Both the position numbers and the translations under genes were made by a program. This document shows positions 1 through 64,000 of a stretch of 64,000 bases of DNA, piece by piece (within the stretch, counting starts at the first letter, position 1; the number at the start of each line of letters is the position of its first letter). The notes beneath the pieces were generated by a model. It was not told where the DNA came from. It saw only the letters and a list, made by a program, of their open reading frames with translations, and made no database searches. The DNA comes from an uncultured Candidatus Saccharibacteria bacterium (GTDB taxonomy: Bacteria > Patescibacteriota > Doudnabacteria > UBA920 > O2-02-FULL-48-8): contig CAZSDS010000001.1 in the NCBI GenBank assembly GCA_964605735.1, positions 573,864 through 637,863 of the forward strand, written 5' to 3'.

Positions 1-559
1 TTGAAAGCGGGATGCCTACTCCTCCGCCTCGGGACATGATCTCAGCCATTTGCGACAAAGTCTCAAAAATCCCATGCCTGGAATCTTTCGGCCCTGGAAT
101 CACATAGCAGTTATAAAAAGTCAGGTTCTGACCTGTGCCCGCACCAGTGAAAATTCGTCCGCCCGGCACATACTTCCAATCATCCATCAAATCGCGAAAA
201 TTCTGCTCCCATTCGCTGCGCAGTTCTTCTGTCTGCTCAACACTGGCAATATGCTTGGCAATGCGTGCAAACATTTGCTCCGGCAAGGTTTCCAGCGGCT
301 TGTCTACGTGCTCAATGGAGCGTTTCTCAATTGTTCCGTCGCGCAATCTTACCGTGACTTCCCGGGTCTGTGCATCGAAAGCATCAACCGTACCAATTTC
401 CCTTTGACCAGTCTTTAAGTTTACGCAAACAACAACTGTATCACCTGCTGAGACAGTTTCCTTTTTGGCGTCCTTTACTGCGTACCTGTCGAGGAAGATT
501 TTCTCCCCCAGTTCGCTTAAAGCGTTATGTGGTCTGTTTTGCAAATTGGTCGGTTCCAT
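1..559 (-). CDS. nrdJ: Adenosylcobalamin-dependent (class II) ribonucleotide reductase, N-terminal part (partial; runs off the left edge of the window)
   Basis: Open-ended minus-strand ORF, absent from the ORF track. My translation from the ATG at 557-559 reads MEPTNLQNRPHNALSELGEKIFLDRYAVKD...GGRIFTGAGTGQNLTFYNCYVIPGPKDS...SRGGGVGIPLS. This matches the N-terminal motifs of class II RNR. It lies immediately downstream of nrdR on the same strand. Confidence 0.8.
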   Translation of the reverse strand, partial: MEPTNLQNRPHNALSELGEKIFLDRYAVKDAKKETVSAGDTVVVCVNLKTGQREIGTVDAFDAQTREVTVRLRDGTIEKRSIEHVDKPLETLPEQMFARIAKHIASVEQTEELRSEWEQNFRDLMDDWKYVPGGRIFTGAGTGQNLTFYNCYVIPGPKDSRHGIFETLSQMAEIMSRGGGVGIPLS

Positions 560-597
560 GTTTAGATTTTCCTTTGGATTTCAATGGTTAATGATTT

Positions 598-1041
598 TTA
601 AAGTTTTTTGGCTTCGCGGACGAATTCTTCCACGTCTGCAAATTGTCTATAAACGGAGGCGAACCTGATATATGCCACTTGGTCTTTCTTTTTTATGTGC
701 CTCATAACGATACTGCCAATTTCCTTAGTCGAGACTTCTTCTTTCCCAAGCTTTTGAATATCCTGTTCCACTTTGGAGATGATTTCCTGGAAGTCTTCCC
801 TGTCCAAGGGGCGCTTTTCAAACGCTTTCCTGATTCCGGATTCAATTTTTTCCCTCATGTAGGGTTGGGTTCGGCCATCCCGCTTGATGACTTTCTGGTC
901 CAGGATTTCCATTTCTTCGTGGGTAGAGAAACGAAAACCGCATTCGTTGCACTCACGCCTTCTTCTGATGGCCAGGCCATCATTGACCGGACGGGAGTCA
1001 CAGACCTTTGTGTCCTCATGGGAGCAGTTTGGACATCTCAT
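598..1041 (-). CDS. nrdR: Transcriptional repressor NrdR (zinc ribbon plus ATP-cone)
   Basis: 147 aa. MRCPNCSHEDTKVCDSR...CNECGFRFSTHE is the NrdR zinc ribbon, and it is followed by an ATP-cone. The gene precedes an RNR gene. Confidence 0.93.
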   Translation of the reverse strand: MRCPNCSHEDTKVCDSRPVNDGLAIRRRRECNECGFRFSTHEEMEILDQKVIKRDGRTQPYMREKIESGIRKAFEKRPLDREDFQEIISKVEQDIQKLGKEEVSTKEIGSIVMRHIKKKDQVAYIRFASVYRQFADVEEFVREAKKL

Positions 1042-1224
1042 TTGGTGGAAATTTGCCTCTTAAGGGTAAACAAAAACGAGGTGACACTTAGTCTGGTTTT
1101 TAGACCAAGAAGCCTCTCGATATAACTTGAAACAATGAACTGTGTGCATTTAAAGCACAATCACACTAAATTTTGGTTTATTTCTGGCATTTTGCGTTTG
1201 GATCCGGTAAACTTTCGCCGCCAA

Positions 1225-1240
1225 ACACAATATGTAGTAT
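1225..1240. promoter_or_regulatory. Putative NrdR box 1 (acacaatatgtagtat)
   Basis: 16-nt near-palindrome matching the NrdR-box consensus (acaCwAtATaTwGtgt). It lies about 185 bp upstream of nrdR in an AT-rich intergenic region. Confidence 0.55.
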
Positions 1241-1258
1241 TTACCATAGATAGAATAA

Positions 1259-1274
1259 CCCCATATATAGTGTT
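1259..1274. promoter_or_regulatory. Putative NrdR box 2 (ccccatatatagtgtt)
   Basis: Second imperfect NrdR-box-like palindrome about 34 bp from box 1. A tandem arrangement is typical of NrdR operators. Confidence 0.5.
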
Positions 1275-1388
1275 AGTCAAAAAAGGCGTTTTTATTAAGT
1301 TTTTTAAAAATTGCACATTTTACGACAACCTTTATCAACAATTTTTCCTCTGAAAACTAACATTGGTGTCAAATTAAAAAGTTGGCTC

Positions 1389-1805
1389 TCAAGGAGAGCC
1401 AACTGGTCTGGAAACGGTGCGCTGGACGAGCCAGGACCCGGGGTGATAGAGCCTGGCGACATACGGTTTCCCGTTCACCACGATGGAGAGGATGAAGTGA
1501 GATTCGGAAATGGCTATCCGCAATCTACTGCGGCGCATCGCGAACTCCACCTCGTCAGTGTGTGCCGAACGCGCAAGGGGGATGATTTGGTAGATCGGTA
1601 CGACCCTCCTATCCTCCCCGCCGCGCTGAACAAACTCGATCGCCACATTGACGTGCGAATCGCCTGACTCATCAACTATCAAGAAATAGTCGAAGCTGCC
1701 AGGAACGCACCCGTAAAATGAAATACCCGCCGGTATAAACCTTCGATTCCAACCACCTTCCGGAGAAAATCGTCGATTCCGATCTTTGTCGCATTCGTCC
1801 AACAA
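1389..1805 (-). CDS. DUF559-like (Vsr/PD-(D/E)XK-fold endonuclease-like) domain protein, compositionally atypical
   Basis: 138 aa; TTG start at 1805 preceded by GGAGG. The motifs SFYGCVPGSFDYFLIVDESGDSH and RRVVPIYQII resemble the DUF559 core (yivDF...LivElDGgqH...yrVlRf). GC is visibly higher than in flanking DNA. An upstream TTGCAT-N16-TATAAT promoter is present on the minus strand. Confidence 0.4.
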   Translation of the reverse strand: MLDECDKDRNRRFSPEGGWNRRFIPAGISFYGCVPGSFDYFLIVDESGDSHVNVAIEFVQRGGEDRRVVPIYQIIPLARSAHTDEVEFAMRRSRLRIAISESHFILSIVVNGKPYVARLYHPGSWLVQRTVSRPVGSP

Positions 1806-1891
1806 ACCAACCTCCTATGAATACACTCAACGCCTTACTTACAGCTAAGATTATAAGCTAATGAAGAATTTATGCAAGTCATATTGAGGCA

Positions 1892-1918
1892 ACAAAAAAG
1901 CCACCTTTTTGGCGGCTT
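1892..1918 (-). terminator. Rho-independent terminator after ftsZ
   Basis: On the minus strand, the hairpin agccgccaaaaaggtggct is followed by a T-run. Confidence 0.6.
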
Positions 1919-1927
1919 ATGTAAGTC

Positions 1928-3079
1928 TTATTTAATCTTCTTCCGGATAAAGGCTGGGATTTCCAATTCATCCTGATCTGCGGCTTCTTCCCGCTCTTCT
2001 TCCCGTTCAGGTTCTTCTTCCAACACCTTAGGGGCATAAACTGGTTTGCGGACAGGTTCTGCAGGAGCTGCTGGCTCTTCAATTCTAACCACCGGACTTG
2101 CAGGCTTGTTCATGGCTTCATCAAAACCAGTGGCAATAACTGTGATCTTGACCTCTTCTTCCATTTCCTCGTCAATCACGGCACCAAAGATGATTCGGGC
2201 TTCCGGATCAGCGGCCTTGGTGATGTATTTTGCCGCGTCATCGACTTCATACATGCCCAAGTCGCGTCCGCCAGTGATGTTGAACAAAACTCCGCGTGCG
2301 CCATCAATACTCATTTCAAGCAGTGGCGAGTCAATTGCACTGCGTGCCGCATCCAATGCTCTGTTCTCCCCTGTCCCTCGGCCAATACCCATCAAAGCGC
2401 TGCCCGCATTTTGCATAATTGCTTTCACGTCAGCAAAGTCAACGTTGATCATACCAGGAGTGGTAATCAAATCAGAAATACCGGCAACACCCTGGCGCAG
2501 GACTTCATCCACGGTCTTGAACGCGTCGAGCAGTGAAGTCTTTTTGTCTATGATCTGCAAAATTCGGTCATTAGGGATCATGATGATGGTATCAACATGT
2601 GCCTTTAAGGCTTCCAAACCTTTGTCAGCAATTTCCCGGCGCTTGGCGCCTTCAAAAGCAAATGGCTTGGTGGTCACTGCAACAGTCAAAATTCCTACCT
2701 TTTTGGCAAGCTCAGCCACAACCGGCGCAGCCCCTGTCCCTGTTCCGCCACCCAAACCGCAGGTAATGAAAACCATATCTGCGTTCTTGATGACTTCCAG
2801 AATTTCGTCCTTGCTTTCTTCCGCGGCAGCCCGGCCAATGTCCGGGTTCATGCCCGCGCCCAACCCTCTGGTAATGGTCTTCCCGATGTGGATTTTGTGG
2901 TCAGCCTGCGAGCTGTGCAAAGCCTGAGCATCAGTGTTAATGGCCACGAATTCCACACCACGAATGCCGTTCTCCATCATTCGGTGAATGGCGTTGTTAC
3001 CTGAACCACCAACACCAATAACCTTGATGCGGGCGAAAGTTTCGATCTTCGGTTTGACTTCAAAAGACTTAAGTTTCAT
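1928..3079 (-). CDS. ftsZ: Cell division GTPase FtsZ
   Basis: 383 aa with GGGTGTG tubulin signature, the [23 protein letters not shown] segment and an acidic C-terminal tail. Confidence 0.97.
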
Positions 3080-3147
3080 ATATAGCTTACCTATTATATA
3101 AGGTTAAGGGATTGGGGTCTAGTTCTTCACCAGACAGAATTCCTGAT

Positions 3148-4401
3148 TTACGGCAGGAACGATTTAAACCATTTTCGCATACGGTTGACCGTATCATTTT
3201 CCAGGACTTTTTTGGCAAATTTGTTAACTGAATGGGACGAACCCAACAGATACTCATTAGCCCAAAGAACAAGGCCTACAGCAGTGGCAAAAGCCGGATC
3301 ATTTACGCGGTCAATAACCGTGGTAACCTGACCTGGGGTGCCTAATGTCACTGGCAGGCGCAGCTGCTTTTTGGCTAATTCTACCACACCTGGAAGTTTC
3401 GCACCGCCCCCGGTCAAAATAACTCCGGCTGGCAATTGTCCGTCCTTGCCCACGCGCTTGAGTTCCTTGTTAACCAGGTCAAAAATTTCTTCTAACCTTG
3501 CTTCGACAATTTCAGCAATGTGCTTGGTGGAGACTTTGCCGTCTTCCTGCTTGTCTATCTTGGACAAATCAACATCCAGATCTTTTTTTACTTCTTTGGC
3601 TTCCGCGTAAGCGTACTGCAGTTTCAGTTTCTCAGCTGTGTCCACAGAAGTGCGCAAACCAATAGCCAAGTCATTGGTGATGTGAGTTGAACCGACTGGC
3701 AGGATGGTGCTCATGACCAAATCGCTTTCCTCAAACACAACCATGCCGGTTGTGCCGCCGCCCAAATCAATCACGGCAACACCCAGCTCTTTCTGTTTCT
3801 TGTTCAAAACAGCTTGCGCTCCGGCCAGTGGCGCCAAGACCAGATCATCGATTTCAATGCCTGCCTGCATGATGCATTTGGTCAGGTTCTTGATAAACGG
3901 AACAGAAGCCTGGATGATTTGAGAATCAACTTCCAGGCGGATGCCGGACATGCCAACCGGATCTTTAATCCCCTTTTGGCCGTCCACAGTAAAGGTTTTT
4001 GGAATGACGTGCAGAATTTCGCGGTTTGAAGGGATTGAGATAGCCTGCGAGGCATCCACTACCCGGACCACATCATTTTCTGTGACTTCCCCGTCAGCAC
4101 GGGCAACTGCCACAACTCCATGGCTTTCCTGGGAAGAAATATGAGCCCCGCCCACTGAAACCACAGCATGATCAATGGAAAGCCCTGTCATGCGCTCAGC
4201 TTTTTCCAAGGCCTCAGAAATGGAAGACACCGCTTCGTCTATATCAACTATGACTCCGCGGCGTATGCCAAGAGACTGGGCTTCACCCACGCCAATAATG
4301 CTTGGATGACCGATCTCAGATTCCTGTTTTCCAATTACCACTCGGATTGTGCTTGACCCAACATCCAATCCGACAAAGATTTGTTCTTTAGCCATGGACA
4401 A
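3148..4401 (-). CDS. ftsA: Cell division protein FtsA (actin-like ATPase)
   Basis: 417 aa. The sequence IFVGLDVGSSTIRVVIG and the DLGGGTTG motif match FtsA. It lies immediately upstream of ftsZ. Confidence 0.95.
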   Translation of the reverse strand: MSMAKEQIFVGLDVGSSTIRVVIGKQESEIGHPSIIGVGEAQSLGIRRGVIVDIDEAVSSISEALEKAERMTGLSIDHAVVSVGGAHISSQESHGVVAVARADGEVTENDVVRVVDASQAISIPSNREILHVIPKTFTVDGQKGIKDPVGMSGIRLEVDSQIIQASVPFIKNLTKCIMQAGIEIDDLVLAPLAGAQAVLNKKQKELGVAVIDLGGGTTGMVVFEESDLVMSTILPVGSTHITNDLAIGLRTSVDTAEKLKLQYAYAEAKEVKKDLDVDLSKIDKQEDGKVSTKHIAEIVEARLEEIFDLVNKELKRVGKDGQLPAGVILTGGGAKLPGVVELAKKQLRLPVTLGTPGQVTTVIDRVNDPAFATAVGLVLWANEYLLGSSHSVNKFAKKVLENDTVNRMRKWFKSFLP

Positions 4402-4437
4402 CCCCCAATTTTTGTTTCTTATTTTTTTTCAAAAGCA

Positions 4438-4881
4438 TTATTTTCCGGATAATTCTTCTTTTGCGATTTTGGAAACCACAGAACCGTCAGTCTGGCCTTT
4501 TGCGCGCGCCAAAACTTCCTTCATGACTTTGCCAAAATCAGCCGTCGTCGCGTTGGTTTCCGAAACAACTGCGCGCACCAGTTCCCTGACCTGGTCTTCA
4601 CCCATCTGTTGCGGCAAGTATTTGACCAAAACAGCCATTTGCTTCTCTTCGTGCTCAACTAAATCTTGTCGGCCGCCGGATTTGAAGCTGTCGATTGAAT
4701 CCTTATGCTGTTTTACTTTTTTGGCGATGACCTTAAGAGCTTCTGCTTCATCAAGGGCGCTTCCCTTTTCTATCTCAGCGTTCTTGATTTCAGATTTGAT
4801 GCTGCGCAAAGCGCTCAGGCTGACTTCGTCCTTGGAGCGCATTGCGGTTTTAAAGTCTTCGTTTATTTGATCGAGTATCAT
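4438..4881 (-). CDS. yqeY: GatB/YqeY domain protein
   Basis: 147 aa. The N-terminus MILDQINEDFKTAMRSKD... matches the YqeY family. The rpsU-yqeY pairing is a conserved arrangement. Confidence 0.85.
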   Translation of the reverse strand: MILDQINEDFKTAMRSKDEVSLSALRSIKSEIKNAEIEKGSALDEAEALKVIAKKVKQHKDSIDSFKSGGRQDLVEHEEKQMAVLVKYLPQQMGEDQVRELVRAVVSETNATTADFGKVMKEVLARAKGQTDGSVVSKIAKEELSGK

Positions 4882-4890
4882 TGAGAAATG

Positions 4891-5133
4891 TTAGCGTCTC
4901 TTGAAACGTGACCCGAATGCCGGCAGTTTGCCGAGCTTCTTGAGTTCTTCTCGCTTTTCACGGTTAATGTTTCGTCTTAAAGCGTCTTCGCGCAAAAGAT
5001 TGCGTGATTTGCCAGGCTCATAGAACCTGATCTTTCTGGCACGAACCAAAACACCGCTCTGTTGGATTTTGCGGTTGAATCTGCGGAGCAAACTTTCAAA
5101 GGATTCTCCATCTTTCTTTTTCACTTCTACCAT
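4891..5133 (-). CDS. rpsU: 30S ribosomal protein S21
   Basis: MVEVKKKDGESFESLLRRFNRKIQQSGVL... matches S21. I trimmed the start to the internal ATG at 5133, which is preceded by agagaggtga (Shine-Dalgarno). The track ORF extends to 5187. Confidence 0.9.
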   Translation of the reverse strand: MVEVKKKDGESFESLLRRFNRKIQQSGVLVRARKIRFYEPGKSRNLLREDALRRNINREKREELKKLGKLPAFGSRFKRR

Positions 5134-5579
5134 CGTGCTCACCTCTCTTTCAAGATAACGCCTTAAACTAAAAACTAAACCGACCAATGATTAACTGGCA
5201 TCCACGATCCGCAAATATTGCGGATTCTCTCGGGGCTGCCAGCTTTAGGCTGTAATATGTATAACATATTTTGGCCAAATACGCAAGGACTGATGCGTCA
5301 AATAGCTGGCGTAATGGCAATAAAAAAGCGCCCCTGGTTAAGGAACGCATAACGTAAGGCGGGTTGTCGCCTAGACGTCGTGTGTGTTGAGTACCGGATC
5401 CGCAGCCGGAGTTAAACCCCTACTGTGCTCCTGTTCAAACCTGCGTCCAGCATTCCCGATCCGAGCCATGGCCGTCAAAACCATGGGAGTGGCCTCATTG
5501 AAAGGTTTTTCTTTCAGGTAATCACTTCCAGGTAAAACCGCAAGTACGCGGTGCTTGATGCTCGCCTCAATATGTAAAG

Positions 5580-6860
5580 CTAACGGCCCAATCTTTTCTT
5601 CACCTCATCAATAATGCGCTCAGTGGTGAACAACTCCTGCATGCCTGAGCGGACATCGCGCAGAATGACGGTCCCGTCACGCGCTTCCTTCTGTCCTATG
5701 ATCAGCGCAATGCTAACTTTGTTTGACTCAGCCAGCTTCAGTTGGGTTTTGATTGAACCAGGGCCGATAAATTCCGAAGCCACTATGTTCTGTGCCCACA
5801 GCTCGCTGAACAGCCGCAAGGTTTTCTTGGCAGCCAAATCTCCAAGCGGCACCAGATACACGTCAACTTTATTTTTGGATGCGAATTTAATGTTCCCGGC
5901 CTCAAAAGCAGTCAGGACATTTTCCATCGCCCCGTTAAAGCCCAAAGCAGTGGCCGGTTGTCCGCCAAAACTCTGCACCAAATCATCCGCATGCCCGCCG
6001 GCTCCCAGCACAATATCCTGTCCGTTCCCGCGGTATCTGATTTCAAAAACAGTCTTGCGTGACCACGGCGCACCAATAATCTTTTGATTTAAGTTATAGA
6101 CCAATCCAAGCTCATCCAATCCCTCCAGCACGCCAATAAAATGCCTGCGGCAGTTTTCGTCCAAATAATCAATCAAAGCCGGAGCCTCATTCGCCACCGC
6201 ACTGCAAGACAAATTGGTGCAGGCTAAAATCTTAACCGGATAAGTGTCAATGGCCTCCACGCAGTTCTCGCATAGATCATACTTCTTGTCCTTAAAGTAG
6301 TTGCGCAAAACTTCCTGGTAAGCAGGCAGACATTCCAGACAGCCAATGTTATTGATCTCCAAAGACAAATCCTGCAAACCAATTTCAGAAAAGAGACGGT
6401 ACAAAAGGTTTATGACCTGTGCATCTGCGATAGGCGCGGTTTCGCCAAAAATCTGCAAACCGAATTCGGTGCCTTGCTTGATCTGCCCTTGCCTGCTGTA
6501 TGTGTAAGGCGAAAGATAATACCACTTGCTGACCTTCTCCCGCTCAGGGAATTGGTACTCAAGGTAAGCACGCACCAGCCCAAACAAACTGTTCGGCTTC
6601 AGGGCAAGCCGGTTGTTTCCCTTTTCATCCGGAATCCGCACCAGTTCGCCAACCCCAAGCTGTTCCCAGTTTTTGAACAAACGGGCATCTTCCAGCATCG
6701 GCGTTTCGATTCTTGAATAGCCAAAGGTATGGGCCAGGCTGGTAAACTTTTCCGCAAAAAAATCAAAGCTCAAATGCTGGTCAGGCAGAAGATCATAGGA
6801 GCCTGGCAATCTTGCCGGGGCTTTTTCGACTGTTGGAGTAATTTTCTTTGGTCTACCCAT
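5580..6860 (-). CDS. hisS: Histidyl-tRNA synthetase (class II)
   Basis: 426 aa. HisS N-terminal motifs are present, along with a class II motif-3-like GGQP...GF..G segment. Confidence 0.93.
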   Translation of the reverse strand: MGRPKKITPTVEKAPARLPGSYDLLPDQHLSFDFFAEKFTSLAHTFGYSRIETPMLEDARLFKNWEQLGVGELVRIPDEKGNNRLALKPNSLFGLVRAYLEYQFPEREKVSKWYYLSPYTYSRQGQIKQGTEFGLQIFGETAPIADAQVINLLYRLFSEIGLQDLSLEINNIGCLECLPAYQEVLRNYFKDKKYDLCENCVEAIDTYPVKILACTNLSCSAVANEAPALIDYLDENCRRHFIGVLEGLDELGLVYNLNQKIIGAPWSRKTVFEIRYRGNGQDIVLGAGGHADDLVQSFGGQPATALGFNGAMENVLTAFEAGNIKFASKNKVDVYLVPLGDLAAKKTLRLFSELWAQNIVASEFIGPGSIKTQLKLAESNKVSIALIIGQKEARDGTVILRDVRSGMQELFTTERIIDEVKKRLGR

Positions 6861-6946
6861 AATTTTTGCAGGAAAATTAAAAAGTCTAAGTTAGTTGCCT
6901 TTAACCGCACTTTTTCACTTAAACTTTTGTTTTTTGGACCTTTATT

Positions 6947-7645
6947 TTAGAAAGTATATTCGGGAGTGGAAAACTTGGCAAATTCTGACAGCGGCAATAC
7001 TCTGACAAACACTTTTCCGATCATGTCTTTTCTGTTCAAAGGACCCCAATCGCGCGAATCTGATGATGCCAGACGGTTGTCCCCCATCATGAAGTATTCA
7101 TCATCTTTGAGTGTCAGCGTTTTTCTGCCCCCGACCACTGAAGTGTTATGCGGGAAAGTCAAACCCTGGCTTGGCAAATATACCTCGGAAAGTGTTACGC
7201 CGTTCGGGTGTTCATCGTTTACTATAGTGATACGGCCATTGTCCACGGTTATCTGCTCTCCTGGAAGGCCGATTACGCGCTTGATGAAGAACTGCTTCCG
7301 GTCTTTAGGGTATCTGATGACGACGACATCCCCTCTTTGCGGATCATTCATGCGGTAACTTATCTCATCAATAATCAGGTACTGGCCATTTGAGTAGTTA
7401 GGCTCCATGGACGAACCGGAAACTATAAACGGCTGAAAAACAAAGTATCGGATCGGCAGGATAATCGCCAAAGCAATGACAATGACCTTCACAAAGTCCC
7501 ATACAAAGTACATTGTACTTGCAAAACCTGATGGCTTTGGCCGATCAAATGATGACGGCGGCTGTGCAGGTGGCTGTGGCGGAGTAACCGGCTGGACTTC
7601 GGAATTTGGATCTATTGTGTTTGTTGGTCTTTTAAGATCATCCAT
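6947..7645 (-). CDS. lepB: Signal peptidase I
   Basis: 232 aa with an N-terminal TM helix, a SGSSMEP serine box, a RGDVVVIRYP box and a GDNRLASSDSRDWG box. Confidence 0.93.
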   Translation of the reverse strand: MDDLKRPTNTIDPNSEVQPVTPPQPPAQPPSSFDRPKPSGFASTMYFVWDFVKVIVIALAIILPIRYFVFQPFIVSGSSMEPNYSNGQYLIIDEISYRMNDPQRGDVVVIRYPKDRKQFFIKRVIGLPGEQITVDNGRITIVNDEHPNGVTLSEVYLPSQGLTFPHNTSVVGGRKTLTLKDDEYFMMGDNRLASSDSRDWGPLNRKDMIGKVFVRVLPLSEFAKFSTPEYTF

Positions 7646-7678
7646 GAGTTTAAGTAATAATTATTTTGTAGGCTATTC

Positions 7679-7755
7679 TGGTGGTCGCAGCTGGATTCGA
7701 ACCAGCGACCTCACCGATGTGAACGGTGCGCTCTAACCAACTGAGCTATGCGACC
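7679..7755 (-). tRNA. tRNA-Val (anticodon CAC)
   Basis: Hand-folded cloverleaf: GGTCGCA/TGCGACC acceptor, GCTC-AGTTGGTTA-GAGC D arm, CACCG-TTCACAT-CGGTG anticodon arm, GCTGG-TTCGAAT-CCAGC T arm, and an encoded CCA. Confidence 0.9.
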
Positions 7756-7769
7756 GTACGGCGGACAGG

Positions 7770-7791
7770 TAACCAGCTGAGCTAATCGTCC
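7770..7791 (-). pseudogene. Orphan tRNA 5' fragment (acceptor 5' strand plus D arm only) immediately upstream of tRNA-Val
   Basis: The minus strand reads GGACGATTAGCTCAGCTGGTTA and then continues CCTGTCCGCC instead of GAGC plus an anticodon arm. No complete cloverleaf can be folded. Confidence 0.4.
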
Positions 7792-7976
7792 TTGATTTAT
7801 TCTTGATTACTGAGATTTAGCTTTTTAAGCTTAACAGATTCCGGATGCGGATTCAACCCCTGATTTATCAGTAAACTCAAAAAAATTTATTGTAGATTAA
7901 AATTCTGTATTAAGATATAATTTAGTTGACCGCAGACAACGGTTTATGTTGTTAGAAAGGACAAAAATAACTTACG

Positions 7977-9440
7977 ATGAGAAACTTTGATGGTATAAAC
8001 AACCACTTGGCAGAACGAACCAGCCTTGAACTACAGCCCAGAAGGAAAAAGAGGCGTTTTTGGAAATGGCTCTTGTTTTTTGTCATCATACTCGGCGGAG
8101 TAGGCGTATTTTATGGCTCAACAATCCTGAACAAAACCAACCAGATCTTCACCAACAAGACAAACATCTTCAAACGGGTTGGACAACTGATTGTTTCCGA
8201 TGACAAACCCCTGAAAGGTGAGGAAGAAACCGGCAAAGTCAGCGTCCTGCTGTTGGGAATTGGCGGACAAGGCCATGAAGGACCAAATCTAACCGACACC
8301 ATGATTGTGGCAACCATCGATATCAAGACCAAAGAAGTGTTGTTTACATCCATTCCGCGCGATTTCCTGGTTCAAATTCCGGGACGCGGCTACAACAAAA
8401 TTAACGCGGTCTATGCTTATGCAGAACTGGATAACGCAGGACGCGGCGGAGATGCTGCCATTGCCGCCGCTGAAAAAGTCACGGGACTTAAGATTCCGTA
8501 TTTCGCTGTGGTTGACTTTAAAGGGTTCGTGAAAGCGGTTGACCGGGTTGGCGGCCTGGATATTACAATCGACAGAACATTCACTGACAGCTCCTACCCT
8601 AATTACAATTACGGATATCTGCCGCCGCAGACCTTCACTAAAGGCAATGAACACATGAATGGCGAACGCGCCCTGATCTTTGCCCGCTCGCGCAAAGGCA
8701 ATAATGGCGAAGGCTCTGACTTTGCCCGTTCTGAGCGCCAAAAGAAAATTATGGTCGCGATGCGCGACAAGCTTCTCCAGCTTAACATCACAGATTTGGG
8801 AACCATCAACAACCTGCTCAGCGACTTTACTGAAAACTTCCGCACCAACTTTGAGCCTTATGAATTAAAGCGGCTGGCAAACATTGCCAAAGACATTAAC
8901 GGCGACAACACCTACTCGGTGTCTTTGGAACCGGACAACGTTCTGATCTGCGATGGCATGGTGGACATGGCTACCGGACGCCCTGCTCCCCCTCCTGTTC
9001 CAAAAACCGAAATAATCATCAATGAAGATGGCGAAGAAGAGGAAGTTATTGTGGAGGAAGCACCGGCCATAACCAGAATCTACGTGGTCCAACCATGTTC
9101 CGGTGTGACCCTGTCGCAAATCACCAATCACTTGATGATGGTTATGAGCGTAGCCAGCCTGCAAAAAGAAGCGGCTACAATTGAAGTAATCAATACCACA
9201 GGCAAGTCCACAGCCACACAGCGCTGGCGCGATCTGTCCTCCTCAGCAGCCGGCGTCACCATAAAATTCAGCAACAGTAAGACACCTGTGGACAGAAGCA
9301 TTTTGTACGACAACTCTAGCGGCAAGATGCCAAAGACCCTTGATTACTTAAATATGAATTTTGGTTTGGGTAAATCTGACCTTCCCTACACTCAGTCCAC
9401 GGCAGACTTTGTCATCATTCTAGGAAACGACTCCCTGTAA
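7977..9440 (+). CDS. LytR-CpsA-Psr (LCP) family protein
   Basis: 487 aa with an N-terminal TM anchor. It contains the core LCP motifs SVLLLGIGGQGHEGPNLTDTMIVATID and SIPRD. Confidence 0.85.
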   Translation: MRNFDGINNHLAERTSLELQPRRKKRRFWKWLLFFVIILGGVGVFYGSTILNKTNQIFTNKTNIFKRVGQLIVSDDKPLKGEEETGKVSVLLLGIGGQGHEGPNLTDTMIVATIDIKTKEVLFTSIPRDFLVQIPGRGYNKINAVYAYAELDNAGRGGDAAIAAAEKVTGLKIPYFAVVDFKGFVKAVDRVGGLDITIDRTFTDSSYPNYNYGYLPPQTFTKGNEHMNGERALIFARSRKGNNGEGSDFARSERQKKIMVAMRDKLLQLNITDLGTINNLLSDFTENFRTNFEPYELKRLANIAKDINGDNTYSVSLEPDNVLICDGMVDMATGRPAPPPVPKTEIIINEDGEEEEVIVEEAPAITRIYVVQPCSGVTLSQITNHLMMVMSVASLQKEAATIEVINTTGKSTATQRWRDLSSSAAGVTIKFSNSKTPVDRSILYDNSSGKMPKTLDYLNMNFGLGKSDLPYTQSTADFVIILGNDSL

Positions 9441-9454
9441 ATTCCACTACTTAG

Positions 9455-9482
9455 AAACGCCAGCTTGAAGCTGGCGTTTTGA
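9455..9482 (+). terminator. Rho-independent terminator after the LCP gene
   Basis: Hairpin aacgccagcttgaagctggcgtt followed by tttt. Confidence 0.7.
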
Positions 9483-9543
9483 TTTTCCAAAGTATGGCTT
9501 AAAGCTGCAATTTTTGCTATAGTTAAGGTCGTAAACTAAATTT

Positions 9544-10866
9544 ATGCGCTTACCTTTAGTAGCAATCATTGGTTTGCCCAACAGCGGCAAATCAACATTT
9601 TTTAACAAGGTCCTTGGACGGCGAACTGCTCTGACACATGACGAAGCAGGAACCACCAGAGACCGAGCCTACGGCCAGACTGAATGGAATGGCCTGGGTT
9701 TTTATTTGATTGATACCGCGGGCATCATCCCCCGCCCTGATTCGCCTCTTGAAAAAAACATCCAAAGGCAAACAACGATCGCCATTAATGAAGCTGATTT
9801 GATCGTATTAATGGTGGACGGAAAATCAAACCCATCCACTGAGAGCATCAACGTGGCAAAAAAACTGCAGCGCTCAAAGAAGCCGGTAATTTTGGTGGCA
9901 AACAAAATTGACGTACACAGCCCTAAACACGTTGCCGCTGCCGAGAACTTCCGCAAGCTTGGACTGGGCGCCCCGTTTACAACTTCCGCAATCAGCGGGT
10001 CCGGCGTGGGCGATGTCCTGGACCAGATTACGGAAATTTTGAGAAAAGACTTCTCTGCAAAGAAAGATGAATTTGAAGGACGCTTGCGCGTGGCATTCGT
10101 GGGCAAACCAAACGTCGGTAAATCGTCTCTCATCAATAAACTGCTTGGCGAAGACCGTTTGGTGGTGGACTCAAAAGCCGGAACTACCCGCTCCACAGTG
10201 GAAATCCCTTTTGAGCGCGGCGACAAAGAATTTGTTTTGATCGACACAGCAGGCATAAAGAAAAAATACAAGCAGGATTTTGACGTTGATGCCGCGGCCA
10301 TGATGCAGTCTTTGCGCACCATCAGCCAGATTGACGTGGCTCTGTTTGTGATTGATGCCAAGGAACGGATTACTGTTCAGGACCAGATTATTGCCCAGCG
10401 CATCATTGAACAAAAAAAGCCGGTCATAGTTTTGCTCAACAAGGTTGACCAGCTGGACGAAGACGAACAGCAGAAGCGGCTGGATATTCTTCCTGACTAT
10501 TTCCCCCAAATCTGGTGGGCGCCGGTAGTATTCACCTCAAGCGTAAGCGGCATGGGTCTGGAAAAAGCACTGGAACTTGCCCACGCAGCGTACCAAACCG
10601 CCAACCGGGAAATTGACGTGGTGGAACTGGACGCTTTCCTTGATAAAATTTTGAAAGAACACATGCCCGGCAAAATGGATGACCAGCGCAAGCCTAAAAT
10701 TTACAACATCAAACAAACTGCAGTGAGGCCGCCAACTTTTAAAGTTACCGTCAACTTTCCTAACGCTATCGCTCCGTCCTGGAGAAAGTTTCTGGAAAAA
10801 CGGTTCAGGTTAAAATTCGGGTTTGAAGGCACTCCAATTGTCTTTACATATATAAGGAAACAATAA
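9544..10866 (+). CDS. der: GTPase Der (EngA), with two GTPase domains plus a KH-like C-terminal domain
   Basis: 440 aa. The P-loops GLPNSGKSTFFN and GKPNVGKSSLIN are in tandem. Confidence 0.93.
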   Translation: MRLPLVAIIGLPNSGKSTFFNKVLGRRTALTHDEAGTTRDRAYGQTEWNGLGFYLIDTAGIIPRPDSPLEKNIQRQTTIAINEADLIVLMVDGKSNPSTESINVAKKLQRSKKPVILVANKIDVHSPKHVAAAENFRKLGLGAPFTTSAISGSGVGDVLDQITEILRKDFSAKKDEFEGRLRVAFVGKPNVGKSSLINKLLGEDRLVVDSKAGTTRSTVEIPFERGDKEFVLIDTAGIKKKYKQDFDVDAAAMMQSLRTISQIDVALFVIDAKERITVQDQIIAQRIIEQKKPVIVLLNKVDQLDEDEQQKRLDILPDYFPQIWWAPVVFTSSVSGMGLEKALELAHAAYQTANREIDVVELDAFLDKILKEHMPGKMDDQRKPKIYNIKQTAVRPPTFKVTVNFPNAIAPSWRKFLEKRFRLKFGFEGTPIVFTYIRKQ

Positions 10867-10870
10867 CGCC

Positions 10871-11410
10871 ATGTATTTAATCGTCGGCCTGGGTAATCCA
10901 GGAAAACAATATGAATTGACCAGGCACAATGTCGGGTTCAGGGTCTTGGATTTGCTTGCTGGATCAGGGCAGTGGGAAAACAAATACGACGCGCAATTCA
11001 TCAAAACCATGGATGTCTTGCTGGCCAAGCCGCAAACTTTCATGAACCTCAGCGGCAAATCAGTGGCGCAGATTCTAAAATACTATCCTGACGCCCAGCT
11101 GGTAGTCATTCACGATGAGCTTGATCTGCCGCTTGGGTCCATCAAAATAATGAAGGGTGCCAGCTCAGCCGGGCATAATGGTGTGCAGTCAATTATTGAC
11201 GAACTTGGCACCAAAGATTTTATCCGCATCCGCGTTGGCGTGAACAATGCTGAAACAAGACAGCAAACCCCGGGAGACGCCTACGTTCTGCAAAAGTTCA
11301 CCCAGGAAGAAGAAAATATTCTGAACGAAGTCCTGGTTAAAGCCAAGGATGCGGCAGATACAATCCAGACTGATGGCCTTGAAATGGCTCAGTCAAAATT
11401 CAACGGATAG
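10871..11410 (+). CDS. pth: Peptidyl-tRNA hydrolase
   Basis: 179 aa. MYLIVGLGNPGKQYELTRHNVGF is the canonical Pth N-terminus. Confidence 0.93.
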   Translation: MYLIVGLGNPGKQYELTRHNVGFRVLDLLAGSGQWENKYDAQFIKTMDVLLAKPQTFMNLSGKSVAQILKYYPDAQLVVIHDELDLPLGSIKIMKGASSAGHNGVQSIIDELGTKDFIRIRVGVNNAETRQQTPGDAYVLQKFTQEEENILNEVLVKAKDAADTIQTDGLEMAQSKFNG

Positions 11411-11436
11411 CCAAAAACTTAAACCGACTTAAAAGA

Positions 11437-11467
11437 AAACCGGACTGCGAAAGTCCGGTTTTCTTTG
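11437..11467 (+). terminator. Rho-independent terminator after pth
   Basis: Hairpin aaccggactgcgaaagtccggtt followed by ttctttg. Confidence 0.7.
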
Positions 11468-11624
11468 ATGTTCTAAACCCTACCCACGAGCCTAAGGCAA
11501 GAAAGGAAAACCTGACCGGCCTTAAATTGATGGCTACTTGCGAACAATAGGAGGGATGCTGCTCACGTTTGCCACTCGCAAGGTAGGATCTAAAACACCA
11601 TTGAAGTTATAAACAGCTTGGGTA

Positions 11625-11654
11625 TTGCCAGGTTATCAGGTGTTTTCGTATAAT
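11625..11654 (+). promoter_or_regulatory. Sigma70-like promoter for dprA
   Basis: TTGCCA-N18-TATAAT, about 75 nt upstream of the dprA ATG. Confidence 0.5.
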
Positions 11655-11730
11655 CACCTCTTGCCTAAGCAAGCCTGTTCAACCCACATATTCTAATACG
11701 AACAGTGCATATTAGCAAAAACCGACCAAA

Positions 11731-12816
11731 ATGTCAACCCCTAACCACATTTACTGGCATGCACTTAATACCCTGATTTTCGAAGGTTTATGCCAATTTC
11801 TCCCTGCAGCAAGACAGCTTGGAGGGCCGGAAAATCTTTACCACGCGAGCGAAAACCGTCTGGTTAAAGCCGGCTTAAACCCCGCGCTTATCAAAAAAAT
11901 TATACCAAAGAGAATAAATATCAATCCAGCAGTTGAGTTTGGAAAACTAACCAAATCAGGGATCATTACTGTTTGTATTGAAGATAAGAATTATCCAAAA
12001 CCTTTGCGGGAAATTCCCTGCCCTCCCCCAATACTATATGTAAGAGGAAACCCAGACTTGCTTTTGGAAGATTCACTGGGCGTGGTGGGTAGCCGGAAAA
12101 TTTCAGGCTACGGAAAAGATGCAGTCAAACAGCTCGTACCGGATATGGTCAGCTATGGTTTGGCCATAGTTTCCGGAATGGCTTTTGGCGTGGATGCGGC
12201 CGCCTTAAACAGCTGTATAGAGAGCGGCGGACGCCCAGTAAGCGTCCTGGCCAGCAGTTTGGATTTTCGCGAGATCTCACCTCGCTCGCATCTCCCTTTG
12301 GCAAAGCGGATAATTGAAAAAGGTTGTCTGATTTCTGAAAATCCGCCGGGCAAACCACCACACAAGTTACTTTATCCACTGCGCAATCGTATTATTTCAG
12401 GACTGAGCAAAGGCGTGGTGCTTATCGAAGCAGCCATGGAAAGCGGCTCGCTCATCACCGCCAAATACGCCTTGGAACAGAATCGGGAGATTTTTTGCGT
12501 ACCCGGCCCGATCTTTTCCGGAAACTCATCCGGCACAAACGAATTGATCAAGCAGGGCGCCAAGTGCGTTACTTCGTTCCATGACATTGCCAGAGAGTTT
12601 GGCTGGGACCTGAAGCCTGTTCAACAAATTTTGGAGTTTGACAATGAACTGCATCAAAACATTTGCTCGCATTTGGCGCAAACACCACTGAGCATAAACG
12701 ACCTGGTTTCCAGAACAGGATTTCCCCCTGACGAAATCCTGGCAGCCGCAACAGAACTTGAAATCAAAGGCATCCTGCGGCGCTCCTTTGACGGAATGTA
12801 TGCTAAGATTAAGTAA
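11731..12816 (+). CDS. dprA: DNA processing protein DprA (Smf)
   Basis: 361 aa with a Rossmann-like DprA core (GVVGSRKIS...GLAIVSGMAFGVDAAA...GGRPVSVLASSLD) plus a C-terminal DprA_WH-like extension. Confidence 0.9.
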   Translation: MSTPNHIYWHALNTLIFEGLCQFLPAARQLGGPENLYHASENRLVKAGLNPALIKKIIPKRININPAVEFGKLTKSGIITVCIEDKNYPKPLREIPCPPPILYVRGNPDLLLEDSLGVVGSRKISGYGKDAVKQLVPDMVSYGLAIVSGMAFGVDAAALNSCIESGGRPVSVLASSLDFREISPRSHLPLAKRIIEKGCLISENPPGKPPHKLLYPLRNRIISGLSKGVVLIEAAMESGSLITAKYALEQNREIFCVPGPIFSGNSSGTNELIKQGAKCVTSFHDIAREFGWDLKPVQQILEFDNELHQNICSHLAQTPLSINDLVSRTGFPPDEILAAATELEIKGILRRSFDGMYAKIK

Positions 12817-13956
12817 ATGGACTACCCCCGATTCAACAAAATTTTGATTGTTCTGGTTTTAATTGCCGTTGCCGCCGGTGCGTCTTTGGCTCTGAACAAT
12901 TTGATTGCACCTGAGAAACTGAATGAAACCAACCCTCCGGCTTACCAGCTGGAAGAGGAGATAAAACCAAAAGAGACCTCCCTGTTCTTTGCGGGTGACA
13001 TCATGTTGTCCAGGAACGTCGGGACTAAAATTTTCCAAGCCAATGACCCAAATCTTCCTTACAATAATGTAAAAGGGTGGATCGGACGCGCAGACCTAAG
13101 CTTTGCCAACCTGGAATCCCCTTTCAATACTACAGGCTCGCGTGTAACCCAAGGCTTGGTGTTCAAGGCAGAACCAAACACCATAACAGGACTGGTTGAT
13201 TCAGGCTTTGATATCCTTTCAACGGCAAACAACCATACCTTCGACCAAGGCAGGGCAGGGCTTAACTACACCCTCACCTGGCTGAGGGAAAACAACCTGA
13301 CTCCTGTGGGCACCGGCGCTGACTGTCATGAGGGTGTAATAAAAGAAGTAAATGGAATCAAGTTCGGATATCTTGCGTACTCTTATGCCGCGTACAATGA
13401 CGGCGGCAGAATCCCTGACCCTCTGGTCTGTGACTGGAATGATTTGGAGCAAATCACAACCGACGTTATCGCACTTAAAGCCAAAACAGATGTGGTCATT
13501 GTTTCCAGTCATATGGGCGCAGAATACAGGCGATCCCCTGAGCCAGCCAATGCCGCAGCCGCGCGCACAGTGATAGATGCCGGGGCAGACTTGTTCATTG
13601 GCCACCACCCTCACTGGGTCCAAACAATCGAAGAGTATAAAGGAAAATATATTTTCTACTCGCTGGGCAATTTCGTCTTTGACCAAATGTGGAGCGAAGA
13701 CACAATGGAAGGTTTGGCCTTAGAAGTGTTGTTTAAAGACAAAAACTTGGATAAAATTACTTTATTGCCGGTGGTAATTGAAAACTACTGCTGTCCGCGC
13801 CCTGCAGACACTGCTGAAACAAAAAGAATTTTGCAAAAAATAAACCCTCTGGTGCAAACAACCACCCTTGTTTCCAATGGCGTTATCGCCGCTGATTGGC
13901 ATGCCGCACTGTCCAACAAAGGGCAGGTTCTTAAAGCCCAGCAACTTGACAACTAG
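12817..13956 (+). CDS. CapA/PGA_cap family metallophosphatase-like protein (poly-gamma-glutamate capsule biosynthesis-like)
   Basis: 379 aa with an N-terminal TM anchor. It carries the PGA_cap-type motifs SLFFAGDIMLSRNVG and LSFANLESPF. Confidence 0.75.
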   Translation: MDYPRFNKILIVLVLIAVAAGASLALNNLIAPEKLNETNPPAYQLEEEIKPKETSLFFAGDIMLSRNVGTKIFQANDPNLPYNNVKGWIGRADLSFANLESPFNTTGSRVTQGLVFKAEPNTITGLVDSGFDILSTANNHTFDQGRAGLNYTLTWLRENNLTPVGTGADCHEGVIKEVNGIKFGYLAYSYAAYNDGGRIPDPLVCDWNDLEQITTDVIALKAKTDVVIVSSHMGAEYRRSPEPANAAAARTVIDAGADLFIGHHPHWVQTIEEYKGKYIFYSLGNFVFDQMWSEDTMEGLALEVLFKDKNLDKITLLPVVIENYCCPRPADTAETKRILQKINPLVQTTTLVSNGVIAADWHAALSNKGQVLKAQQLDN

Positions 13957-14007
13957 AGGATTGTCGAATAAGAATGATAAAAGTTAATTGACCCAAGACG
14001 AGAAAAC

Positions 14008-16257
14008 ATGAGCAAATCAAAGACATTAGTCATAGTAGAGTCACCAACCAAAGCAAAAACCATTTCAAAATTCCTCGACGGCAAATATAAAGTCGAGGCG
14101 TCTTTTGGTCATATCCGGGACTTGCCGTCCAGCAAGATGGGCGTTGACATTGAAAACAATTTTGAACCGAAATACCTTGTTCCGCCAAAAGCAAAAAAGC
14201 GGGTGGCTGAACTGAAGAAACTTGCAAAAGACGCTCCTGAAGTAATCCTTGCTCCCGATGAAGACCGTGAAGGAGAGGCTATTGCCTGGCACTTGATAGA
14301 AGCCCTTGGTTTAAAAAAGGATAAGATCAAGCGCATCGCGTTCCATGAAATTACCAAAACTGCCATCCAGAATGCCCTGGAAAATCCACGCGACATCGAC
14401 ACCAACCTGGTAGATGCACAACAGGCGCGCCGCGTATTGGACCGCTTGGTTGGATATGAACTGTCACCTTTCTTATGGAAGAAAGTCAGGCGCGGACTTT
14501 CTGCCGGACGCGTACAGAGTGTTGCCGTCAGGCTGATTGTTGAGAGAGAGCAGGAAATCAGAAAATTCGTTCCTCAGGAATACTGGAGCATTACGGCTTT
14601 CTTCGAGAAAGACGGCAAATTCAGCGGCAAGCTGTTTAAGATCGACGGCAAGAGTTTGGATAAATTCGAAGTTAAGGATGAAGCACACGCCAAGAAAATC
14701 CTGTCCGACTTGAAACATAACCCGGCAATAGTCACGGAAGTCGTCAAAAAAGAAGTGAAGCGCTCCCCTGCTGCGCCATTCATCACCTCAACTCTTCAGC
14801 AGGAAGCTGCGCGCAAGCTTGGCTACTCCGCCAAACAGACCATGATGTACGCCCAACAGCTCTATGAAGGCGTTGAGCTTGGCGACGGCACAGCCACAGG
14901 CTTAATCACCTACATGCGTACCGACTCTGTAAACCTCTCTGAGTTTGCACTTGATTCGGCGCGCACTACCATCTCCCAGAAATTCGGCAAGGACTACCTG
15001 CTGGACACTCCGCGCAAATATTCCTCCAAGTCAAAAAACGCGCAGGAAGCCCATGAAGCCATTCGCCCAACTGACCTGACCCGCGACCCTGAAAGCGTCA
15101 AGGAACATTTGGACCGCAACCAATATCGTCTGTATGATTTGATTTGGAAACGAACCATTGCCACCCAGATGCCAGAAGCTGTATTTGACGCGACAAGCGT
15201 TGATATTGAAATCAAAGGCGACAAGAAGCAGTACATTTTCCGCGCCACCGGACAGACCATCAAGTTCGACGGCTTCATGAAAGTGTACTTGGAAGGCACT
15301 GACGACGAAGAACAGGAAGAGGAAGGAATTTTGCCTGACCTGAAAAAAGGTGATGAGCCAAAAGTCTTGCGGGTTGAACCAAAACAGCACTTTACCCAAC
15401 CGCCGCCTCGCTACACTGATGCCACACTGATCAAAGCTTTGGAAGAGCATGGCATTGGCCGCCCTTCCACCTATGCGCCAACAATTTCCACTATCCAGGA
15501 CCGCGGGTATGTGGAGAAAATCGACAAAAAATTCCACCCAACGGAAATCGGTTTTATTGTTAACGATATCCTGGTGGAACACTTCCCTAAAGTAGTTGAT
15601 CTGGCTTTTACCGCAAACATGGAAGACTCCTTGGATGAAATTGCGGAGGGCAAAAAAGAATGGGTTCCGGTGATCCGCGAATTTTACGAACCATTCCACG
15701 AGAACCTCAAAACCAAAGAAAAGGAAGTGGAAAAACACGTTGAACAACTGGATGAAAAATGCCCGGAATCCGGACATCCGCTGATTGTTAAGTTCGGCCG
15801 GTTTGGCAAGTTTATCGCCTGCTCCAACTATCCTGAGTGCAAGTACACCCGGCCAATGCCGGAAGAGCAGAAACTGATTGAGGAAAACAGCGGAGAGATC
15901 TGCGAAAAATGCGGCAAGCCTATGGTAGTCAAGTTCGGCCGGTTTGGCTCGTTCCTGGGCTGTTCCGGATACCCAGACTGCAAGAACATCAAAAAGATTC
16001 TAAAAACCACTGGCGTGGAATGTCCGCAGTGCGGCAAAGGTGAACTGGTTGAAAAGAAAAGCAAGCGCGGCACTTTTTATTCCTGCTCCAAATACCCGGA
16101 ATGCAAATTCATACTGCCAACCAAACCGACTGGCGAAAAATGCCCGCGTTGCAGATCACTGCTGATCTATGCCAAAGACGGTATGGTCAAGTGCAGCCAG
16201 AAAGGCTGTGAATTCGAAAAAGAACAGCAACCCCAAACCGAGGAAGTAAAAAATTAA
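14008..16257 (+). CDS. topA: DNA topoisomerase I with C-terminal zinc-ribbon repeats
   Basis: 749 aa. TLVIVESPTKAKTISKFLG is the Toprim domain. The C-terminus has four Cys4 ribbons (CPESGHPLIVKFGRFGKFIACSNYPECKY and repeats). Confidence 0.95.
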   Translation: MSKSKTLVIVESPTKAKTISKFLDGKYKVEASFGHIRDLPSSKMGVDIENNFEPKYLVPPKAKKRVAELKKLAKDAPEVILAPDEDREGEAIAWHLIEALGLKKDKIKRIAFHEITKTAIQNALENPRDIDTNLVDAQQARRVLDRLVGYELSPFLWKKVRRGLSAGRVQSVAVRLIVEREQEIRKFVPQEYWSITAFFEKDGKFSGKLFKIDGKSLDKFEVKDEAHAKKILSDLKHNPAIVTEVVKKEVKRSPAAPFITSTLQQEAARKLGYSAKQTMMYAQQLYEGVELGDGTATGLITYMRTDSVNLSEFALDSARTTISQKFGKDYLLDTPRKYSSKSKNAQEAHEAIRPTDLTRDPESVKEHLDRNQYRLYDLIWKRTIATQMPEAVFDATSVDIEIKGDKKQYIFRATGQTIKFDGFMKVYLEGTDDEEQEEEGILPDLKKGDEPKVLRVEPKQHFTQPPPRYTDATLIKALEEHGIGRPSTYAPTISTIQDRGYVEKIDKKFHPTEIGFIVNDILVEHFPKVVDLAFTANMEDSLDEIAEGKKEWVPVIREFYEPFHENLKTKEKEVEKHVEQLDEKCPESGHPLIVKFGRFGKFIACSNYPECKYTRPMPEEQKLIEENSGEICEKCGKPMVVKFGRFGSFLGCSGYPDCKNIKKILKTTGVECPQCGKGELVEKKSKRGTFYSCSKYPECKFILPTKPTGEKCPRCRSLLIYAKDGMVKCSQKGCEFEKEQQPQTEEVKN

Positions 16258-16276
16258 ACACAATTAAGGGAAAACA

Positions 16277-16480
16277 ATGGACACAGAACAAGGAAGGTCA
16301 TTGGAGGAATTAAAGGCGATCGAGGAATCCCTGCGAAACGAGATTGCTCAGTTGGACGCCAAAGGCGACCACGGAGAAGAATGGAACGCCAAAAATCTCC
16401 AATACGATCAGATCCAGGAAGAACTTAAAAGATTCGAGCACTCTGGCATGGGCAGCCAGGATGCAGACCAAGCCGCTTAA
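16277..16480 (+). CDS. Small acidic hypothetical protein (67 aa)
   Basis: ORF immediately after topA. A terminator follows directly. Coding status is unverified. Confidence 0.4.
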   Translation: MDTEQGRSLEELKAIEESLRNEIAQLDAKGDHGEEWNAKNLQYDQIQEELKRFEHSGMGSQDADQAA

Positions 16481-16483
16481 CAA

Positions 16484-16512
16484 AAAAACCGCTGTTAGGC
16501 GGTTTTTTTCAA
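16484..16512. terminator. Bidirectional rho-independent terminator
   Basis: Hairpin aaaccgctgttaggcggttt flanked by an A-run and a T-run. It serves both the plus-strand sORF and the minus-strand LOG gene. Confidence 0.7.
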
Positions 16513-17166
16513 AATTTCTTTAACCTCTTCCACAGTGTCTGCAAACTGAACCAGTTTCAGGTCACGCTTCTGGTCTATGTAGTAACCGTGTTTTCGCGGC
16601 ACTGTGTTGAGCCATTTAAACAAACCCTCCCAGTACTTGCGGTCAACGCAGATGATCGGCACCTGGTCAATATAGTTAATCTGCATTAGCACAATGTATT
16701 CGAACAATTCATTAAGAGTACCGTATCCCCCAGGATAGAAAATTAAGGCATCGCTTTTCAAGGACAGGATGAAACGGCGGACAAACAAAAAATGGTAAGT
16801 GCTCTGGTCAGTATAAATTTTGCTGGTCACGCGCTCGTTATGTATCACAGCTTTGATGCCGATGGATGTCCCTTTGGCATCATAAGCTCCCAAATTTCCC
16901 GCATGCATGATCCCAGGACCGCCCCCTGTGACAATGGCATAACCTTCTTGAGCCAGTTCCTTGCCCAGACGGTAAGCGTGTTTGTAATGCTTGCTTGAAG
17001 GCTTTGACTTATGGGAACCCAAAAACGAAATGATTGGCTGGTGTATTTTGTTAAGAAGTTTCAATCCAACGTCTATTTCCTTTTTCACTCTCCCTGTAGT
17101 CCACTTGCTGTTAAGGTACTTGCTGTTTACTGTCTTCTTCTTCATTTTCCTATAAGTTCCTTTCAT
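16495..17166 (-). CDS. LOG family protein (TIGR00730 Rossmann-fold nucleotide-binding / cytokinin riboside 5'-monophosphate phosphoribohydrolase-like)
   Basis: 223 aa with the LOG-family motifs GGGPGIMHAGNLGAYDAKGTSIGI and PGGYGTLNELFE. The true start may be the second or third Met. Confidence 0.85.
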   Translation of the reverse strand: MKGTYRKMKKKTVNSKYLNSKWTTGRVKKEIDVGLKLLNKIHQPIISFLGSHKSKPSSKHYKHAYRLGKELAQEGYAIVTGGGPGIMHAGNLGAYDAKGTSIGIKAVIHNERVTSKIYTDQSTYHFLFVRRFILSLKSDALIFYPGGYGTLNELFEYIVLMQINYIDQVPIICVDRKYWEGLFKWLNTVPRKHGYYIDQKRDLKLVQFADTVEEVKEILKKTA

Positions 17167-18414
17167 TTAATCATTCTTTATAAAAATGCTGTTTCCAAAT
17201 AACCAGTAGGTAAAGGCTTTCCACGGGTTCATTATTGACAGGAAATATCGCAAATCAGCAAATTTCCTAATGATCCAGCCCGGAAAACCGGAAATGATGA
17301 CGTTCTTAGTATATAGGATAGCAAATTTTCCTGCTGCAGGGATGACATATCTTGTTGGGCCAGGAAAATACGGCTGAAGCTCCTTCTCCGAAGCCATGCG
17401 GAATACATTTTTGGCAACGTGACCGCCCTGCCTGATGGCCTCCTGTGCGGTCTGGGGAACCAGTTTTTTGGTCGCAGGGTCAGTATAACAAAGATTGTCC
17501 CCGGCAATGAATACCCTGGGGTATTTTTTCAGGTTCAAAAAATCAGTGGTTGGGGTTCGGTCTTTTTTGTCCCGTTCCAAGTCGTTGGAAGCCGGCAAAC
17601 GGCAGGACCTGACTCCTCCGGTCCAGACCAGAAGATCACACGGAACACGTTCTTTGTTGTTTAAGACCACATAATCCTTGCCTGCCTCTGTGATCAAAGT
17701 GGAAAATCTCATTTCAATCTTCCTGCTGGCAAGCCTTTCCTGCAAAATTGCCGCCACTCGTTCAGACAAACCCGGCAAAAGCGTAGGCGCACCCTCAACC
17801 AGCATGAGCTTGAAATTATCCATGTTCTTGCCGTGCGTTTCGCATTCGTGCCTGATAAGGTTATGCAACTCACCGGCAAACTCTGAGCCAGCAAACCCGC
17901 CTCCCCCAATAACCAACTGGCCACTGTCTTTCTTTGACATGATTTCTTCCACGCGGTTCCTGATCATGACAGCGTCCTCCAGGCTTTTTAAGGAGAATCC
18001 GTATTTTTCAAGGTTAGGGATGCCGTAGTAATCAGCTATGCTGCCCATGGCCACCACCAAATAATCATAGTGCAAAACGCGGCTGTCAGTAGTGACCAAC
18101 CCATTCTCCATATCGATATTTTCAATGTACGCTTTGTGGACTTTAACTTTTGAACGCTTGAACACAAGGTCAAAAGGGATGGTTACGGATCGTTTTATGT
18201 TTTTTGCTTCCACCATACCGCTCTCAGCAGTTGCAGCCTCATACAGGGCCGAATAATACGTCTGATAGTCCTTCCTGTCGATGACAATAACCTGATATTC
18301 CGGCTTATGCTTGAAATATTCTGCCAAATCCAGTGCGGCGCGGATGCCGGCGAAGCCACCTCCTAGCACTATGATATTTTTTTGTTCTGAAATGTTTGAT
18401 TTTGGTGTCGACAT
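17167..18414 (-). CDS. ndh: Type II NADH dehydrogenase / FAD-dependent pyridine nucleotide-disulfide oxidoreductase
   Basis: 415 aa. It has two dinucleotide-binding GxGxxG motifs (IVLGGGFAGI and IGGGGFAGSEFA) and an overall NDH-2 architecture. Confidence 0.8.
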   Translation of the reverse strand: MSTPKSNISEQKNIIVLGGGFAGIRAALDLAEYFKHKPEYQVIVIDRKDYQTYYSALYEAATAESGMVEAKNIKRSVTIPFDLVFKRSKVKVHKAYIENIDMENGLVTTDSRVLHYDYLVVAMGSIADYYGIPNLEKYGFSLKSLEDAVMIRNRVEEIMSKKDSGQLVIGGGGFAGSEFAGELHNLIRHECETHGKNMDNFKLMLVEGAPTLLPGLSERVAAILQERLASRKIEMRFSTLITEAGKDYVVLNNKERVPCDLLVWTGGVRSCRLPASNDLERDKKDRTPTTDFLNLKKYPRVFIAGDNLCYTDPATKKLVPQTAQEAIRQGGHVAKNVFRMASEKELQPYFPGPTRYVIPAAGKFAILYTKNVIISGFPGWIIRKFADLRYFLSIMNPWKAFTYWLFGNSIFIKND

Positions 18415-18430
18415 GAATAAAAAAGCGAAT

Positions 18431-18472
18431 AAAAAAGCACTTTGATTATATCACATTCCAAGTGCTTTTTTG
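18431..18472. terminator. Bidirectional terminator between the copper operon and ndh
   Basis: Hairpin gcactttgattatatcacattccaagtgc with A/T runs on both sides. Confidence 0.6.
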
Positions 18473-18512
18473 AGAATTTTCCGATAAATAAATTTTTGTG
18501 GCTGGTTTTTGT

Positions 18513-18779
18513 TTAGCCTTTAAGCAATTCTTCCACTTTATTTATTAATTTTGCCTTATCCAGGCCCCCTGTAGAAAACAACTCGTTGTTTATGATGATT
18601 CCGGGGGAGGCAAAAATCATGTATTTTTGCACCATTTCCTGACCTGCAGGATCCATGACTGAAACATACTCGACTTTAACTTGAGGGTATTTGGGTTTGA
18701 ATTCCTCTTCCAGGAATTTTTTGGCTTCAGCGCAATGGCTGCAACCAGGAGTTGAAAGTTCGGTTATTTTTACATCCAT
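18513..18779 (-). CDS. Thioredoxin-like (glutaredoxin-like) small protein
   Basis: 88 aa. It has a CSHC redox motif in a thioredoxin-fold context and is the last gene of the copper operon. Confidence 0.75.
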   Translation of the reverse strand: MDVKITELSTPGCSHCAEAKKFLEEEFKPKYPQVKVEYVSVMDPAGQEMVQKYMIFASPGIIINNELFSTGGLDKAKLINKVEELLKG

Positions 18780-18826
18780 ATAATTTACGTTAGCGCTTCC
18801 GGCTGTCCTACAAAGGACCGCATGCT

Positions 18827-19042
18827 CTAGGCGGCTGGCGATGAGCTGTAGCCCATATCTTTAATTGCATTATTGAAATCTTCTGGCTTCAATTTGGATT
18901 CGTCGTAAGTGACTTCGCCCAATTTGGAGTCTAAATCCACTGAGGCGGCGCTCACGCCGTCCAGATTCTGCCAGATCATTGTAATGCCAGTTGCGCAGGC
19001 ACCGCAATGCATGCCTGTGATGTTAAATTTTTGGTGTGTCAT
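18827..19042 (-). CDS. copZ: Copper chaperone CopZ (heavy-metal-associated domain)
   Basis: 71 aa with the HMA motif MHCGACA and a ferredoxin-like fold length. Confidence 0.9.
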   Translation of the reverse strand: MTHQKFNITGMHCGACATGITMIWQNLDGVSAASVDLDSKLGEVTYDESKLKPEDFNNAIKDMGYSSSPAA

Positions 19043-19331
19043 ATCTTCTTCCTGAATTTAATAGTTTTGAAATAATTTTTGAGATTATCCAAATAATCAA
19101 TAAGTCCACAATTATCACTACTGCGTATCCAAATGTGGTTGGTGTGCCGAAAATAATATCGGGTTGTGGAATAAACAAATTATTGATTCCTGCTGCCGTG
19201 AGCAGAACCAGAGGCATCATTGTAACCATAATGGCTGCAGATTCAGCCCAAACCATACCCATGGCACCTAATAACCACAAAAGCCCTAGAATCACTACCA
19301 AACTGACAAAAACTCTTTTTGCTGAAAACAT
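19023..19331 (-). CDS. Small hypothetical membrane protein (3 predicted TM helices)
   Basis: 102 aa and hydrophobic. It lies between copA and copZ and overlaps copZ by 20 nt. Confidence 0.5.
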   Translation of the reverse strand: MFSAKRVFVSLVVILGLLWLLGAMGMVWAESAAIMVTMMPLVLLTAAGINNLFIPQPDIIFGTPTTFGYAVVIIVDLLIIWIISKIISKLLNSGRRYDTPKI

Positions 19332-19332
19332 A

Positions 19333-21624
19333 TTAGTTACTCCCCTCTTTTTCCTGCATCTTTTCCATGGCAGGTTTGTACAATCTCAGCATCATAGCTG
19401 AAAGCACCACTGAAACGGACGAGAAAGCCATGGCAAATCCTGCAACTTCCGGACGCAAACTGCGCAATAATTGCGGCGCCCACTCAACAGCAAACAGAGC
19501 GCCGGCTGCCACTGGAATCGAAATGATGTTGTAGATAAATGCCCAGAACAAGTTTTGCTTAACTTTAGAGATAGTTTTACGAGCCAACTGAATGGCTGAA
19601 ACCACATCACGCAAATCGTCTTTGATCAAAACAAAGCTTCCGGTTTCAATGGCCACATCAGTGCCGGACCCAATGGCAATACCCACGTCAGCTTGAGCCA
19701 GCGCAGGGGAATCGTTGATTCCATCCCCTACCATAGCCACAACCTTGCCTTCAGACTGCAGCTGTTTAACAACCTCTGCTTTCTTTTCCGGCAAAACTTT
19801 CGCCATGACGCGGTCAATCCCCACTGTGCGAGCAATCGCTTCTGCGGTGTTTTGGTTGTCACCTGTGATCATGACCATCTCTATGCCCATTTTCTTAAGC
19901 TCAGCAATAGCCTCTTTTGCATACGGCTTCAAAGTGTCGGCCATGGCGACCAGGGCCTGTACCTTGCCGTCTACCGCTGCAAAAATAACTGTCTTAGCCT
20001 CACTGGCGAGCCTGCTCAATTGCGGAGCAAGACTGGCGTGTTCAACACCTGCCTTGTCCATCATAGCTTCGTTCCCAACCACAATATGCAGTTTCTTGAT
20101 GTCCCCTTCCGCACCCATACCAGCTGTTGCTTTGAAATTTTTCAGCTCCTCCACTTTAGCTCCCTTGCTTTGCGCGTATTTAACAATTGCCTGAGCCAGC
20201 GGGTGTTCTGAGCCTTTTTCCACTGCGGCAATTAAAGGCAGTAACTCGGCCTCGCTGTAATTTCCAGTCAGGACAATGTCAGTCACAGCGGGCTCACCCT
20301 TGGTCAGGGTTCCAGTCTTGTCAAAAGCAATGGCGTTCAAATGCTTTGCGCGTTCAATTGCTTCACCTCCTTTGGCCAAAATCCCATACTCAGCACTTTT
20401 CCCGATGCCAACGATCAAAGCCATAGGAGTGGCCAAACCCAAAGCACACGGACAGGAAATAACCAGCACAGCAATTCCTTTTATCAAGGCCTCGCGGAAC
20501 GGGAAATCGCCCACAAAATACCAGGCTCCGAACACAAGCACTGCCAGAACAATGATAAACGGCACAAAATATTCAGCAATTTTGTCGGCTAAGCCCTGGA
20601 TAGGGGCCTTGGTCGCCTGTGCATCCTCAACCATGCGCACAATCTGGTTAAGCAAAGTGTCCTTGCCGACTTTCTCAGCTTTGAATTTGAACAAACCGTA
20701 GGAGTTAACCGTGGCACCAATCACCTTGTCCCCTGCTTTCTTGTTCACCGGCATACTTTCGCCGGTAACGACTTTTTCGTCTATCGCAGTTTCTCCTTCA
20801 ATCATTGTTCCGTCCACCGGAACTTTTTCACCCGGCTTGACTATGACTGTGTCGCCAACCTTAACCTGATCAACAGGAACTTTCATTTCTGACCCATCTC
20901 GGACCACAGTCGCTTCTTTCGCTTCCAGTTTCAAAAGTTTTTTCACTGCATCAGAAGCTTTGGCGCGGGCGGTAATTTCCAAATATCTTCCTAGCAAAAT
21001 AAACGACATCAAAGCCGCGGATGATTCCCAATATGGGTGGTCGATATTAAAGAATAAAAATCCGATCATGGAATACAGGTATGCGGCGGTGGTACCCAAA
21101 ACAACCAGCACGTCCATATTCGCACTGCCTGCGCGCAAAGCAGACCAGGCATTGCGGTAAAACGGCCACCCTACTCCAAACTGCACCCACGTGGACATGA
21201 TCCAGTAAATGTAGTTCAAATCAATGCCGCCGATGGCATGCACGTGCTTCAAGTTGAAAATGTGCACGGCCATGTAGTAAACGATAATCGGCGTGGAAAT
21301 TGCAAATGCCAGCCAAACGCGGCGCTTGGCAGAAATCATTTCCTGTTTGCGATGCTTTTCCACTTCGCCTGAATGGTCTTTTTCCTCATCTGGACGGACA
21401 AGGTCATAACCTAATTTATGTAAAAACTCGTCCATCTGGACCAGGGTGATTTTGGCCGGATCAAAAGTCAGTTTTACGCGTTCTGCGCCGAAGCTGGCTT
21501 CCGCCTGCAAAATCCCCGGCTGTTTGGCCAACAACTTGTTAATCAAAAGCGCGCACGCAGCACAATGCATGCCGCGCACGCGCAGGACCAAAGATTCTGT
21601 TTTCGCCACTACTGCTTCTGGCAT
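19333..21624 (-). CDS. copA: Copper-translocating P1B-type ATPase
   Basis: 763 aa. It has an N-terminal HMA domain (MHCAACA), the CPC metal-translocation motif (CPCALGLATP) and the DKTGTLT phosphorylation site. Confidence 0.95.
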   Translation of the reverse strand: MPEAVVAKTESLVLRVRGMHCAACALLINKLLAKQPGILQAEASFGAERVKLTFDPAKITLVQMDEFLHKLGYDLVRPDEEKDHSGEVEKHRKQEMISAKRRVWLAFAISTPIIVYYMAVHIFNLKHVHAIGGIDLNYIYWIMSTWVQFGVGWPFYRNAWSALRAGSANMDVLVVLGTTAAYLYSMIGFLFFNIDHPYWESSAALMSFILLGRYLEITARAKASDAVKKLLKLEAKEATVVRDGSEMKVPVDQVKVGDTVIVKPGEKVPVDGTMIEGETAIDEKVVTGESMPVNKKAGDKVIGATVNSYGLFKFKAEKVGKDTLLNQIVRMVEDAQATKAPIQGLADKIAEYFVPFIIVLAVLVFGAWYFVGDFPFREALIKGIAVLVISCPCALGLATPMALIVGIGKSAEYGILAKGGEAIERAKHLNAIAFDKTGTLTKGEPAVTDIVLTGNYSEAELLPLIAAVEKGSEHPLAQAIVKYAQSKGAKVEELKNFKATAGMGAEGDIKKLHIVVGNEAMMDKAGVEHASLAPQLSRLASEAKTVIFAAVDGKVQALVAMADTLKPYAKEAIAELKKMGIEMVMITGDNQNTAEAIARTVGIDRVMAKVLPEKKAEVVKQLQSEGKVVAMVGDGINDSPALAQADVGIAIGSGTDVAIETGSFVLIKDDLRDVVSAIQLARKTISKVKQNLFWAFIYNIISIPVAAGALFAVEWAPQLLRSLRPEVAGFAMAFSSVSVVLSAMMLRLYKPAMEKMQEKEGSN

Positions 21625-22040
21625 TAGATTACCTCAAGCGTCCCGATCATATCGAAATGATCCCGGGTTTCGCCATTAACCTCGCCCTTGCCGCATGGAA
21701 CTGAACAATAAAAATTAAATTTACCTTTTCTGGTTGCCACCACGCTTCTTGTCACGGTTTTGTTCGCTGGCATTTTCTCGTTAACCCCGTAACCGTCAAT
21801 ACCAATACCGTGGTCGTAATCATCCTCGTTGATGAAAGTAAAATTTATTTTGTCTCCGGCGTTTACCTGGACGTTTGTCACATCCCAGCGCCATTCGTCC
21901 TTAACTGCCCTGATGGTTATGTTTACTTCTTTGCCAGTCGCCTCAACCACCTTATCACTTTGCCCTTTCATGTTTTTAAAGATAACTCCGCCTACCAGGA
22001 ACACCGCAACAACAATTCCGATAATAACGTACTTGTTCAT
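21624..22040 (-). CDS. Cupredoxin-like copper-binding protein (signal anchor)
   Basis: 138 aa with an N-terminal TM helix. C-terminal residues C..C..H..M are arranged as in cupredoxins (FYCSVPCGKGEVNGETRDHFDM). Confidence 0.55.
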   Translation of the reverse strand: MNKYVIIGIVVAVFLVGGVIFKNMKGQSDKVVEATGKEVNITIRAVKDEWRWDVTNVQVNAGDKINFTFINEDDYDHGIGIDGYGVNEKMPANKTVTRSVVATRKGKFNFYCSVPCGKGEVNGETRDHFDMIGTLEVI

Positions 22041-22042
22041 AT

Positions 22043-24613
22043 TTAAACCTTAATCCTTTCTTCGTTTAAGTATCTAAAGATAAATGGCATAACTGCCGCA
22101 ATCAACAAGATCGAGACCAGAGCCAGCAACCATTTAGGCAGGCCCTGGGACGGCAAAGGTTCTCCTACATTGACCCAGAATTCCGCCAGCCTGACCTCGC
22201 TTGGATTGTCTTGCGTGACGAATTCGGTGAAAATTTTGTAGCGGCCCGGTTCAGGGAAAGCAAAAGCAATTCGCATATCCTTTTCGTTGAAGCTTATTAT
22301 TTCCTCGCCGGGGGCAGTGCCGTGCATATGACCTGCACCTTCATCAGCCTGCGCCTTGGGAATCAAGGACCAACTCAGCGAAGATGGAGCTGAACCGTGC
22401 ATATGCGCCCCTCCCCCATGGCCGTCAGTTCCTATCATGCCGTAATTGGTATGCAAATGATGATAGTGCCTTACGTCAGGAGAAATAATGTTAATGTGCA
22501 TGTTCTCTTCCAGATATTTGCCAAGAGGGATATCGAACCCGCCGGCATCAGTGACGGCAAAACCAATGTTGTGTTCAGTGCCTGCATACAATTGTGTTGC
22601 GGCTTTCATCGTCACCACCAGGTTATCTTCCAATTCTTGGACTCTGGAAAAGTCAGGTTCATAGTTTGCCACAACTGCGCCGCCCTGAACCGTCAGGTCA
22701 GCCATTTTTTGCGTAACATGCGCGCCGTTATAAACTATTCCCGGCCAGATTGAATAGACTCCTGGCTGGTCAAACACATGATCAACCACAAATTTTCCGT
22801 TCACCACTTTCGGGTGGATGTGGAAGAATTCGTTTAAGTCTCCCTGGCGGGCACCAACCACGTGCATTGGTTCGCCATGTGAAATCTCCAGATTTGTCTG
22901 AGCCTGTCCGGTTTTGATATCGATTACCTCAAACGACAAAGTGGTAATAGTGTTGCCGCGAACCGTCCTGTCCGCGGTAGTCATTTTTATTTCCACCCCG
23001 GATTCTGCCGGGGTCATGGCGCCGTGGGCGTGGTCGTCAGGCGTGCCAGGAGCATGAGCATGATCGTCCATCATATCCATATGCCCCCCGTGCATTGGCG
23101 CCACCTGATACTTGTACCAATTTGGGATTGTTATAGCAAAGAGCAGGTAAAGGAAAAGCACGGCTGTTATGGTATATGCACCAAACCATTTGAAGGCACG
23201 AACTGCCTCCGGGTTATTGGCGTCAACATCCTTTTTCTTTCGGCGCCAATTCCAGATCATTGGAATGGCAATTAAAGTCACCATCAGCCAACTGCCGTAT
23301 TTAAGGTAAGGACCGGTTGGCATTTCATGAGTGTGGGCAATGCCGCCGAACTGGTTGGCATATTGAGTCATGAAAGAAGCCTCCTGGGTGATCTGTTCCA
23401 GCAATGAATGCAGGCCGGAGTAAACATACCAATCGTGGCCAAGCAAACCGAAGGTCAAAATAAACGCGCCTACGCCAACTACGCCCCAGGCAGTGGCTCG
23501 AGTCAGCGCTTCGCGGCGCTTCATCAACACCGTCAGGGCATCAACGCCAAGTACTGCCAAAATTGCCAACAGCAACAGCGGCGTTACACGGCCAACGGCA
23601 TGGATGAAGGTCAAAAACCATCCCTGGCTCATGCTCCCCACAGTGGCAATGTGCGCGAGCAAAACATAAAAAGCCGGGTTCGGGCAGCCAAGCCCCACAT
23701 TACCCAGCAACAAACCTAGTAAAAATCCCTTTGCTGCGTCTTTTCTGTCCTGAATAAATTTTGGAAACGCACCTGCGTAAGTTGGGACGCGCATTTTGAT
23801 CAGACCGAGTTCGCCAAATCCGAATACCACAGCAAACACACCTGCAATCAGATACATAGTGTCTTTGGCGCGGTCCAGACCAACCACTTCACCAAGCTTG
23901 GCAATCAAGGCGCCGTACATACTGAGAGTCAGCGTAACTCCAAGTGCAAAAGCAAAAGCAATAGTTAATCCTTTTTTAGGATCTTTGCCCATGGCCAGCG
24001 GAACAATCACGAATGCCAGCGGCAAAGTACAAGGCAGAACAATCATGGACAAACCCGTGGCATATGAAAATGCCAGCCAACCTGTCTGATCTTTGGTTGT
24101 GCTGGACAACCAGAACAACCCAATCAAAATTATCGAAAACAAAACAAAAGCAGAAACTACCAGTGCAATGCGGAAACGTTTCTGCTTGTCGCTTAAGGTC
24201 AGCTTAGGGCCAGCCGGAGTGCTTGTTGAGGATACAATCTCAGTTTTTGCCGGCTGGTTTTTAGGGGAAAATGTGCTGAAGAATACTGCCAGCGATCCGC
24301 CAAGGATGGCCAAGTCCCGAAAAGTCACTGCATCAATGCCATATAAGAGCAAAATCGCGACCATTTCCAGGGCTGAAATAAAAGCCGCTGGCCTCAAAAA
24401 GAATCCTGAAATGAATGCCAGCGCCAAAAGTATTTCCACCCCGCCCTGGATTTGGATAAACGTCAGGACGTCCACTGGCAACAGGTTTTTGACCCAGAAT
24501 GGGACGAAATTTGACCAGGACGCCGGACTCGTCATTAAATCAAAGCCGGAGAAAATATAAGTAAAAGCCAAACCAAAACGAAGAATTAGGTTCGATACTT
24601 TTGAATAATTCAT
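22043..24613 (-). CDS. Large multidomain membrane protein. Domains: an N-terminal DoxX-like TM domain, a DsbD/CcdA-type thiol-disulfide transporter core, and His/Met-rich periplasmic metal-binding segments with a C-terminal TM anchor.
   Basis: 856 aa. The N-terminus (FTYIFSGFDLM...) is DoxX-like. The LPCTLP motif sits in a multi-TM core typical of CcdA/DsbD. The soluble part carries His clusters (HGGHMDMMDDHAHAPGTPDDHAHGAM, HYHHLHTNYGMIGTDGHGGGAHMHG and GAGHMHGTAPG). Confidence 0.6.
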   Translation of the reverse strand: MNYSKVSNLILRFGLAFTYIFSGFDLMTSPASWSNFVPFWVKNLLPVDVLTFIQIQGGVEILLALAFISGFFLRPAAFISALEMVAILLLYGIDAVTFRDLAILGGSLAVFFSTFSPKNQPAKTEIVSSTSTPAGPKLTLSDKQKRFRIALVVSAFVLFSIILIGLFWLSSTTKDQTGWLAFSYATGLSMIVLPCTLPLAFVIVPLAMGKDPKKGLTIAFAFALGVTLTLSMYGALIAKLGEVVGLDRAKDTMYLIAGVFAVVFGFGELGLIKMRVPTYAGAFPKFIQDRKDAAKGFLLGLLLGNVGLGCPNPAFYVLLAHIATVGSMSQGWFLTFIHAVGRVTPLLLLAILAVLGVDALTVLMKRREALTRATAWGVVGVGAFILTFGLLGHDWYVYSGLHSLLEQITQEASFMTQYANQFGGIAHTHEMPTGPYLKYGSWLMVTLIAIPMIWNWRRKKKDVDANNPEAVRAFKWFGAYTITAVLFLYLLFAITIPNWYKYQVAPMHGGHMDMMDDHAHAPGTPDDHAHGAMTPAESGVEIKMTTADRTVRGNTITTLSFEVIDIKTGQAQTNLEISHGEPMHVVGARQGDLNEFFHIHPKVVNGKFVVDHVFDQPGVYSIWPGIVYNGAHVTQKMADLTVQGGAVVANYEPDFSRVQELEDNLVVTMKAATQLYAGTEHNIGFAVTDAGGFDIPLGKYLEENMHINIISPDVRHYHHLHTNYGMIGTDGHGGGAHMHGSAPSSLSWSLIPKAQADEGAGHMHGTAPGEEIISFNEKDMRIAFAFPEPGRYKIFTEFVTQDNPSEVRLAEFWVNVGEPLPSQGLPKWLLALVSILLIAAVMPFIFRYLNEERIKV

Positions 24614-24712
24614 TATATGTTTATTTTAGATTTCTGGGGACGAACTTTTATGTACACTAATTATAGCACAAATATGCGTTTTTGTAAAAAATTTGCGCTT
24701 AGCTCAGTTATG

Positions 24713-25399
24713 TTAAACAACATCTTTTGGGTTGAACGGTTTAGTCTTCCCCGGAGCCAAATCACCCAGTTTGAGCTTCCCAATCCTTATTCTTTTTAAA
24801 TTTCTGACTGAATAACCCAGCTCCCCGAACATTTTCCTGACTTGGCGGTTCATTCCTTCGTGGATTGTCAGATAAACAGTGGTCCCTGCAGTGCGCAATT
24901 TTGCCGGGGCAGTTTTTTTGCCGTCAATAATCATCCCACTTTCAATTTTTTCTATCCGACCCGCGGAAAGCTCTTTGTCCAGTTGGACTTCGTATTCTTT
25001 TTCATGCTCAAAAGACGGATGAGTCAGCTTTTGGGTCAGGTCGCCGTCATTGGTAAACAGCAAAAGCCCTTCAGTGCTGAAATCAAGCCGCCCGATTGGC
25101 CAGACAACATTTTTCAATTCCGGCGGCAGGAGCTGAAACACAGTTTTTCGCGCGCGCGGATCATCCCGCGTAGTCATGTAACGCTTGGGTTTGTTCATGG
25201 CCAAATACAAAAACTCGCGGCGAGGCTCAATTTTCCGCCCGTTCACGACTACACTGTCCTTGTCAGGGTCAACCTTGGTTCCCAACTCCCTGACAATTTT
25301 TCCGTTAACCCGAACTTTTCCGGCCTTGATCATCTCTTCCGCATGTCTTCTTGAAGCAACACCGGCTGATGACATGAATTTTTGCAAGCGTTCCAGCAT
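24713..25399 (-). CDS. rluB: Pseudouridine synthase, RsuA/RluB family (S4 domain plus catalytic domain)
   Basis: 228 aa. AGVASRRHAEEMIKAGKVRVNG is the S4 domain. The catalytic-Asp region reads YLAMNKPKRYMTTRDD. Confidence 0.88.
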   Translation of the reverse strand: MLERLQKFMSSAGVASRRHAEEMIKAGKVRVNGKIVRELGTKVDPDKDSVVVNGRKIEPRREFLYLAMNKPKRYMTTRDDPRARKTVFQLLPPELKNVVWPIGRLDFSTEGLLLFTNDGDLTQKLTHPSFEHEKEYEVQLDKELSAGRIEKIESGMIIDGKKTAPAKLRTAGTTVYLTIHEGMNRQVRKMFGELGYSVRNLKRIRIGKLKLGDLAPGKTKPFNPKDVV

Positions 25400-25454
25400 T
25401 TATGTAGAATTACTTTGTTGGTTAATTACCCTTACTCTGTAGAGTTCACATCCA

Positions 25455-25487
25455 CAGTTATCACTGATATTTATCAGTTATCACTGA
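25455..25487. repeat. 13-nt direct repeat cagttatcactga x2 (20-nt period) in the divergent rluB/25513 promoter region
   Basis: Exact copies at 25455-25467 and 25475-25487. Confidence 0.6.
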
Positions 25488-25512
25488 CGTTCGAACAATA
25501 ACCTATTATTCT

Positions 25513-26004
25513 ATGAAAAACAAGAGATTTTCCTTTTGGGATTGGTATCAAAAACATTTTACCATTAATGTGACTATTGCGTCTTTTTTGTTCGCCCTTC
25601 AGCTGTTTCACTTATACTGGCTGTTCACTGACGTGGTTTTGGAAAGGCTTACGGGGCGCAGTTATTTTTTCTTGGATTCAGTCTGGGGCCGGTACTCAAT
25701 TTTTTTCGACTATACTGAAGTGCCAGCTTTGGTGACTACCAGCTTTGTCTATATTCACCGCTTGCGGGAAAAATTTTCCTACAAAAACCTGCTATACCTT
25801 TTAATGGTCAACTCTCAATGGCTGCACATTTTGTGGATCACTGACGAATTTGTCCTCGACCAATTCGCCGGCCGTGACATCTTCATCTGGGGCAGTGCCC
25901 TGGCCTGGATTGCAATTTTAATCGATTTCCTGGAACTGCCGGTGATTTACGACACCATCAAGCAAACCGCCCAAGAATGGCAAAAGAAAAAAGCCGGAGC
26001 CTGA
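25513..26004 (+). CDS. Hypothetical membrane protein (about 4 TM helices)
   Basis: 163 aa and Trp/Phe-rich hydrophobic. I recognise no family. Confidence 0.5.
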   Translation: MKNKRFSFWDWYQKHFTINVTIASFLFALQLFHLYWLFTDVVLERLTGRSYFFLDSVWGRYSIFFDYTEVPALVTTSFVYIHRLREKFSYKNLLYLLMVNSQWLHILWITDEFVLDQFAGRDIFIWGSALAWIAILIDFLELPVIYDTIKQTAQEWQKKKAGA

Positions 26005-26011
26005 CCAAAAG

Positions 26012-26368
26012 TCATGCGACGGCTGTGGACTGTTTCCTTGCGGAAGCGGTCTTTTTTTGTTTTGAGGTTGTTTTGGGAACGGGTTCTGAAATGACAGGCG
26101 TGTTGACGAGAACGTCCAACAGCTTGAACTTGTCCTCAATAATCTCAAAATGGACATGTACGGTGATTTCTCCGTTTCGGCGGAGTTTTCTGCACTTGTA
26201 CTGAGCTGTCACTTGGCAGGTGTACTGCAGGTGTGACTGCGGCAAATCCTTTACAATCGGTTTGGTGATTTCACACCCCACCTCGCCAAGCTTTCGTTGT
26301 GCAGCATGGATTGCAAAACTTTCCATTGAAAGGTGCTTTCCCAAGTCTTCGCACAGGTAGCGAACCAC
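26012..26368 (-). CDS. Hypothetical protein with a Lys-rich C-terminal tail
   Basis: 118 aa. GTG start at 26368 with GGAGG 7 nt upstream. It has its own minus-strand promoter (TTGTCA-N17-TAGAAT at 26405-26433). I recognise no family. Confidence 0.5.
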   Translation of the reverse strand: MVRYLCEDLGKHLSMESFAIHAAQRKLGEVGCEITKPIVKDLPQSHLQYTCQVTAQYKCRKLRRNGEITVHVHFEIIEDKFKLLDVLVNTPVISEPVPKTTSKQKKTASARKQSTAVA

Positions 26369-26438
26369 AAAGCCTCCGTTTAAACTAACTCGAAACTAAA
26401 TACTATTCTACTCCCGTAAAATCTAACTGACAAGGGCA

Positions 26439-26470
26439 GAAAAAAGCCGCCAATAAGGTATCGGCGGCTG
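26439..26470 (-). terminator. Rho-independent terminator after gene 26501..27049
   Basis: On the minus strand, hairpin agccgccgataccttattggcggct followed by tttttctg. Confidence 0.7.
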
Positions 26471-26500
26471 AAAAATTCCCGCACAGGCCACTCGCACGGC

Positions 26501-27049
26501 TCAATGGACTCCCGACTTGCTGTCATCCTCGTCAGGGCGGGAAGAGCCCTTGAGATAACCGGCAGGCCCCGGGGTTTCTGAGCTGACCACCACCCCATCT
26601 TGCACTGGCTCCGTGTTGGCTAAAGTGCGGACGAATGATTTGGTTCCGGGCCTTTGGTATTTGTATTCATAAAGGGGTAGGCCTTCGAACTTGATTTCGA
26701 TGACCTCCGGTTCCCAATCTTCATTTCGGATGCAGAACAGCCGGCACTTGGCCTTCAGTTTCTTGCCGTCGTGCAGTTCAATCTCCGCCTCGATCTTCCG
26801 GATCAGGCAGTGACTGTGGGCATCCGCCTGCTCGCTGGAGAGCATATCCTTTCTCTTGAGCGTGGTGCTCGTACTGCCGATGTAAAAGGTTGCACGAATC
26901 CAGCGGCCGCACTCATTGAAAGGATCGCCGCGAAGAATTTCGCGGATCATTTCCTCTGCCCTGATCAAGCCTGGGTCACGGTACTCTTTTCTGCCAAACC
27001 TGCTGACCCATTGCGTTCTAACCCATCTGCTCACTGCCAGAAAGCCCAT
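26501..27049 (-). CDS. Hypothetical protein (182 aa)
   Basis: I trimmed the start to ATG 27049, which is preceded by aagggggg (SD). The longer track ORF would overlap the tRNA-Lys terminator. It has its own minus-strand promoter (TTGACT-N17-TAATTT). I recognise no family. Confidence 0.5.
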   Translation of the reverse strand: MGFLAVSRWVRTQWVSRFGRKEYRDPGLIRAEEMIREILRGDPFNECGRWIRATFYIGSTSTTLKRKDMLSSEQADAHSHCLIRKIEAEIELHDGKKLKAKCRLFCIRNEDWEPEVIEIKFEGLPLYEYKYQRPGTKSFVRTLANTEPVQDGVVVSSETPGPAGYLKGSSRPDEDDSKSGVH

Positions 27050-27121
27050 ATACCCCCCTTGGTAAAATGCTCGGATGCAAATATCCTGAGCATGAAAATT
27101 ACCATAAATAGCTTTTTCAGT

Positions 27122-27153
27122 CAAAAGAAAAAACCCGACCATCAAGGTCAGGT
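27122..27153 (-). terminator. Rho-independent terminator directly after tRNA-Lys
   Basis: On the minus strand, hairpin cctgaccttgatggtcagg followed by a T-run. Confidence 0.65.
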
Positions 27154-27161
27154 ATTTTCTT

Positions 27162-27236
27162 TGGTGGGTGTGGAGCGGATCGAACGCTCGACCCTCTGCT
27201 TAAAAGGCAGGTGCTCTACCACTGAGCTACACACCC
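27162..27236 (-). tRNA. tRNA-Lys (anticodon UUU)
   Basis: Hand-folded: GGGTGTG acceptor, GCTC-AGTGGTA-GAGC D arm, CCTGC-CTTTTAA-GCAGA anticodon arm (one C.A mismatch at 27-43), GAGCG-TTCGATC-CGCTC T arm, encoded CCA. Confidence 0.88.
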
Positions 27237-27263
27237 CCTTGTCACGCATACAAACGCCTCAAT

Positions 27264-27291
27264 ATTATACAGATTTCACGGTTTTTATCAA
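27264..27291 (-). promoter_or_regulatory. Sigma70-like promoter for tRNA-Lys
   Basis: Minus strand TTGATA-N16-TATAAT ending about 25 nt upstream of the tRNA 5' end. Confidence 0.6.
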
Positions 27292-27308
27292 GTCCGTGCA
27301 TGAGGATA

Positions 27309-27337
27309 TTGACAGGCAGACCATTGCGCTCTAGAAT
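27309..27337 (+). promoter_or_regulatory. Near-consensus sigma70 promoter (divergent from the tRNA-Lys promoter)
   Basis: TTGACA-N17-TAGAAT. It drives the 27366..27593 small ORF/transcript. Confidence 0.65.
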
Positions 27338-27365
27338 GTTGTTCGTGCATCAAGCAGGAGGAAGT

Positions 27366-27593
27366 GTGTCTGAATTCGAGCTTCGAGCCTGGAAAGTTCA
27401 TCCTCATAGCCAGTCATTTGATTGGGAGAAAACGCTCAGGGCCTACAGATCCAGCCTAGAGATCATCAGAACGGACGGCAACAGAGCTCTGGTCAAAGGC
27501 AGTGAAGCAGAGGTTAGGCGCCTCAACAAAATCAGCAAAGGCAGAATTCTTTTCTCGCCCGTCACGCCCCACCCCAGGGAAAAAGTCAAATAG
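27366..27593 (+). CDS. Small hypothetical protein (about 75 aa, GTG start), or alternatively the body of a roughly 300-nt sRNA
   Basis: Framed by a near-consensus promoter and an intrinsic terminator. AGGAGG lies 4 nt before the GTG. The frame matches track ORF 27300..27593, trimmed to be downstream of the promoter. I recognise no family. Confidence 0.4.
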   Translation: MSEFELRAWKVHPHSQSFDWEKTLRAYRSSLEIIRTDGNRALVKGSEAEVRRLNKISKGRILFSPVTPHPREKVK

Positions 27594-27611
27594 ATTTTCA
27601 GTCCCTCACCG

Positions 27612-27639
27612 AAAGTGTCTCTGACACTTTCTTTTTTAT
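27612..27639 (+). terminator. Rho-independent terminator
   Basis: Hairpin aaagtgtctctgacacttt followed by cttttttat. It overlaps the dnaJ stop codon on the opposite strand. Confidence 0.7.
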
Positions 27640-28787
27640 CCGGTAAATCTGCTCCAAAAACCTTCGTCCACTTCCACGGACTCACCTTTTTCTTCAGCCA
27701 GTTTTTTAAACAAATCTTTTTCTTTCTTTGTCAGCTTGGTTGGCGTGACCACACGCACCGTCACAAATTGGTCGCCGCGGCCCGAACTGTTGATGACAGG
27801 CACTCCCTTACCTTTTAACCTGAAAACTTTTCCTGACTGGGTTCCTGCTGGAATTTTCAGCTTTACTTCCCCATCAATAGTTTCCACGTCAACGGATGTC
27901 CCTAGTGCTGCCTGATAAAAACTCACTGGGATTTCGGAAAATATATTGGACCCTTCCCGTTTCAGAGTAGGATGAGGGGCAACGTTAAGCCGCAGATACA
28001 AATCCCCTGCCCCGGATCCGCGGTAACCAACTTCACCTTCACCGCTGACGCGCACGCGAGAACCATCATCAACGCCGGCAGGTATGTTCACCTTTAATGT
28101 CTTCATGCGGCGCAATTGGCCCGTGCCTCCGCAGGTCTTACAGGCAATTTCTGGAATTTTACCGGTGCCTGAACATTGATCACATGTAGTGACTGTGGCC
28201 ATGTTCCCCAAGATTGTCCGCCTTGTGGTCCGAATCTGACCTTGGCCATGACACTTTGGACAAGTAATAACCTTGCTGCCAGGTTCTGCTCCGCTTCCGG
28301 AACACACAGTACAGGCATCTTTCTTTTCAATCTTAATTTCCTTTTCTGCGCCGAATACCGCTTCCTGAAAAGTCAGATCAATCTCTATTTCCAAATCAAT
28401 GCCGCGGGTCCTGCTCTGCCTGCGGCCGCCGCCAAAAATATCAGAAAAAATATCATAGGCATCCTCAAAGCCGCCAGCTGATGCGCCGCTAAATCCAAAG
28501 CCTTGCGCAAAATCGCCGAAATCAAAGCCTTCAAAACCGCCAAAACCAGAGCCGCCTGCTCCGCCTCCAGGCATATTCTGGTAAGCTGAGCCAAACCGGT
28601 CATATCTGGCCCGCTTATCCGGATCTGACAGCACTTGGTATGCTTCGTTTATCTGCTTGAATTTCTCAGCATTGCCATTGCCTTTGTCAGGATGGTGCTC
28701 ATGAGCCAAACGCCGGTAGGCTTTTTTGATTTCCTCCGGCGTTGCGGTTTTTGATACCCCTAATGTTTGATAAAAATCCTGTGCCAT
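27636..28787 (-). CDS. dnaJ: Chaperone DnaJ (Hsp40)
   Basis: 383 aa. It has a J-domain with HPD, a Gly/Phe-rich linker, four CxxCxGxG zinc-finger repeats and a C-terminal substrate-binding domain. Confidence 0.95.
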
Positions 28788-28788
28788 T

Positions 28789-29763
28789 TTAGATTGCTAA
28801 TTTCTCAACCTCCACTGTTTCCTTTTCTATCCTGATAAAACCGGCTATTCTTAATACTTTAAATATCGCCCAGCTTAAGAGTAATACAACCCAATTAAAG
28901 ACAAAAGCAAAGGTGCGCATCAGTGCCAGAACCAGGACCGTGAAGAACAACGGGAAAAAATCCTCATACCTCCCCAAGCCTTCCCGCAGTCTTTGCGTCG
29001 CGACCTCGGTTAGAGCCACTCTCAGAGTGACATTGTCGTCCGCGTCCACGCCGAACTGCTCTGCAAAATTCTGCCTGATCTGGTCAAGGAGCTCTCTTTG
29101 CTGGCTGGCGGAAACCTGATTGAATTCCGGATACTGCTGTTCAGCCTGCTTTCTGAAGAATTCGCTCATTCGTTGACTGAGATTGTATTGGGAGCGGTCT
29201 TGCGCCAGCAGTGGGACGCCGCTCACTGCCGTCTCGCCCAATTTTCTGTAGTACTGATCGCGGTCGCGGTTAAAGTCTTCGCTGACACTGGAATAAACCA
29301 CGAATCCCAACAGAATCAAGAACGCATATGTGATGATTATCTGGCTGTTGCCAAGCGTTCGCCTGATGGAAAAGTTCAACTGGTTCGTTTCCTCCCCCTG
29401 CACGCGTCCCTGGAAAAACAAATTTAACAGGAAGAATATTACCCCGCCGATAAAAACGTAAATGTCCCTCGGCATGATCACTAAATATGTAATCAGCCCG
29501 ATGGCGTTGAAGATGAAAAAGGTGAATTTATCCGGCCTGGTTAAGGCAAAGATGCTGACCACCGCCACCCAGACTGCAGAAACCCCGGCGGTGTAAGCCC
29601 AGAAACTGGGATGCCTGCCGCCGAACATGGATTCGCTCAACATCCACCAGTTTAAAACCAGCAGAGCAGAAGACAACAACCCCAAACTAATTTGCTTGAA
29701 ATGCTTTCTGGCTTCAGATCTGTTCGCCTGCGCCTGCCTAATGCTCTCGCCGATTTGTTCCAT
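28789..29763 (-). CDS. Hypothetical polytopic membrane protein inserted between dnaK and dnaJ
   Basis: About 324 aa from the internal ATG at 29763. The track ORF to 29874 would overlap the upstream gene by 95 nt, so the start is ambiguous. It has at least four TM helices and a Q-rich soluble segment. I recognise no family. Confidence 0.5.
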
Positions 29764-29779
29764 ATTTGTTTTATGAAGG

Positions 29780-30085
29780 TTAAGATTGGGTTTTAAAGCC
29801 GAAGTCCGATTTTGACTGCGACTCACCTTCATTAATTGTACCAAATTGTTGCTCGTAGCGGCCGAGATTTTCATTCAGTGCCGCCAGGATGCGCTTGAAG
29901 TGCCCTGGACTGACAATCACCCTTGAGCCAACAATCCCCTGCTGGCCCACAACGTTCATGAAGTCAAAAATGAACTCTTCTTTGGTATGTATGACCTGCA
30001 TCAGGTTTGAATAGAAACCTTGAAGCTTGTCATCATTAATCTTGATTTGGATCTGCTGGCCCTGGTTTGGTGGTTGTTGTGACAT
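29780..30085 (-). CDS. DUF3467-like small protein
   Basis: 101 aa. FYSNLMQVIHTKEEFIFDFMNV...SRVIVSPGHFKRILAALNENLGRYE matches the DUF3467 pattern as I recall it (ysNl..i.hs..EF.lDF...sRii.sP.haKrll.aL.eNi..YE). Confidence 0.55.
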   Translation of the reverse strand: MSQQPPNQGQQIQIKINDDKLQGFYSNLMQVIHTKEEFIFDFMNVVGQQGIVGSRVIVSPGHFKRILAALNENLGRYEQQFGTINEGESQSKSDFGFKTQS

Positions 30086-30107
30086 GTATGTTCAGCCTTT
30101 TTGTTAA

Positions 30108-31985
30108 TTACTCTTTTTTATTTTTTTCTGTGAATTCGGCATCAACAGGTCCGTCTTCTTTGTTTCCTGAACTGGAGTTGCCGGACTTGTCAGCGCCTGG
30201 TTGTGGATTTGATGACTGGTTTTGTTGATACATGGCCGCTCCCACTTTCTGTACAGCATTAGAGAGCTCATCCATTGCTTTCTTGATTGCCTCGACATCA
30301 TCCTTATCCTTAACTTCCTTCAGGGCTGTAATCTTGTCTTCCACCGCTTTCTTGTCATCCGCATTAGCCTTATCTCCCGCATCTTTCAGGGTGCGTTCAG
30401 AAACAGAAATCATGGTATCTGCCTGGTTGCGCATTTCAATGGTCTCCTTGCGCTTGCGGTCCTCCTCAGCATGAGCCTCCGCTTCCTTCTTCATGCGCTC
30501 AATTTCATCTTTGGAAAGGTTTGAAGAACCGGTAATGGTAATGTCTTGAGATTTTCCGGTTGCCTTGTCTTTGGCCGTTACCTTCAAAATACCGCTGGCA
30601 TCAATGTCAAAAGTCACTTCAACTTGCGGTACGCCACGCGGGGCTGGCGGAATGCCATCCAAATGAAATCTTCCCAGAGACTTGTTGTCATGAACCATCG
30701 GACGCTCGCCCTGGACTACGTGAATTTCCACGGAAGTCTGGTTGTCAGCGGCGGTTGAGAACACCTGAGACCTGGAGGTGGGAATTGTGGTGTTGCGTTC
30801 AATCAACGGAGTTGCCACTCCGCCCAAAGTCTCCAATCCAAGCGTCAAAGGGGTAACGTCCAAAAGCAGAATATCCTTCCCTGCGGCATCCCCGGACAAA
30901 ACTCCGGCCTGCACTGCAGCGCCCTTAGCCACGGCTTCCATAGGGTCAATGCCGCGCTCCACCTGCTTGCCAACATAATTTTCCACGAATTTCTGGACTA
31001 CAGGCATGCGGGTCGGACCGCCAATCAAAATAATCCGGTCAATGTCCTGGGGTGTCAGTTTGGCGTCGTTGAGGGCCTGTTCAACCGGGTGTTTCATCCG
31101 ATCTATGATAGGTTTGACCAATTCCTCAAGCTTGGCTCGGGTCAATTTCAGCTCTAAAGTTTTGGAACCGCCGGCTGGATCCGGAGCAATAAACGGCAAG
31201 ATAATGTCGGTTTCGAAAACTGTTGAAAGTTCAATTTTAGCCTTCTCAACTGCTTCGCGGACGCGGTTCATTGCCATTGGATCTGAAGCCAGATCAATTC
31301 CGGTCTTTGATTTGAAATCAGCAATAACGTAATCAATCAAAGCCTGGTCCATGTCTTTGCCGCCCAGCTGTGTGTCGCCTGAAGTTGCCTTAACTTCGAA
31401 TGTCGCCTTACCTCCCTCTTCCGCAAACTCCATGATAGTCACATCCAGCGTTCCGCCGCCTAGGTCGAACACCAAAATCTTCTGTTCCTTGCCGGCCTTA
31501 TCCAAACCGTAGGCGAAAGCCGCAGCTGTTGGCTCGTTGATTACGCGAACCACTTCCAAGCCTGCAATTTCTCCTGCGTTTTTAGTGGCCAAACGCTGAG
31601 AGTCATCAAAATATGCCGGCACGGTAATGACAGCCTTAGTCACGGGTTCGCCGATAAAAGCCTCTGCGTCCTTTTTAATTTTCTGCAGGATGAAAGCTGA
31701 AATCTGTTCTGGGCTGTATTCCTTACCATTGAGTTTAAACCTATGGTTTGTGCCCATTTTCCTTTTTGCTTCGAACACTGTCCCATCCGGATTTGTCACG
31801 GCCTGGCGCCTGGCAGGCTCACCAACCAGCAACTGCCCCTCTTTTGTAAATGCAACGTATGACGGGAACGCTTTACCGGCTACGGTCATACCTTCCGCAG
31901 AAGGGATTATAACCGGCTTGCCGCCTTCCATCACTGACGCTGCCGAGTTGGAAGTACCCAAATCAATTCCGATAATTTTTGGCAT
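30108..31985 (-). CDS. dnaK: Chaperone DnaK (Hsp70)
   Basis: 625 aa. [18 protein letters not shown] and the other Hsp70 signatures are present, along with an acidic C-terminal tail. Confidence 0.97.
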
Positions 31986-32043
31986 AACTATTTCCTTTAG
32001 TGCTTAATACTGATAAAATTAACCCAACCAATAAGGAGGTGCG

Positions 32044-32235
32044 ATGCGCAAATCGTTTGCTAAAATCGCCAAGTTCCTTTTTCTGTTTGTAAGTGCAGTA
32101 GCTGTTTTGTTTTTGCTCGTGATCTCCCCTTGCTACCGCCTGCTGAATGCGTACCTTACGCGGAAGCTGCGCAGGAGCCAGGCCAACCAACGACCAATAA
32201 ACCAAGTAGTCGCAAGCTCGCCTCGCCGCCCGTGA
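32044..32235 (+). CDS. Small hydrophobic/basic protein (63 aa) transcribed divergently from dnaK inside the heat-shock locus
   Basis: AAGGAGG lies 5 nt before the ATG. An extended -10 (TGaTAAAAT) is upstream. The stop codon sits inside an intrinsic terminator hairpin. The N-terminus is a TM helix and the C-terminus is Arg/Lys-rich. Confidence 0.45.
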   Translation: MRKSFAKIAKFLFLFVSAVAVLFLLVISPCYRLLNAYLTRKLRRSQANQRPINQVVASSPRRP

Positions 32236-32271
32236 AATTTACTGATGCGTTTTTCACGGGCTTTTTGTTTT
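32229..32271 (+). terminator. Rho-independent terminator (plus strand) between the sORF and the hsp20 3' end
   Basis: Hairpin cccgtgaaatttactgatgcgtttttcacggg followed by ctttttgtttt. Confidence 0.65.
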
Positions 32272-32686
32272 ATCCCTTAACCTCAATTTCAACTTTGCGA
32301 GGCTTGACCTTTTCGCTTTTTGGCATGGTAACCTTCAGAACGCCGCGTTCACAAACGGCTGAGATTCCTTCAGCGTCAACTTCCGTAGGAAGGGCAATGC
32401 TTCGGGCGAAACTTCCACGTCTGACTTCCTTGCGGTAGTAATCGCGGTTCTTGTCTTCAGTCACCTGCTCATCCCCGCCTTTGATGTGCAACACATTGTT
32501 CTCAATTTCCACGTTTATTTTCTTTGGATCAAGACCTGGAATGCTAATCTCAGCAACGACCTCATTATCAGTTTCATAAAGGTCGACTTCGGGTGACTGC
32601 ATTCGGCCGACTATCGGCATGAAGAAATCATCTTCAAAAAATCTGTCGAGTTCCCTGAAAGGGGTAAACCTAACTAAATTTGCCAT
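32270..32686 (-). CDS. Small heat shock protein (Hsp20/alpha-crystallin family)
   Basis: 138 aa with an alpha-crystallin domain (DLYETDNEVVAEISIPGLDPKKINVEIENNVLHIKG...GVLKVTMPK). Confidence 0.9.
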   Translation of the reverse strand: MANLVRFTPFRELDRFFEDDFFMPIVGRMQSPEVDLYETDNEVVAEISIPGLDPKKINVEIENNVLHIKGGDEQVTEDKNRDYYRKEVRRGSFARSIALPTEVDAEGISAVCERGVLKVTMPKSEKVKPRKVEIEVKG

Positions 32687-32742
32687 AGGTAATTCTCCTT
32701 AATTAATTATTCAAATTGCTTTGACTTTGCTGGCTAAGTGGG

Positions 32743-33294
32743 TCAGCCAACAATTTTATTTTTCCTGGCAACCACTACTTTTGCTGGGATGATGACCCTG
32801 CCATTGAGCGTAAAGCCCGGCTGAATCTCCTTAACAATCCCCTCACCGTCAGACTCCTCTTCCTGTACTGCCTCATGGAGATCAGGGTTGAATTTCTCGC
32901 CGACCGTTTTGATTTTGGCCAGGCCCAGCTCTTCCATTGTTTTCTCCAACTGAATTATTGTGGCCTTCAGGCCCAACAGCCAGTCCTTGTACTTGTCGTC
33001 ATTGGGCGCGTACTTTAAAACCTGCTCCAGGCTCTGCAACGAAGGCATTAACTTCATCACTGTCATTTCCTTGCTGTACTCAAGCAGCTCCCTGCTTTCC
33101 GTCTCTTTGCGGCGTTTGAAATTTTCAAAATCTGCGGCCGCCCGTTTCCAGTTGTTCAAATATTCTTCGTTCTCAGCCCTCAACTTATCCAGTTCACTCC
33201 GCAATTTGCCCTCTGTTTGCTCGCTTGCTTCATCGCCGTTTGAAACGGGACCGTCGTTTTGCGTCATTTCATCTTGCATATCTTCGTTAGACAT
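32743..33294 (-). CDS. grpE: Nucleotide exchange factor GrpE
   Basis: 183 aa. It has a coiled-coil N-terminus and the GrpE motif NWKRAAADFENFKRR. Confidence 0.9.
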   Translation of the reverse strand: MSNEDMQDEMTQNDGPVSNGDEASEQTEGKLRSELDKLRAENEEYLNNWKRAAADFENFKRRKETESRELLEYSKEMTVMKLMPSLQSLEQVLKYAPNDDKYKDWLLGLKATIIQLEKTMEELGLAKIKTVGEKFNPDLHEAVQEEESDGEGIVKEIQPGFTLNGRVIIPAKVVVARKNKIVG

Positions 33295-34030
33295 AAACCA
33301 CCATAATCAGAACAGCGGAACCGGAAATCAGTTTAGACAAAAACTCAAGAATAGACATATTTTTGGCATATGACATCCTCTTTGGCCCAACAATCCCAAT
33401 CAGCCCTTTCTTGCCGTTCTTTAACTTAATTTTAGAAACCATCAAACTCATGTTTTTGGGCATAGGCACCGGCACTTCAGTCCCTATGAATGTTTCTGTT
33501 TTGTACTCGGCATGCTTCATGAGCTTGTCGGCATGCTGGTCAATCTGGTCAAAAAGCTCTGCCACGCCCTGGATAGTCCTTGAATCGGACAAGTCAGGCT
33601 CAGTAATGATCCTGGAAAGTCCGGCGGCTGATGTGTCATGGGGCAGGAGCGTGAAAGCGGCTTGGCCTGAAACCTCGGCCACCAATTTTGAAATAGATCG
33701 GCCCAATTGCTCATGGGCAGCCTGCAATTTGACCAATTCCGCACGGAGCATTTTGCGCTCGCGCTCTGAAAGCTCAAACCTCTGCATCAGCTCATTAACG
33801 AAGAACCTGTAGCCTTTGTCTGTCGGCACCCTGCCCGCAGATTTGTGCGGCTGGGAGATATAACCCTTCTTTTCCAGAACAGCCATTTCATTTCTTATGG
33901 TTGCAGGGCTGACGCTGAGGTTATATTTTTCCACCAATTCTTGCGACCCAACAGGCTGTGCCGCTTCTGAGTATTCCTTAACGATAGCAGCCAGTATTTT
34001 CTGCTGTCTTATGTTTATTTCTCTTTCCAT
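33287..34030 (-). CDS. hrcA: Heat-inducible transcription repressor HrcA
   Basis: 247 aa. Its N-terminal winged HTH (RQQKILAAIVKEY...PVGSQEL...SPATIRNEMAVLEKKGYISQPH) is typical of HrcA. It overlaps grpE by 8 nt. Confidence 0.9.
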   Translation of the reverse strand: MEREINIRQQKILAAIVKEYSEAAQPVGSQELVEKYNLSVSPATIRNEMAVLEKKGYISQPHKSAGRVPTDKGYRFFVNELMQRFELSERERKMLRAELVKLQAAHEQLGRSISKLVAEVSGQAAFTLLPHDTSAAGLSRIITEPDLSDSRTIQGVAELFDQIDQHADKLMKHAEYKTETFIGTEVPVPMPKNMSLMVSKIKLKNGKKGLIGIVGPKRMSYAKNMSILEFLSKLISGSAVLIMVVYV

Positions 34031-34092
34031 TAGAGTTATACCTCATGCCCTCTGGGGCCATTATCTAACGCTAAATCCATTAGTTGCTTTAT

Positions 34093-34119
34093 TTAGCACT
34101 CGCTTCTTAAGAGTGCTAA
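34093..34119. promoter_or_regulatory. CIRCE operator 1 (TTAGCACTC-N9-GAGTGCTAA), a perfect consensus
   Basis: ttagcactcgcttcttaagagtgctaa lies just downstream of the predicted hrcA -10. Confidence 0.9.
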
Positions 34120-34138
34120 TCGCCTAATAATAATAAAT

Positions 34139-34165
34139 TTAGCACTCAACGTTGTCAAGTGCTAA
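34139..34165. promoter_or_regulatory. CIRCE operator 2 (TTAGCACTC-N9-aAGTGCTAA), with one mismatch
   Basis: ttagcactcaacgttgtcaagtgctaa. The embedded TTGACA on the minus strand is the likely hrcA -35 (TTGACA-N17-TATTAT). Confidence 0.8.
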
Positions 34166-34175
34166 AAGCAACAGA

Positions 34176-34207
34176 AAATAAAAAAACCGCAGGGGTGTTC
34201 CTGCGGC
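34176..34207 (-). terminator. Rho-independent terminator after the NUDIX gene
   Basis: On the minus strand, hairpin ccgcaggaacacccctgcgg followed by ttttttt. Confidence 0.7.
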
Positions 34208-34211
34208 GCAA

Positions 34212-34622
34212 TCAGTCCGAAAACATGCGGTTGCTTTGGATGGCTTGGAGGAGCTTCCGGTGCCCGAAAAAAAGCGGCTGTGGCAGATTTTCAAAGGAGA
34301 ACCACCCCCAGCCAGAAAAGCTGTCAGGTTCGGTCAGCTTGGGGTCTTTGTCCGTATTCGCAAAGAACGTCACCTGTATGTAATGTTCATTGCACTCTTG
34401 GCGCGGATCATTCGTAAGGTTTACGAAGACCAGATCCACAAGCTCAATCCCCGTCTCCTCACGCACTTCCCTGATGGCGCCTGAAACCAGGGATTCAAAA
34501 GCGTCAAGCTTGCCCCCGGGCAGGCACCATTCCCCCTGTCCAACACCTCCTTTCCTTTGACCAAAAAGGACTCTGCCGTTCTTGCGCACGACGACGTTGA
34601 CGCCGATTTTTGGTGCACTCAT
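34212..34622 (-). CDS. NUDIX hydrolase
   Basis: 136 aa with the Nudix box GKLDAFESLVSGAIREVREETGIE. Confidence 0.88.
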   Translation of the reverse strand: MSAPKIGVNVVVRKNGRVLFGQRKGGVGQGEWCLPGGKLDAFESLVSGAIREVREETGIELVDLVFVNLTNDPRQECNEHYIQVTFFANTDKDPKLTEPDSFSGWGWFSFENLPQPLFFGHRKLLQAIQSNRMFSD

Positions 34623-34803
34623 AGCAGTGAGTATACCAGAAAATCACCCTCCCTCCCACGGAACCAATAGCTATCAAGAAACACCAAAATATTCACAGCC
34701 TTTGCGCATATCCCCTCAAATGCATATTTTGCCTAAAACTTTTCGGCGTTCAGTTGTAGAATCAGCCAATGACACAAGACCACAGCTCGACTATCATTAG
34801 ACC

Positions 34804-35343
34804 ATGAAAATATCAAACCATCTCCCGCATTTCAGCGAACCCAACCTGCTGGTCGTTGCGGGAAAACAAGAAGCGGCTTTTTTCAAAGCCAGAAACGACC
34901 AAATACACCAGGTATATCATTTTAAAGTCGAAAAACCGGAGTACTCTGACAACGAGAGCAGAAGAGAAAGGAGAGGAAGTGGCGGCGCTTCAAGGTTCGG
35001 AGGGGGCTCGCCCTTTAAGCACAATGAAAACGAACTTTTGAGAGGCTTCTTAAAACAGCTAACAGACGAGGTCATTGCGCTTGATACAAGAAAAGAGGTC
35101 GACAAGCTGTACCTATTCTGCCCGACATACTTATCCAGCCCAATCGAGGACAACCTCCCGAATGACATACGGAACAAGATTGAATTTATTTTTTTCGGGA
35201 ATTACCTTAACCAACATCCGTTTGTTCTGTTGTCAAAGATCCAGGAATTTCAGAGAATAGAAAAAGACAAAAAAATCGTTGAACCTATAAAACTTGAGGC
35301 TCTTGAAATTTTAAAAAAGACCGGATCTGGGTTGAGTGCATAG
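34804..35343 (+). CDS. Hypothetical protein, possibly host-attachment/baeRF (eRF1-like) family
   Basis: 179 aa. The N-terminal LLVVAGKQEAAFFKA resembles the wVlvaDg.rARlf start of Host_attach-type proteins. This assignment is tentative. Confidence 0.35.
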   Translation: MKISNHLPHFSEPNLLVVAGKQEAAFFKARNDQIHQVYHFKVEKPEYSDNESRRERRGSGGASRFGGGSPFKHNENELLRGFLKQLTDEVIALDTRKEVDKLYLFCPTYLSSPIEDNLPNDIRNKIEFIFFGNYLNQHPFVLLSKIQEFQRIEKDKKIVEPIKLEALEILKKTGSGLSA

Positions 35344-35382
35344 TTTGCAATCTAAAACACCTGCAAAATAAAACGGCAAAAA

Positions 35383-35412
35383 TAAAACACCGCTCGTCAG
35401 CGGTGTTTTTAA
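35383..35412. terminator. Bidirectional rho-independent terminator
   Basis: Hairpin acaccgctcgtcagcggtgt flanked by A/T runs. Confidence 0.65.
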
Positions 35413-35422
35413 TTTCAAACGG

Positions 35423-35626
35423 TCATTTTTGCGAATTTTTTCTGTCTTTGCGCCATTTATCAAATGAATATGCCAGCAACCCCAGGCTTATCACTCCAAT
35501 GCCAATGACTTGGATATAGTCCATAGCCCCCAGATGCCCGTCATTATTGAATCCATGGGCTTTTGCAATGCTGGCGGATCCCAAAAATCCGGCCATGAAC
35601 AATAAAATGAATTTCGCTACCACCAT
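35423..35626 (-). CDS. Small membrane protein (67 aa, 2 TM helices)
   Basis: Hydrophobic ORF overlapping the upstream DoxX gene stop by 10 nt, which makes an operon likely. Confidence 0.45.
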   Translation of the reverse strand: MVVAKFILLFMAGFLGSASIAKAHGFNNDGHLGAMDYIQVIGIGVISLGLLAYSFDKWRKDRKNSQK

Positions 35627-36048
35627 CTTGATTTCACCTCATAGCCTCCAATAACAAGGCTGGCCGCGACCAGGACCAGATTCTTCATGACGAATTCGCC
35701 TTCAGTTGTTAAAAGCAAGAAACTTCCGTTGAAAAACAAATCAGGATTAAGCACCAGTGAAGCAAACGTTCCTAACATCTGCATCCAAAGCAGAGCCAGG
35801 ATAACGCGCAGGTAAAATTTCAAAAGCAAGCCTGCACCAATGACGATTTCCAACCAGCCAAGCGCTGGGATAAACTGTGGGTGGTCAATAAACGTGAAAG
35901 TTGATTCAATTAGTTCAACCACCGGGCTTTGTCCGATTACCTTCAGATAACCGAACCAAATAAAGACGATGGCAAGCGATATGCGGAGCACCGGAATCCC
36001 GTAACGGGACAGTGTGTGGATAAAAATTTCATCAAAAGTTCTAAACAT
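35617..36048 (-). CDS. DoxX-family membrane protein
   Basis: 143 aa with 4 TM helices and a DoxX-like pattern (LRISLAIVFIWFGYLK...). Confidence 0.6.
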   Translation of the reverse strand: MFRTFDEIFIHTLSRYGIPVLRISLAIVFIWFGYLKVIGQSPVVELIESTFTFIDHPQFIPALGWLEIVIGAGLLLKFYLRVILALLWMQMLGTFASLVLNPDLFFNGSFLLLTTEGEFVMKNLVLVAASLVIGGYEVKSRWW

Positions 36049-36134
36049 ATGTAAATTTTAGCATTAAAAAACTTTTCCCTGAAATCAGCAAACAAAAAAA
36101 GCGGAATATCCGCTTTTATCTTTTGCGCTGGAAT

Positions 36135-38957
36135 TTATTTCAGCATCTTCTTTAAGTATTGGCCAGTATAGCTGCGTTTAACCTTAGCCACTTCTTCTGG
36201 CGTGCCTGCCGCCACAATCTCCCCACCTTTGTTTCCGCCTTCCGGACCCAAATCAATAATCCAGTCAGCGCTTTTAATGATGTCGAGGTTGTGCTCGATA
36301 ACCAAAACAGTGTTACCCTTCTCCACCAGCTTATTCAAAACGCCGAGCAGGCGCTTCACGTCATCAAAGTGCAAGCCAGTGGTAGGCTCATCCAGGATGT
36401 AAAGCGTGCGGCCAGTTGACGAGCGGGACAATTCAGTGGCCAGCTTGATGCGCTGGGCTTCACCGCCGGACAAAGTCGTGGCTTGCTGGCCCAAATGCAT
36501 GTAACCCAAGCCCACCAAAGACAATGTTTCCAGTTTGCGGGCAATCATTGGCACGGATCGGAAGAATATATGCGCCTCATCCACAGTCATTTCCAGAATC
36601 TCAGAAATGGTTTTACCTTTGTAGTGGATAGCCAAAGCTTCTTTGTTGTAGCGTTTGCCCTTACACTCTTCACAAACAACGTACACATCAGGCAGGAAGT
36701 GCATTTCTATCTTAATCACGCCATCTCCGCCGCAAACCTCACAGCGTCCACCCTTGACGTTAAAGGAGAATCGGCCGGCTTTGTAACCGCGCATCTTGGC
36801 TTCCGGAGTCGCGGCGAACAAATCTCGGATATATGTAAACACTCCAGTGTAAGTGGCAGGGTTTGATCTAGGAGTACGGCCAATCGGCGACTGATCAATC
36901 GCAATGACTTTATCAATGTTTTCAATGCCCAGGATTTTCTTGTGCTCTCCCGGAGCCTCCTTGGCATTGTAAAAATAGGAAGACAGGGACTTGGCCAGGA
37001 TATCGTTCATTAACGTGGATTTACCTGAACCTGAAACGCCGGTCAGACAAACAAATTTACCCAAAGGTATATCCACGTCCACATTCTGCAGGTTGTTTTC
37101 TTTTGCGCCGACTATGCGCAGGGTTTTGCCATTCCCCTTTTTGCGCGTTTTAGGCACGGCAATTTCTTCCCGGCCGGATAAATATTTTCCGGTCATGGAA
37201 TTTTTATCTTTGGCGATCTGCGCTGGCGTGCCTTCAGCCACCAGTTCTCCGCCGTGCTTGCCTGCGCCCGGCCCGATATCAATCACCCAGTCTGCGGCTT
37301 CAATGGTTTCCTGGTCATGTTCAACGACAATCACGGTATTGCCCAAATCGCGCAGATGGCGAAGGGTTTTCAGCAAACGGTCATTGTCTCTTTGGTGCAG
37401 ACCAATGGAAGGCTCGTCCAAAATATACAGCACCCCGGTCAGACCTGAGCCTATTTGAGTGGCCAAACGGATACGCTGAGCCTCCCCGCCGGACAAAGTG
37501 TCCGCGGAACGGTCCAGAGTTAAATAATTTAAACCAACGTCCTGTAAGAACTGCAGTCTTGCGCAGATTTCCTTCAAAATCTGATGCGCGATTTTCATGT
37601 CTTTTTCTGACAAAGTCTTGGGAAGCGCGCTGGCAAACTTGAAGCTTTCGTCGATATCAGTATTGGCGACGTCTACGATTGATTTGCCTTGAATAGTCAC
37701 AGCCAAGAATTCCGGCTTCAATCTTTTACCCTTGCAGGTTGGACAGGTTTTTACGCGCATGTACTGCTCAATTTCTGACCGCATATAATCTGAGTCAGTT
37801 TCCTTGTACTTGCGGTTGAGGTTTGGGATCACTCCTTCAAAAGTCGCGTATCGTTCATACCCGCCTTCATCCTGGATCCTGACCTTCTGGTCCCCTGTTC
37901 CGTAAAGGATAACATCCAAAAATTTTTTCGGCAGGTCACGGACTTGCGCGTTGAGGGAAAAACCATATTCCTCAGCCAAAGCAGACAGCACGCGGCCGTA
38001 CCAGGACAGCCGTGAAGTGGTTTTGCTCCAAGGACGGATGGCGCCTTCGGCTAAGGTGAGTTTGGGATTTGGAATAACCAGATCAGGATCAACTTCCAAG
38101 CGGGTGCCCAGACCAGTACAGTCAGGGCAAGCGCCATGCGGCGAGTTAAATGAAAAATTTCGAGGGTTAAGTTCAGGCAAATTCATGTGCCCGTCCGGAC
38201 AGGCAAAATTTGAAGAGAGCAAAATCTCTTCTTTTTCGTTTTTCTGGACCAAAACTGTGTCATTCCCCAGATCAAGCGCGGTTTCCAAAGAATCAGCCAC
38301 CCGAGCCCGGTCACCAGCATCAAGGGAGATGCGGTCAACCACGACTTCAATGGTGTGCTTTTTCTTTTTATCGAGGGTCAGATTCAGCGCTTCGTTCAAA
38401 TCCATAATCGTACCATCCACGCGCACGCGCTGGTAACCGGACTTTTTAACCTCCTCAAGCAAGTGCCGGTGTTCCCCTTTTTGGTCTCGGATCATGGGGG
38501 CCATTATGATAATCTTGGTGGCTTCCGGCCAACTGACAATCTGGTCCACCATTTGGGTGACGCTCTGGCCGGAAATCCTTTTGCCGCAAACAGCACAATG
38601 CGGTTCCCCAACTCTGGCAAAAAGCAAACGCAGGTAATCGTAGATTTCCGTGACAGTCCCCACTGTTGAGCGCGGATTATGTGAAGCTGATTTTTGGTCA
38701 ATTGAAATTGCCGGCGACAAACCTTCAATCTTGTCCACGTCAGGCTTATCCATTAACCCCAAAAATTGCCTTGCGTAAGCTGAGAGAGATTCCACATAAC
38801 GGCGCTGGCCTTCGGCGTAAATGGTGTCAAAAGCCAAAGAGGATTTTCCGCTGCCGGACAAACCCGTGACAACCACCAGCTTATTACGCGGTATATCAAT
38901 GTTTAGATTTTTTAAATTATGGACGCGAGCGCCGCGGACAATGATTTTATCAGCCAT
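36135..38957 (-). CDS. uvrA: Excinuclease ABC subunit A
   Basis: 940 aa. It has two ABC ATPase modules ([14 protein letters not shown] and [13 protein letters not shown]), zinc-finger CxxC pairs and LSGGE signature motifs. Confidence 0.97.
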
Positions 38958-39200
38958 TTTTTTCTCTCTAGTCCTAACAAGAGCCAGGATCGTTAATTAC
39001 TCTAAGGGGTTACTTTTGGAAAGTGAAAATAGATAAGCAGATACACGCCGTTCAACCCCGGAGAGCGACGGCTATAACCGCCAGAGGCGGCCTGCCAACT
39101 GGCAGGAAAGCCAGAATAGTATATATAAAAAAAAGACCCATGTCCAGATATGGAGCTAATGGGTGCGAGGTTTTGTGCGGCACCTGCATGCCAGACGTTT

Positions 39201-39536
39201 TCAGGGGTAATAGTGTTCGCGAACTTTTGACCGCAAACAATACGTAATCAGATATGAACTTGAAACGACAAGCCCGGCAGGAACCGACCTGGCCAGTGCA
39301 ACCAACCAATCCTGACCCGTACGGAGGCCGATCATAAAGGACAGGACAACGAGGAAGGTTTGGCACACAAAAACAAAGAAAAACAGTGCAACCAACCTCA
39401 TCCAGTACCACTGCCGGCGTGTGAATTGGTACTGCAGGATTTTGAGGGTGATCCCGGTCAGCAAGGCCAGCATTATCACATCTGACACAAGCAACCAAAT
39501 CGGATTATTTGAAAGAACACCTGTAACGCCAAACAT
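39201..39536 (-). CDS. Hypothetical membrane protein (3 TM helices)
   Basis: 111 aa. I prefer it over the overlapping GC-rich frame 39052..39498 because of its clean TM helices and its ordinary composition. Confidence 0.45.
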   Translation of the reverse strand: MFGVTGVLSNNPIWLLVSDVIMLALLTGITLKILQYQFTRRQWYWMRLVALFFFVFVCQTFLVVLSFMIGLRTGQDWLVALARSVPAGLVVSSSYLITYCLRSKVREHYYP

Positions 39537-39615
39537 ATGTACCTCCTTGGAACTAGCGAAAAAAATCGCCCAGGCAAGGGCCCAGGCGACCAGAGTACAG
39601 TAGTTTTGAAACGTC

Positions 39616-40116
39616 TTACAGCCGCACGCTCACAGGATTGTGGGCGGGTTTGGGAGAAACCCAGGAGCTGAAGGTTTTCCGTTCCAGGAACCGGGTCCGG
39701 CGGCGCGACCGCTTCTTCCGTTTGGTGACACACTGGCGAACTGCTTCGCGCCGCAATTTCTCGCGGAGCCTGAGCAACTCGGTAGGACTGTGATCATGCC
39801 CCCATCTGCGCCCGACAGGAAAAACAGTGCTCGTCCACCGGCCGCTGATTTCGTTGCGGCGGCAAATGACAATGTGACGCAGATTCACGCCATTGTTAAG
39901 TGGAACCGTACGTCCCACCGCCTCCAACAGAGTAACAAGGCCAAGCCGCGCCAGCCTGACTTGGTAGAGCTTGCAATGGCCTCCAAGTTTGAAATGCACA
40001 TGGACTTCGCACTCGGAGGGCAATACATCTCCCCATTTCAGAGCTGAAATACGACCCCAGCGAACCTCGTCTCCCCGCTTCTTGAAGTGAACAGCCAACT
40101 GTCCGCGACGTTTCAT
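39616..40116 (-). CDS. Arg-rich GC-rich ORF, tentatively a degenerate DUF559-like endonuclease-fold protein
   Basis: 166 aa. ECEVHVHFKLGGH and NLRHIVICRRNEI loosely match the DUF559 core. It lies at the left end of the GC-rich island. An antisense ORF (39640..40047) is equally long, so the coding strand is uncertain. Confidence 0.3.
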   Translation of the reverse strand: MKRRGQLAVHFKKRGDEVRWGRISALKWGDVLPSECEVHVHFKLGGHCKLYQVRLARLGLVTLLEAVGRTVPLNNGVNLRHIVICRRNEISGRWTSTVFPVGRRWGHDHSPTELLRLREKLRREAVRQCVTKRKKRSRRRTRFLERKTFSSWVSPKPAHNPVSVRL

Positions 40117-40239
40117 TCAACCCCCTACGGTTTGTGGGAACGAACTGTGATAACCCAAGCATAAAGAAAAAATGGATTTCGTGCAAATAAAAAACGGGGC
40201 TCCACAGAGGAGACCCCGCAAAACTTACTTGAACAAAAC

Positions 40240-41151
40240 TTACCTGAGGCGGCGAAGCCTTGTTGCCCCGCCGATCAGCGCCACCCCGAACAACAGCAGC
40301 GATGCTGGTTCCGGCACGCTCTTCCCCTGGATGACCCGGTCATGTCCGCCATAGTACTCGCCCGGCTGGAGCACGAGCGGCGTCCTGAGGTTGAAGACCA
40401 CCCGCCCGATCGGGTCGGTTGACCCGTCCTGGAAAACGCGATTCACACCGGTGTAGGAGGTGGGATTGTCCCCGCCCCAGACAATGGTGGAAAACACGTC
40501 GCCGTTGAAGCTCCCGGTGTTGACCGGCAGACATCCGACGTTCGGCTCCGTGCAGTTGCCCGTAACCGACCAGATGTTGAACCGGTAGCTCAACTCCGGG
40601 TTGTTCGGGTCAGTGATCGTGTTGTAATAGCCGTCGTAGTTGAAGTACCCGATGATCTGGTCGATGACCGTAACCTCGGTGATCTTGAAGTAACTGGCGT
40701 ACATCCAATCCCAGTTGTTGGCCTCGGCGTAGTTCTGGTAGAGCCCAGGTGTACTGGCGTTCGCCGTACCCTGCGCCTGCGCGTTGTAGAAATCGCCGTA
40801 GGTGCCGTCCTCGATGCCGTTGTTGTCGTAAACGATATTGCCGTCATTGAGGAAGGTCATGGCCTGACCGGCAGTTTCCGGAAACCATGTGTCCCGGTGC
40901 CAGATCTGCCCGGCGTAGCCCCAGGTTGTGGGATCATCCGTGATGAAAGCCATGTTGCCGCCGCTGGCGCGCGTTCCGTTTGGCTGGTTGCCGGTCGGGA
41001 ACTTGCCGCCAGTGATGGCGTAATGGTAATCGTAGATATCCGCCTGGTTGTCTGCCCCGCCGTTGAACGGAAAAATCGGACCAGCCACGGCCGCGGCCGG
41101 AACGAACGCAACCATGCACGCCAGAGCCAGGGCAGTTTTCTTGAGACTCAT
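40240..41151 (-). CDS. Secreted PEP-CTERM domain protein (exosortase substrate)
   Basis: About 303 aa from ATGATG at 41151-41154. AAGGAG is just upstream. The N-terminal signal peptide is MSLKKTALALACMVAFVPAAAVAG. The C-terminus VPEPASLLLFGVALIGGATRLRRLR is the canonical PEP motif plus TM helix plus Arg cluster. The body is Gly/Asn/Tyr-rich. Local GC is clearly above background. The 519-aa track ORF is a spurious N-terminal extension that overlaps the next gene. Confidence 0.8.
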   Translation of the reverse strand: MSLKKTALALACMVAFVPAAAVAGPIFPFNGGADNQADIYDYHYAITGGKFPTGNQPNGTRASGGNMAFITDDPTTWGYAGQIWHRDTWFPETAGQAMTFLNDGNIVYDNNGIEDGTYGDFYNAQAQGTANASTPGLYQNYAEANNWDWMYASYFKITEVTVIDQIIGYFNYDGYYNTITDPNNPELSYRFNIWSVTGNCTEPNVGCLPVNTGSFNGDVFSTIVWGGDNPTSYTGVNRVFQDGSTDPIGRVVFNLRTPLVLQPGEYYGGHDRVIQGKSVPEPASLLLFGVALIGGATRLRRLR

Positions 41152-41305
41152 CATCGCTCCTTGGAAAAAATTGTCACAACACTTTTTTCGCACTGCTTTG
41201 TTGTTCTTACTCACACCTCCTTTATTTGTATTGTGGAATGTACAATAGAAAAAGATACTAAATTTCTGAGGTTTTGTCAACGCCGGCAAAGCAATAAACA
41301 AGGCC

Positions 41306-41341
41306 AAAGAAAAAAGCGGAGCCCCAAGAAGGAACTCCGCC
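41306..41341 (-). terminator. Rho-independent terminator after PEP-CTERM gene 2
   Basis: On the minus strand, hairpin gcggagttccttcttggggctccgc followed by ttttttctttgg. Confidence 0.65.
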
Positions 41342-41381
41342 CAAAAACTGGCAGATGATATTGTGCGGACGAACCGGTGAA

Positions 41382-42107
41382 CTAGCGGCGGCGCCGGCGA
41401 TACGCCCGTGCCCCGCCGATCAGCGCCATCCCGACCAGCAACACGGACGCTGGTTCGGGCACGTTGCCTGTGGTATCCACCATGATTGCGGACCGTCCCA
41501 GCTCCTGCTGACCGTTGTACGCGACCAGGGCAAACGTGTACTGCCCAGGTGCGTTCGGATCCCAGGATCCGGGAGGTGCCACTCCGCCAAAGAGCCCGGG
41601 GAAACCCCAGTCCGTTGACAGAAACCCAAAGCCGAGGTTGTTGGAGCTTTCGGCCAGAGCCGGGAGCGCCACCCCGCCCAGCGAGGTATAGCCATGGTTT
41701 GAGGAATCCGTCCCCGAACCCGGATCGAAATCGTAGTACAGCCGAAGTTCGGTCACGGGTGCAGTGCCGGTGTACGAGTAGAAGGCGTTGAAGTTCCACG
41801 TGGCGTAGGTTGGATTGCCGTTGAGGATGTCACCGCCGGCCTGAGCGTAAAAAATTCCCGCGCCGTTGTCGGTCACCGCCAGGTTTGCGAAGCGCTGTGC
41901 CGCACTCATCCCGAGGATGATCTCGCCGCCGCCGAAGTCGACCGTGGTGATCGCCACGCTTGTGTTGGGAATTCCGCTGCCGCCAAACGTTGCCTGGGGC
42001 AGCGCACCGAACGTATCGAACATCGGAACGATCGGTGAGGCGTGAGCCGTGTCGGCCATGGCAAAGATAGCCAAGGCCACGAGGGTCGAAAGCACACTTC
42101 TTTTCAT
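41382..42107 (-). CDS. Secreted PEP-CTERM domain protein (exosortase substrate), paralogous in architecture to 40240..41151
   Basis: About 241 aa from ATG 42107. AGGAGG is 6 nt upstream. The signal peptide is MKRSVLSTLVALAIFAMADTAHA. The C-terminus is VPEPASVLLVGMALIGGARAYRRRRR. The gene is GC-rich. Confidence 0.8.
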   Translation of the reverse strand: MKRSVLSTLVALAIFAMADTAHASPIVPMFDTFGALPQATFGGSGIPNTSVAITTVDFGGGEIILGMSAAQRFANLAVTDNGAGIFYAQAGGDILNGNPTYATWNFNAFYSYTGTAPVTELRLYYDFDPGSGTDSSNHGYTSLGGVALPALAESSNNLGFGFLSTDWGFPGLFGGVAPPGSWDPNAPGQYTFALVAYNGQQELGRSAIMVDTTGNVPEPASVLLVGMALIGGARAYRRRRR

Positions 42108-42203
42108 CTGCATCCTCCTGCGGTTGTAGAAACTGCCTGAAACACTGTGAACACTTTGCATAGCATACTCTTTTTGGTCCCGTTTGTCAACGCTTTAAGG
42201 GCT

Positions 42204-42230
42204 TTGACTCGACGCACTTTCAGGTATAAT
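42204..42230 (+). promoter_or_regulatory. Sigma70-like promoter for uvrC (TTGACT-N15-TATAAT)
   Basis: The -10 ends 9 nt before the uvrC ATG and there is no SD, which implies a leaderless or near-leaderless mRNA. Confidence 0.5.
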
Positions 42231-42239
42231 ACCGTATAT

Positions 42240-44051
42240 ATGAGCAAGCTTTTGTCGCAAAAAATTTCTGAACTTCCATCAAAGCCGGGTGTTTACATCT
42301 TTAAGGATGAAACAGGCGGCGCTTTGTACGTTGGCAAGGCGGTGAAGCTTAAAAACCGCGTTTCGTCATACTTCAAAAAAGGCGCCGGTGATGGATCTGC
42401 CCGCATCCAAAGCATGATTTCAAAAATCAGGGACCTTGATTACGTGGTCACTGACAATGAAGTCGAAAGCCTGGTTTTGGAAAACAACTTCATCAAACAA
42501 CTCCACCCAAAATACAACGTCTTGATGCGCGACGACAAAAATTATTTGTTCGTCAAAATAAATTTGCAGGATGAAATCCCAACCATTAGCTACGAACGAA
42601 AAATTACCGACAAAAAAGCCAGGTACTTCGGACCATACACCAGCGGCTATGAAGTTAAGCAAACCCTGCGCATGCTCCGGAACATCTTTCCTTATTGCGC
42701 CAATTCTAAAGTCGGAACCAAACCTTGCTTTTATTACCACCTCCAAAAATGTCCCGGCGTCTGTATCGGCAAAATTTCACTGGACGAGTACCGCGAGACA
42801 ATCAACAAAATAATGAGGTTTTTGGAGGGTCGGCAAACAGAAGTTCTCAAAGAGCTTCAAGGGCAGATGAAGTTTCTGGCCAGGCACAGGCAGTTTGAAA
42901 AGGCGGCCCGGACGCGCGACCAGATCTTTGCGCTTAACCGGGTAATGGAACGGCAAAAACTAGTTTACGCAAAGAAAATCGATCAGGATGTTTTCAGCCT
43001 GCACATGGAACCAACAGTTGCTTCATTGAATTTGTTCCGCATTCGCGAAGGCAAACTGATCGGAAAGGAAAATTTTATTATTGAAAACACCAGGCAGACT
43101 TCAGACCAGGAAATTCTCGAAAGCTTCCTTCCTACCTACTACATGGATGCCACCAGCCTGCCGCAGGAAATCCTGGTTCCGCGCGAAATCAATGTTTCGG
43201 ATCTGATTCCCCTGCTGGCGGAAAGAGCGCGCGAACTGAATCATAGGAAAAAAATCAGATTTTTCACCCCATCGAGCGGAACAAAAAAAGAATTAATTAA
43301 GATGGGAGAAAACAACGCCAAGCAGTACCTGGAAGCGCAGTCGGATAAAACCCTGTTGGAGGAAGCGCGCCTGCTTGCGGCCCTGAAAGAATTGCAAAGG
43401 GTGCTTGGACTGGAGCAAATGCCCGGAAGAATGGAATGTTTTGACATTTCCAACATACAAGGGACGAATGCCGTTGGCTCTATGGTTGTTTTCGATTTCG
43501 CACGACCAAAGAAAGATGAGTACCGCAAGTTCAAGATCAGAAAAAAACGAACTCCGGATGACTTCGCCATGATGAAAGAAATGCTGGAACGCCGTTTCCA
43601 AAGATCCTTGTCCAGTGACGACGCAAAAAGATGGCCCTTGCCGGATCTTGTTATCATAGACGGCGGAAAAGGACAGCTCTCCACTGCAGTCACAGTCCTG
43701 CAAAGCCATGGATTGAATATACCTGTCATGGGCCTGGCAAAAAGAATCGAAGAAATATTTTTACCGGGCAAACCTGATCCCATTCTTTTGCCCCACAACT
43801 CCATTGCGCTTTACTTGCTCCAGCGCATCCGGGATGAAGCCCATCGCTTTGCCATTACTTATCACCGCAAACTAAGGTCAAAAGGAACGCTCTCTTCGGC
43901 ACTGGACCAAATCTCGGGAATCGGTCCGGCAAAAAAGAAAAGATTGCTTGAACGCTTCGGCTCCGTATCGCGTATGAGAGAATCCAGCCTGACGGAAATT
44001 GCTGAAATCGTCGGATCAAGACTGGCTGAAAAAATAAAGGCTTCCCTTTAG
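42240..44051 (+). CDS. uvrC: Excinuclease ABC subunit C
   Basis: About 603 aa from ATG 42240. It has an N-terminal GIY-YIG domain (PGVYIFKDETGGALYVGKAVKLKNRVSSY), a UvrBC-interaction region, an RNase H-like endonuclease domain and a C-terminal (HhH)2 domain. The 31-aa N-terminal extension in the track ORF is spurious. Confidence 0.95.
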   Translation: MSKLLSQKISELPSKPGVYIFKDETGGALYVGKAVKLKNRVSSYFKKGAGDGSARIQSMISKIRDLDYVVTDNEVESLVLENNFIKQLHPKYNVLMRDDKNYLFVKINLQDEIPTISYERKITDKKARYFGPYTSGYEVKQTLRMLRNIFPYCANSKVGTKPCFYYHLQKCPGVCIGKISLDEYRETINKIMRFLEGRQTEVLKELQGQMKFLARHRQFEKAARTRDQIFALNRVMERQKLVYAKKIDQDVFSLHMEPTVASLNLFRIREGKLIGKENFIIENTRQTSDQEILESFLPTYYMDATSLPQEILVPREINVSDLIPLLAERARELNHRKKIRFFTPSSGTKKELIKMGENNAKQYLEAQSDKTLLEEARLLAALKELQRVLGLEQMPGRMECFDISNIQGTNAVGSMVVFDFARPKKDEYRKFKIRKKRTPDDFAMMKEMLERRFQRSLSSDDAKRWPLPDLVIIDGGKGQLSTAVTVLQSHGLNIPVMGLAKRIEEIFLPGKPDPILLPHNSIALYLLQRIRDEAHRFAITYHRKLRSKGTLSSALDQISGIGPAKKKRLLERFGSVSRMRESSLTEIAEIVGSRLAEKIKASL

Positions 44052-44120
44052 GTCAACCTTGACTGAGGGAAGTCTTTTTTGTATAAAACAAAAAGCAAGA
44101 TCAAACTATTAGGAGGTTTG

Positions 44121-44576
44121 ATGCAAACACACGTTCACGAAGAAAGCGGAGATGTTGTCGAAGGATTGCAGCTCGCCCCGGGCGCAATCGTCCGACCGGG
44201 CGATGTATTCGCCGCCGCGGATGGCAACTGGAGGTTCTTGCCTTGCAGTTTCGTACTCGGCAACTCTCTGGTCAAATGGGTTCGGCCGCGTGGCGACCTG
44301 TCCCAATCCGCCCGGGAAGTCCTGCTCCTGCTCACGGACCGCGAAAAGCGCCCCAAGTTCATTCACGTTTTTCAGCACACGTTCGCGATCGCGTGCCATA
44401 ACGATTTCAACAGCATCGATTGGCCGCGAACCAAGTATCCGCTCATCCTCAACCCGGACACGCTCCGGGAACTGATCGATTACGGGTACATCGAACAGCA
44501 GCAGGTTTTCGGCAGTGTCTACGGCGTCACTGAACTCGGGCACCAGCGCGCCGCGCAGCTGCGTCAGCAGAACTGA
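44121..44576 (+). CDS. Hypothetical protein, GC-rich orphan (152 aa)
   Basis: AGGAGG lies 5 nt before the ATG at 44121. A terminator follows. Composition is visibly GC-richer than in neighbouring genes. I recognise no family. Confidence 0.5.
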   Translation: MQTHVHEESGDVVEGLQLAPGAIVRPGDVFAAADGNWRFLPCSFVLGNSLVKWVRPRGDLSQSAREVLLLLTDREKRPKFIHVFQHTFAIACHNDFNSIDWPRTKYPLILNPDTLRELIDYGYIEQQQVFGSVYGVTELGHQRAAQLRQQN

Positions 44577-44589
44577 ACATGCCTCTTTC

Positions 44590-44625
44590 GGCGGGACTTC
44601 TCCAGAAGTCCCGCCTTTTCTATTT
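44590..44625 (+). terminator. Rho-independent terminator
   Basis: Hairpin ggcgggacttctccagaagtcccgcc followed by ttttctattt. Confidence 0.75.
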
Positions 44626-44808
44626 GCAAGCACCTCAAGGCACAATTGCAATTACGGAGTGGCACAGCAGCGGTGAGCGTTTGTTTATCCTCTATTCAAC
44701 TTGGCGACAGAACTGGGAGCGGGGCCTGCCCCTTTCTTTAGGAAGCTGAATTGACTTATAATTACCATTATGGCAAAATATCAAAGTTAAAATTACTTAA
44801 CCACAGAT

Positions 44809-45036
44809 ATGGAAAATCTTAGAAATATCTTAACATTTGCACTGATTGCAATAGACGTATTGCTCGTCATTCTGATTTTGATGCAACAGCGCGAAGGCGG
44901 CCTCTCCACTGTTTTCGGCGGTGAGGGAAATGTTTACAGATCACGCCGCGGACTCGCAAAGGGCATTCATTACATGACAGTCATCCTGGCCGTCTTGTTT
45001 ATTGGCCTGAGCGTTGCCGTCTTGTTCCTCGTTTAA
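44809..45036 (+). CDS. secG: Preprotein translocase subunit SecG
   Basis: 75 aa with two TM helices. The LLVILILMQQ.EGGLSTVFGG region is the SecG signature. Confidence 0.85.
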   Translation: MENLRNILTFALIAIDVLLVILILMQQREGGLSTVFGGEGNVYRSRRGLAKGIHYMTVILAVLFIGLSVAVLFLV

Positions 45037-45042
45037 AGCTTC

Positions 45043-46788
45043 ATGCTCAACTTCCTTACCAACACCAAAAGTTATTTGTCTCGCGTCTGGCAAGGCTTCA
45101 GGCTATTGCCCAATCTTAAACGCAGCCAGATTCCGTTGGTTTTGGACAGCATGACAAAAAAAGATTTCTACACGATATCCGCATTCGCGGCAATCCTGAT
45201 TGCCTCGGGCGGATTTTTGATTTCCCATTATTCATCCGCCGGCACAGGAACCGAACCCGATTTTGGCGGTGAAATAGTGGAAGGCTTGGTGGGCCAACCG
45301 CAGTTCATCAACCCAATTCTCGCCCCAGCCAGCTCAGTGGATTCTGATATTTCCAAAATCGTCTATTCCCAGCTTTTGAAATTCAACAAAGACCTGGAGC
45401 TTGTTCCTGATATGGCCGAAAGCCTGCCGCAAATCTCAGATGACCAAAAAATCTACACGCTCAAACTCAAACCAAACTTAAAATGGCACGACGGAAAGCC
45501 AATCCAGGCGGATGACGTTGTCTTCACAATCGAAACAATCCAAAATTCCGACTTTGAATCCCCGCTCCGCGCCAACTGGAGCCGCGTGCGGGTAACAAAA
45601 CAAGATGATTTAACTTTGGTCTTTACTCTGCGAGAAGTTTCCGCCTCATTTATCACCAACTTCACCCTGCAAATCATCCCTAAGCATGTTTGGAAAGATC
45701 TAAGCCCAAGCAGTTTCCGCCTGAACGCGGCAAACTTGAGCCCTGTTGGTTCCGGACCGTACATTTTCCGAGAAATCAAAAAAACCTCTGACGGCACCAT
45801 CCGCTCAATGTCTTTCCGGTCCAACCAAACATTCCACGAAGGCCAGCCTTACATTGACCGCGTCACGTTCAAGTTCTACAACGACTACGACAGTCTGATC
45901 AACGCCTTCCAGGGCAAAGAAGTAAACAGCATGGGCTATCTGCCGTTTGACCGCAAAGCAGTTGAGAGCAACGGAAAATTCGCCCAGCACAAATTTAATC
46001 TGCCGCAGTACCAAGCCGTGTTCTTCAACCTGCCTAAATCCCCTGTTCTGGCGGACAAGGCAGTAAGACAAGCCCTCTGGCTGACCACCAACCGCCAGGC
46101 AATTATTGATGAAGTCTATTTAGGGTTCGCCAAACCGGCTTACGGACCGATTTTGGAAGGAAACCTTGGGTATAACCCCGAGATTGAAGCCAAAACTCAT
46201 ACCAATTTAGTGGAGGCTGCTGAGTTATTGGACAAAGCCGGATGGGTTTTGGACCCGGAAACCAACCTCAGAAAAAAAGGAACCAGACAGCTGGAGTTCA
46301 ACCTGGCTACGAATAATTTCGTAGTCAACGTCAAGACAGCGCAAATCCTGCAAAGCGCCTGGCAACAGATTGGGGCCGTGGTAAACCTCGTCATTGTGTC
46401 CCCTCAGGAACTACAACAGGACTATATCAGGTCCAGGAATTTTGACGCCTTGCTGTTCTTTGAAAACACTGGCGCAGACCCTGACCCATATCCGTTCTGG
46501 CACTCCTCACAGGCCCGTGACCCGGGACTTAACCTTTCAAGTTTCAGCAACGCTGAAGCTGATCGCCTCCTGACTACTGCCAGGCAGACCATTGACGTAA
46601 ACGTCAGGACGCAAAACTACATGCAGTTCCAAAACATTATTTACACGGAAATCCCGGCCATCTTCCTGAACAACGTGGTTTATGTTTACAATGTCCCACA
46701 GGATTTAAGGGGCATTAACCTAACAACTGCAATCCAGCCATTCGAACGATTCACTAATATAGCAAAATGGTATCTGGAAACTAAATAA
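45043..46788 (+). CDS. ABC transporter substrate-binding protein, family 5 (OppA/DppA/NikA-like)
   Basis: 581 aa. The SBP_bac_5 core includes KWHDGKPIQADDVVFTIE. The N-terminus is a TM/signal anchor. The start may instead be the ATG at 45151. Confidence 0.85.
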   Translation: MLNFLTNTKSYLSRVWQGFRLLPNLKRSQIPLVLDSMTKKDFYTISAFAAILIASGGFLISHYSSAGTGTEPDFGGEIVEGLVGQPQFINPILAPASSVDSDISKIVYSQLLKFNKDLELVPDMAESLPQISDDQKIYTLKLKPNLKWHDGKPIQADDVVFTIETIQNSDFESPLRANWSRVRVTKQDDLTLVFTLREVSASFITNFTLQIIPKHVWKDLSPSSFRLNAANLSPVGSGPYIFREIKKTSDGTIRSMSFRSNQTFHEGQPYIDRVTFKFYNDYDSLINAFQGKEVNSMGYLPFDRKAVESNGKFAQHKFNLPQYQAVFFNLPKSPVLADKAVRQALWLTTNRQAIIDEVYLGFAKPAYGPILEGNLGYNPEIEAKTHTNLVEAAELLDKAGWVLDPETNLRKKGTRQLEFNLATNNFVVNVKTAQILQSAWQQIGAVVNLVIVSPQELQQDYIRSRNFDALLFFENTGADPDPYPFWHSSQARDPGLNLSSFSNAEADRLLTTARQTIDVNVRTQNYMQFQNIIYTEIPAIFLNNVVYVYNVPQDLRGINLTTAIQPFERFTNIAKWYLETK

Positions 46789-47228
46789 GACCATCATCCA
46801 GCCGTACTCCGCAAAGGAACGGTTGTTTTAAGGAGGATTAAAGTGGCGAAGGATGTCGGCTATTCTGGGCCTGGCGCATTCGAGGGTTCCTTGGGCTGCG
46901 GCAAATACAGCAGAGCGCGTTCATTCTCAAGCTGACAGTTTCCAAGCCGCCCAATTTCCGGATGGGGTTTCGCGGGCCAATAAAGGAACACTTGAGAAAA
47001 TGTCCGCTTTGCAGAAAGGACACCAAACAGCTCAAGCTCGAAATTCGCCAGAAGTTAATTTCCAGTTTCAACAAATCAATCCGGATGTTTTTGGCTGAGC
47101 AGGCGGCAAAGGAAGCCAGAAGCAAATTCGCTTTGGTGGTTAACAATGACTAGGACAAACAAACCTGGTCATTTTTTTATGGCAAAAAATCCAAAACAAA
47201 AAAACGCCTCCTATCAGAGGTGCTCTTT

Positions 47229-47315
47229 TGGTGGGCACGGAGAGAGTCGAACTCTCACGGGATTGCTCCCGCACGCACCTGAAGCGTGTGCGTCTGCCAG
47301 TTCCGCCACGTGCCC
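47229..47315 (-). tRNA. tRNA-Leu (anticodon CAG), type II with a long variable arm
   Basis: Hand-folded: GGGCACG acceptor, D arm, CACGC-TTCAGGT-GCGTG anticodon arm, variable hairpin CGGGAGCAATCCCG, GAGAG-TTCGACT-CTCTC T arm, encoded CCA. Confidence 0.85.
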
Positions 47316-47396
47316 ATATTCATTTGTGCAACATTGAAAATTTACGCTATTTTTTTAGTTTTGTAAAGTAACCAAAGCCAGCTACAAGGAGGGTTC

Positions 47397-47759
47397 ATGA
47401 AAGACAATGAGAAATTTCTCACTGCGGCGCAGGCCGGCAAGGAAGTTGGCGTAAGCAAACGGGCTATTTATGCCTGGCTTCATGCGGGCAAAATAACAGC
47501 GGTTGAGCGGACCCGGGGGCACATAATCATTCCCAGGTCTTCCCTCTACAGACTTACCAACACCAGGACCATTCCCGGCACTGATGGTCAGAAATGGGCT
47601 GGGATTAATAAAGCCAGCGCGTACGCAAAAATCCACAAGAACACCCTGTTCAAATGGCTTCGGTCCGGAGAAATCGAATATGCCCACACCGCCGGAGGCA
47701 GCCCGCTGATCCGATTGAATTCCCTTCTCAGATACAGACGCCAACGCATGGGAAATTGA
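47397..47759 (+). CDS. Tandem helix-turn-helix (excisionase/Xis-type HTH_17 x2) DNA-binding protein
   Basis: 120 aa. CAAGGAGGG is the SD. Two repeats of the excisionase-family HTH are present (LTAAQAGKEVGVSKRAIYAWLHAGKITAVE and INKASAYAKIHKNTLFKWLRSGEIEYAH). It lies 82 bp from the tRNA-Leu 5' end. Confidence 0.65.
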   Translation: MKDNEKFLTAAQAGKEVGVSKRAIYAWLHAGKITAVERTRGHIIIPRSSLYRLTNTRTIPGTDGQKWAGINKASAYAKIHKNTLFKWLRSGEIEYAHTAGGSPLIRLNSLLRYRRQRMGN

Positions 47760-47772
47760 CTCGCAAGTCTCG

Positions 47773-47799
47773 GCGCTTTCGCGGAAAGCGCTTTTTTTA
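47773..47799 (+). terminator. Rho-independent terminator
   Basis: Hairpin gcgctttcgcggaaagcgc followed by ttttttt. Confidence 0.8.
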
Positions 47800-47867
47800 T
47801 GGCCAAGCTGTAACTTTTCCGGCAATCCATCGTTAATAACATTAATATGGGGTAATCAGGACCCCTC

Positions 47868-47896
47868 TTGACTTGCCTCAAACTTTCGTATATACT
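47868..47896 (+). promoter_or_regulatory. Sigma70-like promoter for the RNase J gene
   Basis: TTGACT-N17-TATACT. A roughly 190-nt leader follows, containing the hairpin ccccgcaacacacggggg. Confidence 0.5.
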
Positions 47897-48090
47897 ATCC
47901 ATGCTTAAGTTTGACCCTTACAGAAATAAAAACAATCAAATAGGCTTTAGTTAATAGAAAATAGCCAATTTCCCGTTGTTTATTTTGTGTTAATTAAGCC
48001 TCTGATGCCGCAAGGATTGCCTTGCCTCAAGCTTACTATTCAATAATTTATTAATTCCCCGCAACACACGGGGGAAAGGTTTAGTTTTTC

Positions 48091-49842
48091 ATGCCAACAC
48101 AAGGCAATATGCGTAGCCGATCGGCTGTGGCCGCTCGTCAGCAGGAAAAATCCCAATCCGCTCCTACCCGCTCCAAGGATGTCTTGAAAGTCATTCCTTT
48201 GGGTGGTATCGAAGAAGTCGGTGAAAACATGACTATCTTGGAGTACGGCGATGACATTCTGGTCATTGACATGGGCTTGGGCTTCCCTGACGAAACCATG
48301 CCTGGAATCGACTACATCATTCCAAACACCAAGTATCTGGAAGATAACAAAAAGCGCATTAAAGGCGTAATTGTTACTCACGGCCACTTGGACCACATTG
48401 GGGCAGTCCCATACATTCTGCCCAAAATCGGTGATCCGCCAATCTACACCATGAAACTCACCGGCGAACTTATCAAAAAGCGCCTGGAGGAGTTCCACTT
48501 GCTTGGCCGATCCCAAATCCATGAATTGAACAAGGATGACATCCTTACATTGGGGAACTTCCGAATTCGATTCTTCCGCATCAACCACAACATTCCTGAT
48601 GGCGTTGGTCTGGCGATCAACACCCCAGCAGGCCTGATGGTTTATGCAACTGACTGGAAATTCGACCACACTCCTGTGGACGGAAGACCAACCGAGTTTG
48701 ATAAACTCGCCAAATTCGGCGGCGAAGGCGTTGCTCTGCTTTTGAGCGACTCCACAAACGCCGAGGTCCCTGGTTACTCCATTTCTGAAAAAACTTTGGG
48801 GGAAACCATTGACCGCATCATGCAGGACGCAAAAGGACGCGTTATCTTTGCAACATTCTCAACCCTGATCTCACGCGTGCAGCAAGTCATAGACGCTGCA
48901 TATAAGACAAACAGAAAGATCGTGGTTACAGGGCGTTCACTCGTGAACAATATTGAGATCTGTCTGGCAACCAATTATCTGAGGATGCCAGCCAAAAACA
49001 TGATCATTAAGACTGAGCAGGCTAAAAAACTTCCTGACAACCAAGTGGTAATTTTGACCACGGGTTCACAGGGAGAAGAAGCCGCTGCTCTGGCCAGGAT
49101 GGCCAGAGGCGAACACAAGACCATCGAAATCAAACGCGGTGACACAGTTGTTGTTTCTGCCTCCCCTATCCCTGGCAACGAACGCGCAGTTTCTGGAATT
49201 CTTTCCAGCTTGGCCCGCCAAGGCGCAAAAGTCCTTTACCAAAAAATCTTGGATGTTCACACTTCCGGTCACGCCCGTCAGGAAGACTTGAAGCTGATGA
49301 TCTCCTTAACAAAACCTAAATTCTTCATGCCTATTCACGGCGAACATCACATGTTGCTCGCCCACGCAGATTTAGCGAAAGGCGTTGGCGTTCCAGAACA
49401 GAACATCTTTACATTGGACAACGGCCAACAGCTTGAGCTTTCTGCCAATGGCGTGAAAGTTGCAGAAGCGAAAATCCCAACCGGTTACGTCTTTGTTGAC
49501 GGCGCTGGCGTGGGTGACGTAGGCGAAGTTGTGTTGCGCGACCGTACGGTCATGAGCAAAGACGGCATGTTCGTCATCATCATGGTGGTGGACAAGAAAA
49601 CCGGCAAGCTCACACAGCAACCAGACATTATCTCCCGCGGTTTCATTTACATGAAAGGATCGGAAGATCTTTTGAAAGAAGTGAAGCACGAAGTGAGAAA
49701 AGCCGTGGAAAGCAAGAGCAAAGTAAAAGCTGAGGCCAACTGGTCTTATATCCGCTCTGAAGTCCGCGACCAAATCGGCGAATTCCTGTTCCAAAGAACA
49801 GAACGCAGACCAATGATACTTCCAGTTGTAATTGAAGTTTAA
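48091..49842 (+). CDS. rnj: Ribonuclease J (beta-CASP metallo-beta-lactamase RNase)
   Basis: 583 aa. HGHLDHIG is the metallo-beta-lactamase motif II. Beta-CASP and C-terminal domains are present. The N-terminus is typical of RNase J. Confidence 0.93.
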   Translation: MPTQGNMRSRSAVAARQQEKSQSAPTRSKDVLKVIPLGGIEEVGENMTILEYGDDILVIDMGLGFPDETMPGIDYIIPNTKYLEDNKKRIKGVIVTHGHLDHIGAVPYILPKIGDPPIYTMKLTGELIKKRLEEFHLLGRSQIHELNKDDILTLGNFRIRFFRINHNIPDGVGLAINTPAGLMVYATDWKFDHTPVDGRPTEFDKLAKFGGEGVALLLSDSTNAEVPGYSISEKTLGETIDRIMQDAKGRVIFATFSTLISRVQQVIDAAYKTNRKIVVTGRSLVNNIEICLATNYLRMPAKNMIIKTEQAKKLPDNQVVILTTGSQGEEAAALARMARGEHKTIEIKRGDTVVVSASPIPGNERAVSGILSSLARQGAKVLYQKILDVHTSGHARQEDLKLMISLTKPKFFMPIHGEHHMLLAHADLAKGVGVPEQNIFTLDNGQQLELSANGVKVAEAKIPTGYVFVDGAGVGDVGEVVLRDRTVMSKDGMFVIIMVVDKKTGKLTQQPDIISRGFIYMKGSEDLLKEVKHEVRKAVESKSKVKAEANWSYIRSEVRDQIGEFLFQRTERRPMILPVVIEV

Positions 49843-49872
49843 AATCAGATTTTGTTAAGAATTCCCGATAAA

Positions 49873-49900
49873 CCCCGCTCAAAAATGAGCGGGGTTTTGA
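49873..49900 (+). terminator. Rho-independent terminator after rnj
   Basis: Hairpin ccccgctcaaaaatgagcgggg followed by tttt. Confidence 0.75.
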
Positions 49901-49916
49901 TATCCACAACCTTGCG

Positions 49917-49945
49917 TTGACGACATAGTTTTGACTCTTTAAAAT
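49917..49945 (+). promoter_or_regulatory. Sigma70-like promoter (TTGACG-N17-TAAAAT)
   Basis: Upstream of the 49973 coiled-coil gene and trpS. Confidence 0.5.
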
Positions 49946-49972
49946 TCATTCTTATCCATTAAGAAATATCTC

Positions 49973-50308
49973 ATGGCCAAAATCACTCTAAAATCGGTTA
50001 ATGATTCAATACTTAGTCTCAAAGATGACATTAATAATACTATCCTTGATCTGAGGAATGAGATGCTAAAAGGTTTTGAAGAATTGGCCAAGATGGTCAA
50101 AAGAGGTTTCGATGAAACTGCAACTAAAAAGGAATTCGCTGACGTTCAAACTGGTCTGAATTCAAGAATCGACAACCTTGAACGTGGGCAAGATGACATT
50201 CTATTAAAGATGGATAATTTTGCTTACAAATTTGAGGTTAACGAGCTTAAAAAGCGAGCCACCAAAACCGAAGGCCGGCTAAACAGGCTTGAGGAAGCCA
50301 AAAAATAG
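49973..50308 (+). CDS. Hypothetical coiled-coil protein (111 aa)
   Basis: Heptad-rich and charged. I recognise no family. Confidence 0.45.
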   Translation: MAKITLKSVNDSILSLKDDINNTILDLRNEMLKGFEELAKMVKRGFDETATKKEFADVQTGLNSRIDNLERGQDDILLKMDNFAYKFEVNELKKRATKTEGRLNRLEEAKK

Positions 50309-50351
50309 CATAAATTTCCGAAATTCAATAAAAAGGAATATAATATGCTAT

Positions 50352-51326
50352 ATGAAAGACATTATTGTATCTGGCATCAGAGCCACGGGAAAACTGCACA
50401 TCGGTAATTACCTGGGCGCATTGAAACAGTTTGTTGATATTCAGAACGCGGGCAACACCACCAGCTTTGTGTTTATTGCAGACCTTCACGCACTGACCAC
50501 CCCTTTTGAACCAAAAGAGCTCACTCAAAACACCTATGAGGTGGTTGCTGAGTACCTTGCCGCAGGAATTGACCCCAAAAAATCCGTATTTTTTTTACAG
50601 AACCACGTCCAGGAACATGCAGAGCTGGCGTGGATTTTTAATTGCATCACCCCGCTAGGCGAACTGGAACGCATGACGCAATTCAAAGATAAATCCAAAC
50701 AGCATAAAACCAATATCAACGCCGGCCTGCTCACCTATCCTACACTGATGGCTGCGGACATTTTGATTTATAAACCAAATACTGTGCCTGTGGGAGAAGA
50801 TCAGGTACAGCATGTGGAGCTGGCCCGAATTGTTGCCCGCAAATTTAATGCACGATTCGGTGAAACCTTCCCCGAGCCAAAAACTCATTTGCACAAACCG
50901 TTGCGCATCATGAGCCTAAAAGATCCAAATAAAAAAATGAGCAAAACCGGAGATGAAGCTTTGATGCTTTCGGATGAGCCAGAAGTTATTTTGAAAAAAA
51001 TGAAGAAGGCTGTGACTGCCACAGAAGGTAAAGACCAATCACCTGGCACTGATAATTTATTCCAACTGCTTGGGTTCTTTGGTACAGCTGAACAGCAAAA
51101 ATATTTCAAAGACCAGCGCGCCAGCAACTCCCTGAAATTCAGCGAGTTGAAAGAAACTCTAGCAAAGGAAATTTCCCAGCACTTTGCTGAATTCAGAGAC
51201 AAAAAGAACAAATTATTGGCAGACAAAAAGCAACTTGACGAATTACTTGCTGAAGGTGCAGGGAAAGCACGAAAGATCGCACAACAGACGTTAAAAGAAG
51301 TCAAAAACAAAATAGGCCTAATCTAA
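50352..51326 (+). CDS. trpS: Tryptophanyl-tRNA synthetase (class I)
   Basis: About 324 aa from ATG 50352. SGIRATGKLHIGNYLGA is the HIGH motif, and KMSKT is also present. The track ORF starts 21 codons earlier; I regard that extension as spurious. Confidence 0.93.
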   Translation: MKDIIVSGIRATGKLHIGNYLGALKQFVDIQNAGNTTSFVFIADLHALTTPFEPKELTQNTYEVVAEYLAAGIDPKKSVFFLQNHVQEHAELAWIFNCITPLGELERMTQFKDKSKQHKTNINAGLLTYPTLMAADILIYKPNTVPVGEDQVQHVELARIVARKFNARFGETFPEPKTHLHKPLRIMSLKDPNKKMSKTGDEALMLSDEPEVILKKMKKAVTATEGKDQSPGTDNLFQLLGFFGTAEQQKYFKDQRASNSLKFSELKETLAKEISQHFAEFRDKKNKLLADKKQLDELLAEGAGKARKIAQQTLKEVKNKIGLI

Positions 51327-51415
51327 CGCAGACACAAACCCTGCGCTAGGTCAGGCTTGTTTGCACACCGCATACAAGTCCTGGAGTCATACAGCAGAAC
51401 CATACGGAGGGCGTC

Positions 51416-51754
51416 ATGACCACGGTAGTCGAAATCAAATTCGACGACAGGCCTACTTATATCAATCGCGGGCTGGACCGGACCAACGAACTGCTCAGCT
51501 CTGTTCGCGATCAGAAACTGTTCGAAAGCCGGTTCCCCCACATCAACGGCGGATGCAGCATTTTTCCGCGGCTGGTAGCTGTAGGGAGATCAGCGAACAT
51601 GAAAGACGGCACTACCACAGCCTACCTGGAAATCAATCAATTCCAGGAAAGCGACCTGGATGCGCTCAGGCAAATCCGCGACGCAATTGAGTGCCGCGTC
51701 ATTCAGTCCCAGCCGAACGAAATCCCCTGTTTCTGGATGGCTTGCAACAACTGA
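51416..51754 (+). CDS. Hypothetical protein, moderately GC-rich orphan (112 aa)
   Basis: GGAGGG SD. A terminator follows. I recognise no family. Confidence 0.45.
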   Translation: MTTVVEIKFDDRPTYINRGLDRTNELLSSVRDQKLFESRFPHINGGCSIFPRLVAVGRSANMKDGTTTAYLEINQFQESDLDALRQIRDAIECRVIQSQPNEIPCFWMACNN

Positions 51755-51764
51755 CTAACGGCAA

Positions 51765-51802
51765 AACGAAAGGCGCCTTCTCACGAAGGCGCCGTTTTTT
51801 TA
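51765..51802. terminator. Bidirectional rho-independent terminator
   Basis: Hairpin ggcgccttctcacgaaggcgcc flanked by an A-run and a T-run. Confidence 0.75.
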
Positions 51803-51821
51803 TCCTTGAGAAATTATTCGC

Positions 51822-53171
51822 CTAAAACCGGATCATTTCCCTCAACTCCTTGGTTTTCTGCTGCAACTTTTCTGCATTTTTGGCTTCCACGTTCAACCGG
51901 ATTAACGGTTCCGTATTCGATCCCCTGACGTTTGCGCGCCAGTGCGGGAACTCGATGGACAAGCCGTCCACTTTTTCCATTTTAGCGGCATCGTGAAACT
52001 TTTCTTCAAACTTTTCCAGGATTGGCTTGACATGGTTCTGGTCAGGAAGCTTGATGTTTATCTCGCCAGAAATCGGGTAGTGCTCAAAATAACGGTCAAA
52101 AATTTCTGAAACCTTTTTTCCTGATTCGCTGATCAGTTGGAGCATGACTAGAAACGGAATAATGCCGTTGTCTGCGTAGTAGTAATCTTTAAAATAGTAA
52201 TGCCCGCTGGACTCTCCAGCAAAAACCGCTTGCTCTTTCCGCATGCGTTCTTTAAAAAAACTGTGTCCGGCTTTGTTGATCAAAGGAATTCCGCCATTGC
52301 TCACCACTTCGTCAACAATTGCCCAGGTCAGCCTTGGGTCACAGATGATCCTTGCACCCGGGTGTTTTTGGCAATAGTATTTTCCCATAAACGCAGTCAG
52401 ATAATAACCTGGAATAAATCGTCCGTTTTCATCAAACATAAAAAAGCGGTCCGCATCCCCATCCCACGCTACTCCAAAATCTGCTTTTTCTTTTAATATG
52501 GCCTCGACTGTTTCTTTTCTGTTCTCTTCCTGCAACGGATCTGGTTGGCCCTTTGGAAAAGTCCCGTCCGGCACTTCGTTAAGCATTACCAGGTCAATTG
52601 GCAAATCCATCTTAATGACGTTCTGCAGTGCCGGCCCAAACATGGCGTTAGCAACCACTTTAAGTTTTTTGATTTTGCCGAGGTCAATAAAAGTCAGGCA
52701 TTTCTTTATATAATCATTTAATATATCCACTTTGCTGACCGCCCCTGGCTCTTCGGCCGTATAAACATATCCTTCCTCAACCAGAGTTTGGATAACCTTA
52801 ATCCCTGTGTCTCCTGAAACTGGAATGGCGTCTGCCCTAACCATTTTCATGCCATTATATTCAGCCGGATTATGGGAAGCTGAAATTGTGATCCCTCCAT
52901 CATATCCGTTATGGGCAACGGCAAAGTAAAGCATGTCTGTGGAAACCACGCCAATGTCAACAACGTTAACCCCGTGATCAACCAATCCCTTTTTTGCGGC
53001 TTCCCAAAGGCTCTCCCCCGACGTCCTGACGTCTCTGCCCAAGGCCACTGTCTTCGGGTCTAGAAATTTGGCATAAGCCTGCGCAATTTTATAAACAGCG
53101 TTCTCGTCTATTTGGGAAGGGTAAATCCCGCGAATATCGTATGCTTTGAAAATAGAGTTATCGATTGCCAT
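51822..53171 (-). CDS. Phosphomannomutase/phosphoglucomutase (alpha-D-phosphohexomutase family)
   Basis: 449 aa. GITISASHNPAEYNGMK is the active-site Ser loop, in a four-domain PGM/PMM architecture. Confidence 0.9.
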   Translation of the reverse strand: MAIDNSIFKAYDIRGIYPSQIDENAVYKIAQAYAKFLDPKTVALGRDVRTSGESLWEAAKKGLVDHGVNVVDIGVVSTDMLYFAVAHNGYDGGITISASHNPAEYNGMKMVRADAIPVSGDTGIKVIQTLVEEGYVYTAEEPGAVSKVDILNDYIKKCLTFIDLGKIKKLKVVANAMFGPALQNVIKMDLPIDLVMLNEVPDGTFPKGQPDPLQEENRKETVEAILKEKADFGVAWDGDADRFFMFDENGRFIPGYYLTAFMGKYYCQKHPGARIICDPRLTWAIVDEVVSNGGIPLINKAGHSFFKERMRKEQAVFAGESSGHYYFKDYYYADNGIIPFLVMLQLISESGKKVSEIFDRYFEHYPISGEINIKLPDQNHVKPILEKFEEKFHDAAKMEKVDGLSIEFPHWRANVRGSNTEPLIRLNVEAKNAEKLQQKTKELREMIRF

Positions 53172-53278
53172 AGTTTCCTGAAATTCTTTGCTTAATTCTA
53201 TCCTTAGTATATGTCAGGAGCCGGTTTTTTGCTACCGCCTCGCTTGTGGTATAATGAGTGTCGACTTAATCACAAAAG

Positions 53279-53818
53279 ATGAAACTAGTTAAAGACATTT
53301 TGCTAATTGATTTCGAAACTACTGACATAGATCCATTGAAAGCCAAGCCCGTTCAATTGGCAGCAGTCCTCCTGGATAAATCTGATTTACAGGAAAAGGC
53401 CAATTTTGCAACATTTATCAAGCAAGACTTATCAGATGCCAACCCTCAAGCTTTGGCTATAAATGGAATAACCGAAAAACATCTTGAATCAGCACCTTCA
53501 CAGGATGAGGTAATTAAAAAATTCATCGAAAAATTTGGCTCAAATATTATGCTTTGTTCATGGGTCCAATTTTTGGATAGGGCCATGTTGTTCAAAATGC
53601 TGGCAGATGCAAAACTTGATTACAGGATTTACGATTACTACCACTATTTGGATCTTTGGCCTGTAAGCTACATTTATTTGGCCAAACAGGGTTACGCTGG
53701 AGAAATAAACTCTGAATCAATGTTCAAAGCGTTTGGGCTCGCTTCAAGAAAACAGCATGACGCACTTGAAGATTGCCGAATGGCTGCAGAAATTCTAAGA
53801 AAAATTTTAAGCACATAA
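53279..53818 (+). CDS. DEDD-family 3'-5' exonuclease (DnaQ/epsilon-like)
   Basis: 179 aa. It has the ExoI motif ILLIDFETTD and the ExoIII motif HDALEDCRMAAEIL. Confidence 0.8.
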   Translation: MKLVKDILLIDFETTDIDPLKAKPVQLAAVLLDKSDLQEKANFATFIKQDLSDANPQALAINGITEKHLESAPSQDEVIKKFIEKFGSNIMLCSWVQFLDRAMLFKMLADAKLDYRIYDYYHYLDLWPVSYIYLAKQGYAGEINSESMFKAFGLASRKQHDALEDCRMAAEILRKILST

Positions 53819-53825
53819 TAATCAA

Positions 53826-54881
53826 ATGTCACTAAAAGTCGGAATTGTTGGCTTACCTAACGTGGGGAAATCAACATTATTTAACGCAATTACCAAACAA
53901 TCCATTCCTGCCTCTAACTTCCCCTTTACCACCATCGAGCCAAACGTTGGGATCATTAACGTGCCTGACGAGCGCATTCCCAAGCTTGCCGCTTTGGAAA
54001 AGTCTGAAAAGCAAGTGCCAGCCACCATTGAGTTCGTGGATATTGCCGGGCTGGTTAAAGGCGCTTCAGAAGGCGCAGGGCTTGGGAATAAATTTTTATC
54101 TCACATCAGAGAAGTGGATGCCATTATTCAGGTTGTCCGGTTTTTCCAGAATAAGGATATTGTCCACGTTGACGGCACGGTTGACCCTGCCCGGGATATT
54201 GAAGTTATAAACCTTGAGCTGATGCTCGCTGATTTGAATACCGTAACCAAGCGTTTGGAAGGTTTGGCAAGAGAAATAAAATCAGGCAGCAAAGAAGCCG
54301 TTGTGAACAAAGCCGCGCTGGAACGAATCCAATCTGCGCTGGAAGAAGGAAAACCAGCTCAGTCTGTTGAACTCAGCGAAGAAGAGTTCAAGCTGGTCAA
54401 ACAACTGCAACTTCTGACCATGAAGCCGATATTATACGTGGCTAACACCAACGAACAGACTGCGCCAAGCATAAATGGACTTGAGCTGTTGCCTATTGAT
54501 ATAAAAGTTGAATCAGAACTAGCGGAACTTAATGATGAAGATAAAATAGAATACATGAGAGAATTCGGAATTTCTGAATCAGGCTTGGACCGGCTGGCGC
54601 GAGCCGCATACAAACTGCTTGACCTGATCACCTATTTCACAGCCGGACCTATGGAAACCAAAGCCTGGACTATCATGCGCGGGACCAAAGCCCCTCAGGC
54701 TGCGGGCGTCATCCATACTGATTTTGAAAAAGGATTTATCAAGGCTGAAGTTATTGCCTGGGATAAGCTTTTGGATGCCGGGTCTTACGCCACAGCTCGC
54801 GAAAAGGGCTGGTTGCGCCTGGAAGGAAAGGAGTATATAGTCCAGGACGGTGATGTCTGTCATTTCCGTTTCAACAATTAG
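53826..54881 (+). CDS. ychF: Ribosome-binding ATPase YchF (Obg-family)
   Basis: 351 aa. The P-loop is GIVGLPNVGKSTLFNAIT. It has a coiled-coil insert and a C-terminal TGS domain. Confidence 0.93.
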   Translation: MSLKVGIVGLPNVGKSTLFNAITKQSIPASNFPFTTIEPNVGIINVPDERIPKLAALEKSEKQVPATIEFVDIAGLVKGASEGAGLGNKFLSHIREVDAIIQVVRFFQNKDIVHVDGTVDPARDIEVINLELMLADLNTVTKRLEGLAREIKSGSKEAVVNKAALERIQSALEEGKPAQSVELSEEEFKLVKQLQLLTMKPILYVANTNEQTAPSINGLELLPIDIKVESELAELNDEDKIEYMREFGISESGLDRLARAAYKLLDLITYFTAGPMETKAWTIMRGTKAPQAAGVIHTDFEKGFIKAEVIAWDKLLDAGSYATAREKGWLRLEGKEYIVQDGDVCHFRFNN

Positions 54882-54905
54882 CGCAAAAGGGAAAGGAGCA
54901 GGAGG

Positions 54906-55046
54906 ATGATAAAAACAGCAACAGACCGTTGGAAGTCACTCTCTTCGAATTGGGAGTCACTCCCCTCAGAAACGAAGGTAACCTGCGTATCCTTCGCAAT
55001 CATGTTCGCAGTCCTCGTCTATGCCGTACTGGACCTGAAATTCTGA
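54906..55046 (+). CDS. Small membrane-anchored peptide (46 aa) downstream of ychF
   Basis: Below the track size cut-off. AGGAGCAGGAGG is a strong SD. My translation is MIKTATDRWKSLSSNWESLPSETKVTCVSFAIMFAVLVYAVLDLKF. An intrinsic terminator follows. Confidence 0.4.
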   Translation: MIKTATDRWKSLSSNWESLPSETKVTCVSFAIMFAVLVYAVLDLKF

Positions 55047-55060
55047 CGTTTGACTGCTCT

Positions 55061-55088
55061 GCCATCCGCTTTGGATGGCATTTTTTAT
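55061..55088 (+). terminator. Rho-independent terminator
   Basis: Hairpin gccatccgctttggatggc followed by atttttta. Confidence 0.75.
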
Positions 55089-55114
55089 TGCCTCCCTGAT
55101 ACTTGCCCTGATAC

Positions 55115-55143
55115 TTGCCAAAACCACTTGTATTTGCTAGAAT
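55115..55143 (+). promoter_or_regulatory. Sigma70-like promoter for rpsF-ssb-rpsR (TTGCCA-N17-TAGAAT)
   Basis: Near-consensus promoter about 130 nt upstream of the rpsF ATG. Confidence 0.6.
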
Positions 55144-55176
55144 ATGCGAGCCTTCAAAAAGGCCGAACAATTGAAT

Positions 55177-55203
55177 CCTCCACCGCACTTCGTGCTACGG
55201 AGG
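55177..55203 (+). promoter_or_regulatory. Hairpin in the rpsF 5'-UTR (CCTCC...GGAGG), a candidate S6:S18 autoregulatory leader
   Basis: cctccaccgcacttcgtgctacggagg inside a roughly 130-nt leader. The S6:S18 complex is known to bind a leader in the rpsF operon. Confidence 0.4.
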
Positions 55204-55274
55204 ACGAATAATTAACTCACACTCGGTCCGCCAAATACAAGTCGAGCGGGCTGATAAGACCAGAAAGGATTCTT

Positions 55275-55727
55275 ATGCCAAAGTATGAGCTGATGTATAT
55301 ATTATCTTCAGCCGTTTCCGATAATGATGTGCCTGCAGTCGTTGCAGAGGTCGACAAATACCTCTCTTCACAAGGCGGCACGCTTCTTACCCAAGAAATG
55401 TTGGGCAAAAAGAAGTTGGCTTATCCGATCAAAAAAACCAGGAACGGTTTTTATGTTGTCCAAACTTTCAACATGGATTCAAGAAAGTTGCAGGATTTAG
55501 ACAACAAACTGCGCTCAATCGAAGCGATAATCCGCTACCTCGTCATCAATGTTGATGAACAGGAACGACGCGCAGCCAAAGACCGCGTGGTTCGCGAAGC
55601 CATGCAAGCAAACCGCAAGCCTCAAACTGCCCCAGCGGAAGAAGGCTCCCCTGCTGCTCCAATCACCGACACGGAATTGGAACAGAAGATCGAAAAAGCG
55701 CTTGAATCAGAAGATCTGACCAAATAA
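55275..55727 (+). CDS. rpsF: 30S ribosomal protein S6 (with an acidic C-terminal extension)
   Basis: 150 aa. MPKYELMYIL... matches the S6 fold. Confidence 0.9.
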   Translation: MPKYELMYILSSAVSDNDVPAVVAEVDKYLSSQGGTLLTQEMLGKKKLAYPIKKTRNGFYVVQTFNMDSRKLQDLDNKLRSIEAIIRYLVINVDEQERRAAKDRVVREAMQANRKPQTAPAEEGSPAAPITDTELEQKIEKALESEDLTK

Positions 55728-55784
55728 ATTTTCGGCAACAAAGCACCGCTTAAACTGGTGCAGTAAAAAATTAACCACAAACAT

Positions 55785-56240
55785 ATGGACTTGAACAAAG
55801 TCATGATAATCGGCCGGTTGACCCGTGATCCTGAACTCAGGAGCACCGGCAACGGCACAAATGTCGCCTCTTTCTCCGTAGCCACAGGTTTTACCTGGAC
55901 TGACCAGTCTGGACAGAAGAAAGAGCAGACCGAATTTCACAATGTAGTAGCTTGGAGAAAACTGGCAGAGATTGTCGGCCAGTATCTTAAAAAGGGTTCG
56001 CAAGTTTACATTGAAGGACGATTGCAGACAAGGTCATGGGAAGGCCAGGACGGCAAGAAAAACTACCGAACTGAAATTATTGCCGACAATATGATTATGC
56101 TGGGCGGCCGGCCAAGCGGAACCCCTGCAGCAGCTCCTATTGCCGACCAAAGCAACACGGGAAGCTCGATCCCTCCCTCATCTGCAACTGCAGACTCCAC
56201 CCCTGAAATTCAAATAGACGATTCCGATATCCCGTTTTAA
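55785..56240 (+). CDS. ssb: Single-stranded DNA-binding protein
   Basis: 151 aa with an OB fold (MIIGRLTRDPELR...) and the acidic C-terminal tip DDSDIPF. Confidence 0.93.
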   Translation: MDLNKVMIIGRLTRDPELRSTGNGTNVASFSVATGFTWTDQSGQKKEQTEFHNVVAWRKLAEIVGQYLKKGSQVYIEGRLQTRSWEGQDGKKNYRTEIIADNMIMLGGRPSGTPAAAPIADQSNTGSSIPPSSATADSTPEIQIDDSDIPF

Positions 56241-56263
56241 GCAATTAACTAAACAATTACACT

Positions 56264-56482
56264 ATGCCACAGGCTCCAACCAAGAAACCTTGCCTGTTCT
56301 GCACGGAAAAAATTTCCTACATTGATTACAAGGATACTCAGTTCCTGCGCAGATTCATGTCTCCGCACGCCAAGATCCTGTCCTCAACCAAAACAGGCAC
56401 TTGCGGCAAGCACCAAAGAATGGTGTCACAGGCCCTGAAGAGGGCACGACACATGGCCTTGCTGCCATTTGTAGCAAGTTAA
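56264..56482 (+). CDS. rpsR: 30S ribosomal protein S18
   Basis: 72 aa. CLFCTEKISYIDYKDTQFLRRFMS matches S18. Confidence 0.9.
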   Translation: MPQAPTKKPCLFCTEKISYIDYKDTQFLRRFMSPHAKILSSTKTGTCGKHQRMVSQALKRARHMALLPFVAS

Positions 56483-56491
56483 AAGCTGCAT

Positions 56492-56598
56492 GGTTTGTCC
56501 GTCTGAGGTACGTAGTCAAATTTAACTCGCGTTAAATTTGCTACTCAGGCCTCAACCGTCTCAGCGACGGTTTCCGGCAGCCCTCATCCGGACAAACC
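56492..56598 (+). ncRNA. Conspicuously structured roughly 107-nt element between rpsR and efp (nested hairpins closed by a 10-bp outer stem); function unknown
   Basis: The outer stem is ggtttgtccg/cggacaaacc. Inside are a long imperfect hairpin (ctgagg-tacg-tagtcaaatttaac-tcgc-gttaaatttgcta-ctcagg) and the hairpin ccgtctcagcgacgg. No T-run follows, so it does not look like a simple terminator. Confidence 0.35.
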
Positions 56599-56637
56599 AA
56601 TTCCGCTTGTACTTGCAACAATTATTAAATACACAAT

Positions 56638-57210
56638 ATGTCAGTATTAGACTTTTCGGATTTGAAAGGGACAGGCCAGGTTATCAAATACAACGGCGAA
56701 CCTTATCAAATCATCTGGTCCAACTTCATGCGTACCGCCCAGAGAAAGCCGGTTATCCAAACCAAAATGCGCAACCTCATCAGCGGTAAAGTCATGGAAT
56801 ACTCCTTTAAATACGGAGAAAAGATTGAGGGTGCGGACGTCACCAGAAAGAAAATGCAATATCTTTACTCGGATGACAGCGGCGCATCATTCATGGACCC
56901 GGTCAGCTACGAGACCGTAATCCTCCCCCGCGAACTGGTCGAAGACCAAATCAAGTTCTTGAAAGAAGGTACAGACACAACTGTTGTTTTCTTTGAAGAA
57001 CGTGCCATTGGTCTGGACCTTCCCATCAAGATTGACCTCAAGGTGGTGGAAACTGCTCCGGGCATCAAGGGCGACACTGCCACCGGCGGCACCAAGCCCG
57101 CCACTCTGGAAACTGGACACGTCGTCAATGTCCCTCTTTTCATAAAAGAAGGCGACATGGTCCGGGTGGACAGCAGAGACGGTTCTTACGTAGAACGCGC
57201 CAGCCAGTAA
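56638..57210 (+). CDS. efp: Elongation factor P
   Basis: 190 aa with the three-domain EF-P pattern (KPVIQTKMRNL.SG...). Confidence 0.93.
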   Translation: MSVLDFSDLKGTGQVIKYNGEPYQIIWSNFMRTAQRKPVIQTKMRNLISGKVMEYSFKYGEKIEGADVTRKKMQYLYSDDSGASFMDPVSYETVILPRELVEDQIKFLKEGTDTTVVFFEERAIGLDLPIKIDLKVVETAPGIKGDTATGGTKPATLETGHVVNVPLFIKEGDMVRVDSRDGSYVERASQ

Positions 57211-57315
57211 TTTATAAACATCCAATCAAGACTCGACACTCGACGTTCAGGACCAAATCGAAATTTTGAACAATCCGCGCTTGAGTATGGACTAATCAAA
57301 GTCACATAGAAGCAT

Positions 57316-57345
57316 TAAAAAATCACCTGTTCAGGTGATTTTTTG
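57316..57345. terminator. Bidirectional rho-independent terminator
   Basis: Hairpin atcacctgttcaggtgat flanked by A/T runs. Confidence 0.75.
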
Positions 57346-57355
57346 TGGCTGAAAT

Positions 57356-57832
57356 TTATTCAGTAACCCTAACTGAGCCGGTGCGGGTTGGATTTAGGTG
57401 GTCATGGAACCTCCAGTTGCCAACCCGGTCAAAAGTGAACGACCAGGATTCGCCAACCGCCACCCCTTGCTTTGGGTCAAAGGCAGGATAATCAGTGTGG
57501 CTTGGATGAGGAGCAGATGCAGGCCAGATATCTTTGGTTCCGTTGTTGATGAAAGTTACGGTGTCGCCTCTTTTAACTGTCAGGTCTTTTGGAGTATAAC
57601 CTGAATCAGTCATGCTGACCTGGTACTCCTGTGGCTCTTGTGGCTCGCCTGTATTTTGGTCAGGGTTTTCCCCTTCATTTGCAGAAGGAGTTGGAGTAGG
57701 GGTTGGATTTGTGGTCTCATTTTGCATTTCATTCCCATTGTCTGCAGGCGCAGATGCATCCTGGTTCATAAGCAAAACCGCACCCACGACCACAATAACC
57801 ACTACTATAACGCCCAATAAAGTTCTATTCAT
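57356..57832 (-). CDS. Cupredoxin-like domain protein with an N-terminal TM anchor and a Pro/Thr/Asn-rich linker
   Basis: 158 aa. The C-terminal domain (KRGDTVTFINNGTKDIWPASAPHPSH...WRFHDHLNP) resembles cupredoxin/EfeO-type copper sites. Confidence 0.5.
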   Translation of the reverse strand: MNRTLLGVIVVVIVVVGAVLLMNQDASAPADNGNEMQNETTNPTPTPTPSANEGENPDQNTGEPQEPQEYQVSMTDSGYTPKDLTVKRGDTVTFINNGTKDIWPASAPHPSHTDYPAFDPKQGVAVGESWSFTFDRVGNWRFHDHLNPTRTGSVRVTE

Positions 57833-57852
57833 AGAAGATACGTCCTTTCTAA

Positions 57853-58827
57853 TTATATTTTATGCGCGTCCACAACAGGTTTTGCGTGGACCTCACATAC
57901 TTCGCTGCCGTGCAAACCCAGATCTTTAAAGGCTGAAGTTGCAGCCATAGCGCCTGTGGCCGCGGCAGTTATGTCCTGTTTGAACGCCCCAAAGTGATTA
58001 GTAGTATCACCTGCGGCAAACACCCCGTCAATGTTCGTTTGCATGAAATTATCAACCTTAATGTACCCCCTTTCATCCAATTCCACGCCAATTGACTTCG
58101 CTAATTCAACATTTGGCACCGCTCCAATCTCAACAAACAGTCCGTCAATTTTTAATTCACCTGATTTGCCGCCGGTATTAAGCACAATCTTTTCCAGTCC
58201 TAAGCCGCTGGATTTTGAAACGATTTCCTCAACTTGGCTGTCGTAAATGACATCCACTTTATCTCCCAACTTTTTCATCATGTCGTAATTAATTGGCTCA
58301 GCATGCAGTTCTTTTTCCCTGGTAATGAGATAAACTTTTTTAGCGTACACACCAGCCAAGTTTGCCCCCTTAACGGAAGCATCTCCGCCACCGACAATCG
58401 CAATTGTCTTTCCGGTATATAACGGGCCGTCGCAGGTCACGCAGTAATGAACCCCCTTCCCCACTAAACTCTTTTCATTTGATAGGCCAAGTTTTCTTCT
58501 TTCTGTTCCCAGGGCGAAAATCAAAGTCTTGCCTTGATATTCATTTTCACCCACAAAAACCGAAATACAGTGTCCTTGTTTTACAATCCTGGATACCTCC
58601 CCCTCCAGGATTTCTGCGCCAGTGGTTTTGGCCTGGTCGCGCATCCGAGTCATCAGCTCATACCCGTCAATTTCAGGCAGTCCGGGGTAGTTGGAAATGA
58701 TCCAGGCTGTTGAGGTTTCGCCGCCGAACTCCTTGCCTATAACCAAGGTTTTCATTTTATACCGCCCCGCGTAAATGGCGGCTGACAAGCCGGAAGCACC
58801 TGTCCCTATGATTATCAAATCGTACAT
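57853..58827 (-). CDS. Thioredoxin-reductase-like FAD/NAD(P)-binding oxidoreductase (CVTC redox motif)
   Basis: 324 aa. It has the TrxB-like architecture with GxGxxG x2 and CVTCDG in place of the canonical CATCDG. Confidence 0.7.
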   Translation of the reverse strand: MYDLIIIGTGASGLSAAIYAGRYKMKTLVIGKEFGGETSTAWIISNYPGLPEIDGYELMTRMRDQAKTTGAEILEGEVSRIVKQGHCISVFVGENEYQGKTLIFALGTERRKLGLSNEKSLVGKGVHYCVTCDGPLYTGKTIAIVGGGDASVKGANLAGVYAKKVYLITREKELHAEPINYDMMKKLGDKVDVIYDSQVEEIVSKSSGLGLEKIVLNTGGKSGELKIDGLFVEIGAVPNVELAKSIGVELDERGYIKVDNFMQTNIDGVFAAGDTTNHFGAFKQDITAAATGAMAATSAFKDLGLHGSEVCEVHAKPVVDAHKI

Positions 58828-58873
58828 TTTTGTTTCAATTAAAGTTAGATATATTTTAGCAAAATTTTATTGT

Positions 58874-59560
58874 TTAGGTCAGGTTTTGGGTTGCTTCTTT
58901 AACCCACTCCACAAGGCTGGCCATAAACTCGGGATTGTTGTCGAAAATTTGCGTGCCGTGCCCGCCAGTTCTGAAAATCTGGATGGATTTTTTCTGGCTT
59001 GAGCAGGCATTGTACAAAGTTTCCGTCTGGGCGGCGTTCCCCTCCACTCTGTCATCATCCAAAGCCGAAACAAAATACACCGGCAAAACCTCAGGCAATG
59101 AAGTGGTAAGCCGGCCAGCCTCAATCCCGTAATAATTGAGCCCTGGAGATAGGAATATGGCAAACGCCGCAGGGTTAGCAGCCGCATATTGCATGGATAA
59201 ATTCGCCCCTATGCTCGCCCCCACAAACCCAATCGCCATGTCAGGATTCTGCTTGAGCAAGTAGTCAACTGACGCCTTCAGGTCAAAAATTGATTTTTGG
59301 TGCTGTTCCGCGGAAAAGTTTTGGTAATCCCCGCCTGAAGATTCGCCATGTCCCCGCAGGTCTATTGCCAGCGTGTGAAATCCGGCCCGTGACAACTGCT
59401 CGGCAAATTTCGCGTAAGATTCCTTTGTTGCCGGCATCATATGCACCAAAACCACCCCAAAAGGCAAAGAGCCGGGTATGTAAGTCCCGGCTATTTCGAA
59501 ATCATCAACCGTATTCAGTTTCACATCAAGACTTTTCATAACCGTACCCCAATCTGCCAC
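58874..59560 (-). CDS. Alpha/beta hydrolase (dienelactone hydrolase / prolyl oligopeptidase-like)
   Basis: 228 aa. It has a HG oxyanion motif and the nucleophile elbow GASIGA. Confidence 0.7.
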   Translation of the reverse strand: MADWGTVMKSLDVKLNTVDDFEIAGTYIPGSLPFGVVLVHMMPATKESYAKFAEQLSRAGFHTLAIDLRGHGESSGGDYQNFSAEQHQKSIFDLKASVDYLLKQNPDMAIGFVGASIGANLSMQYAAANPAAFAIFLSPGLNYYGIEAGRLTTSLPEVLPVYFVSALDDDRVEGNAAQTETLYNACSSQKKSIQIFRTGGHGTQIFDNNPEFMASLVEWVKEATQNLT

Positions 59561-59568
59561 TGTTAAGT

Positions 59569-60078
59569 TTAAGGCACTTTTTCAGGACCCTGGTCATAAT
59601 GAGCTTCAATAAACCTCAAAATGGTAGTCTCATCAAAAGCATCCAATTTCTGCAAACGGGTCCACGCAGCCAATGCAATGTTCGAGTCATTAGCTTCCCT
59701 TGGCGTGACAATAACTTTGCGGTATCTCTGGGCAAAATCTTTCAGCCTGGAAATATCTTCCGCGCTCACAACTGATGGTTTGTAAGAGATCCAGATGCCG
59801 CCATGCTCAAGATTGTGCACGTATCTTTCATCAGCCTCCGGGTTGTCATGGATCCCCCACGGCGCGGCCTCCGGCCAATGCCAGCCTGACGTCGGCGGGT
59901 TGGAATTGTATGGAGGGTGTTCTTTGCTCCCATCAGCAATATGCTCTGCCCCCTGGTTTTCCAACAGCTCGCCTGGCTTGGTGGAAGAATCAGGTGCGCT
60001 GTTAGAGGAAGTGAACAAGTAATACCCCAAACCAACAACTGCAATCACAACCCCGAAGATACCTATGAATGCTTTCAT
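59569..60078 (-). CDS. DUF3105 domain protein (signal-anchored)
   Basis: 169 aa with an N-terminal TM helix. The HNLEHGGIWISY core is typical of DUF3105. Confidence 0.6.
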   Translation of the reverse strand: MKAFIGIFGVVIAVVGLGYYLFTSSNSAPDSSTKPGELLENQGAEHIADGSKEHPPYNSNPPTSGWHWPEAAPWGIHDNPEADERYVHNLEHGGIWISYKPSVVSAEDISRLKDFAQRYRKVIVTPREANDSNIALAAWTRLQKLDAFDETTILRFIEAHYDQGPEKVP

Positions 60079-60114
60079 GTATTTATTTTTAAGAATAAAT
60101 TATTTTTGTGTCAA

Positions 60115-61053
60115 TTAGCCATGGTCCAATCCAAGATATCTTTCAGCATCAATAGCGGCCATGCACCCCATTCCGGCTGCAGTGACTGCCTGACGGTAAT
60201 GGTGGTCATGTACGTCCCCTGCCACAAACACACCGGGAACGGAAGTTGCCATTGGGAAATGGGAGTCCTTGCCGCTCTTTAAAACATAACCTTTCTCATC
60301 CGTCTCTACCTGACCCTTGAACAAAGCAGTGTTTGGGTTATGGCCAATGGCAATAAAAGCGCCATCAATTTTCATTTCCCTGGCTTCGCCGGTATTCACG
60401 TCCTTAAGCTTTACCCCTGTCAGCTTTTCATCGCCAAAAAAGTCCTCAACAACAGTGTTGTACATGACCGAAATTTTTGGGTTATTCAGCGCGCGCTCCT
60501 GCATGATCTTAGAGGCACGGAAAGCATCCCTTCTGTGGACGATTGTAACTTTCGAAGCAAACTTGGTCAGGTACGAAGCTTCTTCCATAGCCGAATCCCC
60601 GCCGCCAACTACAATTATTTCTTTGTCTTTGAAGAAAAAACCATCGCAAGTCGCGCATGACGAAACACCCTTGCCACGGAATTTTTCCTCGGAAGGAAGA
60701 CCAAGCCAAATTGATGAGGCGCCAGTGGCAATGATTACGGAATCAGCTGTGTAAGTTTCTTTTCCGATTTCCAAAGTGAACGGCTTTTTAGAAAAATCAA
60801 CTTTTGTGACATCATCATAAACCAACTCAGCGCCGAATCTTTCCGCCTGCTGAATCATTCCCTGCATCAGCTCAGGACCCATGATGCCTTTTGGGAACCC
60901 AGGGAAATTTTCAACTTCCGTGGTAAGCATCAGCTGGCCACCAAAAGTCAACCCAGCGACTATTAAAGGTTTTAAATCTGCACGGGCAGTATAAATACCA
61001 GCAGTTAAACCTGCTGGCCCTGACCCGATAATTATTACTTTATGATGCTTCAT
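60115..61053 (-). CDS. trxB: Thioredoxin-disulfide reductase
   Basis: 312 aa with GSGPAG, the CATCDG redox-active disulfide and a second GGGDSA NADPH motif. Confidence 0.9.
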   Translation of the reverse strand: MKHHKVIIIGSGPAGLTAGIYTARADLKPLIVAGLTFGGQLMLTTEVENFPGFPKGIMGPELMQGMIQQAERFGAELVYDDVTKVDFSKKPFTLEIGKETYTADSVIIATGASSIWLGLPSEEKFRGKGVSSCATCDGFFFKDKEIIVVGGGDSAMEEASYLTKFASKVTIVHRRDAFRASKIMQERALNNPKISVMYNTVVEDFFGDEKLTGVKLKDVNTGEAREMKIDGAFIAIGHNPNTALFKGQVETDEKGYVLKSGKDSHFPMATSVPGVFVAGDVHDHHYRQAVTAAGMGCMAAIDAERYLGLDHG

Positions 61054-61063
61054 ATTACACCTG

Positions 61064-62017
61064 CTATATTTTCTTAATTTGCGTCCAGTCTGAGGTCATT
61101 CCGGCTCCGCCCCGCTGTTTCATTATATGGTCGTGGGCTGCAAGCGCTGCGGCTGCACCCTCACCAGCGGAAATTACTGCCTGCTTGTATGGCCGGTTAG
61201 TCACATCTCCTGCCGCAAACACCCCCGGCACAGACGTTTCCTGGTTGGCGTCTATAACCACCTGCCCCAACTCATCCAATTCGCAGAAACCTTCCAGCCA
61301 TTTTGAGTTTACCATATATCCGATTTCCACGAACAACCCTTCCGTCTCATACTTTACTTGCTGACCAGTCAATAAATTGTGGCATTTAAGATGCTGGAGG
61401 TATTTCTCTCCGCAGACCTCCTGAATCTGGGTATGCGGGACCAGTTCGATTTTTTTATGCTTCAAAACCTTTTTGACCAGCGCCGGATGCCCAATCAGTT
61501 TATCAGTTTTTGACAATGTGTAAACCTTTTTGGCGAATTTGGCGCAAATCAGCGCCGCCTCCAGTCCTATATCGCCATAGCCGGCAACAATAACGGTTCG
61601 GCCCTTGAAAAGAGGGGCATCGCAAGTGGCGCAGTAAGAGACTCCCCTGCCCTTAAGCTCATGCTCACCCGGCACATTCAGATCCATGGGACTTTTTCCA
61701 AAAGCCAGAATAACAGTCTTGGATTTGTATTGTTTGCCGTAAGCCTGAACCACAAAACCATCAGGCGCGGTTTTTAATTTACTCGCTTCCGCTATCTCAG
61801 TTTTTACACCCCAACCTTCAGCCTGTTTCTTTATTTTGCTGACAAGCTCATAGCCGCCAGTCAAAGCTATCCCTGGGAAATTCTCTATGACGTCAGTGCT
61901 GTTGGCCTGCCCGCCAATGTCTTTGGCCAAAACCGAAACCTCCAGACCCCGTCTGGCTGCAAACAAAGCGCTGCTGTAGGCCGCAATGCCTCCACCAATT
62001 ATTAACACATCGGTCAT
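61064..62017 (-). CDS. Thioredoxin-reductase paralogue (CATC motif present, divergent)
   Basis: 317 aa with a YCATCDAP motif. It has the TrxB-like fold but divergent N/C-terminal regions. Confidence 0.7.
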   Translation of the reverse strand: MTDVLIIGGGIAAYSSALFAARRGLEVSVLAKDIGGQANSTDVIENFPGIALTGGYELVSKIKKQAEGWGVKTEIAEASKLKTAPDGFVVQAYGKQYKSKTVILAFGKSPMDLNVPGEHELKGRGVSYCATCDAPLFKGRTVIVAGYGDIGLEAALICAKFAKKVYTLSKTDKLIGHPALVKKVLKHKKIELVPHTQIQEVCGEKYLQHLKCHNLLTGQQVKYETEGLFVEIGYMVNSKWLEGFCELDELGQVVIDANQETSVPGVFAAGDVTNRPYKQAVISAGEGAAAALAAHDHIMKQRGGAGMTSDWTQIKKI

Positions 62018-62093
62018 ATTCTTTGTTTTTTCACTCGCGTTTGCCCGCTATCAGACAAACCGCCGCGTGACAAGATTATAAGTTATTCGATAA

Positions 62094-62951
62094 TTACTTT
62101 TCGGCTAATATAACCACATTCTCCAATAGCTTAGCGACTGTAATGGGGCCAACTCCGCCTGGCACAGGCGTAATCAAACTTGCTTTTTTTGCCACCCTTT
62201 CAAAATCTACGTCACCCTGCAAAGCCCCATCCACGGAACTGGTTCCCGCATCAATAACGGTTGCGCCTTTCTTTACCATGTCTGCCTTGATCAATCCAGG
62301 CTGACCAGTGCCGCTGATCAAAATATCTGCTTTTTTTGTATGGTCTGAAAGTTTCTTTGTACCGAGTCCGCACACTGTCATGGTCACAGGGTGATTGAGC
62401 ATTACAGCAGCAACCGCCTTCCCAACCAACTCTCCCTGCCCAACCACCACCACATGCGTCCCTTCCAATTCAATGTCAGACAAAATTTCCATCACAGCTC
62501 CGGCTGTTGGAGGAATAATCTTCATATGCCCCCGCGCTACCCTTCCTATTGCCGCAGAAGACAAACAGTCCGCATCTTTGTCAGGATCAATGGCATCCAG
62601 AATTTCCTGAGTATCAATTTGCTTAGGCAGAGGCAGTTGGACCATAACCGCGTCATTGCGCAGCTGTAAGCGCACAAGCTCTTCATTCAGCTGTTCCTGG
62701 TCAACATTAGCCGGAAACCGGATTAAGGAAAAATCAATGCCAACGTATTCCGCAGCTTTGGCTTTTTTCTCAACATACTTTTTTGAAGCCGGATTATCCC
62801 CGACCATAACCACTGCCAAAGTCGGCTGGCGGCGCAATTTGGAAACGCGAGCCTTCACAGAGTCAAGGATTTTTTGGGCAATCAATTTTCCTTCTATTTC
62901 TGCCATGATTTTGGGATTAAAATGCTTCTCTATTTTAGCATTTTCAGACAT
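62094..62951 (-). CDS. folD: Bifunctional methylenetetrahydrofolate dehydrogenase/cyclohydrolase
   Basis: About 285 aa from ATG 62951. It has the FolD motifs (VGDNPASKKYV, HVVVVGQGELVGKAV and PVPGGVGPITVA). The track ORF's N-terminal extension is spurious. Confidence 0.92.
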   Translation of the reverse strand: MSENAKIEKHFNPKIMAEIEGKLIAQKILDSVKARVSKLRRQPTLAVVMVGDNPASKKYVEKKAKAAEYVGIDFSLIRFPANVDQEQLNEELVRLQLRNDAVMVQLPLPKQIDTQEILDAIDPDKDADCLSSAAIGRVARGHMKIIPPTAGAVMEILSDIELEGTHVVVVGQGELVGKAVAAVMLNHPVTMTVCGLGTKKLSDHTKKADILISGTGQPGLIKADMVKKGATVIDAGTSSVDGALQGDVDFERVAKKASLITPVPGGVGPITVAKLLENVVILAEK

Positions 62952-63113
62952 AAAAAAACAGTAGCGCAAAACTACTGATAATCGACAAGATCGACAAAAT
63001 TGAACGATTCTATCCTTAGTTGTAGCCGGGCATGTCACGAACGGCCCGGCAAACCAGTCAATGCTATAATACCCTTGTGCCAGCTGTAACAAAATAATGA
63101 TTTTATCGATACA

Positions 63114-63662
63114 ATGTTAGACGAAACAGACGTTCAAAAGCTGGTCTCAGAAGCTGCCAAAGGCAACAGTGATTCATTCGGCAAGCTTTACGATCTCTAC
63201 TCCGCCCGTATCTTCAACTTCATTTTCTCCCGCGTCAGAAACAAGCAAACCGCAGAAGACATCCTCCACACCGTATTCATGAAGGCCTGGAACAATCTCC
63301 CCAAGTACCGCCCGACCAAGTCCGCAAAATTCTCAACCTGGCTGTTCCAGATCGCAAACTTCACGGTGATTGATTACTGGAGGACACAAAAGGAGACTGT
63401 TGAAATTGATAAGCTGGAAAACCTCGCGGCCTTCGCCAAAGAACCCAAGCTTTACGAAGACTACAGTTTTTTATGGAAGGCGCTGGAGGAGCTTCCGGAA
63501 GACTACCGAACAGTCCTCCGCCTGCGGTTCGTGGATGATCTGACGGTTTCTGAGACTGCTTTTGCCATGCAAAAAAGCGAAGTCGGAATCAGAGTGCTTC
63601 AGCACCGCGCTTTGAAAGCGCTCCGCAATTTTTTAATTAAGAACGGTTACGAAAATGTTTAA
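63114..63662 (+). CDS. ECF-subfamily RNA polymerase sigma-70 factor
   Basis: 182 aa with a sigma-70 region 2 (FNFIFSRVRNKQTAEDILHTVFMKAW) and a region 4 HTH. Confidence 0.9.
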   Translation: MLDETDVQKLVSEAAKGNSDSFGKLYDLYSARIFNFIFSRVRNKQTAEDILHTVFMKAWNNLPKYRPTKSAKFSTWLFQIANFTVIDYWRTQKETVEIDKLENLAAFAKEPKLYEDYSFLWKALEELPEDYRTVLRLRFVDDLTVSETAFAMQKSEVGIRVLQHRALKALRNFLIKNGYENV

Positions 63663-64000
63663 CCTCTTTGGCTCAAAAAAGAATGAAAAAGCAATAAACC
63701 TGCTGCAAAAGGCGCAGGCGGATTTTGCTTTTGACCAAACAAGTGTTAAACGAAGGCTGTTAATCTCCATTGAAGAACACCAGCTCTCCACTGCGGAAAA
63801 ACTGGTCCGAGAACGCACGCATAAAACGTTCCTCAGGCGGCACAGACTGGCCACTGCCTCCACCCTGCTGTTGCTGGTGATAGTCGGCACTGGCGCAACC
63901 CTGGCCCAGGCTGACATTTCAAACCCCGGCGACAGATTCCATACGCTGGACCAATGGGGAGAAAAATTCCTTTTGATACTTCCGCTATCCGAAAAAATGA
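63658..64000 (+). CDS. Putative anti-sigma factor (partial; continues past the right edge of the window)
   Basis: Open-ended ORF overlapping the sigma-factor stop by 4 nt. It has a predicted TM helix (LLLLVIVGTGATLA). The call is by position only. Confidence 0.4.

Follow-up and report, generated by a model that had tools for sequence, protein, structure and literature searches.

Gene content and organization of the locus

The window, by which we mean the whole 64-kb stretch of DNA that was analysed, comes from a candidate phyla radiation (CPR) bacterium with a very small genome, probably one of the Doudnabacteria. It carries six consecutive genes between positions 57356 and 62017, all on the minus strand and separated, from 57356 towards 62017, by gaps of 20, 46, 8, 36 and 10 nt. 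This arrangement had been described in a first-pass annotation, and all six open reading frames were confirmed at the coordinates given there, with frames intact; the gene calls, and the CVTC, CATC and CATC motifs read in the three thioredoxin reductase (TrxR)-family proteins, were likewise correct. In the direction of transcription the genes encode T6, a TrxR-family flavoenzyme with a CATC motif (61064..62017, 317 aa); T5, the product of trxB, again with CATC (60115..61053, 312 aa); a DUF3105 protein with an N-terminal membrane anchor (59569..60078, 169 aa; Pfam PF11303, 101 bits); an alpha/beta hydrolase with a GASIG nucleophile elbow and no membrane anchor (58874..59560, 228 aa; Pfam Hydrolase_4 and Abhydrolase_1); T2, a CPR-type TrxR-like flavoenzyme with a CVTC motif (57853..58827, 324 aa); and, last, a cupredoxin-fold protein with an N-terminal hydrophobic anchor (57356..57832, 158 aa).

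The same unit includes folD, which encodes a bifunctional methylene-THF dehydrogenase/cyclohydrolase (62094..62951, minus strand; Pfam THF_DHG_CYH and THF_DHG_CYH_C) and lies 76 nt upstream of T6, at the head of the conserved unit. As listed, the folD reading frame extends to a TTG at 63092; the Pfam matches begin at residue 66 of this long version and folD homologues are 278–280 aa in length, and translation probably starts from the ATG at 62951. At the other end a terminator-like hairpin (57317..57344, minus strand) separates the cupredoxin gene from efp, which converges on it, with a 12-bp stem and a folding energy of −15.3 kcal/mol (z = −5.5) that was equalled by 0 of 200 shuffled sequences. 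The gene spacing and this one hairpin suggest that the unit from folD to the cupredoxin gene is co-transcribed.

Comparison with related loci reveals a conserved Doudnabacteria operon, folD-T6-trxB-[DUF3105]-[GDH]-cupredoxin, in which the GDH slot is taken here by the hydrolase and T2. The trxB gene directly follows T6 in 25 of the 25 related loci where the order could be read, often with gaps of 1–13 nt, and the upstream flank of T6, wherever a T6-family locus includes it, carries folD. Of about 25 T6-family loci 14 contain the DUF3105 gene, as do about 10 of the 80 T2 loci; the GDH gene is found in 16 T6 and 12 T2 loci. The hydrolase is a lineage-specific insert: of the T6-family loci only L085, L092 and L093 have it in this place, and so does L002 from the T2 scan. 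Three TrxR-family genes in about 4 kb had been considered unusual for a small genome, and the combination is rare: among about 105 related loci, the sum of two collection scans, all three paralogues occur together elsewhere only in L002, L085 and L093. Neither the membership of folD nor the fixed folD-T6-trxB order featured in the first-pass annotation, and the same is true of the missing HRRxxxR, the C-terminal tails and the lack of a Cys ligand in the cupredoxin and of a conserved Cys in DUF3105, described below.

Three TrxR-like paralogues

T2, T5 and T6 share the two-Rossmann-domain fold of the low-Mr NADPH TrxB/NTR enzymes (TIGR01292; E. coli 1TDE, M. smegmatis 5UTH), with Pfam Pyr_redox_2 E-values of 1e-40 to 5e-54, and have in common with them a length near 315 aa, the FAD GxGxxG motif and the redox-active CxxC-Asp. 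Because the FAD motif and CxxC-Asp are kept in all three, the proteins are most likely active disulfide reductases, in which electrons would pass from the flavin to the CxxC and on to a small redoxin; the three enzymes would differ in where electrons enter and in the redoxin that is served.

T5 resembles the NTRs in every motif (GGGDSA, HRRDAFR and GKG...CATCDGFF). With 419.9 bits it is the only one of the three above the TIGR01292 equivalog cut-off of 343.45 (T2 reaches 287 and T6 276 bits); it has 52% identity to E. coli TrxB, with which it clusters in the tree (bootstrap 99), and scores 376 bits against M. smegmatis TrxR 5uth. Motifs, scores and tree bear out the earlier call of a canonical trxB and identify T5, on sequence grounds, as the housekeeping NADPH:thioredoxin reductase.

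T2 and T6 depart from this pattern. Both have PL(F/Y) in place of the FF thioredoxin-contact motif, and examination of the NADPH-binding residues finds HRRxxxR in T5 alone of the three. The glycine-rich dinucleotide loop is retained (GGGDAS in T2, GYGDIG in T6), and each has a family-specific conserved C-terminal extension of about 15 residues. NTRs and non-NTRs are told apart by GxGxxA together with HRRxxxR (PMC10880999), and as judged by this published motif rule T2 and T6 are non-NTRs.

All three families are monophyletic in the tree (bootstrap 100, 100 and 99; 100 for the T6 family), with T6 apart from AhpF. Pairwise identity between T2, T5 and T6 is 33–38%, while within each family, sampled from many genomes, identity is 55–90% and certain motifs are invariant and peculiar to that family; by these measures they are old paralogues belonging to three separate clades. 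Three genes of the same fold inside 4.2 kb could also be recent tandem duplicates or decaying copies without separate function, an outcome that the first-pass annotation had set against its own proposal. We reject this explanation, the probability of which is close to nil given the low identity, the intact frames, the conserved families with their own invariant motifs and the bootstrap values of 99–100.

Clostridial genomes likewise pair an NTR with non-NTR paralogues (C. pasteurianum/acetobutylicum 6GNA-6GND; C. difficile TrxB1-4), which are also defined by missing NAD(P)H motifs. Unlike in Clostridia, the paralogues here share one operon, and the main contig of the genome measures about 0.8 Mb. 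The clostridial ferredoxin-dependent flavin TrxRs (FFTRs), at about 288 aa and tail-less, are the weakest TrxR matches of T2 and T6 (109–129 bits).

The Trp-tail enzyme T6

At the HRRxxxR position T6 carries LSKTDKLIGHP, a replacement that is itself conserved in the family (L168 and K170 invariant; S169, T171, D172 and K173 at least 90%), and its C-terminal tail, GLTSDWTQIK, contains the invariant residues S309, D310 and W311. Its counterpart in the alignment is the ...PDW tail of the cyanobacterial GvFFTR (5j60), whose tail Trp stacks on the flavin of the other subunit and is needed for ferredoxin docking (PMC8154056). Like GvFFTR, T6 retains CxxC, is classed as a non-NTR and has a short tail with an invariant Asp-Trp, and the regions replacing HRR are loosely alike (TPKD..LDGH in Gv, SKTDK.LIGH in T6). 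Unlike GvFFTR, T6 keeps the GxGxxG loop and has PLF rather than (A)F(Y) after CxxC; GvFFTR also falls outside the T6 cluster, and T6 scores 133 bits to 5j60 against 180–195 bits to NTRs and AhpF. Since close Trp-tail relatives of T6 still carry HRRxxxR, a Trp tail alone need not mean ferredoxin dependence. The gene of one Trp-tail relative without HRR follows a thioredoxin gene at a distance of 3 nt. The 64-kb window contains no gene for ferredoxin, flavodoxin or canonical WCGPC thioredoxin. We favor a T6 in which SKTDK stands in place of the NADPH 2′-phosphate motif and a Trp-capped flavin would accept electrons from a reductant other than canonically bound NADPH, the candidates being ferredoxin, flavodoxin or a pyridine nucleotide bound non-canonically.

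The best PDB matches of T6 in phmmer are AhpF structures (1fl2, 1hyu, 4o5q; 193–195 bits), its TIGR03140 score of 264.7 is near its TrxR score of 275.9, and it shares with AhpF both CxxCDxPLF, in place of FF, and the GxGxxG second loop. It is nonetheless highly improbable that T6 represents the peroxiredoxin-reducing core of an AhpF-type protein, shorn of its N-terminal domain and used in peroxide detoxification: the N-terminal double thioredoxin-fold redoxin domain and the NADH glutamate are both missing from this 317-aa protein, its score is far under the AhpF cut-off of 502.9, an AhpC/peroxiredoxin gene is found in 0 of about 25 T6-family loci, and E. coli AhpF clusters on a separate branch with NADH-type tail-less representatives.

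The constant adjacency of T6 and trxB, taken with the stacking of the GvFFTR tail Trp on the flavin of its partner subunit, would suit a single T6–T5 unit, for example a heterodimer or an electron relay, with electrons entering through the NADPH-competent T5 or with the flavin of T5 capped by the tail Trp of T6. We regard this as unlikely, as low-Mr TrxRs have no known heterodimer of this kind, T6 keeps all the catalytic motifs of a self-sufficient enzyme, and co-regulation of two parallel systems, comparable to NTR and FFTR in Clostridia, also explains the adjacency.

The CPR-type enzyme T2

T2 has the motifs HYCVTCDGP and GGGDAS, with ITREKELHAEP at the HRRxxxR position, and its C-terminal tail reads H306-G-x3-C311-x2-H314 (HGxxxCxxH). 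Structure comparison returns the TrxR fold (TM 0.86–0.92), and the nearest solved relatives, by structure as well as by sequence, are S. solfataricus TrxB3 (with NADP; 3F8P) and the TrxR of T. africanus, one of the Thermotogae. T2 resembles SsTrxB3 in PLF and in a 2-residue insertion before (F/R)(K/R)Q, but where SsTrxB3 has HRRDTFK, T2 has (T/V)R(E/G)KE, together with Cys87 and the HGxxxCxxH tail. The family is confined almost entirely to CPR genomes, with almost all of 328 relatives coming from Patescibacteria.

Residues C87, H127, H306, C311 and H314 of T2 are invariant in the alignment. In the T2 family, by counts uncorrected for phylogeny, Cys87 and the tail CxxH are both present in 53 cases and both absent in 21, while Cys87 occurs by itself in 6 and the tail by itself in 0. 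This covariation suggests that Cys87 joins the Cys-x-x-His tail in a single additional site, which would be either a disulfide or a metal site of the 2Cys/2His kind; AlphaFold gives the tail low confidence, so that the model lends no support to a Cys87–tail contact.

The genes neighboring the T2 family in 77 CPR loci are Grx-like (28), TlpA-like (20), DsbA-like (16) and CcdA (11), so that genes of CcdA/DsbD, TlpA/ResA and DsbA relays recur beside it. In other CPR genomes T2-family genes come immediately after a gene for a 78-aa Glutaredoxin-fold protein, whose CxxC is commonly CVYC; no Grx-like gene adjoins T2 in this window, and none of the CcdA/DsbD, TlpA/ResA or DsbA genes is inside the six-gene cluster. 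A DoxX-DsbD_TM fusion is encoded at 22043-24613 of the window. TrxRs that work with glutaredoxin-like or NrdH redoxins include those of the E. coli NrdH/TrxB pair and the Thermotoga maritima TrxR/Grx-like system. From the conserved neighborhoods, we infer that the normal partners of T2 would be a glutaredoxin/NrdH-like redoxin and, downstream, extracytoplasmic thiol proteins of the CcdA/DsbD, TlpA and DsbA types.

MerA has C-terminal cysteines, and by analogy the Cys/His tail of T2, which like Cys87 is invariant, could take up a metal ion such as Cu(II) or Hg(II) and pass it to the CVTC pair, making T2 a metal-ion reductase instead of a redoxin reductase; its gene adjoins that of the His-rich cupredoxin, in a window that also carries, at another place, a copper-export cluster. 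This is quite unlikely: the CPR-wide neighbors are mainly those thiol-redox genes and not metal transporters, tail-less family members have the same core motifs and in some cases the same neighbors, and T2 scores 74.6 bits as MerA against a cut-off of 454.

Another account of both non-NTRs is that T2 and T6 are ordinary pyridine-nucleotide TrxRs of shifted specificity, using NADH or binding NADPH differently, each with its own redoxin and with FolD and GDH feeding NAD(P)H. Both keep GxGxx[G/S] loops and R170 of T2 is invariant at the position of E. coli R176, which leaves room for NADH binding or weak NADPH binding; the closest solved structures to T2 are NAD(P)H enzymes, some Trp-tail relatives retain an intact HRRxxxR, and NAD(P)H producers are nearby, folD always and GDH in the T6 and T2 loci counted above. 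However, the 2′-phosphate triad is gone from both proteins, the acidic residue that marks NADH use at the end of beta-2 (LLEF in AhpF) is replaced by Ser in T6 and Thr/Val in T2, and the published motif rule makes both of them non-NTRs. We consider this account a real possibility, if one that falls short of being probable.

Anchored histidine-rich proteins

The 57356..57832 protein scores 25.6 bits against Cupredoxin_1, slightly below the gathering score of 27, and has a true cupredoxin fold, with Foldseek matches to plastocyanin, amicyanin and the B. anthracis Cupredoxin_1 protein 4hcf. It shares the beta-sandwich of Cys-less Cupredoxin_1 proteins (B. anthracis 4HCF/4HCG, copper- or zinc-bound; TM to target 0.70–0.82). 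The first-pass description of an anchored cupredoxin-like protein holds for fold and anchor. The protein is without cysteine, and instead of the Cys-His-Met ligand set of type-1 proteins it has four invariant histidines, H109, H112, H143 and H145 (motifs WPASxPHPxH and F/YHDH; HPxH and HDH). It is not an electron carrier of the plastocyanin/azurin type, because the defining type-1 ligands are missing.

Comparison of 26 homologues of the DUF3105 protein finds H46, H67 and the H88-x-x-E91-H92 (HxxEH) motif near-invariant to invariant (95% or more) and no Cys conserved. Both anchored proteins differ from the CcdA/TlpA/DsbA relays in having no redox cysteines. With no Cys ligand in the cupredoxin and no conserved Cys in DUF3105, both therefore look like metal-binding rather than thiol proteins, and they are probably extracytoplasmic metal-binding proteins and not thiol oxidoreductases. 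Conserved co-location and the fusion of a cupredoxin domain to a TlpA domain in one genome suggest their tie to the reductases.

A variant of known thiol-redox systems

The expanded extracytoplasmic or oxidative-stress thiol system proposed in the first-pass annotation is partly supported. As a thiol system it has support for the CVTC enzyme, with its Grx-like, TlpA-, DsbA- and CcdA/DsbD-type neighbors in CPR, and in the cupredoxin–TlpA fusion, but the cupredoxin and DUF3105 proteins themselves look like metal-binding proteins; a part in oxidative stress would be conjectural. The copper/CSHC cluster once linked to the locus lies about 35 kb from it, and the connection is one of theme only. We prefer to think of the locus as a Doudnabacteria-type operon that would run folD - T6 - trxB - DUF3105 - [GDH, or here hydrolase + T2] - cupredoxin and end at the hairpin, with three anciently diverged reductases, two of which, T2 and T6, would use altered donors, and with probable metal-binding anchored proteins, a reading that is on balance probable. 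The locus is a moderately unusual variant of known thiol-redox systems.

Organization and conservation of the locus

The redox cluster comprises six consecutive genes on the minus strand, which lie exactly where the first-pass annotation had placed them and whose assignments are backed by Pfam and NCBIfam. In ascending order of position these encode a cupredoxin-like protein of 158 aa (57356-57832), the thioredoxin reductase (TrxR)-like enzyme T2 of 324 aa with a CVTC motif (57853-58827), an alpha/beta hydrolase of 228 aa (58874-59560), a DUF3105 protein of 169 aa (59569-60078), the 312-aa trxB product T5 (60115-61053, CATC) and a further TrxR-like protein of 317 aa, T6 (61064-62017, CATC), with gaps of 20, 46, 8, 36, and 10 nt between them. 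Homologues with taxon names suggest that the 797-kb source contig belongs to Candidatus Doudnabacteria, within the Patescibacteria. The folD gene is found 76 nt upstream of T6 on the same strand. Its start is likely to be the ATG at 62951, the listed open reading frame being over-extended: it begins at a TTG 47 codons earlier and so includes the extra stretch 62952-63092. A sigma-70-family gene (63114-63662) is divergent from folD, as the same gene is in other Doudnabacteria, and the 160 nt between the two probably hold both promoters. At the opposite end, where the cupredoxin gene converges with efp, folding revealed a hairpin with a 12-bp stem (-15.3 kcal/mol, z = -5.5) beyond the last gene. 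A scan for promoter and terminator consensus sequences gave counts not above those of shuffled sequence and missed the hairpin. We infer that the six genes and folD are co-transcribed as one unit.

Look-ups and a metagenome scan with a T6 alignment yielded approximately 25 T6-family loci. A T5-type trxB directly follows T6 in every locus with downstream sequence, often after a gap of 1-13 nt, and folD precedes T6 in every locus with an upstream flank. The usual order is a divergent sigma factor, then folD, T6, trxB, DUF3105 (14 loci), glutamate dehydrogenase (GDH, 16 loci) and the cupredoxin, with efp convergent beyond. The hydrolase and T2 occupy the GDH slot in the window and in loci L002, L085, and L093, while in L092 the hydrolase stands there alone. 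As the usual operon holds two TrxRs and T2 here takes the GDH slot, the presence of three within 4 kb, which had been singled out as unusual for a small genome, is a lineage-specific elaboration. That observation was real and the gene calls behind it accurate; the accompanying interpretation, an expanded extracytoplasmic or oxidative-stress thiol system, holds in part only. GDH lies at the position corresponding to the hydrolase and T2 (57853-59560 in the window) among loci L082-L112, for example at 9490-10728 of L084, and in L088 it adjoins a TrxR with a Trp tail.

Three flavoenzymes from separate clades

Pairwise identity among T2, T5, and T6 is 33-38%. This divergence, together with the conservation of each family, rules out the possibility that they are recent tandem duplicates or pseudogenes, and all three genes are intact. 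Each retains the FAD-binding GxGxxG motif and the CxxC-Asp motif (GSGPAG and CATCD in T5, GTGASG and CVTCD in T2, GGGIAA and CATCD in T6). TrxB proteins have been sorted into NADPH-thioredoxin reductases (NTR) and non-NTR enzymes by GxGxxA and HRRxxxR motifs.(PMC10880999) The check on which paralogues keep NADPH-binding residues divided them: at the HRRxxxR position T5 has HRRDAFR, whereas T2 has ITREKELHA and T6 has LSKTDKLIG, so that the motif is found in T5 only. The second glycine-rich loop reads GGGDSA in T5, GGGDAS in T2, and GYGDIG in T6. Against the TIGR01292 equivalog cut-off of 343.45 bits, T5 scores above (419.9) and T2 and T6 below (287.0 and 275.9). Contact with thioredoxin is made through G(R/K)G and an FF after the CxxC.(PMC9025218) All three enzymes have GKG or GRG, but FF is confined to T5; following the CxxC, T2 has PL(Y) and T6 PL(F), like AhpF and the Sulfolobus solfataricus TrxB3 (SsTrxB3).

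T5, with GGGDSA, HRRDAFR, and GKG...CATCDGFF, matches the Mycobacterium smegmatis TrxR at 376 bits and groups with Escherichia coli TrxB (from NC_000913.3) with a bootstrap of 99. With all NTR motifs in place it is an ordinary NTR member, as its description as a canonical trxB had proposed. In the same neighbor-joining tree (66 sequences, 302 columns, 100 bootstraps), which is distance-based and holds no clostridial ferredoxin-dependent flavin TrxR (FFTR), DDOR, or ferredoxin-NADP reductase (FNR) references, the T2 and T6 families are each monophyletic with a bootstrap of 100, placing the three paralogues in three separate clades. In some Doudnabacteria, for which L082 (7959-8888) and L084 (7959-8885) stand, the trxB genes beside T6 have LNRSDKLRAS rather than HRRDxFRAS, and the NADPH motif of these otherwise canonical proteins is, judged from the residues, partly degenerate.

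T2 and T6 were also compared with clostridial FFTR and with DDOR (diflavin-linked disulfide oxidoreductase). The clostridial FFTR of the 6GNA type is a tail-less non-NTR of about 288 aa, whereas T2 and T6 both possess tails, and 6gna, 6gnc, and 6gnd are among their weakest TrxR matches (101-129 bits). DDOR lacks both the NADPH motifs and the thioredoxin-binding G(R/K)G and FF motifs and has a second flavin, while T2 and T6 lack FF but keep G(K/R)G and the glycine-rich loop, a comparison drawn with the described features of DDOR rather than with a reference sequence.

The T6 family and its tryptophan tail

At least 120 matches to T6 were listed, with 56-100% identity and named as Doudnabacteria, and the family is narrow, forming 2-3 clusters at 50% identity when 1.84 billion representatives were searched exhaustively. 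The tail, G-(L/M)-(T/S)-S-D-W-T-(Q/E)-I-(K/R), is conserved at 90% or more in approximately 120 homologues, with W311 invariant in 21 of 21 aligned homologues. The L-S-K-T-D-K that stands in place of HRR is likewise conserved across the family, and as this replacement motif is itself conserved the site has been remodelled, not left to decay.

The Gloeobacter FFTR, also termed DTR, has a conserved Trp in its tail that stacks against the flavin of the other subunit, where it makes the semiquinone more stable; ferredoxin does not bind without it.(PMC8154056) The tail of this enzyme (GvFFTR, PDB 5j60), ...KAIKPDW, aligns with ...GAGMTSDW of T6 when the 5j60 sequence is recovered through a hybrid query; the Trp was left unaligned when the tail of T6 by itself was used to search the PDB. 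GvFFTR is without both NADPH motifs and has GLNPEA in the second loop, whereas T6 is without HRRxxxR but keeps GYGDIG. Although the tails match, T6 was rejected as a GvFFTR orthologue, with 5j60 scoring only 133 bits against 180-195 for NTRs and AhpF, and the tree joining GvFFTR to neither T6 nor the Trp-tail group. No ferredoxin gene that might serve as donor partner to T6 was found in the 64-kb window.

AhpF was also considered as an identity for T6, since it ranks first among PDB matches and has the CDxPLF motif in common, but it was rejected on domains, neighborhood, and tree. T6 aligns to AhpF residues 213-518 only and is without the N-terminal double thioredoxin-fold domain; the NADH-type Glu at the end of beta-2 in AhpF is Ser in T6; AhpF occupies a separate branch; and no ahpC or peroxiredoxin neighbor occurs among the approximately 25 T6 loci.

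The T6 family is nested in a broad, loosely defined set of TrxR-fold proteins with a ...DW tail, some of which keep HRRxxxR, some of which are without it, and some of which are CxxC-less and FNR-like in look; the gene for one member without HRR stands 3 nt downstream of that for a thioredoxin. Because some of these relatives still have HRRxxxR, the Trp tail predates the point at which T6 lost its NADPH motif. Relatives with the Trp tail but no CxxC include P0261, P0309, P0326, P0348, P0351, P0366, and P0388, and HRRxxxR is kept in several of them (for example P0326, P0348, and P0351), a combination that resembles TrxR-like ferredoxin-NADP reductases. Judged by motifs, the Trp-tail group seems to span more than one function. 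T6 itself is best seen as a new non-NTR lineage with a Trp tail, in constant association with trxB.

The T2 family and its Cys/His element

A scan of one genome per species across 185,579 species returned 328 relatives of T2; the best 80 come almost entirely from Patescibacteria metagenome-assembled genomes, at 50-86% identity, and the few with other taxon labels are assumed to be mis-binned. Clustering of T2 neighbors across 77 loci revealed several recurrent genes. A 78-aa CxxC protein of glutaredoxin (Grx) fold, commonly CVYC, is present in 28 loci, mostly encoded immediately upstream at a distance of -3 to 47 nt, followed in frequency by a TlpA/Redoxin-like anchored protein (20), a DsbA-like protein (16), DUF3179 (14), GDH (12, as a direct neighbor), CcdA/DsbD_TM (11), DoxX (10), and DUF3105 (8-10). 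This gene context suggests that T2 is the reductase of a Grx/NrdH-like redoxin, which in turn probably feeds an envelope thiol-disulfide relay. Tail-less TrxR-fold genes in metagenome loci L119-L137, 35-39% identical to T6, also adjoin a Grx-like gene (84-96 bits against the candidate phyla radiation (CPR) Grx-like protein), so that such pairing is widespread beyond the T2 family.

The motif H127-Y-C-x-T-C-D-x-P is invariant in the T2 family, and in the sampled subgroup that bears a C-terminal tail C87, H306, C311, and H314 are invariant as well; the tail-less subgroup has CWTC and GGGDSS. Among 80 loci, C87 and the tail CxxH are both present in 53 and both absent from 21, with C87 alone in 6 and the tail alone in none (Fisher p = 3e-14, a value that ignores kinship). 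The simplest reading of this covariation is that C87 and the tail may form one site, whether a metal site of the 2Cys/2His type or a disulfide. The AlphaFold model of T2 has the TrxR fold (pLDDT 87) and matches Thermosipho africanus TrxR 7jyp and SsTrxB3 in Foldseek with TM scores of 0.86-0.92, but its tail, at pLDDT 45-69, is uninformative on whether it reaches Cys87. SsTrxB3 has PLF and a two-residue insertion in common with T2 but keeps HRRDTFK. Within loci L002-L081, DUF3179 (14), DoxX (10), and a 121-aa membrane protein (10) occur only with tail-bearing T2, and DsbA-like genes are commoner with the tail-less subtype.

A literature search on thioredoxin reductase in Patescibacteria or the CPR found no description of the T2 or T6 enzyme types, and T2 is apparently an undescribed, CPR-wide non-NTR subfamily with an additional covarying Cys/His element.

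Anchored proteins and redox candidates in the window

In the model of the cupredoxin-like protein, an N-terminal helix is joined by a linker rich in Pro and Thr to a cupredoxin sandwich with pLDDT mostly above 95. Foldseek matches this domain to plastocyanin and amicyanin (E approximately 1e-7 to 1e-8, TM to target 0.7-0.8) and to the Cys-less Bacillus anthracis Cupredoxin_1 4hcf, while its Pfam scores stand at 17.7 against 21.2 for PF00127 and 25.6 against 27 for PF13473. Although the fold is common to type-1 blue copper proteins such as plastocyanin and azurin, the Cys ligand of their C-x(n)-H-x(n)-M motif is missing, the protein being without cysteine, and by the defining ligands it falls outside this class. 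Four histidines, H109, H112, H143, and H145, are invariant, in WPASxPHPxH and (F/Y)HDH motifs. The cupredoxin is the last operon gene in most Doudnabacteria loci; in L084 (10750-11508) and L106 (9884-10651) it is approximately 250 aa long, with an additional N-terminal domain containing ...SHIHTGTCE... in L084. Its only direct link to thiol chemistry is a gene in L010 (3911-4732), approximately 2 kb downstream of a T2-family gene, in which a TlpA-like thioredoxin domain (WAAWCPFC) is fused to a Cys-less four-His cupredoxin domain.

The DUF3105 protein (PF11303, 101.2 bits against a gathering threshold of 25) has an anchor and conserves H46, H67, and H88-x-x-E91-H92 in at least 95% of 26 homologues (loci L002-L112), among which there is no conserved Cys. 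The H-x-x-E-H is inverted-zincin-like, and essentially no literature on DUF3105 was found. These residues suggest an anchored metalloprotein, and both it and the cupredoxin look like extracytoplasmic metal-binding proteins.

The window holds no canonical WCGPC thioredoxin or ferredoxin motif, and phmmer found in it no homologues of the Grx-like, TlpA, DsbA, or CcdA neighbors of CPR loci. The only possible partners found in it, a CSHC redoxin of the MJ0307-like type and a fusion of DoxX with DsbD, lie approximately 35 kb away in a copper-export cluster. This second redox/metal cluster (16495-24613, minus strand) encodes a LOG-family protein, the 88-aa MJ0307-like thioredoxin (18513-18779), a CopZ-like HMA protein, a 415-aa Pyr_redox_2 flavoprotein that weakly resembles the "N-terminal to SelD" and CoA-disulfide-reductase families, a 102-aa membrane protein, the P-type ATPase CopA, a 138-aa cupredoxin whose C-x3-C...H..M loop is CuA/NosZ-like, and the 856-aa fusion of DoxX and DsbD_TM, which has a long C-terminal part rich in His.

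Electron donors and implications

All three flavoenzymes are probably active disulfide reductases; T6 would combine a Trp-capped flavin with a non-canonical electron donor, and T2 would serve a Grx/NrdH-like redoxin and bear the extra Cys/His site. The donors to T2 and T6 could instead be pyridine nucleotides, which would fit the glycine loops kept in both enzymes and the steady co-occurrence with genes for the NAD(P)H producers FolD and GDH; however, both are missing the phosphate-binding arginines and equally the acidic residue of NADH-type enzymes, and the tail of T6 is FFTR-like, so that we hold this explanation to be credible but rather less than probable. Overall, the locus fits best as a variant on the multi-TrxB thiol systems already known. 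A more far-reaching proposal, which we think unlikely, is that T2 represents an undescribed CPR-wide class of the low-Mr TrxR fold with a fourth functional element built from Cys87 of the FAD domain and the C-terminal His306/Cys311/His314 tail. This element would be a 2Cys/2His metal center or a third redox-active pair like the C-terminal center of high-Mr TrxR or MerA, and electrons would enter or leave through it now that the NADPH site is lost; in the same proposal, folD-T6-trxB would represent an obligate partnership between an NTR and a Trp-capped non-NTR.

Non-NADPH TrxRs, whether dependent on ferredoxin, F420 or otherwise, have been characterised in few lineages, namely Clostridia, cyanobacteria, and methanogens. 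The CPR, or Patescibacteria, account for a large part of bacterial diversity and have minimal metabolism with few known routes for making reductant. With one canonical and two non-canonical paralogues in the same cell, the locus is a compact test set. If T2 and T6 are NADH-preferring TrxRs, only a refinement of annotation remains, and the importance of the locus would rise with confirmation of the extra site or of a non-pyridine donor. Should T2 or T6 have a non-NADPH donor or an extra metal or redox site, models of CPR redox homeostasis and envelope disulfide chemistry would change, and new mechanistic types would enter a well-studied enzyme family.
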